From assembly GCF_037042905.1 (NCBI RefSeq), contig NC_087257.1, positions 24,056,001-24,120,000 of the forward strand: a DNA stretch of 64,000 nt, read 5' to 3'. The translations under genes were made by a program, and so were the position numbers. The DNA is from Lytechinus pictus. Its lineage: Eukaryota. The notes under the pieces are model-generated. The model was not told where the DNA came from, did not search any database, and saw nothing but the letters and a program-made list of their open reading frames with translations. Below are positions 1 to 64,000 of the stretch, one piece after another. How positions within the stretch are numbered: position 1 is the first letter of the stretch; the number at the start of each line of letters is the position of its first letter.

Positions 1-801
1 TAGGTATAGGCAAATGAACTGGTGCTTGACAAGAAACTTACCACTGTAATAAAGAAGAAATACTGGAGCAAAGTGTTAAGTTAACCAACCAATCAAATAT
101 ATTTATTAATTTTTGCACATCATCATGTGCTAATTATTGCTTTACATAACTACAAATGTGATCACATTTTCACTGTTGGCATTGATAAGAAATACTTTGA
201 CATAACATCAAGTCAGTGTGACATTTCAAAAGTGGAATGTGTTAACTCGTTAAGTCCAATTCACTATTTGGAAGGAATGATATTTTGTGACTCCATAAAC
301 TTTTAACCCTGAAGAGACAAAATATCCTTTTTTTTCTGAAAAAAGAAAGAAATTACAATAGCAGACCTCCTACCCCTTCATAACACAGAAATTTAGATAA
401 TTTTGCTCCAAAGATAACCTTACCAAAGATATAGATATAAGTGAAGTGAACTAAGAAAATCAGTACTTATTTTGAGATAATAATACAAATATGGTATCTT
501 CATCACTTTGGCAGTAATTTTTTTTATACATACAAAAAATAGATTTCTCAAACAATACAATTGTTCCTAAAATGTTTAACGAATTTTTATAAAGAAGTAC
601 CGGTATTTTGGATGAGAAAATTGCTCACAATGTACATGTAATGCATTGTAAATCAATATGGGAAGAATTTTCCCCCACAAAATAAATAAAACAAAAGGGT
701 ATAAAAATGGGTAAGATTCACTTGGTCTACAAGTACTTCGTCTAATTCTGAGACACTCTTATACTACATGGGCCAAACCCAATTAGTCGGCTAAACCCAG
801 T

Positions 802-1102
802 GGCCCGTATTCTGAACTCGGGTTTAAATTAAACACTGGTTTAAAGTTGTAGTTTAACTATGGAAAGCCAGTTGTTACATATATTTCTAACAGTAGAGGT
901 TCAATCAGCTCATTTGACTCCCAAAACATTAACTACCTGGGAAGGATAAGTATGACAGTCTTCACCATTAAAGAATTAGTAAAGACCACAGTAAACATAA
1001 GAAGCAATCACTGTAAACAAAATTTTGAAACGTCTGGCTTCTCATAATTTTAGCACAGAGTTAGACATGGTCTAAGTTAAACCCGACTTAAGAATACGGG
1101 CC
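802..1102. mobile_element. MITE, PIF/Harbinger-like termini
   Basis: TIR GGCCCGTATTCT...AGAATACGGGCC; a related degenerate copy lies at about 42890-43400. Confidence 0.7.
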
Positions 1103-2475
1103 AATTAGTCCAATACCCACTTAGTCAATTTGTCTACATATTATTTACCGCTTTAAAAAATTAAGATTGGGTACCTTAACAGTTCATTTAATCAGAGAGA
1201 CAAAGTAGTTGTACACCAACACCAAGTGGCAATTTACCCCAAAATGTACCAAAAATGAAAAAAATATTTATGTTACTGGCATGTGGTCAGAACAAGGATT
1301 AGAGGAAAGCCCTTCTCAACTAATGCATATGCCTGTAAAATATGAAGTCATTAACTTGATCTGTGCACCTTTTAAAGATGGGTTAACGTGGTGACATTTG
1401 TAATTCAGTGAGTGTTGCTTCCTCTTTGTGTATCTTGTTTTTAATTCTATCATATTCAATAACTGTGATTTTCTTCATTCTTCTGTGAATATTTTATTCT
1501 TAACTTTTATATACTTTCAATACCATTATATTGTGGCTGGTTATGAGGTGGAACTAAATTTTATCAAAAATTCTCGGTGGATTTTGACAAATACAAATAT
1601 TTTTGTAAGATGTACAAAATAATGACAATCACTTAACATTGTAATTTTCCCCCTATCTTTGCCAATAGATGGGGAAAAACCCAACATTTAGCTCTAGTTA
1701 ACAAGGAAGAAGTATTGAAATACAATCCCTTTCAGCTATCATTAAAACATTTCACTTAAATCTGTATCAGTGCATACAAAGGCTTGTGAATGGTACTTCA
1801 AAGGCTCAGGGAAAATTTTGCCGTGTTTTGGATTAATTTTATATTAACTTTAAACAAATGATATTTGTGAATTTCCACTGTCATGTTAACGATACAATAT
1901 TGCTACCATATGTACACAGGCTAAGTGTATTCCTGATAATTCATTTATTAACATTAAACATACATTCTTACCATTTGATATAATATTGATGCAAATAAAT
2001 TGTGAACATGAAATATATATATTTCAGATGATGTTTATTACTTTCTGTTCCTGAAATAAGTATGTTAACAGAGTGAAAGAATAATATGAGTGTGATGGCT
2101 ATTGTATATTTCTTACATTTGTAACGTATATAAACTTTATAAAGGTGGCACACACATGTAGTGATACAAATGATGACTAAAAAGAAAAATTCTTGTGTAA
2201 AAAGTTGTACACATCTTGTTGAGAATGGGATACAATTCAGCAGGTATATGTATTAATCTCCACTGTTTAAAATCACTGTACTGATAATCTGAAACACATT
2301 TCCACCAAGTACCCAAAATTGTACAAACCACAGGCAAATGAAATAAATAATCTAAAAACTGATTTCATCAAGTTTGATAGTAGAAAAAGTCAATCACCGC
2401 TGAAATGAATGTAAAACAAGCAAAGAAATCAGACATAACCTTAAGAGACTTAACAAAATAAAACAAATAGGCACA

Positions 2476-2894
2476 TTATAACTCATCTCTGTCTTGAAGC
2501 TGTGCTACTGTAGCATGCTCCTCGATAAATTCACTAAATTTTTCTACTGACCTATCGCCGCCTTCAAACTTGACAGGATTGTTCTTATCTGTTGCTTTTG
2601 AGAAATAAATTGTTGGAAATCCTGTGGTTGAGTACGCTGGATTTGATATATCATTGGCAGTAGCGTCCATCTTAGCGATGACTAGGTTCTTGGTGTTTGC
2701 ATATTTCTTGCCTAATTTCTTGTATTCCGGCTCTAATTTTTTACAATGTCCGCACCACGGTGCATAAAACTCAATAAGGACGTCTTTTGACTTATCCAGG
2801 ACGATTTTCTCGAATGTTTTCCCGACGACGGTCTTGACAGCTGCTTTGGATTTCTTTGGAATGGGCTGGGACTTGATGACAGGTTTTATGTCAC
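2476..2894 (-). CDS. PDIA4: PDIA4 exon 10 (a' domain, [14 protein letters not shown] stop)
   Basis: Lies within ORF 2476-2997; TAG acceptor at 2896-2895; ER-retrieval signal RDEL. Confidence 0.97.
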
Positions 2895-5800
2895 CTATGG
2901 AACAAATAACAGAAAGAGCAAGAATATCAACCTTCAGTTCATGCAACAATGAAATTTCACAAAACAGATCACGGCACAAATGAAAGGGTGAATCCAAAAT
3001 AAGGGCACATGATCTCTAGAAAAAAGAGAAAGCTAGGTCTATGGATGACATTGTGGGGTCGACATGGTCTAGTGGTTCTGACTCTCGTCTTTCAATCAGA
3101 GGGTCGTGGGTTCAAATCTCAGCCATGGCATGTTTTCTTATGCAAGAAATTTACCCACATTGTGCCGCACTCAGCCCAGGTGGGTGTTTCACAAAGCTGT
3201 TTGTAAGTTAAGAGCGACTTTTAGAATGACTGATGAACCTTTCTTACATGCTAAATAATAATCAATGAACATTTATTGGTGAATATCAGTTACCACAAGA
3301 AAGGTTCACCAGTCATTCTTAACTTACGAACAGCTTTATGAAATGGCCCCTTGGTGAGGTGAATGGTAACCTGGAGGCAGCTAGAGCTAAAGCCGGAGTA
3401 ATAAATCATAATAATAAGAATGCACCTCGGAACATTATTTCTACAGAGATGGCGGTATATAAATGCCTATTAATATCATTATCACTTTTTCTTTTTTATT
3501 TCATCTTAATGTGCCACTCAATGGCTAAAATTGGGTACCCAGTAAGATGTGAAAACAAATGTAGTATCTAGTACGCCTTGCATTTGAGTTTGAAACTCTG
3601 ATTGTAATACTCCCCAGGGAGTGGAGAAAGTACACACATTGTGTGCGGGCAAACCGGAACTCAATGACCAGGGTATTACTTAGAGAGTTCATTCCAGTGT
3701 ATAGATACTACATCAAAAGCAGAATATCGTTTATCATTATTACTTAATAGCAGTCTGTTTCAATTCAACTAGATTTTTAGGGTGGACTTGGCCTTTAAAA
3801 TATAACAATGCAATCAACCTTCCCTGCTAGCTCATTTACCTTCTACCACACACATCTAATTTTAAAACTATCTGGACCCCTGTGAAGGATATAAGTTTGT
3901 ACATACCATTCTGCCACGATCTGATAAAATCCCTGAGAACTTCTGATTCAAACTCATCCTCCGGTTCCAGTTTGTACTTCAGTCCATCAGCCCCAAATAT
4001 CCCAACGTTGATGTCCTCACCGCTGTCATCGAGCTCAAGCTGCTTCATCTCATTCGCAAATTCATCCTCATCGGCGATGGCAAAGAGGAGCTCATCAAAT
4101 TCCTTGTCTTTAGCAACCTCAACAATTTTTTGACGATAGATCTCAGTGGCTGTGACATCGGAAGAGAGTAAATAAAAATAAACGGTTAACTTTAGATCCA
4201 GGAGAAGTTTTGAAGCAAAGGAAACCATGTCAAAGATTGTATGTTATTTTGCGAGCATAATTTGACGCGAATGACGGGGGTCCATAGAAAGAATTTCATA
4301 GCACACAACTATTGCTTCTGTCTTTTGCAGTACTTCCTCTTTTCACCTCAAGTCTGACAAGCATTCTGCTAAACATGTTAGGTCATGTTCATCACAATCG
4401 TGAACACAATACAATTGGAACTCCCATATCTTTAAAAAAAAAAACCTAACAAATAACCAAAGAAATCCATCAACTTCTCTGAAAAGAAGTGTTTACAAAA
4501 GAAATAATAAAATTATTGAAAAATAAATGTATGATTTCATAGAATTGAACCCCCCAATGTGCGGTTTTTTTACGAGGTACATACATGTAAAAAGTTCATA
4601 CAAACAACTATTTACACACAAAATGGTCTACCAGATGCGTAATTTCAGACTACATGGATCTATTCTGCAATGGAGCCCAGTTTGGAAACCCATTTGAACT
4701 TAAATGATTTAGACCTTTTCTTATCTTATCATTAATTGTTTTTTATAGTAAAAAAATAAAATTTAAATCTTTCATCCTCCTTACCAACTCTGTGATCAAA
4801 ACTCCAATCCACCGAGTAGAAAGCCAACAGTAGAGGGCGGTCCGTGTAACGCTTTTCTCGATTCGCTTTTGTCATCTGGCCTACCAGTGGGACGTCGTGC
4901 TCTTTGTAGAAATTCTCAAGGTCTTTGACACTACCATCAGCCTGCAGGATAGAAACAATACAAACAAGAGTGTTGTGCTAAGTAGTTTCAAGTACAATGT
5001 ACTAGTATAACTCTGGTGTTGGTGTGACAGGTGTAACGATATCACCAAAGGTGTGCATTGGAAGACATCAAATACAGTGTTCAGTGGAGGTGTTAGTGTT
5101 ACAGAGGTAGTAATACCAACAAGGGTGCCTAGAATGTCACTATTAAGTTTAGTTACGAGTCACATCCAAGGGTTTTGGGGGGGGTTCAAAGATATTTCAA
5201 ACTGTGTTTTGCTCTACACATGTTTGAAAGTGCTAAATCTGTATGCCACCCCCTCAAACTTGAGCTTAAATATATGCAAAAAGACACAGGTCTTGTAATG
5301 CTCCTTTTTTCTATTTACCCTGTGTGAGCACAAGTCTACAGGTATCGTACTAAGACCTTTAACTGTATTTGGTCTAAACACGAGCAAGAATATTTATTTC
5401 TGGCCCCCAAATTTCAGCACAGCATGTATACATGCTAAGTAACACCTTTTTCCTACTTACCTGTGAGAACACTTGTCTCCATGGCTCATACTTGGATCTG
5501 AAACGCTCTGGAAGGAACACAAGGACCGATGGAGCGTTGACCTTATAACTATCTCGGGATTCCTGATCAAAGACATGGGCAAACCTGTAATCATCCCTCA
5601 GTCCGTTGCCTTAGATGAACAAAAAAAAGAGAAGAATTTTAAGATGAGTTAGAACCAGTGGCGTACCTAGGATTTTCCAGGATTTTCGTCAGGGGGGGCA
5701 AAAAGGTCTTTCAAGCTCGTCAGGGGGGGGGGGGCAGGGATACATGCATGGGTGGTGGCTTTGCATGGGTGGTGGCTCGTCAAGGGGGCAGACTGCCCCT

Positions 5801-8800
5801 CTGCCCCCCCCCCCCCCCCCCCCCCCCCCCGTAGGTACGCTAGTGGTTAGAACTAAAAAAAAACACTGCATAATAAACATGATTGAAGCTGCAAGAATTG
5901 AATAAATGGATAACAATCTTTTACTTTAAAATCATTTTAAGGTGAATAATCATCCCAAGGTATTATCATCAATGTTTACACACACCTACAAGGGACATTA
6001 GTTTGACATTCTTTGTACATGCTAGTAACCGTGTGGGAAGAGAGTTATCAACAGTGTGCTGCACCCAACCCAGGTGAGGTGCATAGGTTCCCGGCAGGAT
6101 TAATTCTTTGAATGAACATGGTGCTGGAAACAACAGCTGGAACAAAAGCCAGGGTAATATATAGAGCGCCACTGAATAGGCAACTAAACAACTGGTGCCC
6201 CATAAATGATATTATACAAATATACCGGGTTTGAAAAAGTATAGTGGAAATATTTTATCCGAGGTTGGTTTGGCAATTACTTCCTCTATATTTTCAAAAG
6301 AAACGCCCGGTATATTTGTTTTATATCCCTTCCATATTAAATTTTGAATTAAAAATATTGGTAATCTAATCCTTATTGACCAATCTCCATGATCTGGACA
6401 AAATGCAGATCAGCTTAGCTCTTATTTATGAAATATTGGCTAGCCGGTTCAGTGAATAGACTGCGCGCGGCTACCCCCGGCTCCCAAGCATCACTCAGGG
6501 TGGTTTGGCTTTACTGTGATCGATCTTCTAATAATTCCACTTGCCGGTTGTAAAGGTTGTGAACTAACCCTGCTGACCTAAAATCAAGCAGCCCAAATCT
6601 TTTGATGATTGAATGATGGTCATCATTAATTTTATTTTCAGCATACAGATTCATTATACACAAGCAAGTCGCAATTTCACATTGACATTTAGTTATCAGC
6701 GAGTTTTTGATTCAGCTAGCATAATGCATTATTACCTGTGCTGATTGCGCTGCGCTCAGGGGACCCATGATAAAGCATCCGTGATGTCCCATCACTAGAC
6801 TTGCCCAGTGGAGGCAGCACATCGTGCCCTGTGCCCGAGTGATTGTGTGGTTTTCAGTCAGACACAAAATAGTAAAAAAAAACTATTCTACTCTGACATC
6901 ACGATGTATTTTGATTTCTGATGAATTTCATTTTTCTGGTGATATTATGATTAGACACGTTAAAAGACCCTCGGCCGATTAAAAAGCAACAAATTTTCAG
7001 TATTAAGGGATATAAATATTATTATCAATAAAGAGGTAATGTTTGGTAGCAAGCCCTGATCTAGTATGGACTTATTATATTTGAAACCTGCCTTATCCTT
7101 GATTGATCTCGGGTCTTCTACCTGATATAAGAAATTCATAACATAAATCAAATATTGGGACTAAGCCCGAGTCATATCGATTATTTTGAAAACCGGTGTT
7201 CGACAGCTTTAATTCGATCGAACATCGATGCATCGAATGTTGAAGGTGGAGAAAATCGAGTCAATTTTATTTTGCTCCGGCCGTCGCGTCGATGCGCTAT
7301 GCACACACTGCACTAGCACCAACGACGGAGCAAAGTTCGTTTGTATTTTCCATGATCACAAAACACAAAAAAAGCCAGGGAACAAAGCAGAATTCTTCCC
7401 AAAATATCTTCAACAATGATATTTGCAGATGACAACAGTTAAGTTTAAAATGAAACAATATTAAAGACATGAATCACGCAGAGTCGATCCGAATGATTTT
7501 CGGTCAACTAGCATTCGCAGTCCAGACTCGCACACACCAAGCCATCCCGTCCGCAGCCCCGTACCGTACACTCACTCTCCCGAAACGACAGGCGTGCTTG
7601 CCAGCCAGCAAACAAGTGCACCCAGCGGAGAGCACTGTAACTTGCCTGAGATCGTGTAGTTGGATCCAAAATGAGCTCCAAATTGATGAGAATAAATATA
7701 ATAAGTAATTTTCTCTGGATGGTCATTTGAATTGGTATTTAATGCTGATATAACGATTGTGAGGAAAGATTGTGGAATATGAGTTATGACGATGTTCGAG
7801 AATTAATCCTGATATGATAATCCTTTTTTTTATTGTAGACACAAGAGCATGTGATCGAAATAAATACGAATGTCTCGGATCGAGCTCTGAATTCATATAA
7901 ATTATTATTGGATGTTAAATAATTACGATTTAATAAGATTTTATGGCCATACTAAAAAATATTGACGATGTTAGCAAAGTATGTTTATGTTCATATGGAA
8001 GTATTAAAACTCATTATTTTTATTTTTATTCAATCAAGACATCTCCGCAAAAAGAAGCACAATGCGCGTTCAATGACGTATGACATATTTTCCATTCATG
8101 AAATCAGAGCCCAAAGTTGGGCACAAAGAAGCTTCAAATTGATGGAAAAAAAATATCAAACGCAATTTTCTCTGTTTTGTCATGTAAAATGTTATTATAT
8201 GGTGATATTACGATATTGAAAAGGGTTTCTGCATGTTGACAATGTTCGAGAATCAATCCTGACGTGATAATTTTTTTTTAGACAAGTAGACAAGTGCACT
8301 CACTCTTGAAAGTCGATCGTCATGTGATGTCCGTCATTGAAAATTGAAACGAAATACAAACGTTTCATATTCACGCTCTAAATGCATATTAATGATTATC
8401 TTATGCAAATTATTGTTAAAAATTACATTAAATATTATTCTATGGTCATTACAATATTGTTCATGAATGCAAGGTATATTTTATGTTGATCGCGTCAATT
8501 TCCCGGCAATTTTCTGGTTTGATTAAAGCACAGTACTGCGCATGCACGATCGATGGCGATGACTTTCATTTTGGGGAATATAAATCAAGTAAGTAGTAGT
8601 CAAGTTGGACATTACTGTTTATTTTGATGAATGTGTGAACCAAACGAATCGGCCGGTTGACCATTTTTTTTCTTCGATGCACCGATTTTGCAAAATCTGC
8701 ACCGGTGCTAGATGACATAGATCATCGATTCGACTCAGGCTTAAAGGTAAATGCTAGCTTTGGTAACGATATCAAAATGAGTTCGTACAGAATCCAATGA

Positions 8801-11800
8801 AATGACCACCAAAGTGTCTGTTTGTATAAATAAAACGCATGTGCCAAAGGATTCTGGAAGAAATTGTGTAATTGCTGAGAAATCAACAAATAAGCACAGG
8901 ATTCGGGTAGAGCGTCGGGCCTGACGCTCAAAGCAATAATTATACACTGTCCCACGTGCGCTTATCTGTGTTGGGGAAGTTCAGTCTGAACATTTTTCAG
9001 CGTAGATTTCAAGATTTCACAAAGTTCAGTTTATGTAACTGTACCAGATCTAGATCCTCGATGATATACTGACAATTAAGCCTGGTTTTACAGACTTTCT
9101 CATGAAATCATTGTTTACTGCAACTACTGGAATTTCTCTTTAATTGGGACATTGTGATCTGGTGGACTCTTAACCTTCAACCACAGGGTCATGGATACAA
9201 ATCCCAGCAATGTTGTGTTTCTTTCAGCAACAAATTCACCCACATTGTGCTGCACTCAACACTGAATGCACCAAGCTCTGGAAACAGCAGTTGAAGCCAA
9301 CAGGGTAATGAATGGTGCAGCTTTGAATAGGCAACTAGCCAAACAGTGCTTTATGACTGCTCTATCATTACCCCATTGGAGACCGAGCCGGCGTGTATGC
9401 GGGTTTGATTCTATGGAAAATATGTGTTATAGCAAAATCATTCAGTCTCCAAAGTGTTAATGGGTCTTCATTAGTCTTTAGACTCACCTGCATCGAGATA
9501 TGTAGTGTAGAGAGCATCTTGATCATTGTTGAAGAAACCAACAATGCTGACATCATCCTGATGAGCAAGGAACTCTCGAAGAGCTTTCACAGAGCCAAGG
9601 AGCTGAGAACTGTCACCAACTTGTTTCTTCATGTACTGGATAATACCTGAAAAAAAAGGGTGAATATTGATGTCTTTTAACAGTAATAATATACATAGGA
9701 TATGTCACAATCATAGGATATGTAAGAGGCAAAGGTATTCAAGAAAATTATTCTTCTAGTAACAATCACAAACTGAATTCTAACATTACAAAAGGTGTCA
9801 ACTTAGTGTTTTAATGCACATAGTATTCATGGGCTAAAAGCTGGAGGGTTGTGGGTCCAAATCTCAGCCATACTGTACCAAAGTTAAAGACTGAACCTGC
9901 ATATATTTAGCTGGAGTCTATGGAAAACACGTGTTAAAGCTAAATCATTTAGTCAGATTAATCATCCAGGTTCAGTCCTTGAAACGCTAGTATGCCTGGA
10001 TGGCACCATGCAATTCCCAGTAATAACAACAATTCCCACCTTAAGCACTCTTTAGAGTGGACCCAGGCACCTAGTAAATCATATTTCCATTATTTAGTGA
10101 AAGAGATTTGAGTTTGTGTATACCTTTTGATTCTCTGGGTCCACTGAATTCAAAATCTTTGCCCTTCCTGAAGATTTTGAGTGTCGGATATCCGCTCACA
10201 TCGTACCTGGTGGCCAGGTCACTCTCTGCAGTGGCATCTACTTTCGCTATAGGGATGGGTGGATTGTTGTTCTGGAGGGCTTGGGCAGCCGATTCCAATT
10301 CTGGGGCAAGCCTCTTGCAGTGTCCGCACCTAGAGGTGATGTGAAACAGACAGACGAGTTTGAAAATCTGTTTGCTCCAGCTTGAAAGTATTTTAGAAAT
10401 ATGTTTCAATGCAACATTGTAATCTCATAAATAACCTGTGCAAGAATATCCACATATTGAAGTTAGCTGTACCAAAGTCACCATTAGAATCCTATGTCTA
10501 GTCCTTCTTCCCTTGGAATATTTGGATATATATGTTACTACATGTAGTTACCTGGCAAAATTTGCAGTCTCTTTTTTGAGTGGTGAAAACAAAGCTTGTT
10601 CACCATAAGACCTCTGCAAACCCTATTCCTTATTTCATTTGAGTTTTGCTCTTTGGGGCTGCACAAGGTATTATCTAATATCAAGCAAGTATTTGATAGT
10701 GATGTTTTTCATGGAGTGACTGCTATCCAATTTTGTCTAGTTCTTTGAAAAATAGAATGAGTTTAAATGCATAGTCTTCAAACTAAATGGATATATGTAT
10801 ACAGTTGTAATCTGCATTGCAAAACGTCCTTGCAGATTTTATCAAGTTAATGTTAATTCCAGAGTTGACAATCCATGGAGACCTACTTACCATGGAGCAT
10901 AGAATTCAACCAGAATGAGGTCTGCTTCGTTGACAGTATCATCAAAGTTTTCTGAAGTCAGGGTAAGAACAGCTTCTGGAGGCGGGGTCCAATTAGGATC
11001 AGATTCCTTCTTCATATATTGCACAATACCTAGAAAAGAGTGTCGGTTTAATCCCTTTTAAAAATTATTTGCATAAATTTAGACCCAAGTTATGCTACTG
11101 TTGCTAAAAACTGGCCCATCCAAAAATATTAATTGGGGGAATTATTACAAGGATCATCAGAATCATCAGAAAAAAACTTGGCATACTTAACATATTGTTG
11201 CTATCTTTTAGTACGATTTAGGAACCATCTGGATCTGCAATCCAGCACCTTGCTACCCAATGTACATGTTACTTGGAAGAGAAACTCTAGATTTGCAGCT
11301 GCAGAGCTTAGAAGTGGAACTCCATCCAGAAAAATGAAGGGGAAAAAAAACCTAACTATTGCACAATAACAAACAAAAATGAGGGGGCTAAAATAGAGCG
11401 GTAAGACCAATTCTAATAGGTCAACATATCTATTTGGTTACAAAAATGACACATAAATGACTTCATAGTGCTTTCTTGTGAATGATGCCCTACATCTTTG
11501 AAGATCAGCAGGGGGAAATGTGAACAAAAAAAGAATCCTGAAGAAGGAAACGGAATACAGGAATAAAACAAATATACAATGCTACGGGGGGTCTTACCAT
11601 CCTTTTCTCTTGGTCCGTCATAGGCAAAAGGTTTGCCCTTCCTGAAGATCTTCAAGGTCGGGTACCCGGTGACCTCGAAGCGAGAAGCCAGCTCTGAACT
11701 CTCTGTAGCATCCACCTTGGCAAAGGGTACAGGTGGAGTACCAGATTTCATTTCAAGGGCAGCAGCAGCATACTCTGGGGCCAACCTCTTGCAATGACCA

Positions 11801-14800
11801 CACCTAGAGAAAAACAATCAATGAATCAAGTTGTCAATTTTGTAATTGAGCATTGATATTTCAATCAAGTCTTGTTTGAGCATATTAACATTTTAACCGA
11901 CCAGTAGAAAGTCAAGACAAAATCTAGTACAGAGAGGTTAATTCTTTTCCTCAATCAATCTTAATGAAGATGATTAATAAACAAGCAATGCATGGACAAA
12001 TGAGGTGTTCTTTGGAAAGATATCTGTTGGTTACAGGAATTGTACAAAGGGGTCTATAAACAAAATATAATAACTGATTATATTCAGCAATTCTCATGAC
12101 TGATGTCATTAGTGTATGTGTCATAACTAATTAAAATCAATCAATAACCAAACTTTTTTCTGGCAAGATTTCTATTAAACTGACTGTACTGACATAACAT
12201 TTACATTACATTACTTTTCTCATCAATTGTCATACCGTAAGATTTTTATATGAATAATTGATTAACAGCAACACCTAAAAAAGAATTGCTTTGAATGAGA
12301 CTTCAAAATGAAGCTTTAAGCAAAATCTGACTTACCATGGAGCATAAAATTCCACAAGAATGATGTCCGCATCATTTACAACGTCGTCAAAATTGTCAGC
12401 ATTCAATACAAGGACATCATCTTCTTCCTCAACATCAAATGCCTCCTTCTCTGGTTCTTCAACATTGGCATCTAAGATAGACAGAGGAATTTAAGCTTTA
12501 CACTTTGCTTTGCATCTGATCACAAGTCACTTGGAATTAAATTCTTTTAATTGGTGAGCTGTGACACTATCTATTTATATTCTGGTAAAATTTCATTTCA
12601 CATTGTTACATCTACGGTGTATTAGGAAAATCTCTAGAAGAATTACGGACTAAGTAGAAAAAAAAAAGATTTTGCTCTCAAATTAAGTCAATTTTTATGA
12701 TTGAAATCATAAAACTTTAAAATGCAAAAGGTTCTCATACACACCAGAAAGGTTTTGACCCTAAATTTTCTCACTTTACAAGAGAATCCAAACCATACAA
12801 AAGATTAGAAAAAAAAGGACTCGACCGAGATCTCCATGTACACATAATTTTTTCTCCACTTTTCGGTACAAAAGTTTGGTGTGTAACGTATGCTTACTCT
12901 CCATGTGCGTCTGTAACGTTGGCGAAGAACAATGAGAAACAAGATGGCGGCGTAAACATCGGGCAAGTCTCCCCCTTCTTTTCATAATATTTTTCTCATT
13001 TTTCAAAATTCTTGTTTAAAAATTAAATCGATAGCATAGAAATGTTGGAAATGAAGTTGTATCCCATTTATATGATTTAGGGCTAAATTTTTTAGAAGTA
13101 GAAATCTCGGGGGCGAAAGTTTCAGGTTTTTTGGCGGTACAAGCAGATGAATGGGATGGAATTCCTGGCTCCGTTGAGAGTAAGCATACGTTTAGTAAAT
13201 GATTTTTACTCTCTCTGATAGATATCATGAAATATGTTATTTATCCGCCGATGCAACTATTTTATGATTCATGATATTTATTGGCCGATGGAAGTATATT
13301 TTTTTTAAATTGAAACTGGCACTGCTCATGATATTGTCGCCTTCTATACGCATCTTGTAGCTATAGGCTACGATAACAAAGACAGCAAAATGGCGACAAT
13401 AACATCTGTATCTGCTCATCTTCTTACATTATTTTTCTTCATTTTGACATTATTTTTCATGTAAAAAGAAGTTTATTATAATGGGGGGAAATGAAGTTGT
13501 AGCCCATTTACATAAGTTTTGGATCAAAACCTTGAAGAAAACAAGTATTTTGGAGCAACATTGTTGTCTCCAAAATACTCAGTGTGTGTGGGCCTATGCC
13601 ATCTCGTCCCAGGCTCCATGGAGATTAAGCCTACGTCAGTAAATGACTTTTACTCTCCAGGCTATTCTAAACTAGATCCAGTCCAGGGAGTCGAGGCTGA
13701 CGATCAGCGAACACTGAGCTGGGGTCCGGTCCAGAGCTCAGAAATCAGGGTCCCATTAATTTAATACTTGATGTAGTAATCCCTTTGGCAGCTCATACAG
13801 AAGCTTTACTGGCAACTGGGATGAGCTCTGGTGAGTAGCAAAAACGAGTTTCAGGCAACACTCAGTTCTGAATCTTCTGAAGTTCTGTGCCAACAATGTC
13901 ATGAGACATGACAATGTTTTATACCGACCTTTGAAAAATCCACTGTGAAAGCACGTTCGTAGTGCCAGGTTAGTATAGATCCAGCTATCCTCGCAATAGG
14001 TGTGAGTGGGATTTCAGTAGCTTTGAACTGTTATTGCAAATTTGGAAAGAGTTCCGTATGCACCCCCCACCAAAAATAACAAAAGATTGTTGAAACATCC
14101 GGTTCGTTCACCTCAGATTTTCCTATCATTTTTTTGTTTACTGTTGCTTACCTCAGTTAAGACTCAAACTTGACTCGTTTTATCTGCAGTGCAGTCAAGA
14201 CCTCTTCCCGCTAGCCTATAGCCGCCCTAGGCCTAACGTTAGATAGGTGCTGCTAGTGTATTGCTAGTGAGAAGCGCTGATACGGAAGGGGTATTTTAAA
14301 GATTATGTTATATTTCCACTCCCCCATCAAGCCTCAACTTCAAGTCAAGGCATCGCCGTAGGCGTAGCCTAGGCGTACTGTATGATGGGGTGTCCAAACT
14401 TCGCGCACTTTTCAAAAATATTCATCAGGCTTAAATTTTTTCACAAAATATTCATAATATATACAAAACCAAGTCAAGAAATAGTTACCACATTGACGGC
14501 AAGATCGTAAACTATAAAATCATGGACGAAAATGTAAAGTAGGTCAAGGGGATTCGCCGGTATCGCGATCTCAAAATTCTATTCCGATCGGCAAATGCGC
14601 GCTGTGCTGGAAAAACGTTCAAAAAAGTGTGACCTAACTTCGCGGACCAAAGTTTTTGTGGACATTTAAACAAAAGCTCAAGCTCAAAAAGTGAAATATT
14701 TATATCAGATTGATGGCAAAATGCTATAGAATCGGTTAGTACCACATTTAACTCACATTTTTGATGATTTCTGCTTGCAAAATGGTGATATCGTGATGCT

Positions 14801-16786
14801 TGTTGAGAATATCAGATTTCTTCAAAACGGGCGCTAACGGTTACAAATTTGCCGATCTTTTGCCAATATTTTCATGAATACTGAACTCATCCTAAAGAAA
14901 CTTACACCAAAGGGTAATTTTAGGTCGCTTTTCACGTTGATGATGTCAGATTTTAAGGATAATGACCGTCCGCGAAGTATGGACACGCGCGAAGTTTGGA
15001 CTCACTGCCATACTAGTAGTATTATTATGGCTAGATCCACTCACACAACATGCGAGGTTAGTATACTAACCTCGCACAACACATGTGATTTCATAGTGCA
15101 TTTTGACGTTTTCATTCATCACACGAATGTGAGGGACTAAACTACGCCAAACCTTTCAATATTTGTCCGCTATGTTAATCTTGATCGTATGATCAAGTTT
15201 TTATGAAAAAGCAATTATAAATTATTTATTAAAGTGTTTTTATCGCTTACCTCCAAATCTCAACCAGGATACTTCGCTCAGTCCGTCCTTAGTCATCCTT
15301 CGTACTGCGGTGGAAATTACGCAAACAACAATCGAAATGCGAAATTTTCCTATCGAACATTCTCGATTCAAGTCGTCGGCGCATAATAGGAAATTGTACC
15401 AAAAATCAACATAGTTCTCTATTTATTCAAACAATTTTTTCTGGGGTGCACTTGACCTTTAAGAGATTTTCCAATGAAAATATTACATGGAACTTGGAAA
15501 TACAAATCATAATTTGGTTGAACAAAATGTTTTCTGTTAAAGTATAAAACAGAAGAGGAACATATCCTTTACGTATTTTTATATGTTTGCACAAAAAAGG
15601 AGAGGGAAAGGGAAAGGAAAAGGGAGGGGGAAAGGTAGAGGAGAGAGAGGGAAAAGGAGACCATAAAATAGAAAGAAAACAAAGGAAAGGAAGAGGGGAA
15701 GGGAGAGGGAAAGAAAAATGGAAAGAGCGAGAAAGGAAAGAAAAGAAGGGAAAGGAAAAGCGAAAAAGGGAAGGGAAAGGGAGAGAAGAAAAGAAGGGAG
15801 AACGAAAATGGGGAAAGGGAGAAGGAGAGGGGATAATGAAGGGGATAGGAAAATGTCAAGTTTGAAGATCTGAATATTAACACTAAAACAAAATTAGACT
15901 CCCATGTTTTATTTATAAAAATACCATCTTTTTCATGATTATAAAGGTTCAACGTCCCTGTTCTAGGTCTAAACTTCAACATAAATCTACTGGCGCTTCG
16001 CGCTTGAATTCTGGAGGTCATTCCTCTTTTAAAAGTATAGGTAATCTGTCGGACTTTTCAAATCCCAAATTTAAATCTTAAGCGCAAATGCCCTCGCATT
16101 ATTTTTCATTTAGATACAGTCCTGTCATCAATATCAAAAACTCTAAGCGCGAGCTTCGCGCTGGCATCATTTTTGTAAGTGACATTTATGATGTTGTTCA
16201 TATTTAAAAAATGTCCATTTGTTGAGGTTTAAATGTCCAAAAGTTCAGCGCTCGCATAATTTGTAAGGTAAATAGACCTACCCTTTTAATTGTTATACAA
16301 AGGCGCTTATACAACGTCCAGAATGCAGTTCGGAATATTGAAAATAACTATTGGTCCCGCTATTTCTGCCCGTGCGACAAGCATTTATCATTTTGAATCA
16401 TGAGATTCACCTTTAAAATATGATGAAAAAGTATCGTTAAGACTGAATTAAGAAAAAAAGAAGCTCACGTTTCACGCTCGCATTTTAATTGATCCGTTAG
16501 CTTGTGATAATAATGGTGACTTCGTTAATATATCTTAGCGGACATGTCCATCTTTTGGTGCTTCAAGAAAAATAAACACAACACACAAATAATAATAGAA
16601 AACGAACAAGAATAGAATAGATAGTTACCTATCCCACTCATGAATTCTTATTTAACAGTCCCCAAAACGTATTTTTTTCGTGTTAGCTTATTTCATATAC
16701 ATATATATATATATAAATATATATATATATCTTTCACACAATATTTAAATAAAAGAGTTGCCAAAGCTGTAGTACATGTATAACTT

Positions 16787-16830
<44 letters not shown>

Positions 16831-18566
16831 TCTCCTCATCATGGTTATAAAAAGTGCTCAGAATGTTTTATTTTCAAGTCCTTGTATCAGAATTTTCAGC
16901 TCGGGCAGCTCTATCGCATTTTGATTACTATCCTGTTGATTTATTTACTTGAACAAAATATTTAAAATGTCCAGCTTTTAGAACAGATATCAAAAAAAGG
17001 TATTCACCTTTGATCATAGATGAGGAAGAAGAAAAAAGTGAAAAAAAATAGGAAACAAACTAACGAATTAATGTGACATAATTTTTCTTCATTTCAAGGC
17101 GACGCTTTACATTTCATCATCGCTGATGGCGCTACAATAGAAAATACCGCTTGACAGCAAAAAAAAAAAAACAGAAAGAGGAAAATAATGCTGAGCGTCT
17201 AAAATGCAGCTAGCAGTACAATCTGCAGAACCGTCGTAAACAAACATCTTGTGAATAATATCGCGCGCCCTCTTTAAGCAAAAGTTTACAACCACAATTA
17301 CCCTGCGGTATCTACGTGAAGATCACGAGAAAATGCATTTTTTTTCTTAAAAACACACCAAAGAGAAGACAAGAAACGATCCATATGGTTCGGTAAGTGT
17401 CATAGCACAATTAGAAACATTATTTTAAAAGGAATGGCTTAGTTATTTTAGTAAAAAGGGTGTGAAAAATTCGCGTGCACCATGTGCATTAACCCAGAGA
17501 GCTCCGGCCCGCGTAGCGGGCCGGAGCCCAGACGCTCAGTGTGCAAACGGGCATTCAGGTGAGAGTACCGTGAAGTTTGGTCAAAATAATTTTGATAATA
17601 AATAATTAAAACAGAAATTAAGCACTTACCACGATTGTATGGATGATAGTCTAACGAGTGGCAGTTTCCTGACATCGAGGCACAGACTGGAACCTCAAAA
17701 AACGATCAGTTCTGTCGCGGTGGCTCTCCTTCTTTCAAAATTCATAGCAAAATGGCCGTTCGAGAGGGTGTAGGGCGCATGCGCGAATTTGACAAAGTCT
17801 ATATGCGCTAGTGCTATACTAGCCTCGGTCTCGATCGGCCATTTTGTGTTGAATTCTGAAAGAGGAGAGCTACCGCGACAGAACTGATCGTTTTTTGAGG
17901 TTCCAGTCTGTGCCTCGATGTCAGGAAACTGCCACTCGTTAGACTATCATCCATACAATCGTGGTAAGTGCTTAATTTGTTTTAATTATTTATTATCAAA
18001 ATTATTTTGACCAAACTTCACGGTACTCTCACCTGAATGCCCGTTTGCACACTGAGCGTCTGGGCTCCGGCCCGCTACGGGCCGGAGCTCTCTGGGTTAC
18101 ATGTGCATATGAATCCTTCGCACGCGAGATGCATTGATCCCATGAGTGGGCTAGATCTAGATATATTATTCTGAACCTTCACCATGTTTTTATTTTCAAT
18201 TTTAGTGGGGTGCATATGGAACTCTTGCCGCAAATTTGGTATTGTAACAAGTTGACCTTAATTCATGTAATTATGAAACGGACCCCGGCCCAGTTCCGCG
18301 GAACTGAGGAGCACCAACAAGGAGTTGATCACGCCAGAGCTCCGGCACGTTTTCTGAACTCTTTCCCGCTCAGGTCATTCAGGTTCGGGCTCGTGAACAA
18401 AATAATCTCACCTAGTCACATTCACCACACAGTCATTACATTAGATTTAATACGAACCTTCAGCTTCTTGACTTTCTTCCTCCTCTTGGGTGCTTGCCAC
18501 ATGAAATGTTAGGCTGCATATAGCCAAGAATAGGACAAATATCTGTAGTTTTCGACACTCCATCAT
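2476..18566 (-). CDS. PDIA4: Protein disulfide-isomerase A4 (ERp72), 10 coding exons: 18458-18566, 12336-12471, 11598-11803, 10891-11029, 10124-10329, 9488-9646, 5461-5609, 4785-4941, 3907-4149, 2476-2894 (1923 nt, 640 aa)
   Basis: All introns are GT-AG with compatible phases. Signal peptide plus acidic N-terminus, three thioredoxin WCGHC sites (a0, a, a') separated by b/b' domains, C-terminal RDEL. Confidence 0.96.
3055..3470 (+). mobile_element. tRNA-derived SINE interrupted by a small palindromic MITE (about 3180-3350)
   Basis: Pol III box A TGGTCTAGTGG and box B GGTTCAAATC, then a core shared with fragments at about 6040-6190 and 9145-9265. The inserted MITE (TTTCAcAAAGCTGTT...AACAGCTTTATGAAA) recurs at about 43040-43220 and 46335-46480. 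Confidence 0.7.
3907..4149 (-). CDS. PDIA4: PDIA4 exon 9 (b' domain, FAIADEDEF...[10 protein letters not shown])
   Basis: Lies within ORF 3836-4228; CAG/GTATGT boundaries. Confidence 0.95.
4785..4941 (-). CDS. PDIA4: PDIA4 exon 8 ([22 protein letters not shown]...[12 protein letters not shown])
   Basis: PLVG and YSVDxSFD motifs; CAG/GTAAG boundaries. Confidence 0.94.
5461..5609 (-). CDS. PDIA4: PDIA4 exon 7 ([11 protein letters not shown]...[10 protein letters not shown]...)
   Basis: PDIA3/4-type LRDDYRFAH and SKYE motifs; AG/GTAAGT boundaries. Confidence 0.94.
5656..5845. mobile_element. hAT-like MITE, 190 bp
   Basis: TIR CAGTGGCGTACCTA/TAGGTACGCTAGTG; perfect 8-bp TSD GTTAGAAC (5648-5655, 5846-5853). 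Confidence 0.85.
7164..8741. mobile_element. Non-autonomous TIR element, about 1.6 kb, in PDIA4 intron 6
   Basis: Imperfect TIR AGCCCGAGTCATATCGAT / ATCGATTCGACTCAGGCT; diverged internal direct repeat (about 7790 vs 8240); no transposase ORF. Confidence 0.6.
8745..9139. mobile_element. Kolobok-like MITE
   Basis: TTAA at both ends with imperfect AG...CT termini (AGGTAAATGCTAG / CTGGAATTTCTCT). Confidence 0.5.
9488..9646 (-). CDS. PDIA4: PDIA4 exon 6 ([14 protein letters not shown]...DDVSIVGFF...YLDA)
   Basis: TTTTTCAG acceptor, GTGAGT donor, start of b domain. Confidence 0.94.
10124..10329 (-). CDS. PDIA4: PDIA4 exon 5 (second CGHC domain)
   Basis: Lies within ORF 10071-10409; 206 nt like exon 3; AG/GT boundaries. 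Confidence 0.95.
10891..11029 (-). CDS. PDIA4: PDIA4 exon 4 ([47 protein letters not shown])
   Basis: PDIA4-typical WTPPPE linker; AG/GTAAGT boundaries. Confidence 0.96.
11598..11803 (-). CDS. PDIA4: PDIA4 exon 3 ([11 protein letters not shown]...[11 protein letters not shown]...GPREKD)
   Basis: Lies within ORF 11413-11817; AG/GT boundaries; thioredoxin active site. Confidence 0.96.
12336..12471 (-). CDS. PDIA4: PDIA4 exon 2 ([46 protein letters not shown])
   Basis: TAG acceptor, GTAAGT donor, start of thioredoxin domain a0. Confidence 0.95.
14381..15012. mobile_element. MITE, about 630 bp, in PDIA4 intron 1
   Basis: Inverted termini containing GTCCAAACTTCGCG / CGCGAAGTTTGGAC. Confidence 0.6.
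15590..15852. repeat. Polypurine (GA-rich) low-complexity tract
   Basis: Almost pure G/A on the plus strand; accounts for the spurious ORFs 15569-16021 and 15587-15865. Confidence 0.9.
16695..16828. repeat. (TA)n and (CA)n(TA)n microsatellites
   Basis: Directly visible dinucleotide runs at about 16695-16730 and 16787-16828. Confidence 0.95.
17490..18099. mobile_element. Foldback non-autonomous element, Mutator/MULE-like, 610 bp
   Basis: Near-perfect TIRs of about 275 bp (TAACCCAGAGAGCTCCGG...) with a short spacer; perfect 9-bp TSD CATGTGCAT (17481-17489, 18100-18108). Confidence 0.88.
18458..18566 (-). CDS. PDIA4: PDIA4 exon 1 (signal peptide, [36 protein letters not shown])
   Basis: ATG, basic n-region, hydrophobic core, acidic stretch; phase-1 donor G|GTTCGT is compatible with exon 2. 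Confidence 0.9.
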
Positions 18567-18698
18567 GTCTGAAAGTGTTGTAGGCGTAGCGTAGAATGAT
18601 ACCCTGGAAAAACCCCATCACACTCAATCAAGATAAATATTGCGCGGAATGTAAAGCTTGTTCCCTATAAAAACTGCATGGAATTTAAGAAAACAACA

Positions 18699-18870
18699 TT
18701 TTATATACAACACGTGGTCTTTTTCTAATCAAAATATTTTCAAAATTTTACTCAATTATTGACGATTCACGATTTGTAAACCAAAAGGCGAAAAATAGAA
18801 AATACTTCGCGCATTAATATTTTAAAGAGGCTCCAAGAGACTGCTAGCGAACCAATGAATGAACGCCAAG
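18699..18870 (-). promoter_or_regulatory. Probable PDIA4 proximal promoter: TATA-like box, adjacent CCACGTG, and ERSE-like CCAAT-N9-CCAAG
   Basis: Minus-strand CCACGTGTTGTATATAAAA about 135-150 bp upstream of the ATG. Plus-strand CCAATgaatgaacgCCAAG at 18852-18870 is one mismatch from the ERSE consensus CCAAT-N9-CCACG. Confidence 0.5.
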
Positions 18871-20104
18871 TTTTCTGGCACTTGTGTCGTCTGCTAGGTT
18901 TATTGACACGTGTACTACTGTATAGTATATCGGACTTGGTTTACCTAAATTTACATGATTTCAGATCTAAATTACATGAAAAAAAGAAAAGATTAAAGTT
19001 CCAAGCTAAAATCATCTCTCGCTTTGCACTCGCGCATCATCTACTCAGTCCTTATGAAATACATCTTGTTGTAAAAAAGTAAATTAAACTTCAGTTAAAA
19101 AATAAAGAAAACACAAATTCAAAACAAAATACTCAAAAGTTTCACCATCATACAGCTGAAGCCAGTATAGGCCTCCGGAATGACGACTCCGAAGTGGAGC
19201 AGCAAGATGTACTAGTATACAGAGGAAGCGGGAGGGGGGGACCCCCCTTCTTTTTTCTAAAACCGGGTACAAAAACTTAAAAATGACCATATCATTGTGA
19301 TTTTTTGCATGGTCAGCCCCCCCACTTTGAAAACCGTTCCGCGGCCCCTGGTATAGGCCCGCCCATTAAAATGTAGAGTTTAATGTTTATTATTGTTTCT
19401 TTTTCTATTTTGTGTGTTTTATATATGTTTTAACTTTTTTATGAACTAGAGGTCAACTTAAAGATAGTGGCAAGTAGTGTACACAGGATTAAAAAAGAGG
19501 TGGGCTCAGGGTTTTAAGCTGATTGAAATGTTGACACCCCCAAAAAAAGTTCTTCCACAAACTTTACGTCGTTTCATACCCCCAATTTTTTTTTAAAAGA
19601 GAGAAAAAGGTCTTAAACAGTTTTTTATAGGGAGGGGGGGGGGGGGGGTTAACACCTGTGACCCCCCCCCCTGCGTACGCCACTGTTAGTGGCAATGGAG
19701 AGCATATAGTGGGTAGCCCCTCAGATGTCAAAAACTCATCTTGACTTCATGTAAAAACAATCATGATATTCTTGCGAATAATTAAATAATCTATTTCCAG
19801 TACTGCAATACATATAAATTATGCAAATTTATGCAAAAATTGATTTCCTTCAGGGGCGGATCCGCCAACAGCCTTGGGGGCGAACAAAAAATTCGCCCGA
19901 TCGGCCGTTCAGAGTTGATTTTCGTTGAAGGTGTGACCTAACAGTAACTTTTTAGCTTTATAAAACAACATAAATATATAATTATAAAAAACACATACAC
20001 ATTTAAATAGTGCGAACCTAAAGCGCGAGCCAAAATTTTTGGAAATTTCATTTATTTTGAGCAATGCTTGTGATCCTGAACAAGATGCGTACGTATGCCT
20101 ACCT

Positions 20105-21545
20105 CAGGCGCGTAGCCAGGGGGGGCGGTGGGGGCGGTCGCCCCCCCAAAAAAAAACGTCCCCAAAAAGAAAAAAAAAAGAAGGGAAAAAAGAGAGGAGA
20201 AAAGGAAAAGGGAAGGGAGGAAAGGGAAGAACGGTAGCTTTGTGTTTTTTTTTTCTTTTTATTCTTTGGTTTTTTTTTCTCAAAAGAGAAAGTCTTTCAC
20301 TCTTGCTCTAAATGTATATATGAATTTTGCTTCCGCGCTGTGCGCGGTTAAATGACAATAATGAAGTTCTCCATTGTTTCCCAACACTGTTTTTTTACCT
20401 CAGCTATATGTGTTTCTTGCCAGTTAAAGTTCAAATATATACATTAGGGCATGGAATTAGAGTAAAGTTATATAGGCCGAAGTATATGGAGTTATCTTTT
20501 TTTTTTAATTGATCGCGCAACTTCTGGTCTGGTCGGCTCCGGGCGTGTAAAATCTTTATATCAATTTCTGCCGTCACCTCCATAAGTCAACTTCTCCCGC
20601 TTTTCAGCTCATTACTAAACAACCATAATTTTGGGGCAAACAGGTACCTAATTTTAAAAGAGGAAGGTATAAAATTCGTGTCGTATTAAATAAAAAAGTA
20701 CAATATTTTTTATCAAATTCTATTAAACTTCATGTCATTTCTCTGCACATTCATTTCCTGTCCTGTTTTGCGCCCACAGTTTGAAATTTTGAATGACACT
20801 TAAGTTTCTTTATAATTCAAAATGAAACGCTTCAGGATAAGTCAAAGAAATTAGGCATCCTTTTTTATATAATTTCAATAAATCACAGAAGTTTCAATTT
20901 TTTGCGCACTATTATCATTGTAATGAAGTTCAATAATCTTAGAAAATCAATTGAATTAGAGCCGATGGGGTATTAGAGATATCTAGCTGCATTTGATGAA
21001 ACGTCCGCTCTTTGAAATTCCAGAGTTTCATTGCTCTGCGCGGGGAGGAATATCTTCCTCCCGGCATATACACTTCTTCTCCTCTGTTTTGCGAGTTAAA
21101 TATGTGCACTGTCGCTAAATAGTTTCTAATCAATCTGATCTTTCCAAGGGAAGTATTCAATATATCATTGAGAATACCCTTTTCTCTGGACCCTTTACAT
21201 GGCAAAAAAAATTGATAAAACGCTTCAGCTTCCGCGCATCGCGCGGGGTTATTATATTAATTTCCTCCATTGTATTCCTTTTATGTGCGTTCACAATCAC
21301 TTTTGAAAACAAGGTTCAAAATCACAATATAGTCAACTGAATTTGAGCTGATATAGGTACTAGAGACAAGAGAGACGGCTCCTTTTCATTTTAATTTATG
21401 AAACACCAAAAGCTTCGCGCTTCGCGCGGGAGGGGGAAACTCCCCCTCCCTGCACCCACCCCCCAGGGAGCGCGCTTCGCGCGCTCTGTAAGTGTTGGCA
21501 CCAATTTACCGCCCCCTCCAAAATGAAATCTTGGCTACGCGGTTG
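20105..21545. mobile_element. Non-autonomous CAG-terminus TIR element (hAT-like)
   Basis: CAGGCGCGTAGCCAGG / CTTGGCTACGCGGTTG termini and internal GCGCTTCGCGC motifs; no clean 8-bp TSD. Confidence 0.55.
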
Positions 21546-22622
21546 ACCTTTAATGATTACTGCCAGCGTTCTTGGGAGTGGGAGTGCTATGGGGGTGAAG
21601 CACCCCCAAAAATATTATTGGGGGTGCTGCGTGTAATATATTCTCCACAGGCCACGCCCCGAGGTATTCTTGAAGATGTGTAAAAATGACCTCAATTTTT
21701 TAATGAAACTTTTTTTTTCTCTTCTAATTTTTCGGGACCAATTCAACCTCCATTTTGTTTGACGTAGTGAAAACCTTTATTTGCTTTGCTTTTCATATTT
21801 ACATCAGCACCCGCAGTCAAATAATCGTTCCCAGGGCCTTGGTAAGTGGGTATATTTTTGTTCATAAAATGTTTAAACCAAGGTAAAATGTCATCAAGCT
21901 TTAAGACAGTATTCTTTTCATAGCTATACATCATACTATAACACCACATAAAATCCAAATGCTTTCATAATATTTTTCAGTGGTTGAAAATTTCTGAACG
22001 TCCCATACGTATGGTGTGCGATATCTTGGACTTGCCCTATAATAAAACAGGGAAAAGCGATGTACTGATCATGAGTCGGACAGCAATAAATGACCAATGA
22101 CATACAATTATACACGATCTGCGAGCACATGAAGATGAAATATCCTCTTTGAATAAATATCATATTGGTAGTGAAGACCCTTTATTTTTATTTTTTTTTG
22201 GGGGGGTCAACATTTTCTTGTAAAAAATACCACCCCCTTTGGAAAATCCTGGATCCGCCCCTGCTTCCACTGTATTCTGTACATAGCCAACAGATGACTC
22301 CCATTGTTTTTACTAACTTGCCCACAGCTGAGCTTGCCCAGTACAGTATACAAGAATAGCGCCAGCTATCAACATCAGTTATGCCCTATGATATGCCAAC
22401 AATGCATGGTTAAAATATGTTCAGCCCTCCCTTCACGATCCTATATGAAACGCAAAACTTACAAAATAATGAATAAAAATATGAATAAAGAAACGAAACC
22501 TTTCTTGATGAAGAAATATTGGGTAGATTAAAAAAAAAAAAACTAAACTCTTTAACACTTTTTACCCAACCAAAGATGAAGCATGAGTGTTTATTGGGAA
22601 AAATATCAAACATTGTGAACAT

Positions 22623-23245
22623 TTATAGGACAAGACATAGTCCACCTCAACAAAAAGTTGATTCATATAAAGAGAGACAAATCCAACAGGCATAACACTG
22701 AAACTTTCATCAAAATCGGATGTAAAATAAGAAAGTTATGACATTATAAAGTTTCGCTTAATTTCATAAAACAGTTATTTGCACATCATGCACATCATGG
22801 TCTGTATATGCATATTATGAGGGGACTGATGACGTCAACCACTCACTATTTTTTTTTGTATTTCGTTATAATTTTTATGAAATATGAAATATTTAAATTT
22901 TCTCCTCATAACGTAAAAAAAAATATTTTCCACTGAATATGTTTAATTACCCTCATTTCACCATTTTCAGTCAAGTTGGTCCTTATTGTTAAATTTGTAA
23001 AATTTGAAACATTTTATAATTCAAACAATAAAAAACACAAAAGAATAGTGAGTGAGGGGCATCAACTCTCTCATTTGCATGTCACTGGGTTGTGCGTATA
23101 ACTATATTTTGTGGAAAATAAGCGAAACTTTAAAGTGTCATATTTATTTTACATCCGATTTTGATGAAATTTTCAACATTATGTTTGTTGGATTTTTTTA
23201 AAAATCGAATCAACATTTTTTTCTGGGGCTGACTTGACGTTTAAA
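22623..23245. mobile_element. Kolobok-like palindromic MITE; partial copies at about 15415-15462 and from 48042
   Basis: Long imperfect inverted arms (TTTCATCAAAATCGGATGTAAAAT / ATTTTACATCCGATTTTGATGAAA); the 48042 copy begins TTAAAGGTCAAGTCCACCCCAG. Confidence 0.65.
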
Positions 23246-24668
23246 GCGGTCATGTGTGAATTTTTCAACATTATGCTTGTTGGAATTGTTTCTATTGATC
23301 AAGTTTAACTTGATACACCATACACGTCCAATACCTATTTTACCATACAAAGATGCAAAAGCTACCTTTCTACCCAATATTGGTAATATTTTACTTAACC
23401 TTGCTATTAGAGTTGTAAAGGTAACTTCTGCTTTGGTATTTTAGGCCTATACTTTGTTAATGCTGGGTAGTACAGCATTATTGAATAAAACTCAATTACA
23501 CACATAAAGGCAACGCTGGCCTCATTTACTGACATTAATTCGGACATTAAAAAAAAACACATTTGCAGCTTTACTAATTTGCTTTTCATTAGTGTTTTTT
23601 GGTATGTCGTCAGGGGCTTCTGTATCTAAATACCCCAGATGAAATAAACCTCGACTTTTATGGGTTGTCAAGGGGCTTGATACTCCAAAATTATATACTT
23701 TTATCGTTATAGCTACATGACGAATAAAATAAATCAATCGATCATGTTTCTTGGGTATACATATACTGGAATCCATCTCATGGTGAAGAATACTATTTTC
23801 AAGAATATCTCGAAGATTTGAATGCCAAATATCACGATATAAAAATCTGGATTTGCAGCAATGATTAAAATTTGAAGGTTTTGATTGTGACATCCTGATA
23901 AAAAATGGGTGAACGCAGCTCATAATTACATACTACTATCTATGCAAGGGAGATAAAAGCAATATTTCAGTGAAGAGTGAAAATAGTACTTTTTAATTTA
24001 CAACATATGGTTTAAAGGGGGAGGCGTCATTTATATCCATATACTCCAAAATACCCCTTGGTGACACACTGCTTCCACTAGTTTGTTGTTTCTCAGTCTT
24101 TACATATTCATGATATTGCTTGTACAGCTGTAATTCCTGCAAATATTCTATTTACTTCTACACGTAATCAGGTCAACGAAAATATTTGGAACAAATTGAC
24201 ACTTTCAAAAATTAGATTGAGCTATAGATTTAGAATATCAAATTGCACATGAATAAAATATTTAACTTCCACATGGGGTTCAAGACATTGAGTCAGATGC
24301 ATTAAAAAGAGTAGCACTTGCTTTTGCTAGGCTTTTACTTCATTCCGTTTGCATCAAGATGAGCGAGCAAATGCTTCTGCTAGGAAGTTCAAGCAATCGC
24401 TAACTGACCGCTAGCATTTCCTTGACGATTAAGCTATTGCTAAAGTGTGGGTTTTTTCAAACTCCTTTAAAGCAGCTTGAGTGTAACTTGCGTCATCAGG
24501 GCGTTCGCGCTTTTTAATTATGCTTATGCAACCGAGAAAGAAGCTAATGATGTACAGTTGCCTATACATGAACATGTTTTCTTCCTTATATCATGTATAT
24601 AGTAGATGGAAGCCAACTGTCAAATACATAAAAACATAAAGTTAGTTTGACGCCACGTCTAAGGGAAA

Positions 24669-25809
24669 TGTTAAGACCGTGTCAGCATATACCACGTTGT
24701 CACAATAACCACAAAGGAGGCGTATTCTAAAATTAGCTTCCTTTTAATACTTGGAAGTATCTCAGTAGCGGTGCTAGCTTGTAGCATATATTCAACAACT
24801 GTGTGTGAATCCTGTAGCAAATAACAAAAATTAAACAACAAAGATTTAGACTCTTGATTAAGTACTAATGGTTCCTTTCACATAGTATTACAATGGGTTA
24901 ATAACTTGGAAATGATATCAATACCTCTTTCACTTGTCAACTGTAACGTGTTATTATTCATTACACTTTTATGTAAACACTTGTGCTTATCTATATCATT
25001 AAAACATAAGCTTCTTATTCACTGAAATGTGTTTGAAATGTCATTTGTTTTGTTTCTAAAAATTACATAAACATCTATTATTATTTATGATCAAACTGCA
25101 CAATTCAGTTTCTTTTGCAAAGTGTTTAGCAAAGTATTGTAATATTTGTCAAAAAACGACTTAATCGAAACTAGCTTAAAGCCGAATCACCAAAGAAACA
25201 TCAGAAAATATTCCTCCGCTTTGAAAACGTGCGCGGAAAATATCCGTACAATTGGGTTTCAAAGTGATTAGCGTAAGAAAAATAGGTCTCATATCTCACC
25301 TCAAATGTATGAGTTATTGAACCAAATTAAACAAAATACGTGTTTTCAAATAATTGACAAACTATCATAAAACATGTTTGTTTCTCTCATTTGCCTTGAA
25401 TTACATTAACAACAAATTTTCATGAATTAAACTTTCACTCGGTACGCTGTCATGTTGAACACGTTTGTATTAACGTTAGTTATGTAATTTTCCATTATCC
25501 ATTTTTAAAGACAGGTCTAAATTTGACCCTAATCACCTTAAATACATTACAGAAATATATGTAGGAATTAAGCATAAACTACACTGTAATATTAATCGAA
25601 CAGAATTTAACGTACCTTCAGTTTTGTATTAAAAAACGAAGAAAACTCGGGATCGACCAAGGTCGATGTACCTTCGAACGGTCTTGTTTTAGCTGTGACC
25701 TTGCTTTGACCTTGAAGGGTAATTAGTCTAAACTCAAGTACATGCAAAAAACCAAACATTTCAAAAGGCAACAATATCTGAATATCAAAAACTATGTCAT
25801 TCTATGACA
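24669..25809 (-). repeat. 3' LTR of element A (1141 bp)
   Basis: Direct repeat of 31319-32128 plus 39638-39968 (810+331=1141); no differences seen by eye. Confidence 0.96.
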
Positions 25810-25899
25810 TCCCAACCCCCTAAGCGTGACGGAATGTCACAAATACAACAATCAATTCTTGCGTTAAAACTTTGATAAAAAAGGTTCATTAAAATATAA

Positions 25900-26005
25900 T
25901 TGTCCAATGTCCATCTTTTCATCTTTGGCATTTTGAATCATTAGGAGCAATTTGTCCAATGTCCATCTTTTCATCTTTGGCATTTTGAATCATTAGGAGC
26001 AATTT
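25900..26005. repeat. Tandem duplication of about 52 bp in the 3' UTR of A
   Basis: TTGTCCAATGTCCATCTTTTCATCTTTGGCATTTTGAATCATTAGGAGCAAT occurs twice. Confidence 0.9.
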
Positions 26006-26055
26006 CTCCAATATGTTCATAATTGTCCTGTAATTAATATCATCGTTCTCAAAGT

Positions 26056-29000
26056 CTAAATGTCTGAACGTTCCTCTCGCTTCATCAGAGATACAAGTTT
26101 AGTGATGGGTCTGTTTGCACATGTGCCGTCTGCAAACTTCACTTCAACAATTCTTACCAGTCCATCTTGTCCAGGTTTGGTGTCTACTACTTCGGCCATC
26201 TTCCAAGACCCACGTCTTTTGTCATCACCGATGACAAGGACAATATCGTTCTTCTCTATGTTCTCTGCAGAATGTTGCCACTTCTGACGTGGCGTCAACT
26301 TGTGGATGTAGCCAAGCCATCTATGCCAAAACCCGTCCACCATTTTATTGCAAAGTTCTCTACGTTTGCGTGGATCTCCTTTGTAGTCTTCACAAGGGAT
26401 GTCTGGACAGGTCAATTCCCCTCTACCAATAAGAAAATGATTGGGGGTAATTGGAGGATGGTCCATGGGTGAGGAAGACATCGCAGTCAGGGGGCGGCTA
26501 TTGATGAGACCTGAGATCCTGCAGAAGATGGTCTCCCATTCCACAAAGGTTAGACGATCCGCCTTCACAAGATGCCGCATAGCTTTCTTTACTTCCTGGA
26601 CCATGCGCTCAACCGCTCCTTGGTGGTGAGGTCCTCCTGGTGGTCCGAACTTCCACTCGATTTTGAAACGTTGACAGTGCTCACGGACCTGTGTTTGGTT
26701 GAGTTTAAGATTCAGTTCATTGATTGTATTGTCAGCCCCTCGGAAACAAGTGGCATTGTCACTAACCATCATGGCAGGTGCTCCTCTAACACTGACAAAC
26801 CTTTCCAAGGCTTGAAGGAAAGCCTGAGTTGAGAGGTCCTGGACAACAGTCAAGTGGACAGCCCTGGTAACTGCACATGTGAATAAAGCACAGTATCCTT
26901 TGGTCGTGGTATTACGATTCAGTTTCACCATTACTGGGCCTAGATAGTCTACCAAGGTGGTCTTGAAGGGTGGAGAACAAGGGCTGATCCGGAACTCTGG
27001 TAAATCGGCCATTCTCTGGTGTGCCGGTCTTCCTCTATATCGTCTGCAAGGGATGCAACAACGAACAACACGTCGTGCGATGTTCATGTCGCCTACTATC
27101 CAATACCTCTTCCTGACCTCATTCGCAGTCCGCAAATGACCACCATGAAGGGCATGTAGATGTCTATCACGTACAAGGAGGAAGCTAATGTGGCTATTCT
27201 TTGGCAGAAGATAAGGATGGCGAACATCATACGACAAAGGGGCCCTACCAAGACGTCCGCCAACACGATACACCTGTTGGTCCTCATCAAAGAATGGACT
27301 GAGTTTCTGTATATTGGGATCTTGGAAATCTATCCCTTTCTGTGCTTGCCTGACCCAATATAGCTCTGCTTCCTTGATCATTCTTTGGGATGGCCATTCA
27401 GAGATCTGCCGGATGAGTTGCTTCAGCCATTGATTCCGTGGAAGCTCCTTGAGGGATAACACCCTGGCCGTGACCATCTGGAGTCTAGACCAACTAGAGA
27501 ATTTGGTTGCATCAACAATTGGATAATTCTTGGACACAGCATTCACAGATAATGCGAAAGTTTTGCTGTTTCGGGAGTGAAATTTCTTCCGTTCAGGATC
27601 TCCTGGTTTGACGGGAATGTTTTCAGGTGTCTTCGGCCATGATTGAGGAGGTAATCTCAAGAATCCTGGTCCATCAATGACCTCCTGCATGTCTGTGACA
27701 TCGCCTCCTCTAGAAATGAGATCAGCTGCATTTTCATCTGTGGGAACGTAGGCGATATCACTGTAGGGGTCAAATTCAGAAGTGATCTCACCAACTCGAT
27801 GGGCAACATATGAGCGGAAGGTTTTCGATTGCCCTCTTAGCCAACTTATCACCGTCATGCTGTCTGTCCATATCTTCCATCCTTCTATGTTGAGGCGTAG
27901 AGCACTTCGGATGGTGTACATCAATCTGGATAGAAGGAGAAGAGCTTGTAACTCCTTCCGAGGCATACTTGTTTGCTTTAGTGGCGTCACCCTAGACCTG
28001 GCACAGACAAAGGATAAATGAGCTTGTTGACTGTCAGTATGGGACCATCTCAGCCAAACTGCGAAACCCATAGCGTCCTCCGATGCATCGCTAAAACCAT
28101 GCATATATGCTGTAGGTAGAGGTCTCTTTCCCCTGTAAGGCTCCGGTATCAGACATCTTGGAATCTCAATGCCATCCATTTTGTCAAGGTCTCTGTTAAT
28201 CTTACTCATCATGGCATACAATTCACTGCTTTTGTCAATAGGGGAGTCCCAGTCAAGGTCTATTTGCCATAACATTTGAAGAAGAATCTTGGGGCGTACC
28301 AACAGACCAGAAAGCATTCCAAAAACATCGTAATAGGATGCCGTTTGAGCAAGAATCTTCCGTTTGGTCAGGGTAGTATCGTCAGAGGGTTTGACCTTCT
28401 TCACGCTCAGTGTATCCTTAGATAGATCCCAACTGGTTCCAAGAACTGTAGCAGTTTCAGTGTTTTCTGTCTCGTCACATACCTTTTTCACATTAGATTG
28501 CCACTTCCTTATGTTGAAGTTTCCCTTCTTCAGCGTGTCCGTCAATTTAGACTTCAGCTCCAGAGCTTCCTCAGTGGTCCTGACTGACTCATTCAGGTCG
28601 TCCATATAGAATTGCTCTGTGATTACTTTCTGTAGTTTGTCATCATCCGGTGCATGTTCACTAGCCACATGTCTGAGAGTGACTATTGCTGCAGTAGGGG
28701 AGGGCTTGTCCCCAAATGTAACGGTTCTCAGTTCATAGACTTGCATTGGGTGATTTGGATTTTCTCTAAACACAAATCTGTGGAATCTAGCATCATCTGG
28801 GGGAATCTTGATCGCCTGGAACATCTTTGAAATGTCAGCGATCACGCCCACTTCATTTTCACGGAACCGGAGGGCTACCTCAAACAGATTTGAGTTGACG
28901 TTCTCTCCTTTGATAAGATAATCATTCAGGGAATGTCCTTGAAATTTCGCCTTACCGTCATATACAACACGGACTGGAGTGGTTTTTGAGTCTTTGACAA

Positions 29001-31281
29001 CTGCGAAGTGTGGAAGGAACCACATCTTGTTCCCTGTTTCCCTGTCTTGTTGCAACTCATCCTGCGTCACTAGCCGAGAGACACCCCTTTCCAGTTGATC
29101 CTTCATTTGCCGACAGTAGACCTCCCACTCCTTTGGGCGATTTCTGAACTGGTTCTCAAGGCTCTTCTGTCTCTTTACAGCGTACTCATAGTTATCTGGT
29201 AACCCTTCTGGAGATCGCTTCCAGGGTAAGCGGATCTCATAAGAACCATCTGGTAGTTGATTGACACTCTTCATCATGGATTCAGTAGCTCCTTTCTCAT
29301 CATCAGAAATGCACTTGCATTTCCTGGGTTCCAAGCCAGCCGTCTCGAGTCCAATGAACTCCTCTAGGGATCCTGAAGCGACCACGTTAACGTAGTTAAG
29401 AAGTGGTGCTGTGTTAGATGGACCTCCTTGAATAAACCAACCTAGGGGACATCTTACCGCAACTGGTTCATCGGGTCTGCCTCCTCTGATATATTCCTCC
29501 CAGACCATAAGGTGAGTATTGTCCACTCCAAGTAATAGATCAATTACTGGTGATGAGGCTTCATCAATATTTACACCTGTCAAGTGGTCATATGATTCCA
29601 GCTGCTGAGGAGTAATGACAGGTATATCTCCACAGGGTTTCTCGATCTCAATGGCTCTCAAGGGGTATGAACAATTTCCTTGGCTATCCTCGATTTCACA
29701 TTCCAGGATCCTCAGCTTGCGTTTGATAATGCTTCCACCTACAAGGCTCAGGTCATGGTCCTGGTAACAGTCGCCATCAATTCTGGGAAAGATTCCTGTT
29801 CTTACGAGGGTGGCCTGACTACCCCCATCTATCAGGATGCGTACAGGGTGTCGTTTGTTACCACATCGCAGAAAACCCATCACAGTTGGTAAGGTAGCCT
29901 GCAGTTTCCCTAGTTCTGTGCTTGTAGAAGATTGAACTGAGCTGTTGGAATGCATGGGTCTCACAATGTCTTCTTGATTAGCACTGACTCTTCGACTCTG
30001 ATCTCTGGCATCATCATGGGCTTTGGTACAAATGGCGGGAAAGTGCTCATCACTACCACACATCTGGACTCGACATGGTGACCTGAACTGGCACTTACTG
30101 TGGTCATAAGGTGGCTTGCCTGAGATACAGTTATTATGGCCACACCTGAAGCAGATGTTGTTAGACTTCATCACGTCAAATTTCTCCTTTAGCGCAAGGG
30201 ACCTGAATTTATTGCATGTTTTCAGATAATGAGATGAGGTCTTTGGGTGCAGAGGGCACTTTGGGATGTGTGCAGTTGATGTATCCTCCCTCAACATGGC
30301 TGCGTTGAAGGACTTTGAAACTCTCTTTGTAGGTTCCAAGCTTTCAGATGTAGTAGATTTTGATTTCTCAATTAGGATGTGCTGTTGATATAGCCATTTG
30401 CTGAGTCCTGAGAGGGAATCATCAGTATTGTCATCGCGAACACTTTTGTAATACAGAATCCTATGTTCCTCTGGGAGCTTCAACTTGATTTGGCTCAGCA
30501 TAATCCTGCTATTCATCTCACCTGCTAAACCAATCGTCTCTGCTTGGCATTCAAAATTCTGAAGAACCTGGATGAAGTTTGCCATTGCAGGAAGATTAAC
30601 CTTTCCTTTACTCTCATATGGCTTGAGACTATCCAAATCCTGTAGCAGTCTGTCAACTACTCGGTCTTTGTCATCAAAGCGTTGGTCTAGCATCTCCCAT
30701 GCTCTTGCTACACTCGAACAGCTTTTGACCAAGTTTCTTTCCTTCTGAGACATCATTGATTCTGACAACTGGAAGAAACATTCAATCTCCGACAGTTCCT
30801 TCGTACAATGTTGGAACATTTCCTTGAATCTCTGATATTCCCTGATATCTCCATTGAATGTTGGGAATTTAAGTCTCGCCATCCTGGGAGCACAGGCACC
30901 TGCAGATTGATTCCGAGAGGTAGGAGCAGGAGAGCTTGGAGGAGTAGTTGACTGTTGATTGGATGCTTGGTTGATTGATGATGGCGACAGCTGTTTGCTG
31001 AGGATTTTCCTACCATCATTAATCTTCTGGACAAAGTCTGCCTCACAGTTGACCATCCAGGTTTCCTGTGCTTCAAATTCAACGTCGTTCTCTATTACCT
31101 GTACAAGCTCTGCGTGCGTCTCTTCTACCCTTGCGAACTGTTCCTCGGCCTTGTCGATGTACTGCTTGAGGAGACTAGTATCTGCAGAGTCATTGGAGAG
31201 GTTGACAATAGCTGTTAATGTCCTCGTCAATTGTCCCTTCAGATTGCGCCTCGAAACCTTTAGAGCCTTTGTGTCAGCCAT
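26056..31281 (-). CDS. BEL/Pao Gag-Pol polyprotein (1741 aa)
   Basis: FPTFNGD gag motif, three Cys/His knuckles, aspartic protease ILIDGGS, RT ADISKMF...FYMDD, Pao RNase H HGFSDASE/PRKEL/WTDS, integrase HHCC + VDYLGP/SDNAT/VERMV; no stops. Confidence 0.97.
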   Translation of the reverse strand: MADTKALKVSRRNLKGQLTRTLTAIVNLSNDSADTSLLKQYIDKAEEQFARVEETHAELVQVIENDVEFEAQETWMVNCEADFVQKINDGRKILSKQLSPSSINQASNQQSTTPPSSPAPTSRNQSAGACAPRMARLKFPTFNGDIREYQRFKEMFQHCTKELSEIECFFQLSESMMSQKERNLVKSCSSVARAWEMLDQRFDDKDRVVDRLLQDLDSLKPYESKGKVNLPAMANFIQVLQNFECQAETIGLAGEMNSRIMLSQIKLKLPEEHRILYYKSVRDDNTDDSLSGLSKWLYQQHILIEKSKSTTSESLEPTKRVSKSFNAAMLREDTSTAHIPKCPLHPKTSSHYLKTCNKFRSLALKEKFDVMKSNNICFRCGHNNCISGKPPYDHSKCQFRSPCRVQMCGSDEHFPAICTKAHDDARDQSRRVSANQEDIVRPMHSNSSVQSSTSTELGKLQATLPTVMGFLRCGNKRHPVRILIDGGSQATLVRTGIFPRIDGDCYQDHDLSLVGGSIIKRKLRILECEIEDSQGNCSYPLRAIEIEKPCGDIPVITPQQLESYDHLTGVNIDEASSPVIDLLLGVDNTHLMVWEEYIRGGRPDEPVAVRCPLGWFIQGGPSNTAPLLNYVNVVASGSLEEFIGLETAGLEPRKCKCISDDEKGATESMMKSVNQLPDGSYEIRLPWKRSPEGLPDNYEYAVKRQKSLENQFRNRPKEWEVYCRQMKDQLERGVSRLVTQDELQQDRETGNKMWFLPHFAVVKDSKTTPVRVVYDGKAKFQGHSLNDYLIKGENVNSNLFEVALRFRENEVGVIADISKMFQAIKIPPDDARFHRFVFRENPNHPMQVYELRTVTFGDKPSPTAAIVTLRHVASEHAPDDDKLQKVITEQFYMDDLNESVRTTEEALELKSKLTDTLKKGNFNIRKWQSNVKKVCDETENTETATVLGTSWDLSKDTLSVKKVKPSDDTTLTKRKILAQTASYYDVFGMLSGLLVRPKILLQMLWQIDLDWDSPIDKSSELYAMMSKINRDLDKMDGIEIPRCLIPEPYRGKRPLPTAYMHGFSDASEDAMGFAVWLRWSHTDSQQAHLSFVCARSRVTPLKQTSMPRKELQALLLLSRLMYTIRSALRLNIEGWKIWTDSMTVISWLRGQSKTFRSYVAHRVGEITSEFDPYSDIAYVPTDENAADLISRGGDVTDMQEVIDGPGFLRLPPQSWPKTPENIPVKPGDPERKKFHSRNSKTFALSVNAVSKNYPIVDATKFSSWSRLQMVTARVLSLKELPRNQWLKQLIRQISEWPSQRMIKEAELYWVRQAQKGIDFQDPNIQKLSPFFDEDQQVYRVGGRLGRAPLSYDVRHPYLLPKNSHISFLLVRDRHLHALHGGHLRTANEVRKRYWIVGDMNIARRVVRCCIPCRRYRGRPAHQRMADLPEFRISPCSPPFKTTLVDYLGPVMVKLNRNTTTKGYCALFTCAVTRAVHLTVVQDLSTQAFLQALERFVSVRGAPAMMVSDNATCFRGADNTINELNLKLNQTQVREHCQRFKIEWKFGPPGGPHHQGAVERMVQEVKKAMRHLVKADRLTFVEWETIFCRISGLINSRPLTAMSSSPMDHPPITPNHFLIGRGELTCPDIPCEDYKGDPRKRRELCNKMVDGFWHRWLGYIHKLTPRQKWQHSAENIEKNDIVLVIGDDKRRGSWKMAEVVDTKPGQDGLVRIVEVKFADGTCANRPITKLVSLMKREERSDI

Positions 31282-31318
31282 CTTGCGTTGATAATATACA
31301 GCAAAGTTGTTGAAGAAC

Positions 31319-32128
31319 TGTTAAGACCGTGTCAGCATATACCACGTTGTCACAATAACCACAAAGGAGGCGTATTCTAAAATTAGCTTCCTTTTAATAC
31401 TTGGAAGTATCTCAGTAGCGGTGCTAGCTTGTAGCATATATTCAACAACTGTGTGTGAATCCTGTAGCAAATAACAAAAATTAAACAACAAAGATTTAGA
31501 CTCTTGATTAAGTACTAATGGTTCCTTTCACATAGTATTACAATGGGTTAATAACTTGGAAATGATATCAATACCTCTTTCACTTGTCAACTGTAACGTG
31601 TTATTATTCATTACACTTTTATGTAAACACTTGTGCTTATCTATATCATTAAAACATAAGCTTCTTATTCACTGAAATGTGTTTGAAATGTCATTTGTTT
31701 TGTTTCTAAAAATTACATAAACATCTATTATTATTTATGATCAAACTGCACAATTCAGTTTCTTTTGCAAAGTGTTTAGCAAAGTATTGTAATATTTGTC
31801 AAAAAACGACTTAATCGAAACTAGCTTAAAGCCGAATCACCAAAGAAACATCAGAAAATATTCCTCCGCTTTGAAAACGTGCGCGGAAAATATCCGTACA
31901 ATTGGGTTTCAAAGTGATTAGCGTAAGAAAAATAGGTCTCATATCTCACCTCAAATGTATGAGTTATTGAACCAAATTAAACAAAATACGTGTTTTCAAA
32001 TAATTGACAAACTATCATAAAACATGTTTGTTTCTCTCATTTGCCTTGAATTACATTAACAACAAATTTTCATGAATTAAACTTTCACTCGGTACGCTGT
32101 CATGTTGAACACGTTTGTATTAACGTTA
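31319..32128 (-). repeat. 5' LTR of A, ORF-proximal part
   Basis: Matches 24669-25478. Confidence 0.96.
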
Positions 32129-32650
32129 TGTTGTAAAAATGGAAGTTGTGGGTTACAGATGATGTGATGGCACGAGATACGATACAATACGATGGCGAGT
32201 GGTTATAAATGACAAGTACAACACTGACAAGGGTTATTACTCACTAATTACACGAATGGGTTACCGACGATACAAGACACGGACAACAACTAATACTCAC
32301 CTGACACTTGTACTAAGGATTCCACACGGTAGATAACTAACTCAGGTAACATTGACTTCTATGTAGCTAGGTTGCAGACCATGGCGCCGAGTGGGGAGCT
32401 ACTATGTCCTCACTCGATGGCGTCTCGGGGTCTTCTCTCTCTGGTGTCTAGTCTGGATCTAATCTCTTGCACCAGCTTGTGTACGTGCTGTGCAACGCAC
32501 GTACACACGTAGCATGCGAAGGAGCATATAAAGGCTCCTCCAATCAGGACGCTCCTCGCATGCACACAGCACACACACAGACTTAACATACATGAACATA
32601 GGTCAATACATAGACTAATACATATACAGGTACATGGCAAATTTACTACA
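32129..32650 (-). repeat. 3' LTR of B (522 bp)
   Basis: Direct repeat of 39093-39633 with clustered differences. Confidence 0.93.
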
Positions 32651-33655
32651 TTCCTCCCGGTTCCATCAGATTGCGACATATATGACAAATCCATGAATTG
32701 GCTATATTGTGCAATCTCAATAGATATAAACAGATATGAAGAACTCTGACAGAAGAATGTAATATATGCCTAGGCTATATGATTAAAACTGATTAAATAT
32801 ATGACATCAATAAAATACCTCAAATACACAAAAAGTGTGATCTGAGGATATGAACTATTCTTAACTTGTTCATTAAAAAGATTGCTGGTCCAGCAAAATG
32901 AAACATCTCATCACTTGAGACCAGCAAATATACACTTGGAGAAACAAGAACAAGTTAATGGTAAGTATTAATCTGGCCAGGCTGGCCCAGTCTTGTCTAT
33001 GTATTGATACAAAGGTTATCTTCTCATTTAGTGCAAGTCTGAATGACTGAAAGAAGATATGTTCATCCTTCAAAGTGCACTACTTGACAAAGATTCTTAA
33101 AGTTGACTCTTGGTCAGTGCTTTATATTAAATTGTATATTGTACTATTAAAATAATGACAATGGAATAAAGCCAATTTGGCTGGAGCTCTATTACCAATT
33201 AATATAGGCCTGTACAATGTGACCTTTACAAATATGATATATAATTGGTCATATGTTTGAGCTCTTAAAAACATATAAAAATGTAAGGATAATTCAACCA
33301 GATCTGGTGCAAATAGATATAACAGCCTGGACCTGACATACATACATAGTATTTTCTCTTGAGAAAAAAACTACTACTATTTCAACATCCTGTATGACAA
33401 TATTTCCAAGGTTGTTTATAAAGCCTTTGCAAACAAGGTAAAAGATCTTTGGTTGAAATATCTATATCTTTATGAAATATAAAATATATACAAATATGAT
33501 AAAAGAATTATCTATTGCATAACCAGTGTATGCAACTATTACTTCATATGTCACCTGAAGAGGTAAAAACTATTGAAAAATAAGAAGTGTGCCCTTACCT
33601 TCAGTGACTATAGAATTAATTATAATGCCTAACAGAAATTTCAATTGCAGGACTT

Positions 33656-35200
33656 TCAGCAACTGATCAAGGAGATATTACTCCATTCTTGGGGTGGTGG
33701 CCAGGGAGGAAGGAGCCAAGGACAAGATGTAAGAAATGGGTTGTTACCTAAACTACAAACATACCTCTGGTTCCACCACAAGAAAGAACTGAGGAATTCA
33801 AGGATAGAGAACTTAGGAGGGGTAATTCCCAAAAGTAATTGCACAAGATAACTTTGCCCATACTTGGCATCCTCAGTAGAGGCTCGACTGTCCTCTGACA
33901 CAGTTACAAGACTTGCATTATCTACACCTATATTATTTACAGTATCATCACTTACACATGTAGTATGTACAGTTACATCATCTACACATGTGGTATTTAC
34001 AGTTACTTCATCTACACTTAAGATATCTACATGTGTTATTGCTAAACGTTCTGGACAGTTCCTCTTAAAATGTCCAGATTTGTTGCATGCAAAACAAACA
34101 TCACGACAAGACACCTTGGATTCAGTGTCTTCTGTCGAAGGAGAACGTGTAGGCTCATTCAGCTCTTGAACAGCCGTGACCAATGCCTGGACTGTAGACT
34201 GTAAGGACTTCATCTGTGTCTCTAGAGATTGAAGGTTGTCGACCTTCTTCTCAATACTTGACAAACGGTCCTCCAGCTTGTCCAGACGAGAGGGCAGCTG
34301 AGCATTAGAAGCGCGCCCGGAAACACCCATACGGTTGATTCTGGGATCCTCCTCAACAGTATCGTACGGCATTTGTCTTGCATACTTCTGCTTACACTGA
34401 AACAACTGAACTCTGTAAATGGCTTCCTCAAGAGTCTGCGGATGTGAATTAAGAGCATATTGTCCCGCTTCATGGTCTAAGGAACCCTGGCAAAATTTAT
34501 AAATGATTTTCTTCCCAACAATCTCCTCAGGCTGTCCTTCAAATGCACGTGCGGCAAGAGATAAGACACAACGTGCCCAATCTATTTCAGATTCAGTTGT
34601 AGCCTGTTTTGACGAATTGAATATCAATTCGTCTTTAGGAGTCTCCTGGGAAACAAATCTTTGTTCAAACTTCTTGATCAAATTTGTATAGGTAATGCTT
34701 TGTTCGCGACCAAGAACTAATGCCAGAAATTCACTTGCACTTCCCTCTAAACAGTAGCAAAACTGATTGCGCTCTTGGGCTTGATCCCAACCATTTGTCT
34801 CAGAATACAGTTGGAATTTACATAAGAAAGACTGCCAACTCCCTCTGCCATCGAAGGTCAAGAACTTGGGCAACGAGGAAACCCGCGCACCAGAAGTACT
34901 CCCACAAGAATAAGAACTGTGGGCACCACAACCTCGATTGAAGGGGGGAGGCTTTGCACAATCATAACGGCATTTATTGGCACATTTAAGTACAAGATCT
35001 GCTAGATGGAAATCGGATATACCATATGCCTGTGAATAATCAAACGTAGTACCAAACTCAACTACAAAATTGTCAGGATAATCTAGCTTGTATAGATTCC
35101 TTGCCAGTAAACCCTCAGTTAAGTATCTGTTTCTCGTACGAAGGTGTAAAATGTCTTCAACTAATCTTTGTTTTGCTCTAGTGATATCACTTTGCAGCAT
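33656..35200 (-). CDS. Retrotransposon Gag-like protein (about 514 aa from the first ATG)
   Basis: Capsid-type motif LPKFLTFDGRGSWQSF...NGW...LEGSA, predicted coiled coil, CCHC knuckle CFACNKSGHFKRNC, 10-aa repeats, C-terminal PPWPPP. Confidence 0.88.
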   Translation of the reverse strand: MLQSDITRAKQRLVEDILHLRTRNRYLTEGLLARNLYKLDYPDNFVVEFGTTFDYSQAYGISDFHLADLVLKCANKCRYDCAKPPPFNRGCGAHSSYSCGSTSGARVSSLPKFLTFDGRGSWQSFLCKFQLYSETNGWDQAQERNQFCYCLEGSASEFLALVLGREQSITYTNLIKKFEQRFVSQETPKDELIFNSSKQATTESEIDWARCVLSLAARAFEGQPEEIVGKKIIYKFCQGSLDHEAGQYALNSHPQTLEEAIYRVQLFQCKQKYARQMPYDTVEEDPRINRMGVSGRASNAQLPSRLDKLEDRLSSIEKKVDNLQSLETQMKSLQSTVQALVTAVQELNEPTRSPSTEDTESKVSCRDVCFACNKSGHFKRNCPERLAITHVDILSVDEVTVNTTCVDDVTVHTTCVSDDTVNNIGVDNASLVTVSEDSRASTEDAKYGQSYLVQLLLGITPPKFSILEFLSSFLWWNQRYVCSLGNNPFLTSCPWLLPPWPPPQEWSNISLISC

Positions 35201-37646
35201 TATAAATTCCAAATAAATTCAGAAAAATATTATTGATGATCACTCTGGTGATTCAAAGGCATATTCTTAAACATATTATTAACTGTCATAAATCCAAATT
35301 CAATGATCTACAGTGTATTAAACTTAACAGAATAAAGCTTGCAGATCAGTGAAAGAACTAGGTTTGGTATACTTCTTCAATCTACCAAGGAAAGAGTGAA
35401 GTATTGCAATACTTGTACTGCTAAGAACAAGCGTCTGAATATTAATAATAAATCGTGTACACACTCCACTCCTGTAGCAATGGGTGTAATCAGTGAAAGT
35501 ATATTTACAAATTACAGTGCAGCTTCAAGTTTCAGAAACTACACTTGTAGAATAGAATGTATCAAACTTGTACTACTCTGAGTAATCGCAGAAGTGTCAA
35601 TAAGTTTTACTTACTCTACGACTATTAAAAGAACCTAACAAGGATTCAACTTATCGAAGCCTCAACGATTACAGGAGTAGCATTCAATAATAATTGTTTA
35701 TTCCTAATGAATGCAATATATAAATAAATGTCAAACACACATTTATCCTACATCCGATTTTCTTTATTTTGTCTTTTGAATGTGGATAAGCCACCAACCA
35801 AAAAAATGAAAGTGAATGGCAACGAGCCTAAAAATGACTACTATTTAGAAATCAACTGGCGCAAAATGACAGCAGTGAATTTTGTACTTCACTGATGAAT
35901 GTGATTCTTGAGCCTGAATAGATCGAAATTTGCAAATTTTCAGCGCAAGAATGATGCTCCAAAAATACAAGAGCAACTATATGAAAAAAAAATAATTTAA
36001 AAGAATGTTGATATCAATTATTCTGATATCAAAGATCAATAGTATCTGTACTTTTCACTTAACATCAGAATCAAGAGTTGATTGAATTAAAATAAGTATT
36101 TTCAAGAGCCTTATTAAAATTTAATTCAGTACTTCTTGTACCTTCAGTTGAGATCTAAAATATAGAAATTAAATTTACAAGAATTATTCCAAAGAAAAAT
36201 TCCCGATCTAACAATGCTTGTTAAAATTAATCAACTAGGAAAACCTGAATTTCAAACAGACAAAAAGACAATCCAGGATAACCTCCAAGAAAAATTTCCT
36301 ACAAAGAACTAAGGGCCTGAAATTAAATTCCAAGTCCTCGTTCAAACCAGTTGTACACCGAGTCAAAAGGCAAAGCAAACAATTGCACTTGTTGGCTCCA
36401 GGTATACACGGTCAGGAAATTACAAACACCTGAGAGATTAAACAAGATTATTGGCTGCAAAGACTCCTAAAAAATCCTAATAATGGAATTTGATATCAAA
36501 TTCAGACAAAAGGATTTTTCTAACCTGGACTAAATTAAGTATTTTAGGGTTAGAAATTGAACTTCCAAGACTTTTAGTAATCAGGACAACAGTGCTTAGC
36601 TTATTTACTAATCCACTAAGAAAATTAAACTTAAAGATCCAAAAAAGACTAGACCTCTTTATTTTTCTTAAGATCAAATAATCTGAAGCTCAGAAGATTA
36701 ATTAAATAAATTCTGTTAAGTTTCCAGTTCGAACTGTCTTTCTCAAATGCAAACTAGTGCTATAGCACAGACACTCACACGTCAGATAAAAGGCTGACGC
36801 TAATGACACCGGACGAAGAAGCTTGGAGTTGGCGTGATAAAATAGGTTAGATCTACGAACAAGAAATACAATATAGAAACAAGGAATTTAGCCCAAAACG
36901 CGTAAATATTGAGTCAAGAGACAATTAGCAGCTAAATTCAGGAAATTGTCAGCAAAAACTGACGAAAAGAAAACTCGCGCTCGTTCAGAATTTGCCTTCA
37001 CGGCGACGATAGCCGGCTCGTGAACGTTATCCCTGCCTGGAGTTACGGACCAGACAGAGAGGTGCGTTGCGCTGGGGTTGGTTGGAAACCGCGCGACGTT
37101 AGATCTAAAATTAACTAATAAAGAATGATCCAATTACAAAATCAACTTCTACGAGTTCCTACTTAGAACTAATCTTCAAAATAAATCAACAGTCAAATAC
37201 GATAATCGTATAAAATCAGAATTTTGCAAATTCTAACTCTGATCGACTGTTGTGTTTACGTCAACGAGAGTCTCGATCTCGATCAAGTGAAAAATATAAA
37301 AGTCACGTGATTCGGCTCGACAGTACAGTGATGACTCACTCAATTATTCGCCGATCGAGGGTAGATTGTCAATTTTTGGTCAAAAACAATCTATTACTTC
37401 TTGACTTCCAAATCAATGGCAATGAAAATCAGCACATAGAGTTACCAATAGTGATGATTCAATTAATTTCGAATCAAAACGACATAAAAACATGTAACAT
37501 GAAGAACATAGAGAATAATTTATCTAAGTTATCAAGAAATAAATAGCCTACCGGTTTCTCTGCAAAACTACACAATTTCGAAAAATTATGGAGCCTACAC
37601 CCAACCAGCCCAAACTACAAATTATTTGATAGGGAAGATAAAATTA

Positions 37647-37870
37647 TTCAGACTTCTCTTTCCCAGTCCCAACGGGTCTGACACTGGTATTGACAGAAGT
37701 CTATTCACAGAAATATTTCAGACGTCTATATTTTTTCCAGCCCCAACGGGTCTGACACTGGAATTATTATACAGAAGTCTATTTACACAAATAATTCAGA
37801 CGTCTATTTTTTCCAGTCCCAACGGGTCTGACACTGGAATTATTTATAGATGTCTATATATTCACACACA
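37647..37870. repeat. Three tandem units of about 70-78 bp in the leader of B
   Basis: Core CCAG(T/C)CCCAACGGGTCTGACACTGG occurs three times. Confidence 0.9.
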
Positions 37871-39092
37871 ATTCTACCGAGTGGGTGAACAATTAGCAAC
37901 AATGAGTAACAATAACTTTTAGATTGAATTTAAGACAATGACAATCACAGTTATTAAAGAGAAACAATCACAATATCAGATGGGATGAATGAAATGCTTT
38001 AAAGAAAATTCACAAGATGTGTATTGATTAAGAACAAAATTCAAGAGTATATTTTCAAGTTACAGGTAAGATCCGAAGCTCAGAAAACCCACCTATTTTC
38101 TAGTAACAGGTAAGATCTGAAATTCAGAAAAACCCACCTCTAACGTACCACCGACACAAGTGTAATTTCGAGCTGGGTAAAAATTTGAAGTAAATTCAGA
38201 CTATTACTCAACTCGGCAACCAGGAGTATTAGAACTGGCTGTAAAAAACACTTGCCAAATGTCGATAGAAAATATATACTGGAAAATAGAAATGTATGAA
38301 CAGCAACTCTACGCCCTCAAAATATTTGTGCACTGCTCGATATGCAAGAATATGAAATTCTAGGAAACTCTTACCAACTGGAATAATTACTGAGGATCGA
38401 AAGAGAATTTCAAGTTCAAATTAACTTTTCCAATGCAATAAATCCACCAAATACTCACACCCGACTTTTTTTTTTTTTTTTTTTTTTTTTTTGGAACGGT
38501 GTGGTGTGAACGTTCCGAATTCGGAAGAAATCTTAAAGACAATGGCGGACTAAAAATATCCAAGCCTAGATGCAGATTTCAAACAATTCACAAACAAAAG
38601 CAACGAGATGGTAAGTTACGCAAAAATATGCAAGGAACGAAATTCTTGATCGCGAGCCAAACAATAGAAGAGACTCGCGAAGAATGCGATAAGAAATGCA
38701 AGTGCAACTAAACAATGTAGGGCGTGTGCACAGAGAATACCACGTGCGTTGCAATGAAAATGCAACGTAGTGGACATGAAATAATTCCCTAGATATGGCA
38801 AATATATTTAAAAATCCACTTGTATCAAACAAGAAATGATATCATGTACGGAAAAATGATAAAACTAAAACAAGATGTGTGCGAGATGCATGCGAATCCA
38901 CGCAATCACGGCACGCAAATTTACAATTCTCGGTAGAGAGCGGAAAACTTCTCACTCACTCTCCGTTCGATACACACTTCTAAATCACTCACAAATGACT
39001 TTTATGAGCAAATATAAAGTATGAAGGGACATGAAAAGATGAAAATGAAAATGACAGGCGCACAGGACGATCCGAAAACTCGCAATCGCCAA

Positions 39093-39633
39093 TGTTGTAA
39101 AAATGTATATGTTGTGGTGATGTGTTAGCGATGGTGTGATGGCACGAGATACGATACAATACGATGGCGAGTGGTTATAAATGACAAGTACAACACTGAC
39201 AATGGTTACGACTCACGACATTCACAAATGGGTTAATTACCGACGGTACAAGACACGGACAACAACTAATACTCACCTGACACTTGTACTAAGGATTCCA
39301 CACGGTAGATAACTAACTCAGGTAACATTGACTTCTATGTAGCTAGGTTGCAGACCATGGCGCCGAGTGGGGAACAGCTGGGATGCGTGTCCACACTCGA
39401 TGGCGTCTCGGGGTCTTCTCTCTCTGGTGTCTAGTCTGGATCTAATCTCTTGCACCAGCTTGTGTACGTGCTGTGCAACGCACGTACACACGTAGCATGC
39501 GAAGGAGCATATAAAGGCTCCTCCAATCAGGACGCTCCTCGCATGCACACAGCACACACACAGACTTAACATACATGAACATAGGTCAATACATAGACTA
39601 ATACATATACAGGTACATGGCAAATTTACTACA
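39093..39633 (-). repeat. 5' LTR of B (541 bp)
   Basis: Direct repeat of 32129-32650; minus-strand ATTGG followed by TATA-like TTTATAT. Confidence 0.93.
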
Positions 39634-39637
39634 GTTA

Positions 39638-39968
39638 GTTATGTAATTTTCCATTATCCATTTTTAAAGACAGGTCTAAATTTGACCCTAATCACCTTAA
39701 ATACATTACAGAAATATATGTAGGAATTAAGCATAAACTACACTGTAATATTAATCGAACAGAATTTAACGTACCTTCAGTTTTGTATTAAAAAACGAAG
39801 AAAACTCGGGATCGACCAAGGTCGATGTACCTTCGAACGGTCTTGTTTTAGCTGTGACCTTGCTTTGACCTTGAAGGGTAATTAGTCTAAACTCAAGTAC
39901 ATGCAAAAAACCAAACATTTCAAAAGGCAACAATATCTGAATATCAAAAACTATGTCATTCTATGACA
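39638..39968 (-). repeat. 5' LTR of A, distal (U3) part
   Basis: Matches 25479-25809 and is followed by the GGAAA TSD. Confidence 0.96.
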
Positions 39969-41863
39969 GGAAATATGTTATCTGAAAGAAGCGGTAATTT
40001 AAACTGCCACCCCTTTGCCTTCGAGTCCTGTCTTTTCTTTGAGCCGTGTTTCTGAAGGCAAGATAAGGGTTTGAGCAAAAGCAAAGGGTTATAGGCATAC
40101 GAAATAAAGCAATTGCTGAGGCATGATCTTTTACTTGGCTAGCACTTGCTTGTGCTTAAAGCAATTGCTTGCCAGTTGCCAGCAGTAGCTACTTTTTATG
40201 CATCTGACCCATTGGCGTACAGATGGGGGAGGGAGGGGCCCATAAAATCTCGCGACCAAGAAAAAAATGAAAAAAAAAAAAAAAGGGATTTAAAGAATGA
40301 TTTGTCAAAATTCATCACTGGATTAGATTTTCGTAGTAAATAAAAAAAATCGCTCGCTTCAATCGCACGCAGCTGTTGAAAAATATCGCTCTGTACGATA
40401 TGTCTGGCCCCCTATTATTGTTTTTAGTATTACGCTATTGGTTCAGGACAATCAATTTACAATATAAAGCAAATTAATTGCATTTTATTAGGACAAGTAC
40501 CATCTTAGTTCCCACTGCCAATCTTTTGTTGGAACCGGATGTTTGGGACCAGATATTTTGGACCGAGTTTAGTCGAATGAGGTATCGTTTTCAATCTCCC
40601 ACGACAATGTGGACTATCTCAGGGGTACTAAAAGACTTTTTTTTTTGGGGGGGGGGGGGGGGGGGCTAAAAGAAAACAAAAGTTTTGAAAATCTAAATCT
40701 TGGACAGGAATGTTTACACTTATTATAATGCATGATGTTTTTTCTCATAAACATAAATAACATATCAGACGCCGACTTTGAACCAAATGATATATTTATT
40801 AATATAATCATAAATAGATACATCTAATGAAAAAACCATAGATTTGTGTAACACTGTTTTCACAATGATTACGATTAGGGGTTTCGCTAAAGCATAATCC
40901 AAATCTACACTGGCAATTTATTTTTATTTCATGTTTGTTAACTAATTGCAACCATGACAGTTGGATTTTGTCGATAAACCGAAATAATTATTTATGTTTT
41001 GGAATAAAACTTACGTTTTCCACGATATTCAGTTGCACAATGGTAGAAGGCAACCTGCAGCCTATCCCTTAAACGTTAAAAGCTCCACAGTGGCGGACCC
41101 AAGAAGGGGCACACACGGCCCGTGTCCCCCCTTGAGAATAATGTGCACGTTTATGTGTGTCATGTAAATCACCTTCATTTGGAAGTGAAACCCATTTTAC
41201 TTATATTTTTTGTTTGTCAAAAATTTTCGGAACAGAAATGCCCCCCCCCCCTTTGAAATTCCTGGATCCGCCCCAATTACAAAAAAAAAAAGATACAATG
41301 GAACATAAGTGATCAACTAAATATCTTTCCACGCGTGTGGCAACCATGGTAACGATAAGTCTCCAGTCTTTTGAATTTTTATGGTGCTATTCAGATCGAC
41401 AAAATAGGAGTTTTCGCTCACCGACGCACGGACAATTCTAAAACTGAGAAACTGTAGGCCTATCGTCAAATGCCTTTCATGACAAAGAACTTAGAAGTCT
41501 TTGTCGAAAATTGGCAGTTTGTCAAAAGAGCAGTTTCGTCCTTGACGCCGGACAAACCAGAGTTTGCAATTTTTCGTCAGCCCAGAAACTTAGAACGGAA
41601 CTACTGTTCCGGTTCACCAATTTCGACAAAGACCAGCTGTTCTTTATCATTTGACGGGTATTTTCAATAAATTTAATGTATTCTTGAACCCTCGGTACAT
41701 TGCAGAGTGAAAACTCACTATAACGAGGGAACACAACCCTCTATCGTGTGCAGGAAAATTTGCATTGCCTCTGAACTGTTTAGCGTTTTAAGGAATTTTC
41801 CAGTCCTACTAAAGTCCTTACTGAACATGTTGAATAAGGAGGAGTAATCTTACTTTCCCTAAC

Positions 41864-42771
41864 CATGGACCTATGAAGAGATGGACGATTAACGCGAGCA
41901 TTTCTTTGGTCCAATGATAGTCGAGTCACCGTCGCCTGGTTATGCGCATCTTAATGAGAACATACAGGCGTTGTAACAATAGCAATTACCATGACTACCA
42001 AGGCGTATCTGATCACCCAAAGACGGAACAGTTTCCGGTCTTGATTTTTGTTGGCTGATACCCTGTTTCAGCATGTGCCTTTCAGTCAACATGTTTCATA
42101 TTTGGAGCAGCAAACTTGAGAAGCAGACGATTTTTATGATATAAAATATATGATTCGATCCGCTAACTACCGCTCACATATAAGGAATGCAATAACATTG
42201 AGAGATACACGATCTATACATGTTATGTTTCACGTATATCTGGAATATTATGGAGAAACTTGGGAAAATTAAATTTTAAATGGTAAACCATCAATCACAA
42301 TATTGCCTCTATATTAAGATATGCAGACGTTTTCCCAAATAAAACACATGGAACTAAGATTACCAAAGGTAAACAAGAACTGCACATCGATTTTCCATGA
42401 TTTAAGTGATTTGTTATCTATTGCGCATATTTTGTGAAATATAAATGTCCAGTCACGAACTGCTTCAGTCCCTTCTCACGGTGACGATCACAGGACCAAA
42501 AAAGACTAGTATGAAGAGAATGTTATTCAGATGACAATTACAGTCACATGGGGAGCATTTCATGAAAGGACATGTCAGACGTTTTATCCGACAAGTCCCA
42601 TTTTATCCGACAGTTACCATAGTTACAGTGCTTCTCAGCCAATCAAAATCAAGGAAAGATGTCAGATCTGACAACTTGTCGGACAAAAATGTTGATGAAA
42701 CGCCCCCCAGTTCGCATGGTTAGTGAATTCATTATCTAAGCGATGAATGTCCGTCTCTTCATAGGTCCATG
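41864..42771. mobile_element. P-element-like non-autonomous element (908 bp) containing a nested MITE at about 42550-42708
   Basis: TIR CATGGACCTATGAAGAGATGGAC / GTCCGTCTCTTCATAGGTCCATG; 7-bp TSD CCCTAAC (41857-41863, 42772-42778). Confidence 0.8.
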
Positions 42772-44233
42772 CCCTAACAAGACAATGTCTGTAGCAATAA
42801 AGCTATAAGGAATGGCCATGCATGATTGGAAAGCAAAAATTCGCTGAGTCTTATAACCAAAGTCGGTCTGGATTTATTTTAAAAACCATAGGGTCGTTAT
42901 TCTGAACTCCTTTGTAACCATCAGATGGTGATGGTCTAAATAAGTTCCGGATTATCTCGGGGTAGCAAAGTGTGACAAAAATCCCCACAACTTGATGATA
43001 ACTTTATCATCACATTTGGCACTCAAGGCATTATGAATCCAGGTGGATGTTCATAAAGCTGTTCGTAAGATACGAAAGACTTTACGCACTGTGAATGCCT
43101 TTTGACTGGAGATAATTTCTTGTGCTATATGATATCCCTATATAATTGAGTTATGACCTAAGAATATGTTCCAGTCGTGCCTAAAGTCATTCGTAACTTT
43201 GCGAAGAGCTTTATGAAACATTAACCTGAAATGATAAATACGGTAGTTGTTTTCACCATGATGAAATATGGAAAGATCCAAGTAAACTCACAAGAAACAC
43301 AAAGTGTCAACAAATGTTTGACGCGTATTTGTACCCATAATTTCAGCCCAGACCTGGACCATTTGGTTTAAAAACTAAACATGAGCTGAGAATACGGGCC
43401 ATGTAGTTTAGCGTGCGATACCACTTAATAAGAAACTCTTGGGGAAATCACCGTTACATTTATAAATCTACAAGTACTAGAGTAGCAAAAGAAACCATCA
43501 TAATAGTTATCAACTAATAACTCGATGATATTACTCGGCATAATGACGGCATGGTGACCGTCATCATTATATAGTTGTAGAAAACTGGAATACAACTCAC
43601 ATTCTAATGACTATAGTAGGATGGGGGGTCGGGTGTCCGGACACTTTATATTTTTGAAGTCTTCTTTTTTGTCTTTGGATTACACTAAAAATATGAATTC
43701 AATACTTATTAATCATCTTCTATTTTGTTCTTTATAATATTTCCTAACATTTTGTACTAAAAATTGATGAAACTTCGCTTGTAATTTTTTCCAAATGACT
43801 TTCTAAAATTGATCGTCCGGACACACAACCTGTCCGGACACACAACAACTGGGTATAAACCATTTTCTCTGAAGTAAAAAATGTAATACAAACAAAACTA
43901 ATATTGCCACAACAAACTCAATCCGAAGATCGCTAAATGGTTTTCCTGCGATATTTTCTTCTTGGAATCATATGGTAGTCTGTTCCGTTTATTGTCCTAA
44001 CACCTCAGTCGCCTTTGCTCTACGACGGCCGTACGCCGAGTCGAAAACAGCCGTGTCCAGCGACATAATAGGTGGTTTGAATAACCGATGTCATAACCCG
44101 GTACGCGGTCATAATGCGCCCTCTCTTGTTTGTGGCACAACCACTAAAATTTAAAAAAAAATTGCGCGCACTGTGACGGGTCCGCTTCGTGTCCCTAGCC
44201 CCTGGCACGCATTTTGGTGTACATGAGTCTTCA

Positions 44234-45042
44234 TTATTTAGGGCATATGTAAGACAGTAACGTCCGCACACCTCTAGATATGATTGCCTTGTCTGGGTGA
44301 ATAGCATCTCTATTTGAAAATCCTACTACCATCGACCACTGATCTATAAATCCAATTTTATTATCATAGCTCTTGAATACGTCTCTGAGTTTTAAATCCA
44401 GCTCCTTAGCGTACCAATCGCTATACGTCGCAGAAGATCCCCAACTGGGATGAGAGCGCGTATTCGCGCTTTTGATGACAACAAGGGTTTCGGGACTCCG
44501 ACGGTGCAATCTTTCTACCGCGGCCTTTATCCTTTGAACTCGATGCTCATAGAAAGACATGTTAACTGTTGTTAAATGAGCCCATATCGTAAACATGAAA
44601 ACCGTATCCGGTGTTGCGTCAAGCACGTCAAGCGCTTCCTCGATGTACTGCACTTCGGATGCATCGGTCCAATTATTCCGGATCGGGTATCCGTGATGTC
44701 GATAGTGAACCGTGAAGTTGTGAACACGGTCTTCAGCCAGCGAAGGTCCCACTTTCCAATTCGATTGCTTGGTGGGCGGGTTCGGTTTGAGGGTTCCTTT
44801 CAAAGTTTCCACGAGGTATTCAAAATACTGTCTGGTTGTCGAGTCGCCATGGAAATAGAGGGTTTTGTTGGTTAGACACTTTAGAGTTTCGGGGATTGCA
44901 AACGCACGAAGGCGACAAAAGTTGGAATACCACTGCCCCTTCAAGAAGTAGCCCGCTGACATTGAGCTAGAGAGATTGTGGGAACCTAAAATGCATGGAG
45001 GCAGTCTCTCGTTATGGCAATGCGGTGGTAGAGAGGATGTAT
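44234..45042 (-). CDS. NXPE: NXPE-family (neurexophilin/PC-esterase) protein, last exon
   Basis: SAGYF..GQW, CLTNKTLYFHGDSTTRQYFEYL (GDS motif), HGYP, VVIKSANTR, DxIHP, LSYICP; TTTCAG acceptor; TAA TGA stops. Confidence 0.93.
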
Positions 45043-46885
45043 CTGAAAGGGAAAAAAAAAACATTTATAATGTGAAGCAGTGGCATTCTGAGTAAAAAAA
45101 TTCTAGGGAGCCAACCCTTGCGAACAGAGATAGGGAAAGGGGCTTCTGAATAGTCGCGAGCGAGCGAAGTAAGCGAGAAAAATTACCTTGTACGAGAAAG
45201 AAAATATAATTTGGTGAGATTATTGATACCCAGGAGTTTATTTCATTTTCCATTTTCCATTTTATTTACTTTCTTTTTCTTCTCCCGTTCTAGGTAGGCC
45301 TACTTGTGCATGATGAGTCTTGCATTACAAAATAGTATATTTTTTTATCTGGATGATGACTCTTGACAGGTGGGCAACTAAATTTTAAACAAATTCTGTA
45401 AGCGGTAGGAAAATTACATAGACCAAACGAATCTATAGCTGTCAATAATTTACCCGTCACTCCATTGACCAGTGGTGTGAGTGGTCACAAATAAAAAGAT
45501 CTGAAAAAAGCTGAAGAGTGTTGAAAAAGTCTGAAATAGAAAGAGCTCCCATACTTTTTGTACAGAGGAAGGCCAAAAATAAGCTGAAATTAAGATGAAA
45601 ATAAAAAAAAATAATAATCTGAAATCAGATAAAAATCTGAACTCTCACACCCCTGATTGACAGACAACGGCCTATATACCAAATCTGTTGCTGGCTGGAA
45701 ACAGGATATTTCAAGATATTGATTTACCTTTGAAATAGGTGTAATGTTTCAATTATGGACAATATGGAATACATGCAAGCAGAACAACCTTACTAAACCC
45801 GATACCACCACGGGAGAAATGGTGGGCATATAGTGGACCACTTATAGTGAACAAATCATTGAAAAATAGAATATATAGGCTTACAGTCCCCCACCCCCCC
45901 CCCAAAAAAAAAAAAGGTTTCGAATATTAAGTAGTGTGGGCTGTTAAAATATGTATTCAATCTTAGAAAATTAAGTTTATTGATTTTATTTGACGCAACA
46001 TAATGTATGACAGAATAACAATCATTTTTTTATTTCTTTTGAATTCAATTCAATTCCATTGACATTGATTGAGATTAAATTCCCGATTAAAAAAATGTTT
46101 AAGAATAACAATAGTTATAAAAACCATATAGATCTAAATCCATAATTGACACTAGCTGTAAAAAAAACTAAGGTTTTTGTCAAGAGTTTCCCTAGTAAAT
46201 AGGATTAAATAATATTTTTGGCAAATTATGAATATAAACATAATAAAATAACAGCATCATATAATAAACAGAATTAGTGGCTGCGTTTTGATCCATACGG
46301 TATAATTTGAACTGTATTTGCATTAAATTACCTGGAGGCCGTTTCATAAAGCTGTTCGCAAGTTAAGAGCGACTTTAAGAACGACTGGTGATCCTTTCTT
46401 ACGCGCTAAACCATCGCCTATGGTGTATACCATTTACCAAAAGAAAGGATCTTACGAACAGCTTTATGAAACACCCACCAGGGCCCGTGTCACAAAAAAT
46501 TGCGACTGATCCGATCAACCATCACTATAAAGCCAGCGACGTCAACACCTAAAATTTGATTTGATTTGAATGCATGTTTATCCATGATACTTTCTAGATA
46601 TGTGTATGGCTATTCATACGGTTCAGTGACATTTGCTCCGGCGAGAATTGCTGCGCTGTAAATTCCACACACTAACGAAATTGCCAACTTCAACCTTTGA
46701 TTTAACACTATACCCCATCCTAAACCTAACATAAAACCCTATTGCAACCCTATATCTTAGACGAAATAAAGCCCGGAGCAATTGTCACCATTTCTTGAAA
46801 TTCAGTGTGCTTCTTTTTGTTCACAATGTACATTCATTGTGCAAATTCCCTGCAGAAAAAAATGTGACATTGATGGACTTCTATA

Positions 46886-47861
46886 CAGTGCGTATCAAAA
46901 AAAAGTTTACACTTTGAAAAAGCCCTTGTAATTAAAAAATATTCAACATGTAGGTAATTTTTTCACATATTATCTTCGGTTTGGGTCTCATCTATCTAAT
47001 GAAAGTAAAAGTTTTGACAGAATGTTACACTTGAGTGAGCACTGTCCATTTTTGTAAAGCTCGCAGAAATCTGTTTGCGCAGAAATGCTTGTTTTCACGC
47101 TGTGTCAAGGGGAAAGGGCGAAATCAAACTTACCCTGCGAAACATTTCCCTTGCACTTTTAGTCAATTGAAATAAAACGGATGCATTCAAACATTTTGTA
47201 ACAATTTTGCCGCCCAAATTTAAATTTCAACACTTAGTAAGCACAACTTTTACCCTTTTTGTGCTAGCTGGATCTGAGGACATAACTGAATCTGAACAAA
47301 AGTTTATATCAGACATCTCCAGCATTTTTTTACTAAGTCTTTATCATTTAAAGTAGGTTTACATTTCATTTTTCATTTAATACTTGTTTCTCCACACTTT
47401 TTCCAAGCTTGACAATGATTAACAAAATGAAAATCAAGCCTAAGCCATTTCATGTAAATCACAGCTCAGTGTAAAGCAAATATCGTCACAATGGCCTCGA
47501 AGTGTGGGGGACTGGGGTGGGGCACAATGCACTCTTTGAAGTGTTTTGGGCAAGGAAACAAGTTAAAAAAGGTTAAAGATATCTTCAAATAATTTTACTA
47601 GCTATATTCCACGTGTTCTTCATGATTAAGTTCTACTTTTATTCGCATAACTATTTCAAAGTTCTGCGCAAATCATTTTTCAATAACTTTTCAAAAGTAA
47701 GTGGTGCTCACTCAAGCGGAAATATTTTTGGACAGTTATATCTAAATTTTGCTTAAATGGATCTTTACCTATGTTAAAATGTGGAAAAATCTTCAAGATA
47801 TTACAAATGTATAATATTACAGGATTTTTTCTAAGTGTAAACTTTTTGTTGATAGGCACTG
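46886..47861. mobile_element. Tc1/mariner-like non-autonomous element nested in an older TIR element (about 46484-47907)
   Basis: TA-flanked TIR CAGTGCGTATCAAAAAAAAGTTTACACTT / AAGTGTAAACTTTTTGTTGATAGGCACTG. Confidence 0.8.
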
Positions 47862-47928
47862 TATAGTTTAGATTGATCGGATCAATTACAATTCTTTGTA
47901 AGACGGGATCCTATTTTTTACCACTCAC

Positions 47929-47990
47929 TTTTGTCTTGGTCGGTCACATTGACAAACTTGGCACCTTGTGGTCTGATTTCCTTCTTTTGC
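47929..47990 (-). CDS. NXPE: NXPE-family penultimate exon (RQKKEIRPQGAKFVNVTDQDK)
   Basis: TTACAG acceptor, GTGAGT donor; phases 2/1 join the flanking exons in frame. Confidence 0.8.
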
Positions 47991-48728
47991 CTGTAACATA
48001 CATAAATACAATTATCATTATGGGTATGTTCATTATACAAATTAAAGGTCAAGTCCACCCCAGAAAAATGTTGACTGGAATCAATAGAGGAAAATCAAAC
48101 AAGCATAATGTTGAAAAATGTCATCAAAATCGGATGTGAAATAAGAAATAAGTTATTACATTTTTAATTTTCGCTTATTTCTCAAAAATTATACGCATAA
48201 CTCAGTAATATGCACAACTCAGCGACATGTAAATGAGAAAGTCGATGATGTTCCTCACTCCCTATTGTTTTATTGTTTGAATTATATAATATTTCAATTT
48301 TTACAGATTTGATAATAACGACCATCTATATTAAATCAGAGAATATTAAAACAACGGTAATTCCACGTGAGACGCTTAAGGCTTTTTATCACACATGACA
48401 ATTATGAAAATATTACAATATTTCATATTTCATTATAATCATATAATAATCATAATCTATTGTATCATCATTGCTATCATTTTACCATTAATATAATAAC
48501 ACGTTCTCTATGATCATCATCATCGTAAAACAATTCATATTACTATTATCATAATTATACAATCAATATTATGATCATGATTGTCAACAGAAAGTCTCAC
48601 TATCTCTGTAAAAAATATGTACACAGAGATAAGTGAATAATGAAAATACAAATTTAAATAATCCCGGGAGTAATCATGGCAATAACAAATTGAAAATAGA
48701 GGCCTTGAACACAATCATTATATATATA

Positions 48729-49556
48729 CAGTGCGTCCCACAAAAAAACAAAACCGAGATTTATCGATGATTTATCATAACTTAATCACAAATACAATAG
48801 ACAAATGACCTACCATTGTAAAGCTTAGAATCTCCTCTTTCATCTGAAATTACTTAGATTATTTCTCATTCACACATGAGTGAGCAAAAACAATTCGAAG
48901 AGGGGATACCAAAAAGTCATTTGGCGGGCTGTATCTGGGTTTCAAAAAGAAAACCACATTTTTAAAAAGTTCAATATCTGCTCTTTAATTTGATACCTCA
49001 ATTACAGAAAATGGTCAAGAAATAACCAAGCTCTGAATATTTGAAATAAGGCTTGAATTTCAATAATTTCATAAAATGAAGAGGTTTTACAGGCTAGCGT
49101 TCAAACTCACTCGACACTCCGTTTTGTTGACGATCAGCCATGCATTAAGTCTTTTGTTAACCATGCGATAGCTTCTGTGGGAAACCGGTGAAAACAGGTT
49201 TATTTAATGAAATTATGGAAATACAAGCATTGTTTCATTGTTTCGAGGGAACATAACTTGTTTACTACTGGACCATTTTTTGTGATTAAGGTATCAAATA
49301 AAAAAGCAGATATTGAACTTTTTAGGCATGTGATTTTCTTTTTGAAATTCAGATACCCCCCGCCAAATGAGTTTTTGGTATCCTTTCTTCAAATTGTTTT
49401 TGCTCACTCATGCGTGAATGAGGAATAATCTAAGTAATATCAGATGAAAGAGGAGATTCTAAGCTTTACATTGGTAGGTCATTTGTCTATTGCATTTGTG
49501 ATTAAGTTATGATAAATCATCGCTTAATCTCGGTTTCGTTTTTGTAATAAACACTG
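48729..49556. mobile_element. Foldback MITE with about 290-bp inverted arms, Tc1/mariner-like CAGTG ends
   Basis: 48729-about 49016 is the reverse complement of about 49271-49556; TA at the left end. Confidence 0.82.
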
Positions 49557-49659
49557 TCGGAGCTTTTATAAAATGCTCCTTTATTTAGTCTAGTTTCGCT
49601 TTCATTCTTTGATCTTCATCAGGACGAGAAATGGGGGGTCCAGTTGGTACTTTGCTTAC

Positions 49660-49832
49660 CGTATTAATAATTTTTGTTCTTCTGTTGTCATAGTGTGCTC
49701 AAGAAGAGACTTGGAGTATACCGTGTTGGTACTGGTCCATGAAAAATCTGAACAACTCAAATTCGCTTTTATTGGAGCTGTGCAGAACCATGGTGCGTCT
49801 ATACCAGACCGCGTTAAATCACATATGCTTAC
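49660..49832 (-). CDS. NXPE: NXPE-family internal exon (VSICDLTRSGIDAPWFCTAPIKANLSC...EEQKLLIR); upstream exons not found in the window
   Basis: C...PWFC..P...C pattern typical of NXPE; pyrimidine-rich CAG acceptor and GTAAGC donor. Confidence 0.82.
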
Positions 49833-49953
49833 CTGTAGGTGGAATGTAGGATGTGGAAAATAGACATGATTTGAAACACAGAGAGACCCCGGGGGCCAGT
49901 CATTGCTGTACGCATGCGTGACCCCCCCCCCAACAAAAAAAACCCGCATTTAA

Positions 49954-50802
49954 GGACGTTCCACAGTTAAAGTAAAATCCATGTCATTTTCACCAAACTT
50001 TGCACATAGATACTTTAGAACCTTATTATTCGAAATATGCAAAAATTAACATAGGTCCATGTGCTTGATTTTTTGCTATAGAGCTTCAAAGTTCACCCAA
50101 ATTGATGTTCTTAAGAATTGCGCATTCAAAAGAATTTGGCATTTTTAGACCTCCCCAGATTACTACAATGAGTTTAAACCTCTATTACTCAGTCAAAATA
50201 CATGAAAAAGTCATCAAATTTCGCTAGAGAGTTAATAATTGTATCGTTATAATGGAGAATCTATTTATAGTGCTATTTGTTTGCAATTTTAAGTTTAACA
50301 GCGCTGTCATTTCTTTAAAAAGGCGTAAACGATAACAAAATCCCAATCTAAAAAATGTAAAATTTCAGTAACAAACTACAAACGTACAATAAATGCTGCA
50401 CTTTATTCAAAATCCATGTCATTTTCACCAAAATTTGCAGAGTTGTAGAGGAAGGTATACCTAAGAGGGACAAATATAAAAAATAGGGGTTCATGTGCTT
50501 GTTTTTAAACTATCGGCATTTTTATTAGAGCAAATGTGCTTTTTAAAAAACCAAAAATGCGCCGAATGCTTTGTATCTATGTAAAGAAAAAAATCAAAAC
50601 CACTCTACCATGTATTCAAACTTGGGGTAATATTCGTGATTCTTGGCAGCAATGCAGAGTAAAGTATTTTGAAATTGTAGAATTTTTTTTTTGAATGGTT
50701 CATGGAACAATTCAATTTTTTAGCTTCATGAAATGACGCATCGGATCTGAGTGTAAACTACGCGCAGATCATAATGCGCACAAACATAACTGTGGAACGT
50801 CC
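49954..50802. mobile_element. Kolobok-like non-autonomous element (849 bp)
   Basis: Perfect 16-bp TIR GGACGTTCCACAGTTA, TTAA TSD, RR...YY termini; internal direct repeat at about 49975 and 50409. Confidence 0.85.
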
Positions 50803-51674
50803 TTAAAGGGGTGGTTTTTTCAGTTTTGAACGCGGGCCGCGCATGCACTCATTAAAGGAGAAATATATTGATTATGAATATGGCCTTATTATATATCAGT
50901 GGAGAGGTAATGATGTGAGGATTACCATTAGGTCATTCAAAAATAACGAAAATAATATATAAGGTGGAAATCGCCAATTAAAAAGCGCTAAAATGCCTCT
51001 CCGAAATATGCCTCGCATCGGTCTCTGAATTGACTCGAATTTGATGACGTCACTGTCTGAACGAGAGTCGTGATTGGCTCTCCCACGTCAAGCTCCACTT
51101 GCATGCAAAACCTGTTGCGAGGGTACGTTTTCTCCACACTGACACTGAATACTTCGATCATGAAATGAAAGAAAACCCAGAAGTTTATCTAGATTTGGAT
51201 TTTCAAATTGATGATTATGCAGATGAAGAGAATGATGATAAAGTTTCTAACTCTAGAAAAACAAAGTGACGTGGATGGTGGTAAATTAAGGGAATTACGC
51301 CGGTGATGATGAGTAGGACAATTCAACTTGCAAGCCGATTCGACCAACGCATGCAGCTGATAGCTGCACCGCGGGTCAAATCCATGAAAAAGAATTACAT
51401 GCAGCATGACCACATCCAGACAGAGTCTCTTTCCTCTATCAACAACATAATGAGAAGGAAAATAATAAAATAACTGTACTTACAAACATGGGCGGAAATC
51501 TGTCCCGAAAGGTAGGGGGGACAACAGGGGCTGATCCAGCCTTCGCCAATAGGGGGGGGGGGGGCGAAAACATTTTCAGTCATATGTTAACCCCCGATCG
51601 GCAGCTCTAAGGTAATTTTTGTCTGTTTCATTGAAGGAGTAGTCCTCATGGTCACTTTTTAGCTTCATCCTTAT

Positions 51675-52107
51675 TGTAGGTGCACTTTAATCCCGGACTT
51701 TTATGCTTCGTATTAGACACTTTCACACGCTTCCGTTCGTACCCTCCTCCGTTGTCCCAATCCTTTTGCGATCATCAAATCATCATCACAAACGTCCCGT
51801 GGCACAACAAACATCAAAACTTCAAAGATGAAACCTCACTAAGTAAATTTAGTTCGATGGTCTATAATTCTAGTCATTCTGCAGGGTTCCGTTACACATT
51901 CATCGATCCAAAAATACACAGAATCAATCAATTAAAGTATTGAAAGGGAATCAAATTCGGAAGGTTGAAAAATCGTATGCCTTCGCCGGGTCCCATATTG
52001 TACACGTTTTCTATAACAAAATACTGCCCCAGCCCCTCGATCGTCAATTTTAAGCCTTTACCAAGTTTGAACAAGAGATGGCGCTATTTCACTTCTTGGC
52101 AGTAACA
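51675..52107 (-). repeat. 3' LTR of C
   Basis: Direct repeat of 61194-61626; ATTAAA poly(A)-type signal near the LTR 3' end. Confidence 0.97.
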
Positions 52108-54599
52108 TTTCCGGCCCCTTAATTTTCATAAAACAAGTTTTTTTAAATTACTTCACTTACTACGCCCCTGAATACTAACAAATCATCGATCAAGAAACAA
52201 ACATTCAACAGAAACTCGGTATAAAGAGGTTTAGTAAACAACACTCCCAAAAACACAAGAATGATTAATCCTTAGTTTTAACTCTTGTGTTAAAATACAT
52301 GTATAGTACATGTTAACACCAAAACTTTGCCAAAAATGGGAGATAGTTTTAAAGACCTCATTAATTCGAGTTGCCACTATAACGCATGAAGATAAAATAT
52401 TCGCATAAATCTAATTCACTAAACTAAAACTACTAGCAAAATTATGTAAACATATCAACCACATCTAAAAGTTAATTGCTTTAAACACTTGCGGAGATAA
52501 TAAACAAACACTTCATAAGTAAAAACTGTGCTGGTAATAATGATTTCTCCAAGCTAATTGTGCTAAAAATTTAACTACGTTTAAATATAAAAACACATTT
52601 ACATGCATAAAGTGCAAAGGTGTGAGAACCAGTGTGAAAATATTTCTTCAAGACAAACACAAACATTCATTTCTAAGCATGCAATTTGCAAAACGAGGTT
52701 CTGAAATGAAATTGTGTTAAATTTAAGAATTTTGAATAAGAAAATGTTCAGCATTCTCACATCCCTGAAATATTGTGAAGGTTATAAGAAAACTGTTTTT
52801 ACTCAAATAAAAGAAGAAAATGTTGTGTTTCCTTGGTATACATGTCTTGTATATCATACCAATTAAAGGGCAAAGTCTAACATTAATGCGCTGCATTTTA
52901 TTTCCCTTTTATTATTATTTTTTTAACCAAAGCCAATTCATGCTTTTATTTGGCATACCTGACAGACATGTACATGTATATAAGGCTCAACAAAACAAAA
53001 ACATTAGTTACCATACATTTCAATCATCAAAAGTTTAGTCATTTATAATAAAGAAAATTGACAACAAATTTAGATCAAGATATGATATGAATAATCTAAA
53101 ACATCATGAGACATTATTGATATTACGTACTCGCATTTTGCCTTATTTGTTTTCTATGAAGTCGCCATACTAAAACATTTATCCAATATAAATACCATAT
53201 GGAATAGGTAAAATGGCTTGTAGATAGATACAACTGACTTAAATTGGCTATTGTATCAATCTTTTGCATTGTGAAAAAACTATGGTAATTGAAATCGTCT
53301 CAAACTTCATGAGTAAATACGCTTTACATATCAAAACAAATTTCACTATTTCATAAACTATTGTATATTCTTTATGAACCACCTCAATGTAAAGAGGAAA
53401 CATTTAAAACTTTAAAGTTTGAACACCTTGGGACTATTAAATATCATAAAATATTTTACCCTGCAAGATTTGCACTTCATAATAAAGAGAGTATTACCAG
53501 CAAAAAAAAAACCCCACACAAATGTAGCCTTTTGGTAGTTATAAAGGCCCCGTAGACTTTGTCAAATCAATATACCTATATAGTAAGTATTTCAAAGTCA
53601 AATTGCATCCTTATAACAGCTTTAACCCTAATTCTCCCGGGGGGTTTTAGGGTTAATACTGATGTATTCTCGCTCTGAAAATATGTGCAAAACAAAAATG
53701 TGATATACTGCATTTAAAATTAAAGCAAAAATATTCATTTTGTAATGTTAAACTATCAAAGAAATACCTGCCTTCTCTTCCAATATATAACTGAGAAGAA
53801 TCACACTTTTACAAACATAAATCATTATTTTGAAAGCACCCTTATACATGTAACTCTTATAACATAAATCCGTAAGGTATGATTTCCTTTTAATTTTCCA
53901 CTTTCCATCTATGGACGGACATTAGAACCATTTTCCAAATACATGTAAATATTTGTACTAGGCCTCTAAAAGCATGTATGTCTCAGAGGCAGATTTTCAA
54001 TGGAAAACCTAAGCTTAAAACCATGGCAAAAAACAATTTCATATTTGCAACTTAGGTTTTATAAAATCTTATTAAAGCAAGATTTTGAGTTACACGTATA
54101 AGTGCATCAAATAAACACATGATCACAACATAAAACAATAGCAAAATGTTCATTATCCTGGATATCCGTTCTTCACTGAGTTCTTTCAGTTTTAACGTCA
54201 GAGTTCTTTAGAATGAATTCAGCTCTAGTCTTTTCTCATCATAAACATATTGAATGTTCCCATTGTCCTGCTTTCTGTTGCTGAATATTCAGTAAGCGTT
54301 CATAAAGTCTGGTACATGTATGATGCTTCAAAATGCAGCGAAGGTCTGCTGATCGTTTGGTAGGCGAAAAATGAAACATATGTTTGACACTCGGCATCCT
54401 TTCTCAAGAGCGTAATTATTTCTCACAAAAGTACAACAAAATCTTGAAATGGATAACATGAAGTAAATGATAATCGTGGTTGTGAACTTCTGATTAATGA
54501 TCCAACTGTCGTATGCTCAGCTGATCAAATTTCAAATATCATATATTTGTGACGGCGCTAGGCTCGCATCACATTATGCATAAAAAATAAATCGATCCA

Positions 54600-54697
54600 A
54601 CAAGGTATCCAAATATTTCACATTGAGCTTCATCGCAAAGGTGTATCCAAATATTTCACATTGAGCTTCATCACAAAGGTGTATCCAAATATTTCAC
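54600..54697. repeat. Tandem repeat of about 38 bp (about 2.5 copies) in the 3' region of C
   Basis: AAGGTGTATCCAAATATTTCACATTGAGCTTCATC(G/A)CA is repeated. Confidence 0.9.
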
Positions 54698-54945
54698 TGA
54701 AGTAACTGAAATGCTGACAAATTTTGTGGTGGCGCTAGGCTCGCACCACTTTAAGCAGAAATGGATCACTTCAAGAAAAACATCAAAATATTTCTTGCTG
54801 GTTGTCATTAAAGGCATTCACATGTCCAAGTGTCGCTTATTGAAATGATGAAACAAATTGTGGCGGCGCTAGGCTCACACCACATCATATTCATATAAAC
54901 TAATCCTGTATCTGTTAAATTCTCAACGCTCCAATAACTATCCAT

Positions 54946-57900
54946 TTATATGTCTCCTTCTAAGATGAAACACAGCTTGCTAATTGGCCTTAAGTAGACA
55001 CCCAACTTTGTTTTCACCTCGGCTTTGCGAACTAAGCCCTCATCATCCGCATACACTTGAGTAACTCGTCCCAATAACCAAGAGTTTCGTGGTAACGTCT
55101 GATCTACAACAAGCACCAAGTCACCTACTTGAAGGCTACGTTGAGGCTCCACCCACTTCTGCCTCTGCTGTAGTTGAGGTAGATATTCTCTCATCCACCT
55201 TCGCCAGAATATATCTGACAAGTACTGCACCTGCTTCCATCTCCTTCTAGCATAAGTATCAGTCTCTCTTGTTAGCGTCGGAGGTAGTACAGGTTGAGAC
55301 TTCATCAGGATCAAATGGTTAGGCGTTAATGCTTCCAAGTCATTCGGGTCATTTGAGGCCTTTGTCAAAGGCCTTCCATTAATGATACCTTCAGCTTCAC
55401 ACAGGAAAGTGTGTAAACCTTCGTCATCAAGTCTTTGCTGCCTAACCAGATTGAATAGCAACTGTCTGACAGTACGAATTTGGCGCTCCCAAACGCCACC
55501 GTGATGAGAACCACCTGGAGGGTTAAAGGTCCACTGAATGTTACGTTGCAACAGTGTGTCGCTGATCTGTACTTGATTCCAGTTATCAATTTCCCGTTTA
55601 AGCTCTCTTTGTGCTCCTATCAGATTTGTTCCATTATCGGACCTCATATGATTTACTGTTCCCCGTCTGGCAATAAATTTCCTGATGGCTGCGATGCACG
55701 AGTCTGTGTTTAGACTCTCAGCTTTCTCGATATGCACCGCCCTGGAAACTAAACATGTGAACATCACTCCATATGTTTTAACTACAGATCGCCCTCTCTT
55801 TACCTCTAAAGGACCGAAGTAGTCTATTCCAACTGAGGTAAATGGAGGTTCATCAGGTTTGACTCGATCAGAAGGTAGATTTGCCATCTTTTGCTCCATA
55901 ATCTTGGCTCTATGCCGTCGGCAAGAAATACATCTGCTAATCATTTTCCTGATGGCTGCGTCAGCACTTGGCATCCAGTATTTCCGATGTAGGCTTGACA
56001 GAATGTAATTCCTTCCCATATGTCCTGACATATTGTGTAAGTTTTCCAGGATCAAATTTGAGACGTGCTCATTCTTGGGAATGATTACCTGGTGCTTAGC
56101 ACTGTCTGGCATTGAGCTCCTATGCAGCCTTCCTCCAACTCTTAACAAGCCCTCATTGATCACTGGGTCGAGTTTGTATATTCGACTTGTTTTCCTGATT
56201 CCTGAACTTCCTCTTCTGTTTTCTCCAACAGCAGATTCCTTTCTTTCTAGACATCTGATTTCTTGAGCAAAGTTGTCCTTCTGCACAAACTTTAGGATCA
56301 TACTCTCTGCTACCTCCATTTCCTTGAGTGTAATCCTGGCTTTCAAGCTGTTGTCTTTAGATACATCTTTGGCCTTGTTCTTAGACTTCAGTACTACCCA
56401 TCTTAAGAATCTCTTTAGTCTGATCCAATCTGAATAATAATTCACCAGTTCTCTTGTTGGATTATTACATTCTTGGTTTGCTTCTGTTGCTAAGCATTTT
56501 CCTTTAACTTCCAGCTCCACTGTAATGTCATCGGGTAACACTTCACACTTGTTCATCCATTCATTGTCTGGATTCTTCAGGAATTCTGGTCCATCCTTCC
56601 AGGCTTTCCATTGAAGGAACTTGCTAACCTCGACTCCTCTTGAACAGCTGTCGGCGGGATTCATTGATGACTCCACATAACGCCATTGATGTGGTTCTGA
56701 TCCGTCCCTTATTACTGCCACTCTGTTAGCGACGAATGTCTTAAATCTGGCTGTTTGATTGGTTACATATCCTAAGACTGACATACTATCTGTCCAGAAA
56801 TATGTTTGGTCTATGGGAAATTCTAGCTCTTCCCTGATCATATGATTAATCCTGACCGCTAGAGTCGCTGCTGCGAGTTCCATTCTTGGGATGGAGACTT
56901 CCTTCAATGGTGCTACCCTTGCTTTGCTTGTTACCAAGCTCATCTGAATCTCGTCTTCCCTTTGCCATCTTAGATAGGAGACTGTCCCGTACCCTTTCTC
57001 ACTAGCATCACAAAAATGGTGTAAAGTCACTGCTTCTGCATCAAACCTGCTAGGCTTAAGGCATCTAGGCATCTTAAATTGCGAGAGCATGGGTAGCTCC
57101 GCCTTCCACTTCTGCCACTTCTTAGACATGTCTAATGGGATCTCTTCATCCCAACCTAGCTGAGATCGGCACAGTACTTGGAGCAACTGCTTTGCTGGCA
57201 ATATCACTGGAGACACACATCCTATAGGATCGTATACCGAGCTAACTGTGGATAAAATGCCTCTTCTTGTGCAAGGTCTATCCTTCAGGTCGACCTTCAC
57301 ACCTATGGTGTCGTCATCAGTGGACCACTCAATTCCAAGAGCTCTTTCTGTCACATTATTCTTAATATCCAGATCCATCCCTCTGATGCTCTTTGCTCTT
57401 TCCCTTGATGGTACCGATTTCAGCACTTCTTGTTGGTTACAAATCCACTTAGTCAAATGGAATCCTCCACCTCGGCATACTTCTATTAGGTCAGACATCA
57501 GCTGAACGGATTCTTCTACACTGGATGTAGAGCACAGGCAGTCATCTACGTAAAAATTCTGATGTACTGTTCTTACAATTTCTTCAGGGAATCTGTCTGC
57601 TTGGTCCACTGCCGCTCTTTTCAATGCGTAATTGGCACATGATGGTGAGGACACAGCGCCGAACACATGAACTTTCATCCTTAACTCTGATAATGGTTTC
57701 TGAATATCACCCTGGTCCCACCACAGAAATCGCATGAGATCCCTGTCGTCCTTCGGTACTCGAATCTGCGAGAACATCCCTTCTATATCTGCCATGAGTG
57801 CTACCCTGTCCTGTCTGAATCTGGTTAACACGCCGAACAGTCGGTTAGTTAAATCCGGCCCCTGTAGCAGCTCCCTATTTACACAGAAACCTCCATATTC

Positions 57901-60234
57901 TGCCGAACAATCAAATACGACTCTCAGCTTTTTCTTGTGAGGATGAGTGACACCATGGTGAGGGAGGTACCACAGTCTGCCATCATCTCTATCTCTTTCC
58001 TCTTCAGGTACCTTTTCCATGTAACCTTTCTTCTCCATCGAGTCCACAAAGGCAGTGTATTCTTTCTGAAATTCAGGTTGTCGTTCAAACCTTTTCTTTA
58101 AGTGGCCTAACCTTTGAGCTGCTTGGGGTCGGTTGCTGGGCAACTTGATATCTTCTCTCTTAAGAGGGAGGGCGATCTCGTAGTGACCATCTTGCAATTT
58201 GATTGAATGCTCCACCTTATTCATGAAGACCTTATCTTCTTGCGACTTCTCCTGTTTCTCTTCAATGATCCTTTCATTGAAGTCTTGATTGAAGAGCCTT
58301 TCAAATTGAAGGTCAATGTTTGCTTTCGCCTTCACCCTGTGGGACTGAATTCTGCGAGCACTATTTGCATGTTCCCTAACGGCTCCATAAATCAGCCAGC
58401 CTAGCACGGTCTTGCAAGCAAAGGGTCCGTTAGGGGTTTCACTGTTGATCACCTCAATTGGCTCCATTGCCTTTGGTACATTGCTTCCTATAAGTAAACC
58501 AACATGAGCTTCTTGGATGGCTGGTAACTCAATACCTTGAAGGTAGGGCCATTTCTGTATGTCTTCCTTTGTTGGTACGTCTTCCATGTTCACTGGTATC
58601 TTTTCTTGTGAATACACCTCTGGAAGCTGGACAATGTTTTTGCCTGTCAAATCTGAGACTTCCATACCGGTGAACACCTGGCTGCGTACCACCTTTTCAT
58701 CAGTCATGGTAGACACATGGAGATTTATCTTCCTTTTCTGAAGATGAAGGGTGCTGGCAAGCTTCTCTGTGCAGAAAACCGCATTACTACCAGAGTCAAC
58801 AAAGGCATATGTTTTGACTTCCATTCCAGTCTCACGTGACCTCACTATCACTGGGATAATGCCTGGTAGAGTGTCTATCCGAGATGAACTAGCGAAACTA
58901 CACTTGACGTGAGTTTCCTGGTTAATGTTTTCATGGATTGTCTGCCGACTCTGACCAGCATGTGTAGTCCCAGCAGCTGATGCCTCTGGCTCCAGTGACT
59001 CCTCCGAGACCTGCCTATCCCTACTGATGCTATTGTTCGTGGAAGGATTATCTTTCTTCTCCCTGTGTAGCACTGTAGGATGAGATTTACCACATACACT
59101 ACACTTCAGCCTCCACTTGCAGTCTTTTGCCATGTGTCCAGTCTTGCGTAGACAGCCGAAACAAAGACCTTGCTTCTTACAGACTGTTATTCGTTCATCA
59201 TAAGGCTTGGATGCTAATGCAGGGCACTCCGCAAGTGAATGGCTCCTCTCCTTGCAAATTATACAAGATTCTATATCCTTAGACCCCTCAGGAGTTGCTG
59301 ATACACCCAAACTGGTTCTGTGTGTGTTTGACGCCTTACCACCAACAGTTCCAGATTTCCCTGTCTGTTTGGTCTGGTACTTCAGGAGATCACCATACAC
59401 AGGGTTGGTGGCGATTCTGGCCTGTTTTGTGACAAATTTCACGACATCAGCAAAAGTAACATTCCTTTCCTTCTCCTCCAAGATATCATCAGCTAAAACT
59501 CGCCATCTTTCCCTGAGTTTGTATGGGAGTTTTCCTATAACCTGCTTAATGCTTTGTGAGTGATCAACTTCACATAGCATTTGGAGATCCTTTGCGAGAT
59601 TGTGTAGCTCAGTTACGAAAATCGAAAAACGATGCAGTTCCTCTCCATCTTCAGGCTTTATATCCTGCCACTGGAAGGCTCTCTTCATCATGGTTTCGAT
59701 GATTCTTTGGGTATTTCCAAACTTTCTCTTAAGAAGATCCTTTGCCTTCTTGCAAGCCATGGACTTGTCTTGGCCATACATGCAGCTTTTTACAATGGCA
59801 TTCGCATCTCCTGTGGTATACTGGTCTAAATAATAAAGCCTGTCGACATCGTTACTGGTCTTGGCCTCTACTGCATGTTCGAAGGCACTTATGAATGAGT
59901 AGTATTCAATTGGATCCCCATTGAAGGGCTTTATGCGCTGAGGAGGCAGAGCAGCCTTCATGTTACAATCAACAAGCATCCTCATCAGCTGGTTCTGTTG
60001 TTCAAAATAGGACATCATTGATGCACTGTCCATCATTCTTGTACCTGGAGCAGCATGATATGGAGCTGAAGGTGGTTGGCTCCCATCCATGGCATAAGCT
60101 ATATATTCCTCTTCGCTTGTTCGGCTATCATCTTCCATGAACAAGCCTGGACTAGATGCAGGTTGACCTGCTTGCGACATTACTGGATCTTGTAAAAGTT
60201 TGTGCAAATCAGCACCCCGTCTCACCTCATCCAT
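54946..60234 (-). CDS. BEL/Pao Gag-Pol polyprotein (1762 aa)
   Basis: FNGDPIEY gag motif, three Cys/His knuckles, protease FVDSGS, RT ADIEGMF...FYVDD, RNase H HHFCDASE/IPRMEL/WTDS, integrase IDYFGP/SDNGT/WERQI. Confidence 0.97.
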   Translation of the reverse strand: MDEVRRGADLHKLLQDPVMSQAGQPASSPGLFMEDDSRTSEEEYIAYAMDGSQPPSAPYHAAPGTRMMDSASMMSYFEQQNQLMRMLVDCNMKAALPPQRIKPFNGDPIEYYSFISAFEHAVEAKTSNDVDRLYYLDQYTTGDANAIVKSCMYGQDKSMACKKAKDLLKRKFGNTQRIIETMMKRAFQWQDIKPEDGEELHRFSIFVTELHNLAKDLQMLCEVDHSQSIKQVIGKLPYKLRERWRVLADDILEEKERNVTFADVVKFVTKQARIATNPVYGDLLKYQTKQTGKSGTVGGKASNTHRTSLGVSATPEGSKDIESCIICKERSHSLAECPALASKPYDERITVCKKQGLCFGCLRKTGHMAKDCKWRLKCSVCGKSHPTVLHREKKDNPSTNNSISRDRQVSEESLEPEASAAGTTHAGQSRQTIHENINQETHVKCSFASSSRIDTLPGIIPVIVRSRETGMEVKTYAFVDSGSNAVFCTEKLASTLHLQKRKINLHVSTMTDEKVVRSQVFTGMEVSDLTGKNIVQLPEVYSQEKIPVNMEDVPTKEDIQKWPYLQGIELPAIQEAHVGLLIGSNVPKAMEPIEVINSETPNGPFACKTVLGWLIYGAVREHANSARRIQSHRVKAKANIDLQFERLFNQDFNERIIEEKQEKSQEDKVFMNKVEHSIKLQDGHYEIALPLKREDIKLPSNRPQAAQRLGHLKKRFERQPEFQKEYTAFVDSMEKKGYMEKVPEEERDRDDGRLWYLPHHGVTHPHKKKLRVVFDCSAEYGGFCVNRELLQGPDLTNRLFGVLTRFRQDRVALMADIEGMFSQIRVPKDDRDLMRFLWWDQGDIQKPLSELRMKVHVFGAVSSPSCANYALKRAAVDQADRFPEEIVRTVHQNFYVDDCLCSTSSVEESVQLMSDLIEVCRGGGFHLTKWICNQQEVLKSVPSRERAKSIRGMDLDIKNNVTERALGIEWSTDDDTIGVKVDLKDRPCTRRGILSTVSSVYDPIGCVSPVILPAKQLLQVLCRSQLGWDEEIPLDMSKKWQKWKAELPMLSQFKMPRCLKPSRFDAEAVTLHHFCDASEKGYGTVSYLRWQREDEIQMSLVTSKARVAPLKEVSIPRMELAAATLAVRINHMIREELEFPIDQTYFWTDSMSVLGYVTNQTARFKTFVANRVAVIRDGSEPHQWRYVESSMNPADSCSRGVEVSKFLQWKAWKDGPEFLKNPDNEWMNKCEVLPDDITVELEVKGKCLATEANQECNNPTRELVNYYSDWIRLKRFLRWVVLKSKNKAKDVSKDNSLKARITLKEMEVAESMILKFVQKDNFAQEIRCLERKESAVGENRRGSSGIRKTSRIYKLDPVINEGLLRVGGRLHRSSMPDSAKHQVIIPKNEHVSNLILENLHNMSGHMGRNYILSSLHRKYWMPSADAAIRKMISRCISCRRHRAKIMEQKMANLPSDRVKPDEPPFTSVGIDYFGPLEVKRGRSVVKTYGVMFTCLVSRAVHIEKAESLNTDSCIAAIRKFIARRGTVNHMRSDNGTNLIGAQRELKREIDNWNQVQISDTLLQRNIQWTFNPPGGSHHGGVWERQIRTVRQLLFNLVRQQRLDDEGLHTFLCEAEGIINGRPLTKASNDPNDLEALTPNHLILMKSQPVLPPTLTRETDTYARRRWKQVQYLSDIFWRRWMREYLPQLQQRQKWVEPQRSLQVGDLVLVVDQTLPRNSWLLGRVTQVYADDEGLVRKAEVKTKLGVYLRPISKLCFILEGDI

Positions 60235-61193
60235 CTTGCAGATAAAAGTTAACTTGTGCAGGTCTTACATCAACGTCTTAGCCTTCATATATGAACTTCT
60301 GCACTTTAATATGACAAAGTCTTAGAATCTTGAGTATTCCTGAGGATCATGTACTTGAGATTGTTGCAACTCAGCTAACCTTGTACTACTTGCAGCATCA
60401 TGATCTGTGGTATTCCTTCTTGACTTGTATCATGAACTTCTCTATTGATTTTCCAAAGTTTATTCAAGCCCGAGTTTCAGATCCACTGTTAACTCTCTAG
60501 TGTGTTTTAATTTTCTCCTTCTACTTTATTCTATTCCTGTTGTTGTGTAGGCTGATTGTTAATTAGTCCTGGCCTCATTAGATCTCTGTCTTAATCTCGG
60601 ACATCTAGCTCAGAGATCTACCTCAAAATTGATCTGTTTTTCCAGCACCTTACAACTACGAATTACGGCCCTGGCCTTCATTTTATTCAGATCTTTTCCA
60701 AGACTAAAAACATCCTTTTCACTGCCTTGTTCATCTTCAGGAATGTGCTTCTCATTTTGATTACTTCATTTCACTAGGATGCTCAACTTCATCTACGTTC
60801 CCGTTTATAATATAAAATCTAGCTTAGATTCCATATTGAAACTCTAGGGTTGACTGCATTCATCTCATTAGCAAAACCAGTTTTATTTCACCACCATGTC
60901 ATGACTGGTAATTTTCATTTCCTTTTGTCTCAACTTTGTTCATCTAGTCTAATTCAAGTCTCAAGAAGCAGGCTATGCACGTATTCCAATACAGAACGAA
61001 ATAGTCTATGTTCTATACGCTTCCCTTTATAGTTATAGCGTCATCAATCACGATTGTTTACTCACATACGGTACTCAGCTAGTGTCCTTCTTAACTGGGT
61101 GAAGAATCCTCCATCCTTGTTTGATTACTGAGCTCAGAACAAATCCATGTTTACTACAGTCCAATGTTGAAGCGAGACCGATTTTTCAACTGA

Positions 61194-61626
61194 TGTAGGT
61201 GCACTTTAATCCCGGACTTTTATGCTTCGTATTAGACACTTTCACACGCTTCCGTTCGTACCCTCCTCCGTTGTCCCAATCCTTTTGCGATCATCAAATC
61301 ATCATCACAAACGTCCCGTGGCACAACAAACATCAAAACTTCAAAGATGAAACCTCACTAAGTAAATTTAGTTCGATGGTCTATAATTCTAGTCATTCTG
61401 CAGGGTTCCGTTACACATTCATCGATCCAAAAATACACAGAATCAATCAATTAAAGTATTGAAAGGGAATCAAATTCGGAAGGTTGAAAAATCGTATGCC
61501 TTCGCCGGGTCCCATATTGTACACGTTTTCTATAACAAAATACTGCCCCAGCCCCTCGATCGTCAATTTTAAGCCTTTACCAAGTTTGAACAAGAGATGG
61601 CGCTATTTCACTTCTTGGCAGTAACA
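61194..61626 (-). repeat. 5' LTR of C
   Basis: Direct repeat of 51675-52107. Confidence 0.97.
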
Positions 61627-61631
61627 CTTAT

Positions 61632-62470
61632 AAATCAACATAAATATATATCATTGTCCTTATTTATATAATGCGAGCGCGAAGCGCAAGCAAATTTTTT
61701 TGGAAAATTTATGTATTTTTTTCCTAAAATTTTAACATTCTGGGCAATGTTTGTTATCCTGAAAAAGATGTATATACAACTGAATATTTACTACGACCGC
61801 GAAGTGCGAGCAGAGGTTAACTGATGGAAAAGGTACCTGTTAAAGACTGCTTGCAATTAGCCATGAAGACGTTACATATTTCAACAATCAAATAATGCGA
61901 GCGCGAAGCGCGAGCTGAAATTTTTACCTAAAGACTGGAAATTCTAAGCACTTTTTGTAACTTAAACATATAATAGGTATATAACTAAACAATTGATGCG
62001 AACGCGAAGCATGAGCGGAAGGTTTTGAGATTTAGACCTAAGAACGAGACACTCTGTTCATGTTTTGTAAATCATGAAAAGGATGAGTAATTGGGGTCTT
62101 TCTTACACCCGGTCCTTACATTAATAAAGCGAGTGCAAAATGCAGCCAGAAAATGTTCATATACGTTTAATTTGAATTGATCGAAAGGGTACTTGTTAAG
62201 GACTGCTTGCACTTAGCCATGAAGACGTGACATATTTCAACAATCAATGCTAGCGCGAATCGCGAGCTGAAAATTTTTGACATTTTTTCAAAAAGAATCG
62301 AAAATTTTAATCAATTTTTGTAATCGTGAACAGGGTAGCTATATAACTAAACAATTGACGTAAGCGAAGCTTGAGCAGAAAAATTCGAGATTTAGACCTA
62401 AAAACGGGACACTCTACTCATGTTTTGTAAATCATGAAAAGGATGAGTAATAGGGGATCTTTCTACATTA
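61632..62470. repeat. Remainder of the CAGGGGC-type repeat (starts about 51525) that C interrupts; contains a diverged tandem duplication of about 360 bp
   Basis: Flanks of C join to match the uninterrupted relative at about 19851-20040; recurrent GCGAGCGCGAAGCGCGAGC motif; about 61830-62105 resembles about 62187-62467. Confidence 0.7.
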
Positions 62471-64000
62471 AAGGTATAGTGTATGATTGGTTCATATCAG
62501 ACAAGGGCAGTGAATCAATTGTGAATATATTTTTTTCATTAAATATCTATGTCAATGCTCTACTTTAGCACTCAACAGAAATTGGTATAACTCTTCTGTT
62601 TTGGTGATATTGAGGGGTGAAATATATATTATAGGGATCGGTTAACCTATTCAATTTGTTTCCGCCCTCTCGAGTTAGAAAATAAATTGATATTAGAACG
62701 CCGTTTGATTCATGCATATTCATTATAACATCGTGGATATTCATAAATACGTCATGGCGCATGCGCATTATCGACGAATGCTAAACGCGTAGCGAGAGCA
62801 GGGTGGAAGTCATGCACCGGACGCTGCATGCACAATGCGCCGATTGTTAGGCGGCCACTGGCTGCTGATACTGAAGTCCACCTCCTGGACTGCCGAACAC
62901 ACAACACACTACATCCCCATAACATGCATACACACACCCCTGAATAGCCGGGGAAAGTAAATCAATGGGTAAAGTGAATCACTGTGTTAGTTGAATCACT
63001 GGGGGTAAGTGAATCAGTGGAGGGCGTGTGTGTATTCGTTGTGTGTGCGGGCGGGGGTACGGTCCGATAGGGTTTGCCCCTTTGGTTTGTCCAATCAATA
63101 AAAATCGTCCTGCAGCACATACACACTGTATATATACCAAAGACATACGAGCATGCCCTACATGAAACTTCGGACACGTTGATGAGCGGACGTGAATGAC
63201 TACGCAATACGGCTTACTGTAGGGATTGTATGTCATGAATCTGAATGTACTCCAAAGACTAAAAGAGATACGAGGAATCCCGGAGAAGGCAAGGGCCGAG
63301 TTTGATTTTTTTTAATGTCGGATCGTAGCTCTTTATGCACCCTTTCAGTTCCCTCCACATAGCTTGGCGTACTAGGTACGGGAAATCGGTCTCAGAGCGA
63401 GGCGATAGCTTACTATACTGACTCCATGGCCCTCCCCAAAGGGAAGAGGGAGGGAGGAGAGAGAAGAAAGAAAGAAGTGGATCGGTGAAGGAGAATAGGG
63501 AGAACGATCAAAAAAAGAATGTGAACACAACATACCCTAATTTTTTGTATATTTTTAAATCGTTGATCTTTCCTAAAATCATGATATCATATATTCTATA
63601 GCGTTTCAGTCAGTTTCAGATTATTTGGCTCCACACACCAATTACAGAGGAAAAGTTTGATAAAAAGCTAAAACAAAAGTAGTTTAAAACTCTAAATAGA
63701 CGACCACCCCCATTCTGTCTAGGGCCGAGTATGAAGAAAGGGAAGGGCGAAGAGAAAAACAATTTTCAGGGCGGGAAACAGAATAATAAAACATAAAAGG
63801 AAGATAAATCAAGTTGATAGGACAATGAGGACACACATTATTGACATGAAAGTAGGTGCAATGCAACACAACTTGATTATTATTCGTTTGTTTAGACTGA
63901 ACTTGCGAGGTCAAAAGGTGAGCGGAGAAACCCGTTGATGCAAAGTATGTACGTAGCGTAGTCTACATCATGTAGACCTTTGTAGTGTGTGTATGCGACC

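What the first reader, a model, noticed from the sequence alone, without database searches (positions are those of the whole stretch)
31305..31450. The same PBS-LTR self-complementarity occurs independently in BEL/Pao element A
Seen: after A's 5' LTR the sense strand reads ...TAACA|GTTC TTCAACAACT, again with no TGG. The 10-mer at 31305-31314 is the perfect reverse complement of 31441-31450 in the LTR (sense AGTTGTTGAA). That site sits in an initiator-like context (ACAGTT) about 50 nt upstream of an ATTAAA signal, which would give a conventional short R region starting at this A. A and C have unrelated LTR and PBS sequences, yet both show the pairing, which resembles family-level covariation. 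Inference: a shared self-priming or PBS-sequestering structure in this BEL lineage. A rough chance estimate for A alone is about 5e-3, weaker than for C, and there is a 4-nt gap to the LTR end.
Basis: partly seen in the sequence, partly recalled or inferred. Interest (0 to 1): 0.78.

Follow-up and report, generated by a model that had tools for sequence, protein, structure and literature searches.

The report
Self-priming site in BEL/Pao retrotransposon
A young sea-urchin BEL/Pao retrotransposon has, where a tRNA primer site should be, ten bases that pair with its own LTR, and relatives keep this pairing through matched changes on both sides, so the lineage probably starts reverse transcription with its own RNA, which is not what this family is described as doing.

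Summary
TTCAACAACT (31314->31305, minus strand) lies 4 nt after the 5' LTR end and is the exact complement of AGTTGTTGAA (31450->31441), 52 nt upstream of ATTAAA. Element A is an intact BEL/Pao element of Lytechinus pictus with identical 1141-nt LTRs and TSD TTTCC. Its 5' LTR is split by nested element B.

For A alone the match is only moderately unlikely (p about 0.003 to 0.04). The strong evidence comes from relatives:
- The LTR site lies in the only block alignable with a sister family.
- Eight relatives from other echinoderms and metagenomes keep both 10-mers.
- Five relatives changed both sides together. On the 13-row alignment the helix is 99% paired and 5 of 10 pairs show double changes.

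This favours Tf1-like self-priming over a host tRNA.

A transcription start at 31450 is not shown. A's LTR contains a GT-AG intron, precisely absent from sister copies, that ends 11 nt upstream of the site. In the sister clade the primer complement exists only across such a splice junction, and one copy preserves a primer-cDNA junction.

This scan had already reported the same idea on other DNA: element C in this window and other BEL/Pao copies in this genome.

The parts
31305..31314 (-). Primer-binding position of element A: TTCAACAACT, exact complement of the LTR site
   Evidence: Invariant in 8 relatives, and changed together with the LTR site in 5 others.
31315..31318 (-). 4-nt spacer GTTC between LTR end (..ACA) and the PBS. 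Relatives have 2-3 nt, always ending in C.
31441..31450 (-). Candidate self-primer AGTTGTTGAA in the 5' LTR, preceded by CACAC
   Evidence: It lies in the only block alignable between the A and A74 LTRs.
24791..24800 (-). The same 10-mer in the 3' LTR
31393..31398 (-). ATTAAA polyadenylation signal 52 nt downstream of the site (3' LTR copy at 24743-24748)
   Evidence: An A(A/T)TAAA lies 9-80 nt after the site in the relatives examined.
31342..31356 (-). U5 box ATTGTGACAACGTGG: a second, partial complement of the site followed by GTG. It reads ATTGCAACAACGTG in most relatives and changes with the primer in L048 and L050.
31319..32128 (-). Distal part of A's 5' LTR. 32125-32128 is the TAAC target duplication of nested element B.
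39634..39968 (-). Proximal part of A's 5' LTR (starts TGTCATAG)
   Evidence: The two parts joined are 1141 nt and 100% identical to the 3' LTR.
24669..25809 (-). A's 3' LTR, 1141 nt, TGTCATAG...TTAACA, preceded by the purine-rich tract TTAGGGGGTTGGGA (25810-25823)
24812..25615 (-). 804-nt GT-AG intron inside the LTR (CTGAAG|GTACGT ... TTGCTACAG|GATTC), shown here in the 3' LTR. The 5' LTR copy runs 39774->31462 and contains element B.
   Evidence: It is precisely absent from both LTRs of three sister copies and from two diverged LTRs.
26056..31281 (-). Single Gag-Pol ORF, 1741 aa: DUF1759, RVT_1, Peptidase_A17 (Pao), Integrase_H2C2, DUF5641
32129..39633 (-). Nested LTR element B (TGTAGT...CAACA, TSD TAAC) inserted in the intron part of A's 5' LTR. 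Not part of the priming feature.
61483..61494 (-). Comparator: element C LTR 12-mer CGATTTTTCAAC, which pairs with 61179-61190 located 3 nt after C's 5' LTR

Best explanation
Element A and its clade of BEL/Pao retrotransposons most likely prime minus-strand DNA synthesis with their own RNA, as Tf1 does, and not with a host tRNA. In this model the RNA segment AGUUGUUGAA, copied from the LTR about 130 nt upstream, folds back onto the ten bases that sit 2-4 nt after the LTR. The element's RNase H then cuts at the end of this duplex, where a conserved C.U mismatch closes the helix. The freed 3' end is extended through the spacer and U5. What is shown: the pairing, its conservation, its co-variation, the absence of a TGG-type site, and the recent activity of the family. 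What is inferred: the cleavage, the use of the segment as primer, and where the RNA starts. The segment need not be the first bases of the transcript, because A's LTR holds a spliceable intron ending 11 nt upstream of it.
For: (1) The pair is exact and correctly placed: 10 nt, starting 4 nt after an LTR end fixed by the TSD. This meets the published operational criterion for predicting self-primers, at least 10 bp starting 0-5 bp after the 5' LTR (PMC6317226). (2) The LTRs of A and of sister family A74 (74% RT identity) align by blastn only over one 28-nt block, and that block contains the site. (3) L041-L046, which include copies from Diadema antillarum and Holothuria leucospilota, keep acacAGTTGTTGAAt 88-174 nt before the LTR end where that end is fixed independently, and keep TTCAACAACT 2-3 nt after it. 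(4) Both sides change together in five relatives: L049 TGTTGTTGAA/TTCAACAACA; L048 GATTGAAAAA/TTTTTCAATC; L047 GATTGGAAAA/TTTTCCAATC; L050 a 13-mer ACAAATTGAATAA/TTATTCAATTTGT with LTR ends fixed by a TSD; L040 9 of 10. (5) count of structure pairs gives 99.2% of cells paired, 5 of 10 pairs changed on both sides, and a covariation score of 0.279 against 0.100 in shuffles (0 of 500 reach it). Slid controls pair 17-60%. (6) All of these elements sit in one RT clade with 100/99 support. (7) The family is active: six near-identical copies, and A's LTRs are 100% identical. (8) The minimum-energy and centroid folds of the site-to-PBS RNA both close with this helix. (9) In sister clade F a copy (L037) carries exon 1, the junction primer, and then the reverse complement of spacer plus U5, matching 76/77 and 101/103 nt. 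This is what a primer still joined to its first cDNA would leave behind.
Against: There are no RNA data, so the 5' end of the transcript, the cleavage and the primer itself are unobserved. The A-lineage pair is invariant in most relatives, which also fits a conserved trans-acting partner or a promoter constraint. For L047 and L048 the LTR end was placed by homology (ACA + 2-3 nt + PBS), not by an LTR pair, so those two rows are partly circular. A's 4-nt spacer is longer than in all relatives. The overall fold energy of the R-U5 stretch is not better than shuffles (z = -0.7). No primer-cDNA fossil of the A type exists in the genome. The tRNA set of the host was not scanned.
Confidence: 0.7

Rival explanations
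1. The pairing is real and selected but is not the primer. It would sequester the PBS, circularise or dimerise the genomic RNA, or mark it for packaging, while an unidentified RNA primes synthesis.
For: Covariation proves pairing, not priming. A second complement of the same LTR segment lies in U5 (the U5 box), and L047 has another in its leader, which suggests alternative conformers. If transcription starts upstream of the LTR intron, the segment is not at the RNA's 5' end.
Against: Nothing else in A's 37-nt leader looks like a primer site: there is no TGG, and the ATG follows directly. The paired bases sit exactly where a PBS must be, 2-4 nt after the LTR, in every relative. The L037 fossil in the sister clade shows DNA synthesis starting from the 3' end of the paired segment.
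Confidence: 0.15
2. A host RNA primes synthesis, such as an internal tRNA fragment as in copia, and the similarity of the LTR site to that RNA is incidental or serves another purpose.
For: TTCAACAACT is invariant across urchins and a sea cucumber, as expected for a conserved host primer. The ICTV profile describes Belpaoviridae as primed by tRNA-Arg or tRNA-Gly (PMC8742986). Half-tRNA priming is known in Ty1/copia (PMC6317226).
Against: There is no TGG. The PBS differs in L047, L048, L049, L050 and L040, and each time the element's own LTR changed to match. A host RNA would not track each element in this way. ARAGORN finds no tRNA gene in the window.
Confidence: 0.06
3. The match is a chance 10-mer.
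For: For A alone p is only 0.003-0.04.
Against: The same pair recurs at the same place in 8 relatives whose LTRs have diverged, and other pairs occupy that place in 5 more.
Confidence: 0.01

Closest known systems
Tf1/Tf2 of Schizosaccharomyces pombe and the Tf1/sushi group (Ty3/gypsy), including Tj1
   Same: There is no tRNA PBS. The bases just after the 5' LTR are complementary to an upstream segment of the element's own LTR-derived RNA. The mechanism is described as self-annealing followed by RNase H cleavage (PMC4600332; PMC5341516).
   Different: A belongs to a different superfamily (BEL/Pao, Pfam Peptidase_A17). The duplex is 10 nt, against 11 in Tf1. In Tf1 the primer is the first bases of the mRNA, which is not shown here and may not hold because an LTR intron ends 11 nt upstream. 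A U5 repeat of the PBS-like sequence is present in the position where Tf1 has its described U5-IR structure.
[quoted passage not shown]
   Same: They are recognised by the same signature: an LTR segment of at least 10 bp complementary to the region 0-5 bp after the 5' LTR (PMC6317226).
   Different: They are plant elements of the other two superfamilies. The passages I read for them do not mention an LTR intron or co-variation data.
Canonical Belpaoviridae priming (tRNA-Arg or tRNA-Gly 3' end, 18-nt PBS)
   Same: Same element architecture: LTRs, one Gag-Pol ORF, a purine-rich tract before the 3' LTR (one search compared).
   Different: A has no TGG-type PBS, and its PBS position pairs with its own LTR.
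Intron-split self-primer reported by this scan for other L. pictus BEL/Pao families, re-found here in clade F
   Same: Clade F is the sister clade. The PBS sits at the same place, has the same TTCAA core, and its LTR partner lies next to a splice acceptor.
   Different: In F the complement exists only across the exon-exon junction. In A it is contiguous, 11 nt downstream of the acceptor.

Membership tests
BEL/Pao (Belpaoviridae) LTR retrotransposon | Pol with Pao-type aspartic peptidase (Peptidase_A17), RT and integrase, flanked by LTRs and a target-site duplication | tested here: met
   Pfam: PF05380 at 3e-38, plus RVT_1, Integrase_H2C2, DUF1759 and DUF5641. 1141-nt TGT...ACA LTRs and TSD TTTCC.
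BEL/Pao (Belpaoviridae) LTR retrotransposon | 18-nt PBS complementary to the 3' end of tRNA-Arg or tRNA-Gly (ICTV profile) | tested here: not met
   There is no TGG in the 37-nt leader. The ICTV statement is from PMC8742986. A full tRNA set was not scanned.
Self-primed LTR retroelements (Tf1 type) | An LTR segment of at least 10 nt complementary to bases starting 0-5 nt after the 5' LTR | tested here: met
   10 nt, offset 4. The criterion is from PMC6317226.
Self-primed LTR retroelements (Tf1 type) | The pairing is maintained in relatives by changes on both sides | tested here: met
   5 of 10 pairs have double changes and 99.2% of cells are paired. L049 and L050 add further cases.
Self-primed LTR retroelements (Tf1 type) | The complementary segment is the first bases of the mRNA | not testable with these tools
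   No RNA data were available. The CACAG context resembles an initiator and a T/A-rich stretch lies about 20-35 nt upstream, but an LTR intron ending 11 nt upstream leaves an upstream start possible.
Self-primed LTR retroelements (Tf1 type) | RNase H cleavage of the RNA duplex releases the primer, and cDNA is joined to element RNA | not testable with these tools
   Indirect evidence only, and only for the sister clade: the L037 fossil. No such fossil exists for A.
Self-primed LTR retroelements (Tf1 type) | An additional U5 structure near the PBS (U5-IR-like) | tested here: inconclusive
   A conserved U5 box complementary to the primer segment was found, but it is a direct repeat of the PBS, not a U5 hairpin. 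Fold z-scores are not significant.
Tf1/sushi group (Ty3/gypsy chromoviruses) | Ty3/gypsy-type Pol | tested here: not met
   Pfam assigns the Pao peptidase family. Best relatives are BEL/Pao proteins.

The most novel reading that the evidence does not exclude
Several deep branches of echinoderm BEL/Pao elements (the A clade, the F clade and C) all prime reverse transcription from their own RNA, and the primer segment is tied to an intron inside the LTR. In F it spans the exon junction. In A it lies 11 nt past the acceptor. Splicing of the LTR would then decide whether a transcript can prime and whether its progeny carry long or short LTRs. This would be a splicing-gated form of self-priming that I did not find described for any retroelement.
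Probability: 0.35. Interest if true: 0.85.

Novelty: new variant of a known kind. Interest (0 to 1): 0.72.

Why it matters
Self-primed reverse transcription is established experimentally only for Tf1/Tf2 (Ty3/gypsy). It has been predicted for a few Ty3/gypsy and Ty1/copia lineages. The third superfamily, BEL/Pao, is described in its taxonomy profile as tRNA-primed. A co-varying self-primer in an active echinoderm BEL/Pao clade would show that this priming mode occurs in all three superfamilies. It would also explain why tRNA-based PBS finders fail on these elements. Together with the LTR intron, it gives a concrete system in which RNA processing and the start of reverse transcription can be studied together.

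Tried and rejected
I replaced it with an ungapped helix score and a decoy test.
- I first read the F-clade pairing as 6+3 bp with a bulge, then as 9 bp with a G.U pair. I dropped both once the splice-junction reading gave perfect 10-12-mers next to GTRAGT donors.
- No primer-cDNA fossil of the A type exists in the genome. The pattern matches only the six normal copies.
- ARAGORN finds no tRNA gene in the window. The host tRNA set was not scanned.
- Whole-stretch fold energies are not better than shuffles.
- The BEL/Pao survey paper holds no PBS data, and no paper in the searchable library links BEL/Pao with self-priming.
- The alignment tool prints a consensus line. I did not use or keep it.

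Full report
**Observation.** On the minus strand the 5' LTR of element A ends ...TTAACA at 31319. It is followed by GTTC and then TTCAACAACT (31314->31305). The exact complement AGTTGTTGAA lies at 31450->31441, and again at 24800->24791 in the 3' LTR. ATTAAA follows 52 nt later, at 31398->31393. The 37-nt leader has no TGG before the ATG at 31281. Element C's 12-mer pair is also real.

**Anatomy.** A is an intact BEL/Pao element. It has one 1741-aa ORF (31281->26056) with DUF1759, RVT_1, Peptidase_A17, Integrase_H2C2 and DUF5641.
- Its LTR is 1141 nt (TGTCATAG...TTAACA), longer than a first look suggests.
- The 5' LTR is split at LTR position 335 by nested element B (39633->32129, TSD TAAC).
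- With B and one TAAC removed, the two LTRs are 100% identical.
- The element is flanked by the TSD TTTCC, which fixes the LTR end and hence the 4-nt spacer.
- The genome is Lytechinus pictus.

**Chance.** Against decoy 18-mers from A's own coding region and the last 300 nt of the LTR, a complement of 10 nt or more arises in 10 of 3472 cases. Over the whole LTR with wobble-tolerant scoring the figure is 0.04. A alone is therefore suggestive only.

**Copies and the sister family.** The genome holds six near-identical full copies, all with the same pair. Diverged solo or 3' LTRs (75-95% identity) keep the block around the site almost unchanged. A sister family, A74 (74% RT identity), has LTRs that blastn aligns with A's only over one 28-nt block, and that block contains the site. 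A74's leader reads TC|TTCAACAACT.

**Relatives elsewhere.** A protein search and contig look-ups gave elements from S. purpuratus, Diadema antillarum, Holothuria leucospilota and several metagenome assemblies.
- Six of them (L041-L046), like A74, keep acacAGTTGTTGAAt. Where the LTR end is fixed independently, the site starts 88-174 nt before it. All six keep TTCAACAACT 2-3 nt after the LTR.
- Five others changed both sides together:
  - L049: TGTTGTTGAA with TTCAACAACA.
  - L048: GATTGAAAAA with TTTTTCAATC.
  - L047: GATTGGAAAA with TTTTCCAATC.
  - L050: a 13-mer, ACAAATTGAATAA with TTATTCAATTTGT, with LTR ends fixed by its own TSD.
  - L040: 9 of 10 pairs, with one pair swapped from A-T to G-C.
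- On an alignment of 13 site-to-PBS stretches the terminal helix is 99.2% paired. Five of ten pairs changed on both sides. The covariation score is 0.279 against 0.100 for shuffles (0 of 500 reach it). Slid registers pair only 17-60%.
- Caveat: for L047 and L048 the LTR end was placed by homology, not by an LTR pair.
- All of these elements form one RT clade (100/99 support). The variant-primer elements L047, L048 and L050 are nested within it. Clade F is its sister, and C is distant.

**A correction about the transcription start.** Three full sister copies of A, together with two diverged LTRs, have LTRs that lack positions 195-998 exactly. The missing stretch reads CTGAAG|GTACGT ... TTGCTACAG|GATTC, a GT-AG intron with a pyrimidine tract.
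- Donor-like AAG|GTATGT and acceptor-like Y-rich CAG|G motifs recur in A74, L042 and L043.
- The site lies 11 nt downstream of the acceptor.
- Intron-less progeny can arise in two ways: the intron lies in U3 and is spliced from the 3' end of the RNA, or it lies in R. The start at 31450 therefore remains possible but unproven.

**Sister clade F.** Four families (37-39% RT identity to A) carry ATTCAATTTCT-type sequences at the PBS position and have no contiguous LTR complement.
- Following a lead from earlier notes of this scan, I found in each LTR a donor (..AGAA|GTAAGT..GAAA|GTGAGT) and an acceptor (..CAG|ATTGAA). The spliced junction is a perfect 10-12-nt complement of the PBS, with matched differences between families.
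- One F4 copy, L037, contains LTR 1-249, then the junction, then the reverse complement of spacer plus U5. It matches a predicted primer-cDNA chimera at 76/77 and 101/103 nt.
- I read this as a fossil of a primer still joined to its first cDNA.

**Mechanism.** The best reading is Tf1-like self-priming. The LTR-derived RNA segment anneals to the PBS position, RNase H cuts at the duplex end, and synthesis starts through the spacer and U5. The pairing and its selection are shown. The cleavage and the priming are inferred.

Rivals:
- Pairing with a regulatory role and an unknown primer (0.15).
- A host tRNA fragment (0.06), disfavoured because the PBS and the LTR change together.
- Chance (0.01).

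**Comparison with what is known.**
- Self-priming is demonstrated for Tf1/Tf2. It is inferred for Tj1, the Tf1/sushi group, plant Tcn1 and the Ty1/copia TAR lineage.
- The ICTV profile states that Belpaoviridae are tRNA-primed.
- I found no paper in the searchable library that links BEL/Pao with self-priming.
- This scan had already reached the same idea for element C and for other BEL/Pao copies of this genome, so the present finding is a further, independently tested case.

**Limits.**
- There are no RNA data.
- The host tRNA set was not scanned.
- Relatives of C were not examined here.

Noticed in passing
window 24812-25615 (3' LTR); 31462-39774 in the 5' LTR: A's LTR contains an 804-nt GT-AG intron. 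Three otherwise near-identical full copies (L003/L014, L004/L011, L006/L010) have both LTRs with exactly this stretch removed, so the family has propagated from both spliced and unspliced RNA.
   Followed up: partly
L025, L028, L029, L031 (oriented LTR positions about 227-303 and the last 35-116 nt): In four sister-clade families the PBS complement exists only across an LTR exon-exon junction (..AGAA|GTAAGT donor, CAG|ATTGAAT acceptor). The exon-1 end and the PBS differ between families in matched fashion.
   Followed up: yes
L037 (G000:C8:26830190-26840180, read on the minus strand): oriented 2422-2498 and 8300-8402: An aberrant F4 copy carries LTR 1-249, then the spliced junction, then the reverse complement of spacer and U5. 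It matches a predicted primer-cDNA chimera at 76/77 and 101/103 nt and looks like a fossil of self-primed strong-stop synthesis.
   Followed up: partly
window 31342-31356 and the homologous U5 position in L020, L042-L046, L048, L050: A U5 box repeats most of the PBS sequence (ATTGCAACAACGTG; ATTTTTCAATGTGG in L048; TTTATTCAATTGTGG in L050) 28-46 nt before the PBS and changes along with the primer. It gives the primer segment a second possible partner.
   Followed up: partly
window 32129-39633: Nested element B must have inserted after A, whose LTRs are 100% identical. Yet B's own LTRs are only about 93.5% identical. B has a TGG-type site (TTGGCGATTGCG) after its 5' LTR and sits inside the intron part of A's LTR.
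   Followed up: no
L047 about 6294-6304: This relative has a second 11-nt complement of its LTR primer segment in the leader, about 120 nt downstream of the PBS.
   Followed up: no
all A-clade elements, the base just 5' of the PBS: The last spacer base is C in every A-clade member. It faces a U (an A in L050) after the primer segment, so the helix always ends in a mismatch at the presumed cleavage and extension point.
   Followed up: no

Follow-up and report, generated by a model that had tools for sequence, protein, structure and literature searches.

How does an LTR retrotransposon that encodes a capsid and no enzyme manage to move, and why would such a parasite keep a capsid of its own? These questions are raised by element B, which lies in a 64,000-nucleotide stretch of the Lytechinus pictus genome (the window; NC_087257.1) and which a sequence-only reading had described as a recently mobile, gag-only element. 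Helpers of gag-only LTR elements are usually missing or guessed; here one candidate, H, is found in the same genome. We propose that B belongs to a multi-copy family of Ty3/Gypsy LTR retrotransposons that lack enzymes but encode their own Gag, and that the Pol of H, a rare full-length sister element, is likely to carry out its copying and integration in trans.

Structure and insertion site of element B

B carries a single ORF and resides in a BEL/Pao element, arranged as follows.

24669–39968, minus strand: host BEL/Pao element, with a 1,753-aa Gag-Pol frame and the 5-bp TSD GGAAA; B lies inside its 5′ LTR
32129–39633, minus strand: element B, LTR retrotransposon of 7,505 bp
39093–39633, minus strand: 5′ LTR of B, 541 nt, with TGTAGT...ACAACA ends
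39079–39092, minus strand: PBS of B, TTGGCGATTGCGAG, an imperfect match to the host tRNA-Ser 3′ end
35201–39078, minus strand: leader of B, ~3.9 kb, AT-rich and non-coding, with short internal repeats
33656–35200, minus strand: gag, the only ORF, 514 aa, with its ATG at 35200 and its stop at 33656
34373–34873, minus strand: capsid domain of Gag, about residues 110–276
34055–34096, minus strand: CCHC zinc knuckle of Gag, CX2CX4HX4C, found with Pfam
33692–33724, minus strand: CPWLLPPWPPP motif of Gag, identical to a motif of H in the part of the pol spacer that precedes protease
32665–33655, minus strand: 3′ non-coding stretch of ~1 kb from the gag stop to the PPT, AT-rich, with no pol remnant
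32651–32664, minus strand: PPT of B, GGAACCGGGAGGAA, identical in H
32129–32650, minus strand: 3′ LTR of B, 522 nt, with TGTAGT...ACAACA ends
32125–32128 and 39634–39637, unstranded: 4-bp TSD GTTA on both flanks

The LTR ends, TSD, PBS, PPT, gag of about 514 aa, leader of ~3.9 kb and 3′ gap of ~1 kb given by the sequence-only reading are all confirmed. The putative U3 of the 5′ LTR contains a TATA-like TTTATAT near LTR position 119–125, and the PBS TTGGCGATTGCGAG deviates from the exact complement of the host tRNA-Ser 3′ end, TGGCGCTGCGAG. RNA reads over the leader are low-level and mostly sense, provided that the library orientation is the usual one; no splice joints were seen among these reads of very low depth.

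Six-frame profile scores for PR/RT/RH, IN and ORF3 in B are no higher than those of 20 shuffles, in a search in which a decayed relative scored hundreds of bits. The absence of pol reported earlier therefore holds for enzyme domains, but an 11-residue motif from the pol spacer is present in frame with Gag.

The empty site of B is visible in the other LTR of the host BEL element. The two host LTRs differ at 1 site in ~1,145, and were thus not identical as had been stated, but the recent move of B deduced from them stands. The TSDs of the two BEL elements in the window are 5 bp long (GGAAA and CTTAT). A BEL helper is ruled out by Gag type, TSD and PBS. B is not a BEL/Pao derivative either, as neither a BEL-type Gag (DUF1759, several knuckles) nor a 5-bp TSD is present in it. 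The B family shows no preference for BEL targets, with BEL coding sequence near only 1 of the 21 other loci tested.

A dispersed family without enzymes

A 17-mer consisting of the PPT and TGT has 31 exact matches in the genome, 30 B-type and one in H, against none for a backwards control. The B family comprises ~30 dispersed copies, those that are uninterrupted being 7.0–8.2 kb long; of the 16 copies with two LTRs, 15 have a 4-bp TSD and one has none. Upstream sequence was scanned for Pol at 31 B-type PPT sites, with a best Pol-profile score of 1.9 bits. At 30 of these sites the upstream stretch is 3.4 kb or longer, and no enzyme domain occurs in any of them; at the remaining site it is 52 nt. 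The earlier description of B as non-autonomous is borne out by the lack of any enzyme domain in B or in the 30 stretches examined. The multi-copy, pol-less family rules out a one-off deletion as the origin of B.

Candidate hidden autonomous copies were also rejected. On C11, two pairs of B LTRs lie unusually far apart because insertions, in one case a LINE, interrupt the B copies; near-matches to the PPT on C7 and C16, and to the LTR start on C1 and at two C8 sites, are accompanied by neither B nor Gypsy pol sequence. The LTR-start search returned 22 one-mismatch matches, part of which were examined. An imperfect PBS persists in most B copies, which would follow if the tRNA did not serve as the template for the PBS (review of Ty3, PMC5371799).

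The capsid of B is under selection

B Gag combines a Ty3/Arc/PNMA-type capsid with a CCHC nucleocapsid. The capsid model has pLDDT values mostly of 78–95, with PNMA2, dArc and Ty3 as the nearest folds; this fold and the domains of the candidate helper point to a Gypsy lineage. Wide protein searches found few relatives. The family contains two Gag types, S (short) and L, and that of B is an S type with a fused tail, lacking the N-terminal helix-hairpin-helix (HhH) of autonomous relatives.

Does B use this protein? Capsid dN/dS is 0.38–0.39, with bootstrap intervals of 0.24–0.59, in three S-versus-L pairs that are not independent. All 5 gag indels preserve the frame in each of these comparisons, whereas the non-coding indels of frame-preserving length number 13 of 53, 13 of 53 and 17 of 60. 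The capsid domain of the B family is under purifying selection, in agreement with the earlier claim that B supplies its own capsid. Outside it, dN/dS is 0.8–1.0 in N-terminal gag and 0.5–0.65 in the coiled-coil and knuckle region, and whole-gag values for near-identical pairs are 0.5–1.25; beyond the capsid domain gag is weakly selected.

Alternatively, Gag might not serve the packaging of B at all, being a slowly decaying passenger or a restrictor of H, with helper Gag alone packaging B RNA. Ty1 p22 and Fv1 are examples of such restriction. The N-terminal dN/dS near 1, the 0.5–0.65 of the coiled-coil and knuckle region, the loss of the HhH domain and the near-total or total absence of gag from two or more copies on C11 and C17 would suit this reading. 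We regard it as highly improbable, as the capsid dN/dS intervals lie below 1, the indels preserve the frame, gag is open over a long stretch in the 20 examined copies and the tail motif does not vary; a restrictor would also more probably be a single fixed locus than a spreading family.

A candidate helper in the same genome

H is the nearest autonomous relative of B. This Gypsy element is intact, 12 kb long, and encodes an HhH-Gag, PR, RT, RH, IN, PHD and TatD, with Pol in the order PR-RT-RH-IN. Its LTRs have 1 difference in 479 nt, its TSD is CTGG (4 bp) and its PBS is of the tRNA-Ser type. H is sister to B in a quick Gag tree (SH-aLRT 99), with Gag identity of 57% and capsid identity of 51–57%. 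Around the U3 start, 26 of 32 nt are the same in H and B, compared with 12–20 for six other Gypsy families. The common PPT, U3 end, PBS type and TSD length make H the likely helper of B, judged by sequence features, and the Ty3/Gypsy rather than BEL partner postulated earlier gains a concrete candidate, in line with the 4-bp versus 5-bp TSDs. On the TatD ORF joined to Gypsy/PHD, a search of the openly accessible literature yielded nothing relevant.

On this proposal B Gag would co-assemble with the Gag-Pol of H, the sole route for Pol into the particle, and would favour packaging of B's own RNA; the protease, RT and integrase of H would then complete the cycle. Co-assembly is not assured, because the capsids are only 51–57% identical.

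B could instead depend on a closer, unsampled relative that this haplotype lacks or that was lost not long ago, or on some other Gypsy family whose LTR ends are similar and which belongs to the same clade. H and B are unlike at the U5 end (CTCTTCA in H, TACAACA in B), and between them the LTR interior and leader contain no alignable sequence. The LTR ends of L095, another autonomous family, resemble those of B more than the ends of H do, but its PBS and PPT are different. The helpers of other pol-less families in this genome are also far closer, at 85–93% Gag identity, and the searches scored the best 136 of 355 and the best 40 of 70 candidates. Against such a helper, which we consider unlikely, the LTR-start, PBS and PPT pattern searches gave no pol-bearing element except H among the matches examined, and H is young and intact. 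Two further observations weigh against H as the helper. Among the candidates listed, it is the only intact H copy in the assembly, and the few RNA reads of H type are mostly of the opposite direction to those from the B leader, which are sparse as well.

Several parallel Gag-plus-protease families occur in the same sea urchin genome. With a young family, a candidate helper and parallel families in one genome, that of a laboratory animal, the reason for which a parasite retains a capsid becomes directly amenable to study.

A pol-spacer motif closes B Gag

The sequence-only reading had missed that the Gag tail ends in a pol-frame motif. The 11-residue CPWLLPPWPPP closes Gag in 20 of 20 intact B-family ORFs, and a CPWLLPPW-type motif lies 0.9–1.1 kb upstream of the PPT at 27 of 31 B-type sites. 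Between B and H the motif has 7 synonymous and no non-synonymous differences. On this comparison, it is a remnant of the pol reading frame, derived from an H-type pre-protease spacer. Beyond the motif, similarity between the B tail and the H spacer, and between the 3′ non-coding DNA of the two elements, is not above that of shuffles.

That the motif was kept suggests that the Gag-Pol spacer of this clade contains a functional site not described before. As a guess, it might be a docking or host-factor site, which H would display on Gag-Pol alone, whereas in B every Gag would carry it. A predicted complex of the B Gag tail with the H protease dimer scored 0.00, which weighs neither way, and a search of the main texts of the openly accessible literature for the PPWPPP motif returned nothing relevant.

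LTR mismatches that spare U3

The LTRs of B are not identical, a point also missed in the earlier reading. They align with 507 identities and 14 mismatches plus gaps; the first 200 nt (putative U3) are identical, and the R-U5 part differs. Among the 16 two-LTR copies, a set that leaves out L069 and L076 (LTR identities of 88.9% and 99.8%), the pair is identical in 7 and mismatched in 9. U3 is identical in 8 of the 9 mismatched copies, compared with 3 of 120 between-copy pairs, the exception being L073, in which U3 differs as well. Differences in mismatched copies begin at or past LTR position ~205, and 249 of the 298 are alleles occurring in other B copies.

The mismatches likely reflect recombination, not age. 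Two different B RNAs could be co-packaged, with a Ty1/Ty3-style plus-strand transfer through R-U5; the outcome would be copies with a common U3 and differing R-U5. A less probable source, though one to be taken seriously, is exchange between chromosomal copies that had already inserted, by gene conversion or ectopic recombination. The shared alleles suit both routes, one copy differs in U3 and one has no TSD, and a leader linkage test favours neither side (rho of 0.12 with 5′ R-U5, the predicted tie, versus 0.20 with the 3′ LTR). Conversion accords poorly with the sparing of U3 in 8 of 9 copies, the onset of differences from ~205, the intact TSDs and the position of the window copy inside a BEL element whose LTRs differ at 1 site. 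LTR pairs identical in U3 and mismatched in R-U5 call for caution in dating insertions by LTR divergence, since the LTRs of the window copy would suggest an age of several percent, although those of the BEL element around it differ by 0.1%.

A more elaborate version of the proposal, with H as helper and recombination at reverse transcription, is tentative and rather less probable than not. B would be an old obligate satellite of H whose sole protein has been rebuilt as a mimic of Gag-Pol: HhH would have been dropped and the proline-rich motif, which H would make only by rare frameshifting, just before protease, moved onto every Gag to capture H enzymes or a host factor. About half of the copies would be born with R-U5-mismatched LTRs through Ty1/Ty3-style plus-strand transfer in an animal, so that LTR-divergence dating would fail for them.

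Relation to known elements

TR-GAG elements of plants are defined by criteria that include a length under 4 kb and a 5-bp TSD (Chaparro et al. 2015, PMC4350172). Like them, B is flanked by LTRs, has a PBS and a PPT, occurs in several copies and shows signs of recent activity, and its only ORF is a Gag with a zinc knuckle, PR/RT/RH/IN being absent (PMC4350172). TG...CA LTR ends, PBS and PPT are all present, as are at least two copies and a Gag without enzymes. B departs from them in length (7.0–8.2 kb), in its 4-bp TSD, in its animal host, in the pol-spacer motif of its Gag and in having an identifiable candidate helper, whereas no helper was found for TR-GAG1 (PMC4350172). The earlier TR-GAG-like label thus fits structure, enzyme loss and copy number but not length or TSD.

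Gag-only LTR elements in animals are already described, and the earlier claim of novelty was overstated, as zebrafish Bik-1 and Bik-2 (PMC12067270) and MaLR (PMC11359688) precede B. BHIKHARI Bik-1/Bik-2 are likewise recently active, gag-only and complemented in trans, with two Gag types ~60% identical, but are classed as endogenous retroviruses, whereas H has a Gypsy-type Pol, PHD and a TatD ORF (PMC12067270). Mammalian MaLR elements share the lack of pol and env, gag homology and reliance on an autonomous relative; they are of retroviral class III and mostly ancient, with only traces of homology, whereas B is young with a full capsid (PMC11359688, PMC6466679). The Gag-Pol fusion remnant of the non-autonomous mouse IAP 1-delta-1 aids its own transposition in cis, a precedent for the B tail; that element is a recent internal deletion of retrovirus type, whereas B diverged anciently from H and kept only the spacer motif (PMC6466679).

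Wheat RLG_Sabrina and RLG_WHAM, with their partner RLG_Wilma, are semi-autonomous Gypsy elements of great length in which Gag is retained, in some cases together with protease; they share with their helper little besides the PBS and 5′ LTR terminus, a pattern like that of B and H (PMC9744471). They are plant elements with thousands of copies, whereas B has ~30 copies, one intact helper, an exact common PPT and an imperfect PBS (PMC9744471). TRIM and Helenus elements (under ~1 kb, non-coding, with a tRNA-derived LTR) were also rejected, B having no tRNA or Rfam match at gathering score. Non-autonomous Troyka elements have CG...CG ends, a 3-bp TSD and a CX2CX8-10HX4C knuckle, all three absent from B; like B, they are found in sea urchins, a group rich in non-autonomous LTR elements (PMC12440569).

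The B family and its mobility

B is a real, multi-copy and recently mobile element, with the following features (window positions for the element and its LTRs):

32129–39633, minus strand: LTR element B
39093–39633 and 32129–32650, minus strand: LTRs of B
Each flank: 4-bp target-site duplication (TSD), GTTA
Primer-binding site (PBS): TTGGCGATTGCGAG
Polypurine tract (PPT): GGAACCGGGAGGAA

In the ORF listing of the element, B has a single long open reading frame (514 aa), the product of which contains a CCHC knuckle (Pfam) and, in a structure model, a confident part at around residues 110–276 that resembles the capsids of PNMA2 and dArc and, less closely, that of Ty3. A homologue falls into Gag/PNMA clusters of the ESM Atlas, and a database protein labelled as being from the sea urchin Lytechinus pictus is identical to the B Gag query across 79% of the query length. 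B sits inside the 5′ LTR of a BEL element, the two LTRs of which show one difference in about 1,145 positions; the TSDs of both BEL elements in the window are 5 bp.

Genome DNA and protein searches, together with PBS, LTR-start and PPT patterns, recovered solo LTRs as well as about 30 copies that retain internal sequence. A 17-mer across the PPT/LTR junction matches the genome exactly at 31 sites, 30 of which are B-type; these 30 and one single-mismatch copy formed the set checked for pol, with at least 3.4 kb upstream in 30. Upstream of the 30 sites with this length of sequence, PR-RT-RH, IN and ORF3 profiles built from relatives scored at best 1.9 bits, B being at or below shuffled sequence, whereas a decayed relative scored hundreds of bits. 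The earlier view of B as non-autonomous is borne out, and B belongs to a family and is not a one-off deletion. A 4-bp TSD flanks 15 of the 16 two-LTR copies, 7 of which have identical LTRs. Gag occurs as a short (S, 514 aa) and a long (L, 648–664 aa) type, about 62% identical across the core; LTR, leader and 3′ region are common to both, and at least one gag is an S/L recombinant (L067).

Rearranged clusters of B copies with tandem and inverted duplications, among them an S/L recombinant gag, occur at L066, L067, L124 (C12:22.49–22.51 Mb) and L064/L068 (C22). In two copies on C11 (L101–L102 and L111–L112), the 5′ LTR is interrupted by about 5.7 kb of similar inserted sequence, and gag is missing from one of the two; a LINE (endonuclease and RT) lies inside another copy, directly ahead of gag (L106:5646–8498). 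The public gene model P0003, annotated as G-patch domain protein 4-like, begins with the C-terminal half of B Gag, which suggests that a B insertion was merged into a host gene annotation.

Elsewhere in the window are a second young BEL element (51675–61629; 1,771-aa frame, LTRs 99.8% identical, TSD CTTAT), two long near-palindromic, foldback or MITE-like elements (17490–18099 and 48744–49543), host gene exon(s) for an NXPE-family C-terminal domain (44234–45064; Pfam) and, by eye, repeated host gene exons for thioredoxin-like domains of a putative disulfide isomerase (10131–12422).

Selection on gag

dN/dS on gag, a check proposed in the sequence-only reading, is below 1 in the capsid (0.38–0.39, bootstrap intervals 0.24–0.59, in three non-independent S-versus-L pairs), with values near 1 at the N terminus and 0.26–0.63 in the tail. 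In each of three comparisons, all five indels in gag have lengths divisible by three, compared with about a quarter of those in non-coding DNA. B Gag is under selection; very close pairs give an overall dN/dS of 0.5–1.25 on few changes, so the constraint is moderate.

A pol-spacer motif at the end of Gag

B Gag extends about 130 aa beyond the knuckle and terminates in CPWLLPPWPPP. H, a full-length Gypsy element, encodes the same 11 residues in its pol frame, about 45 aa ahead of the protease active site; three further family groups in this genome have related motifs in their spacers, and several more lack them. The motif is kept in 20 of 20 intact B ORFs examined, and its codons differ between B and H by seven synonymous and no non-synonymous changes; the remainder of the tail aligns with H no better than shuffles, and the HhH domain has been lost from B Gag. 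A pol remnant is present in B in this narrow sense only, with no enzyme domain. As H pol is in the −1 frame, with a heptamer (G GGA AAC), presumably a slippery site, at the gag–pol overlap, the motif would be limited to Gag-Pol in H but carried by every Gag in B.

Two unnamed database proteins contain CPWLLPPWPPP, in one case C-terminally and after a knuckle-like motif. WLLPPWPPP-type motifs occur in unnamed proteins P0004 and P0005–P0008; P0005, with no Pfam match, combines a knuckle-like motif with a B-like tail, so similar fusions may exist elsewhere. In tandem Gag-plus-protease copies (L087:6939–8471 and L088; PBS TGACGCTGCG), the second ORF has a PWPPP-type motif ahead of the protease, repeated near the C terminus.

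A candidate helper

C5, about 50,256,971–50,268,982 (12 kb): H (loci L114, L121), the 31st PPT 17-mer match

The LTRs of H show 1 difference in 479 nt, its TSD is CTGG, and its domains comprise HhH-Gag, PR, RT, RH, IN and PHD, with TatD in a third ORF. Among the best 136 of 355 candidates scored, no other pol-linked Gag comes closer to that of B than the Gag of H (57% over the core), which a quick tree places as sister to the B clade (SH-aLRT 99). Synonymous sites are near saturation between the two gag genes, so the split appears old. At the start of U3, B and H are identical at 26 of 32 nt, compared with 12–20 of 32 for six other families. The H PBS (TGGCGCTGCG) is the exact complement of the 3′ ends of host tRNA-Ser genes; it occurs exactly in a minority of B copies and as a variant in most. 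These features make H a candidate helper of B. Against this, the U5 ends differ, neither LTR interiors nor leaders can be aligned between the two, and the best candidates scored include a single intact H copy, alongside decayed pieces. The same pattern is described for wheat Sabrina, WHAM and Wilma, which have a common PBS and 5′ terminus and diverge at the 3′ end, where just CA is conserved (PMC9744471).

In autonomous relatives (L082, L084, L096, L098, L121, L147), integrase is followed by a PHD finger (Pfam: L082, L096, L098, L121), and the third ORF encodes a TatD DNase domain.

Mismatched LTRs

Pairwise alignment of the two B LTRs gives 14 mismatched sites plus gaps, and multiple alignment gives 22 differences; they diverge more than the LTRs of the interrupted BEL element, necessarily the older insertion. 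The standard reverse-transcription scheme yields identical LTRs (PMC6894440). Mismatches affect 9 of 16 copies; 249 of 298 differences are alleles present in other copies, and the first 200 nt are identical in 8 of 9 mismatched copies versus 3 of 120 between-copy pairs. In Ty1/Ty3, the PBS is not tRNA-copied and plus-strand transfer uses R–U5 pairing (PMC5371799). Such transfer from two different co-packaged B RNAs would give U3-identical, R–U5-mismatched LTRs and would preserve an imperfect PBS. A linkage test gave this origin no added support, and conversion after insertion is a possible alternative source of the mismatches.

Pol loss and comparison with known elements

Pol loss is recurrent in the B/H clade, B being the extreme case. 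Two of three inspected members of one group and four of five of another retain Gag and protease only, with 85–93% Gag identity to pol-bearing sisters (L147, L155). Young pol-less Gypsy families of about 6.5 kb with Gag and an intact-looking protease were seen at L089:3173–9660, L091, L093:2797–9354, L099, L153 and L154, several with identical LTRs. L151:1703–7057 also has identical LTRs, a Gag 41% identical to that of autonomous L150, and a second ORF with a protease-region-like start, without the catalytic motif, and short acidic repeats.

The proposed likeness to the TR-GAG elements of plants stands for the way B works but not for size and TSD, which fall outside the TR-GAG definition (PMC4350172). 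Earlier descriptions include gag-only active LTR families in zebrafish (PMC12067270), MaLRs in mammals (PMC11359688, PMC6466679) and abundant non-autonomous Troyka elements in sea urchins (PMC12440569); papers on Helenus, Culex, molluscs, human repeats, HERVs and nematodes contained no closer system. The open article texts searched yielded no description of the B family or CPWLLPPWPPP.

Expression

Low-level transcription is seen at the level of families only. In about 6% of each of three rRNA-depleted runs, B received 101, 20 and 113 reads and part of H 26, 43 and 50, respectively. Most reads on the B leader have the opposite orientation to most reads on H; with the usual library orientation, those of B are sense and those of H antisense.

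What the first reader, a model, noticed from the sequence alone, without database searches (positions are those of the whole stretch)
61179..61494. Candidate tRNA-independent self-priming in BEL/Pao element C: the PBS position is complementary to its own LTR
Seen: the sense strand after the 5' LTR reads ...CTACA|TCA GTTGAAAAATCG, with no TGG and so no tRNA-CCA match. The 12-mer at 61179-61190 is the perfect reverse complement of 61483-61494 inside the LTR (sense CGATTTTTCAAC). That LTR site lies about 40 nt downstream of a TATA-like TATAGAA, near the expected transcript 5' end, and a further GAAG/CTTC helix is possible. Known: fission-yeast Tf1 and related Tf1/sushi Ty3/Gypsy elements prime reverse transcription with the first ~11 nt of their own RNA annealed to the PBS, whereas BEL/Pao elements are generally described as tRNA-primed. 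Inference: this intact, recently inserted BEL element may self-prime. A rough uniform-composition estimate (433 sites x ~5 offsets / 4^12) gives about 1e-4 by chance. Caveat: the duplex stops 3 nt short of the LTR end.
Basis: partly seen in the sequence, partly recalled or inferred. Interest (0 to 1): 0.85.

Follow-up and report, generated by a model that had tools for sequence, protein, structure and literature searches.

The report
Self-priming BEL/Pao retrotransposon, sea urchin
A sea-urchin BEL/Pao retrotransposon has, where a tRNA primer site should be, 12 bases that pair perfectly with its own LTR; relatives in other urchins, abalone, fish and amphioxus keep the pairing while both sequences change, so this clade probably primes reverse transcription with its own RNA.

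Summary
Bases 61190-61179 (GTTGAAAAATCG, 3 nt past the 5' LTR) are the perfect complement of 61494-61483 (CGATTTTTCAAC) in the LTR, 40 nt after TATAGAA. A run this long arose in 1 of 2000 LTR shuffles.

Related elements in S. purpuratus, Diadema (two families), Haliotis, Carassius and Branchiostoma each have a perfect 10-14 nt complement at the same two places. In the five GTT-anchored elements (element C, S. purpuratus, both Diadema families, Haliotis), six of 12 positions changed on both sides. An insect BEL element and a gag-only element in this window have ordinary TGG tRNA-type sites.

In 11 more distant families of this genome the complement is split across a consensus intron inside the LTR. 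It becomes perfect (10-14 nt) only after the intron is spliced out on paper. Two earlier notes of this scan (s1-317469, s1-323330) proposed this on other DNA of this genome, and a third (s1-320062) noted element A.

Best reading: Tf1-like self-priming in Belpaoviridae, which ICTV describes as tRNA-primed.

The transcription start is not shown. It rests on TATA spacing, and the RNA-seq is thin and ambiguous in strand. No primer was observed.

The parts
61194..61626 (-). 5' LTR of element C (433 bp, TG...CA)
   Evidence: Alignment with the 3' LTR is 100% identical. The repeat family is shown.
51675..52107 (-). 3' LTR of element C
61483..61494 (-). LTR site CGATTTTTCAAC: the proposed self-primer, ending ...AAC and followed by C. 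Its homologous position is kept in all relatives.
   Evidence: Covaries with the PBS.
51964..51975 (-). The same site in the 3' LTR. It would restore the primer sequence after the first strand transfer.
61179..61190 (-). Primer-binding site GTTGAAAAATCG, the perfect complement of the LTR site
61191..61193 (-). Spacer TCA between the LTR end (CA) and the PBS. Spacers in the GTT-anchored relatives are 2-6 nt and end in A.
61528..61534 (-). TATA-like TATAGAA, 40 nt before the site. S. purpuratus has TATATAAG at -41.
54946..60234 (-). Gag-pol open reading frame, 1762 aa, with BEL/Pao domains (Pao peptidase PF05380, RVT_1, DUF1759, Integrase_H2C2, DUF5641)
52108..52120 (-). Plus-strand primer tract AAGGGGCCGGAAA next to the 3' LTR. 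The GGGGCC(G/A) core is kept from urchins to fish, abalone and amphioxus.
61627..61631 (-). Target-site duplication ATAAG (the other copy is at 51670-51674)

Best explanation
Element C is a structurally intact BEL/Pao LTR retrotransposon of a sea urchin that starts reverse transcription without a tRNA.

Shown: the 12 nt beginning 3 nt after the 5' LTR pair perfectly with a 12-nt LTR site, and this pairing is kept by compensatory change across the clade.

Inferred: transcription starts a few nt (about 1-10) before the site, roughly 30-40 nt after the TATA-like box, so the site lies at the 5' end of the genomic RNA. This end folds back over about 300 nt of R-U5 onto the PBS. By analogy with Tf1, the element's RNase H cuts the RNA after ...CAAC, at the invariant AAC|C boundary that faces an unpaired A before GTT. 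The new 3'-OH is extended by reverse transcriptase through the spacer and U5/R to make minus-strand strong-stop DNA. That DNA transfers to the 3' R, and the 3' LTR copy of the site restores the primer sequence.

In the more distant families of this genome the same primer exists only after an intron inside the LTR is spliced out. C and its nearest relatives carry the uninterrupted, intron-less version.
For: (1) The 12-bp perfect duplex is at the canonical PBS position, and there is no TGG in the first 30 post-LTR nt (1 of 2000 shuffles).

(2) Covariation (LTR site / PBS):
- C: CGATTTTTCAAC / GTTGAAAAATCG
- S. purpuratus (66% aa identity): TGGTCTTTCAAC / GTTGAAAGACCA
- Diadema (66%): CAATCTTTCAAC / GTTGAAAGATTG
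- Diadema (53%): AAGTTTCCTTTAAC / GTTAAAGGAAACTT
- Haliotis: GGTTTTTCAAC / GTTGAAAAACC
- Carassius: AGTCTTTGAC / GTCAAAGACT
- Branchiostoma: TAAGTTTTAC / GTAAAACTTA
. Shuffles reaching the observed run: 0, 0, 0, 6, 17 and 16 of 2000, in that order from S. purpuratus.

(3) The rest of the LTRs is unalignable. The site and its upstream context (ACCCGG...GGAGG..CA) are conserved islands.

(4) In 11 of 11 further families of the same genome the complement is X1|GTAAGT or GTGAGT ... polyY-CAG|X2-AAC-C, and X1+X2 is a perfect 10-14 nt complement of the PBS. Each LTR has only one or two CAG-N(1-4)-AACC sites (one, except two in E5), and one of them always matches its own PBS. The six-base match was found in 11 of 11 own pairs against 20 of 102 mismatched pairs.

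(5) Controls: an insect BEL element (TGGTCCAG..., no LTR complement) and the gag-only LTR element in this window (TGGCGATTGCGAG) have ordinary tRNA-type sites.

(6) TATA-like motifs lie 38-41 nt before the complement in C, S. purpuratus, E7, E9 and E10.

(7) Minimum-energy and centroid folds of the putative 5' RNA of C and of S. purpuratus close with this duplex.

(8) RNA-seq depth over the LTR drops at 61467-61493 in three runs, and a transcript-like contig ends at 61454.

(9) The Tf1 precedent: the first 11 nt pair with the PBS and RNase H cuts between nt 11 and 12 (PMC7175516; Tj1 in PMC4600332).
Against: - No primer, cleavage or strong-stop DNA was observed.
- The transcription start is inferred, not mapped.
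- In one search all reads have the first mate on the minus strand. In most stranded libraries that means plus-strand RNA, which is antisense to the element. An antisense ATTAAA lies just before the coverage edge, so the edge could be an antisense 3' end.
- Depth is 2-11 reads, and most reads are 95-99% alike and come from solo LTRs elsewhere in the genome.
- The host tRNA set could not be assembled.
- The overall fold energy of the 5' RNA is not unusual (z -1.1 and -1.8).
- The TATA-to-site distance (40 nt) is longer than the usual 30. It fits only if about 10 nt precede the duplex in the RNA.
Confidence: 0.75

Rival explanations
1. The LTR-PBS pairing is real and selected, but it serves another purpose: genome circularisation, dimerisation, packaging or control of translation. 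The primer would then be some unidentified host RNA.
For: Covariation shows pairing, not priming. Long-range 5' UTR pairings are known in retroviruses (general knowledge).
Against: The paired segment sits exactly where a PBS must be, 0-6 nt after the LTR's CA, in every family. No other candidate PBS (no TGG) lies nearby. The duplex has sharp conserved ends (A|GTT and AAC|C) and is always perfect, with no G:U pairs, in copies with identical LTRs. That is expected if the PBS is recopied from the primer at each cycle.
Confidence: 0.12
2. The site lies in U3, with transcription starting downstream of it. Pairing would then join the 3' end region of the RNA to the 5' PBS. Priming would come from a cut in the 3' U3 copy, in cis or from a second RNA.
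For: The transcription start is unmapped. In the split-type families the donor and acceptor are also transcribed in the 3' LTR.
Against: TATA-like boxes lie 38-41 nt upstream of the complement in several families. The coverage edge is at the site rather than downstream of it. The Tf1 precedent uses the 5' end.
Confidence: 0.07
3. The primer is a host tRNA, a half-tRNA or another small RNA (as in copia or Ty5), and the LTR match is incidental.
For: ICTV describes the family as tRNA-primed (PMC8742986). The host tRNA set was not fully searched.
Against: Six of 12 PBS positions differ among the lineages and always match the element's own LTR. tRNA-Lys has no match to the PBS; its only 7-nt match to the leader lies far downstream of it. 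An 18-nt genome search with up to 2 mismatches found perfect matches only at the element's own copies and no tRNA-like multicopy exact hit. No Rfam family matches.
Confidence: 0.04
4. The match is due to chance.
Against: Independent perfect matches at the homologous positions were found in seven contiguous-type elements (including C) and in 11 split-type families.
Confidence: 0.01

Closest known systems
Tf1/Tf2 (S. pombe), Tj1, and the Tf1/sushi group of Ty3/gypsy elements (self-primed reverse transcription)
   Same: There is no tRNA-type PBS. A 10-14 nt PBS next to the 5' LTR is complementary to a site in the element's own LTR that is thought to be the RNA 5' end. The pairing is kept by covariation among relatives. 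Primer length (Tf1: 11 nt) is similar.
   Different: The polyprotein is BEL/Pao (Pao peptidase, DUF1759, DUF5641), not Ty3/gypsy, so this would be an independent or very old occurrence in another family. The duplex has invariant ends (GTT/AAC followed by C). In many family members the primer sequence is interrupted by an LTR intron. Cleavage and priming are proven for Tf1 and unproven here.
Canonical BEL/Pao (Belpaoviridae: Tas, Pao, BEL, Achilles)
   Same: Gene content and order, the single gag-pol frame, TG...CA LTRs and the 5-bp target-site duplication.
   Different: [quoted passage not shown] PBS (PMC8742986, PMC4580426). The insect relative examined here fits that description. Element C and its clade do not.
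copia / Ty5 (primed by an internal fragment of initiator tRNA-Met)
   Same: The PBS is non-canonical and lacks TGG.
   Different: Their PBS matches a conserved host tRNA segment. Here the PBS varies and tracks the element's own LTR.

Membership tests
Self-primed LTR retrotransposons (mechanistic class defined by Tf1) | No PBS complementary to a tRNA 3' end (TGG...) next to the 5' LTR | tested here: met
   No TGG in the first 30 nt after the LTR. The same holds in the relatives. Control elements with TGG are recognised.
Self-primed LTR retrotransposons (mechanistic class defined by Tf1) | The PBS is complementary to a sequence of the element's own LTR | tested here: met
   12 of 12 bases pair, and 1 of 2000 shuffles reach this.
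Self-primed LTR retrotransposons (mechanistic class defined by Tf1) | The complementarity is kept in relatives by changes on both sides | tested here: met
   Seven contiguous-type elements including C (six lineages besides C) and 11 split-type families.
Self-primed LTR retrotransposons (mechanistic class defined by Tf1) | The complementary segment is the extreme 5' end of the element's RNA | tested here: inconclusive
   TATA spacing and the coverage edge at 61467-61493 are compatible. The strand of the reads is ambiguous and the depth is low.
Self-primed LTR retrotransposons (mechanistic class defined by Tf1) | RNase H cuts the RNA duplex and the short RNA primes minus-strand DNA | not testable with these tools
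   Needs biochemistry or mapping of strong-stop DNA.
Tf1/sushi clade of Ty3/gypsy (phylogenetic membership) | A Ty3/gypsy-type polyprotein | tested here: not met
   Pfam families of BEL/Pao (PF05380, PF03564, PF18701). In the tree it groups with BEL elements.
BEL/Pao (Belpaoviridae) | Pao-type aspartic peptidase, RT, RNase H and integrase in BEL order, flanked by LTRs | tested here: met
BEL/Pao (Belpaoviridae) | Replication primed by a host tRNA (as in the ICTV description) | tested here: not met
   No tRNA-type PBS. The PBS covaries with the element's own LTR.

The most novel reading that the evidence does not exclude
Self-priming is an old, clade-wide property of a large branch of Belpaoviridae that spans echinoderms, cephalochordates, fish and molluscs. 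It comes in two forms. In one, the primer is assembled only when an intron inside the LTR is spliced out, so priming would depend on splicing. In the other, the uninterrupted form carried by element C, the intron is absent. On the tree of 20 elements the uninterrupted form is nested among split forms, which suggests it arose by intron loss, for example by reverse transcription of an RNA spliced in its 3' LTR.
Probability: 0.5. Interest if true: 0.9.

Novelty: new variant of a known kind. Interest (0 to 1): 0.8.

Why it matters
Priming of reverse transcription is a defining step of every LTR retroelement. Self-priming has so far been tied to the Tf1/sushi branch of Ty3/gypsy, and the ICTV profile states that Belpaoviridae use tRNA. 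Four full-text searches that combined self-priming terms with BEL/Pao terms found no report of it.

If the reading holds:
- A second family of the Ortervirales uses the mechanism, across several animal phyla including vertebrates.
- PBS-based annotation pipelines that look for tRNA 3' ends would systematically miss or mis-score these elements.
- The invariant AAC|C / A|GTT boundary gives a concrete substrate for studying cleavage of RNA duplexes by RNase H.
- The split version would link pre-mRNA splicing to the start of reverse transcription, which has no described precedent that I know of.

Tried and rejected
A full comparison of host tRNAs was therefore impossible. tRNA-Lys does not match the PBS.
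- Own-family copies: there are only 3 full-length copies and 2 solo LTRs, 94-100% alike. They give no useful covariation. One decayed copy has a C>T change in the PBS that leaves G:U.
- Longest-run and duplex-energy scans of the 11 distant families against their own LTRs showed nothing above background. This first looked like evidence against conservation. It was explained once the complement was found to be split by an LTR intron.
- I considered reading the conserved post-LTR motif (C/A)AGTT as a promoter initiator, as a 5' splice site, or as a tRNA T-loop look-alike in the sense direction. I dropped all three, because GTT is simply the end of the PBS that pairs with ...AAC.
- The ATTAAA just before the site in E1, E3 and E4 could have been a poly(A) signal, with priming from an RNA 3' end. 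I rejected this because the motif is not general and a poly(A) tail could not pair.
- A repeated 18-mer, GTCCTATTTTTCAACTGA, was tested as the PBS of another family. No matching LTR site lies near its copies.
- Holothuria locus L071: the LTR ends are degraded (98% identity, no CA end), so it was not usable.
- Logan contigs L069 and L070 are too short to define LTRs.
- Two ENA contigs gave no DNA.
- The paper PMC1369541 (Lin and Levin 1997) is not held.
- Extra helix upstream of the site: the enrichment is weak.

Full report
**What is there.** Element C lies on the minus strand of the window. Its LTRs (61626-61194 and 52107-51675) are 433 bp, identical, run TG...CA, and are flanked by the 5-bp duplication ATAAG. 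Between them are a 960-nt leader, one open frame of 1762 aa (60234-54946) and about 2.8 kb with no long frame. The protein carries the Pfam families of BEL/Pao elements: Pao peptidase, RVT_1, DUF1759, Integrase_H2C2 and DUF5641. Its nearest named relatives are sea-urchin proteins (Diadema antillarum and Strongylocentrotus purpuratus, both 66% identical), so the host is an echinoid. The genome holds three full-length copies and two solo LTRs of the family, 94-100% alike.

**The observation.** After ...CTACA the sense strand reads TCA GTTGAAAAATCG GTC. Bases 61190-61179 are the exact reverse complement of 61494-61483 (CGATTTTTCAAC, LTR positions 133-144). The next base on each side cannot pair, so the duplex is exactly 12 bp. 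TATAGAA begins 40 nt upstream of the site. There is no TGG within 30 nt of the LTR end. A run of 12 or more between the first 20 post-LTR bases and a dinucleotide-shuffled LTR appeared in 1 of 2000 trials. In a 13x13 matrix of LTRs against post-LTR segments, C with its own LTR gave the lowest duplex energy of all 169 cells. A gag-only LTR element in the same window has a plain tRNA-type site (TGGCGATTGCGAG, one base after its LTR), so ordinary sites are easy to recognise in this genome.

**The comparative test.** I fetched the genomic loci of the closest proteins from other species and delimited their LTRs by self-alignment. Every one has a perfect complement between the same two places, and the sequences differ:

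| Element | LTR site | PBS | Length |
|---|---|---|---|
| C | CGATTTTTCAAC | GTTGAAAAATCG | 12 |
| S. purpuratus | TGGTCTTTCAAC | GTTGAAAGACCA | 12 |
| Diadema (66%) | CAATCTTTCAAC | GTTGAAAGATTG | 12 |
| Diadema (53%) | AAGTTTCCTTTAAC | GTTAAAGGAAACTT | 14 |
| Haliotis | GGTTTTTCAAC | GTTGAAAAACC | 11 |
| Carassius | AGTCTTTGAC | GTCAAAGACT | 10 |
| Branchiostoma | TAAGTTTTAC | GTAAAACTTA | 10 |

Shuffles that reached the observed run numbered 0, 0, 0, 6, 17 and 16 of 2000, in order from S. purpuratus. Among the five GTT-anchored elements (the first five rows), six of the 12 aligned positions vary, and each stays Watson-Crick paired with its own partner. The LTRs are otherwise unalignable. 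The site, an upstream block (ACCCGG...GGAGG..CA) and the LTR termini are the only conserved islands. The site is followed by C in every lineage except Branchiostoma. In the GTT-anchored elements the PBS follows a 2-6 nt spacer that ends in A, so the helix ends at a fixed A/C mismatch. An insect BEL element (29% identical) has TGGTCCAG... after its LTR and no LTR complement.

**The apparent exception and its resolution.** Eleven families of the same genome, 43-52% identical in pol, showed no own-LTR complement above background. They did share the post-LTR motif A|GTT. Anchoring on GTT showed that each LTR has a 6-7 nt complement ending in AAC-C and directly preceded by a pyrimidine tract and CAG. 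Each LTR has one CAG-N(1-4)-AACC site (E5 has two), and one always fits its own PBS. The six-base match was found in 11 of 11 own pairs against 20 of 102 mismatched pairs.

Two earlier notes of this scan on other DNA of this genome (s1-317469, s1-323330) proposed that a BEL PBS matches a splice junction inside its LTR. I tested that idea on these 11 elements. In every one the rest of the complement lies upstream in the LTR, directly before a 5' splice-site sequence: GTAAGT or GTGAGT in ten, and a weaker GTCATC in E1. Joining it to the sequence after CAG gives a perfect 10-14 nt complement of the PBS. The implied LTR introns are 192-1073 nt.

Element C and the other contiguous-type elements therefore carry the same primer sequence uninterrupted. 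On a pol tree they form one clade (support 94/97) nested among split-type lineages. That fits loss of the intron, but 20 rows and two long-branch outgroups do not prove it.

**How it most likely works.**

*Shown:* a conserved, covarying, perfect pairing between the PBS position and an LTR site, with fixed helix ends.

*Inferred:* the site is at or near the 5' end of the RNA. TATA-like motifs lie 38-41 nt before the complement in C, S. purpuratus, E7, E9 and E10. Minimum-energy and centroid folds of RNA running from just before the site to just past the PBS close with this duplex in C and in S. purpuratus.

*By analogy with Tf1:* in Tf1 the first 11 bases pair with the PBS and RNase H cuts between bases 11 and 12 (PMC7175516; Tj1 in PMC4600332). 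Here the RNA would be cut after ...AAC and extended through the spacer and U5/R. The 3' LTR copy of the site (51975-51964) would restore the sequence after strand transfer. The complement is always perfect in copies with identical LTRs. It is broken only in a decayed copy (C>T in the PBS of the 95% copy). This fits a PBS that is recopied from its primer at each cycle.

**What the RNA data do and do not show.** Three rRNA-depleted RNA runs of the species were laid on 60900-61700. Depth is 2-11 over the downstream two-thirds of the LTR and falls at 61467-61493. A 1.8-kb contig of a fourth run ends at 61454. This is where a start near 61497-61504 would put the edge.

Three caveats apply. Most reads are 95-99% alike and carry the variants and flanks of the solo LTR copies. 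Depth is too low for a start table. All reads have the first mate on the minus strand, which in most stranded kits means plus-strand RNA, antisense to the element, and an antisense ATTAAA lies just before the edge. I therefore count this as compatible, not as support.

**tRNA rival.** Only tRNA-Lys genes could be retrieved, and they do not match. An 18-nt search of the genome for the PBS complement, allowing up to two mismatches, found perfect matches only at the element's own copies. No Rfam family matches. The main argument against a host primer is the covariation itself.

**Comparison with what is known.** Functionally this is the Tf1/sushi arrangement. Phylogenetically it is not a member of that group, because the protein is BEL/Pao. 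[quoted passage not shown] An insect BEL paper reports a tRNA-Tyr site (PMC4580426). The large survey of BEL/Pao in metazoans and the Sinbad paper do not discuss priming. Full-text searches that combined self-priming with BEL/Pao terms found no report. The library lacks most subscription journals, so an older description cannot be excluded.

**Verdict.** I rate it a new variant of a known kind: self-priming in a second retroelement family, spread over several phyla. The split, splicing-dependent form may be a more novel relative. Confidence that the pairing is functional is about 0.95. Confidence that it is the minus-strand primer is about 0.75.

Noticed in passing
L041+L045, L043+L047, L044+L048, L049-L064 (own genome, 11 BEL families): The LTRs contain a consensus intron (GTAAGT or GTGAGT ... 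polyY-CAG, 192-1073 nt). Removing it on paper creates a perfect 10-14 nt complement of the PBS. Exon 2 starts 81-371 nt before the LTR end.
   Followed up: yes
window 52108-52120; L065, L066, L068, L071-L074 just before their 3' LTRs: The plus-strand primer tract is not a pure polypurine run. It is a conserved (A)TTAGGGGCCGG motif shared by urchin, sea cucumber, fish and abalone elements (amphioxus has GGGGGCCA). It is absent from the insect element.
   Followed up: partly
window 31305-31450 (element A, minus strand; ORF 31281-26056): A second BEL family, 27% identical to C, has a 10-nt complement: LTR AGTTGTTGAA after CAC, and PBS TTCAACAACT 4 nt past the LTR. 73 of 2000 shuffles reach this length. 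No relatives could be fetched to test covariation.
   Followed up: partly
window 39078-39090 (gag-only LTR element, 5' LTR 39633-39092): This non-autonomous element has an ordinary TGG-type site (TGGCGATTGCGAG) one base after its LTR. Its LTRs are only 93.6% alike.
   Followed up: partly
own genome contig C4, about 9,700,700-9,736,000: A dense tandem array of tRNA-Lys (TTT and CTT) genes, at least 45 copies spaced about 460-490 bp apart.
   Followed up: no
window 61194 and 61626 (loose read ends): RNA reads run from this LTR family into flanks that are not those of element C. One flank is that of the solo LTR on contig C10. In run X14 another flank reads ...GCTGTGGCCGAGTG, which resembles the start of a tRNA gene, so that animal may carry an insertion next to a tRNA gene.
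   Followed up: no
window 52121-54945 and 60235-61178: Element C has an unusually long leader (about 960 nt) and about 2.8 kb between the pol stop and the 3' LTR, with no open frame of 100 aa or more.
   Followed up: no
own genome, at least 17 places: The 18-mer GTCCTATTTTTCAACTGA is repeated across many contigs, including four copies within 17 kb on C18. It is not explained. No matching LTR-type site lies near its copies.
   Followed up: partly
window 61495-61508 with 61165-61178; homologous places in L065, L066, L068, L072, L073: A second short helix (4-5 bp) can form between bases just upstream of the LTR site and bases just downstream of the PBS: GAAG/CTTC, GAAAC/GTTTC, GAGG/CCTC, AACC/GGTT, CAGCA/TGCTG and GACCA/TGGTC. 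Helices of 4 bp or more occur in 10 of 17 own pairs and in 30% of mismatched pairs.
   Followed up: partly
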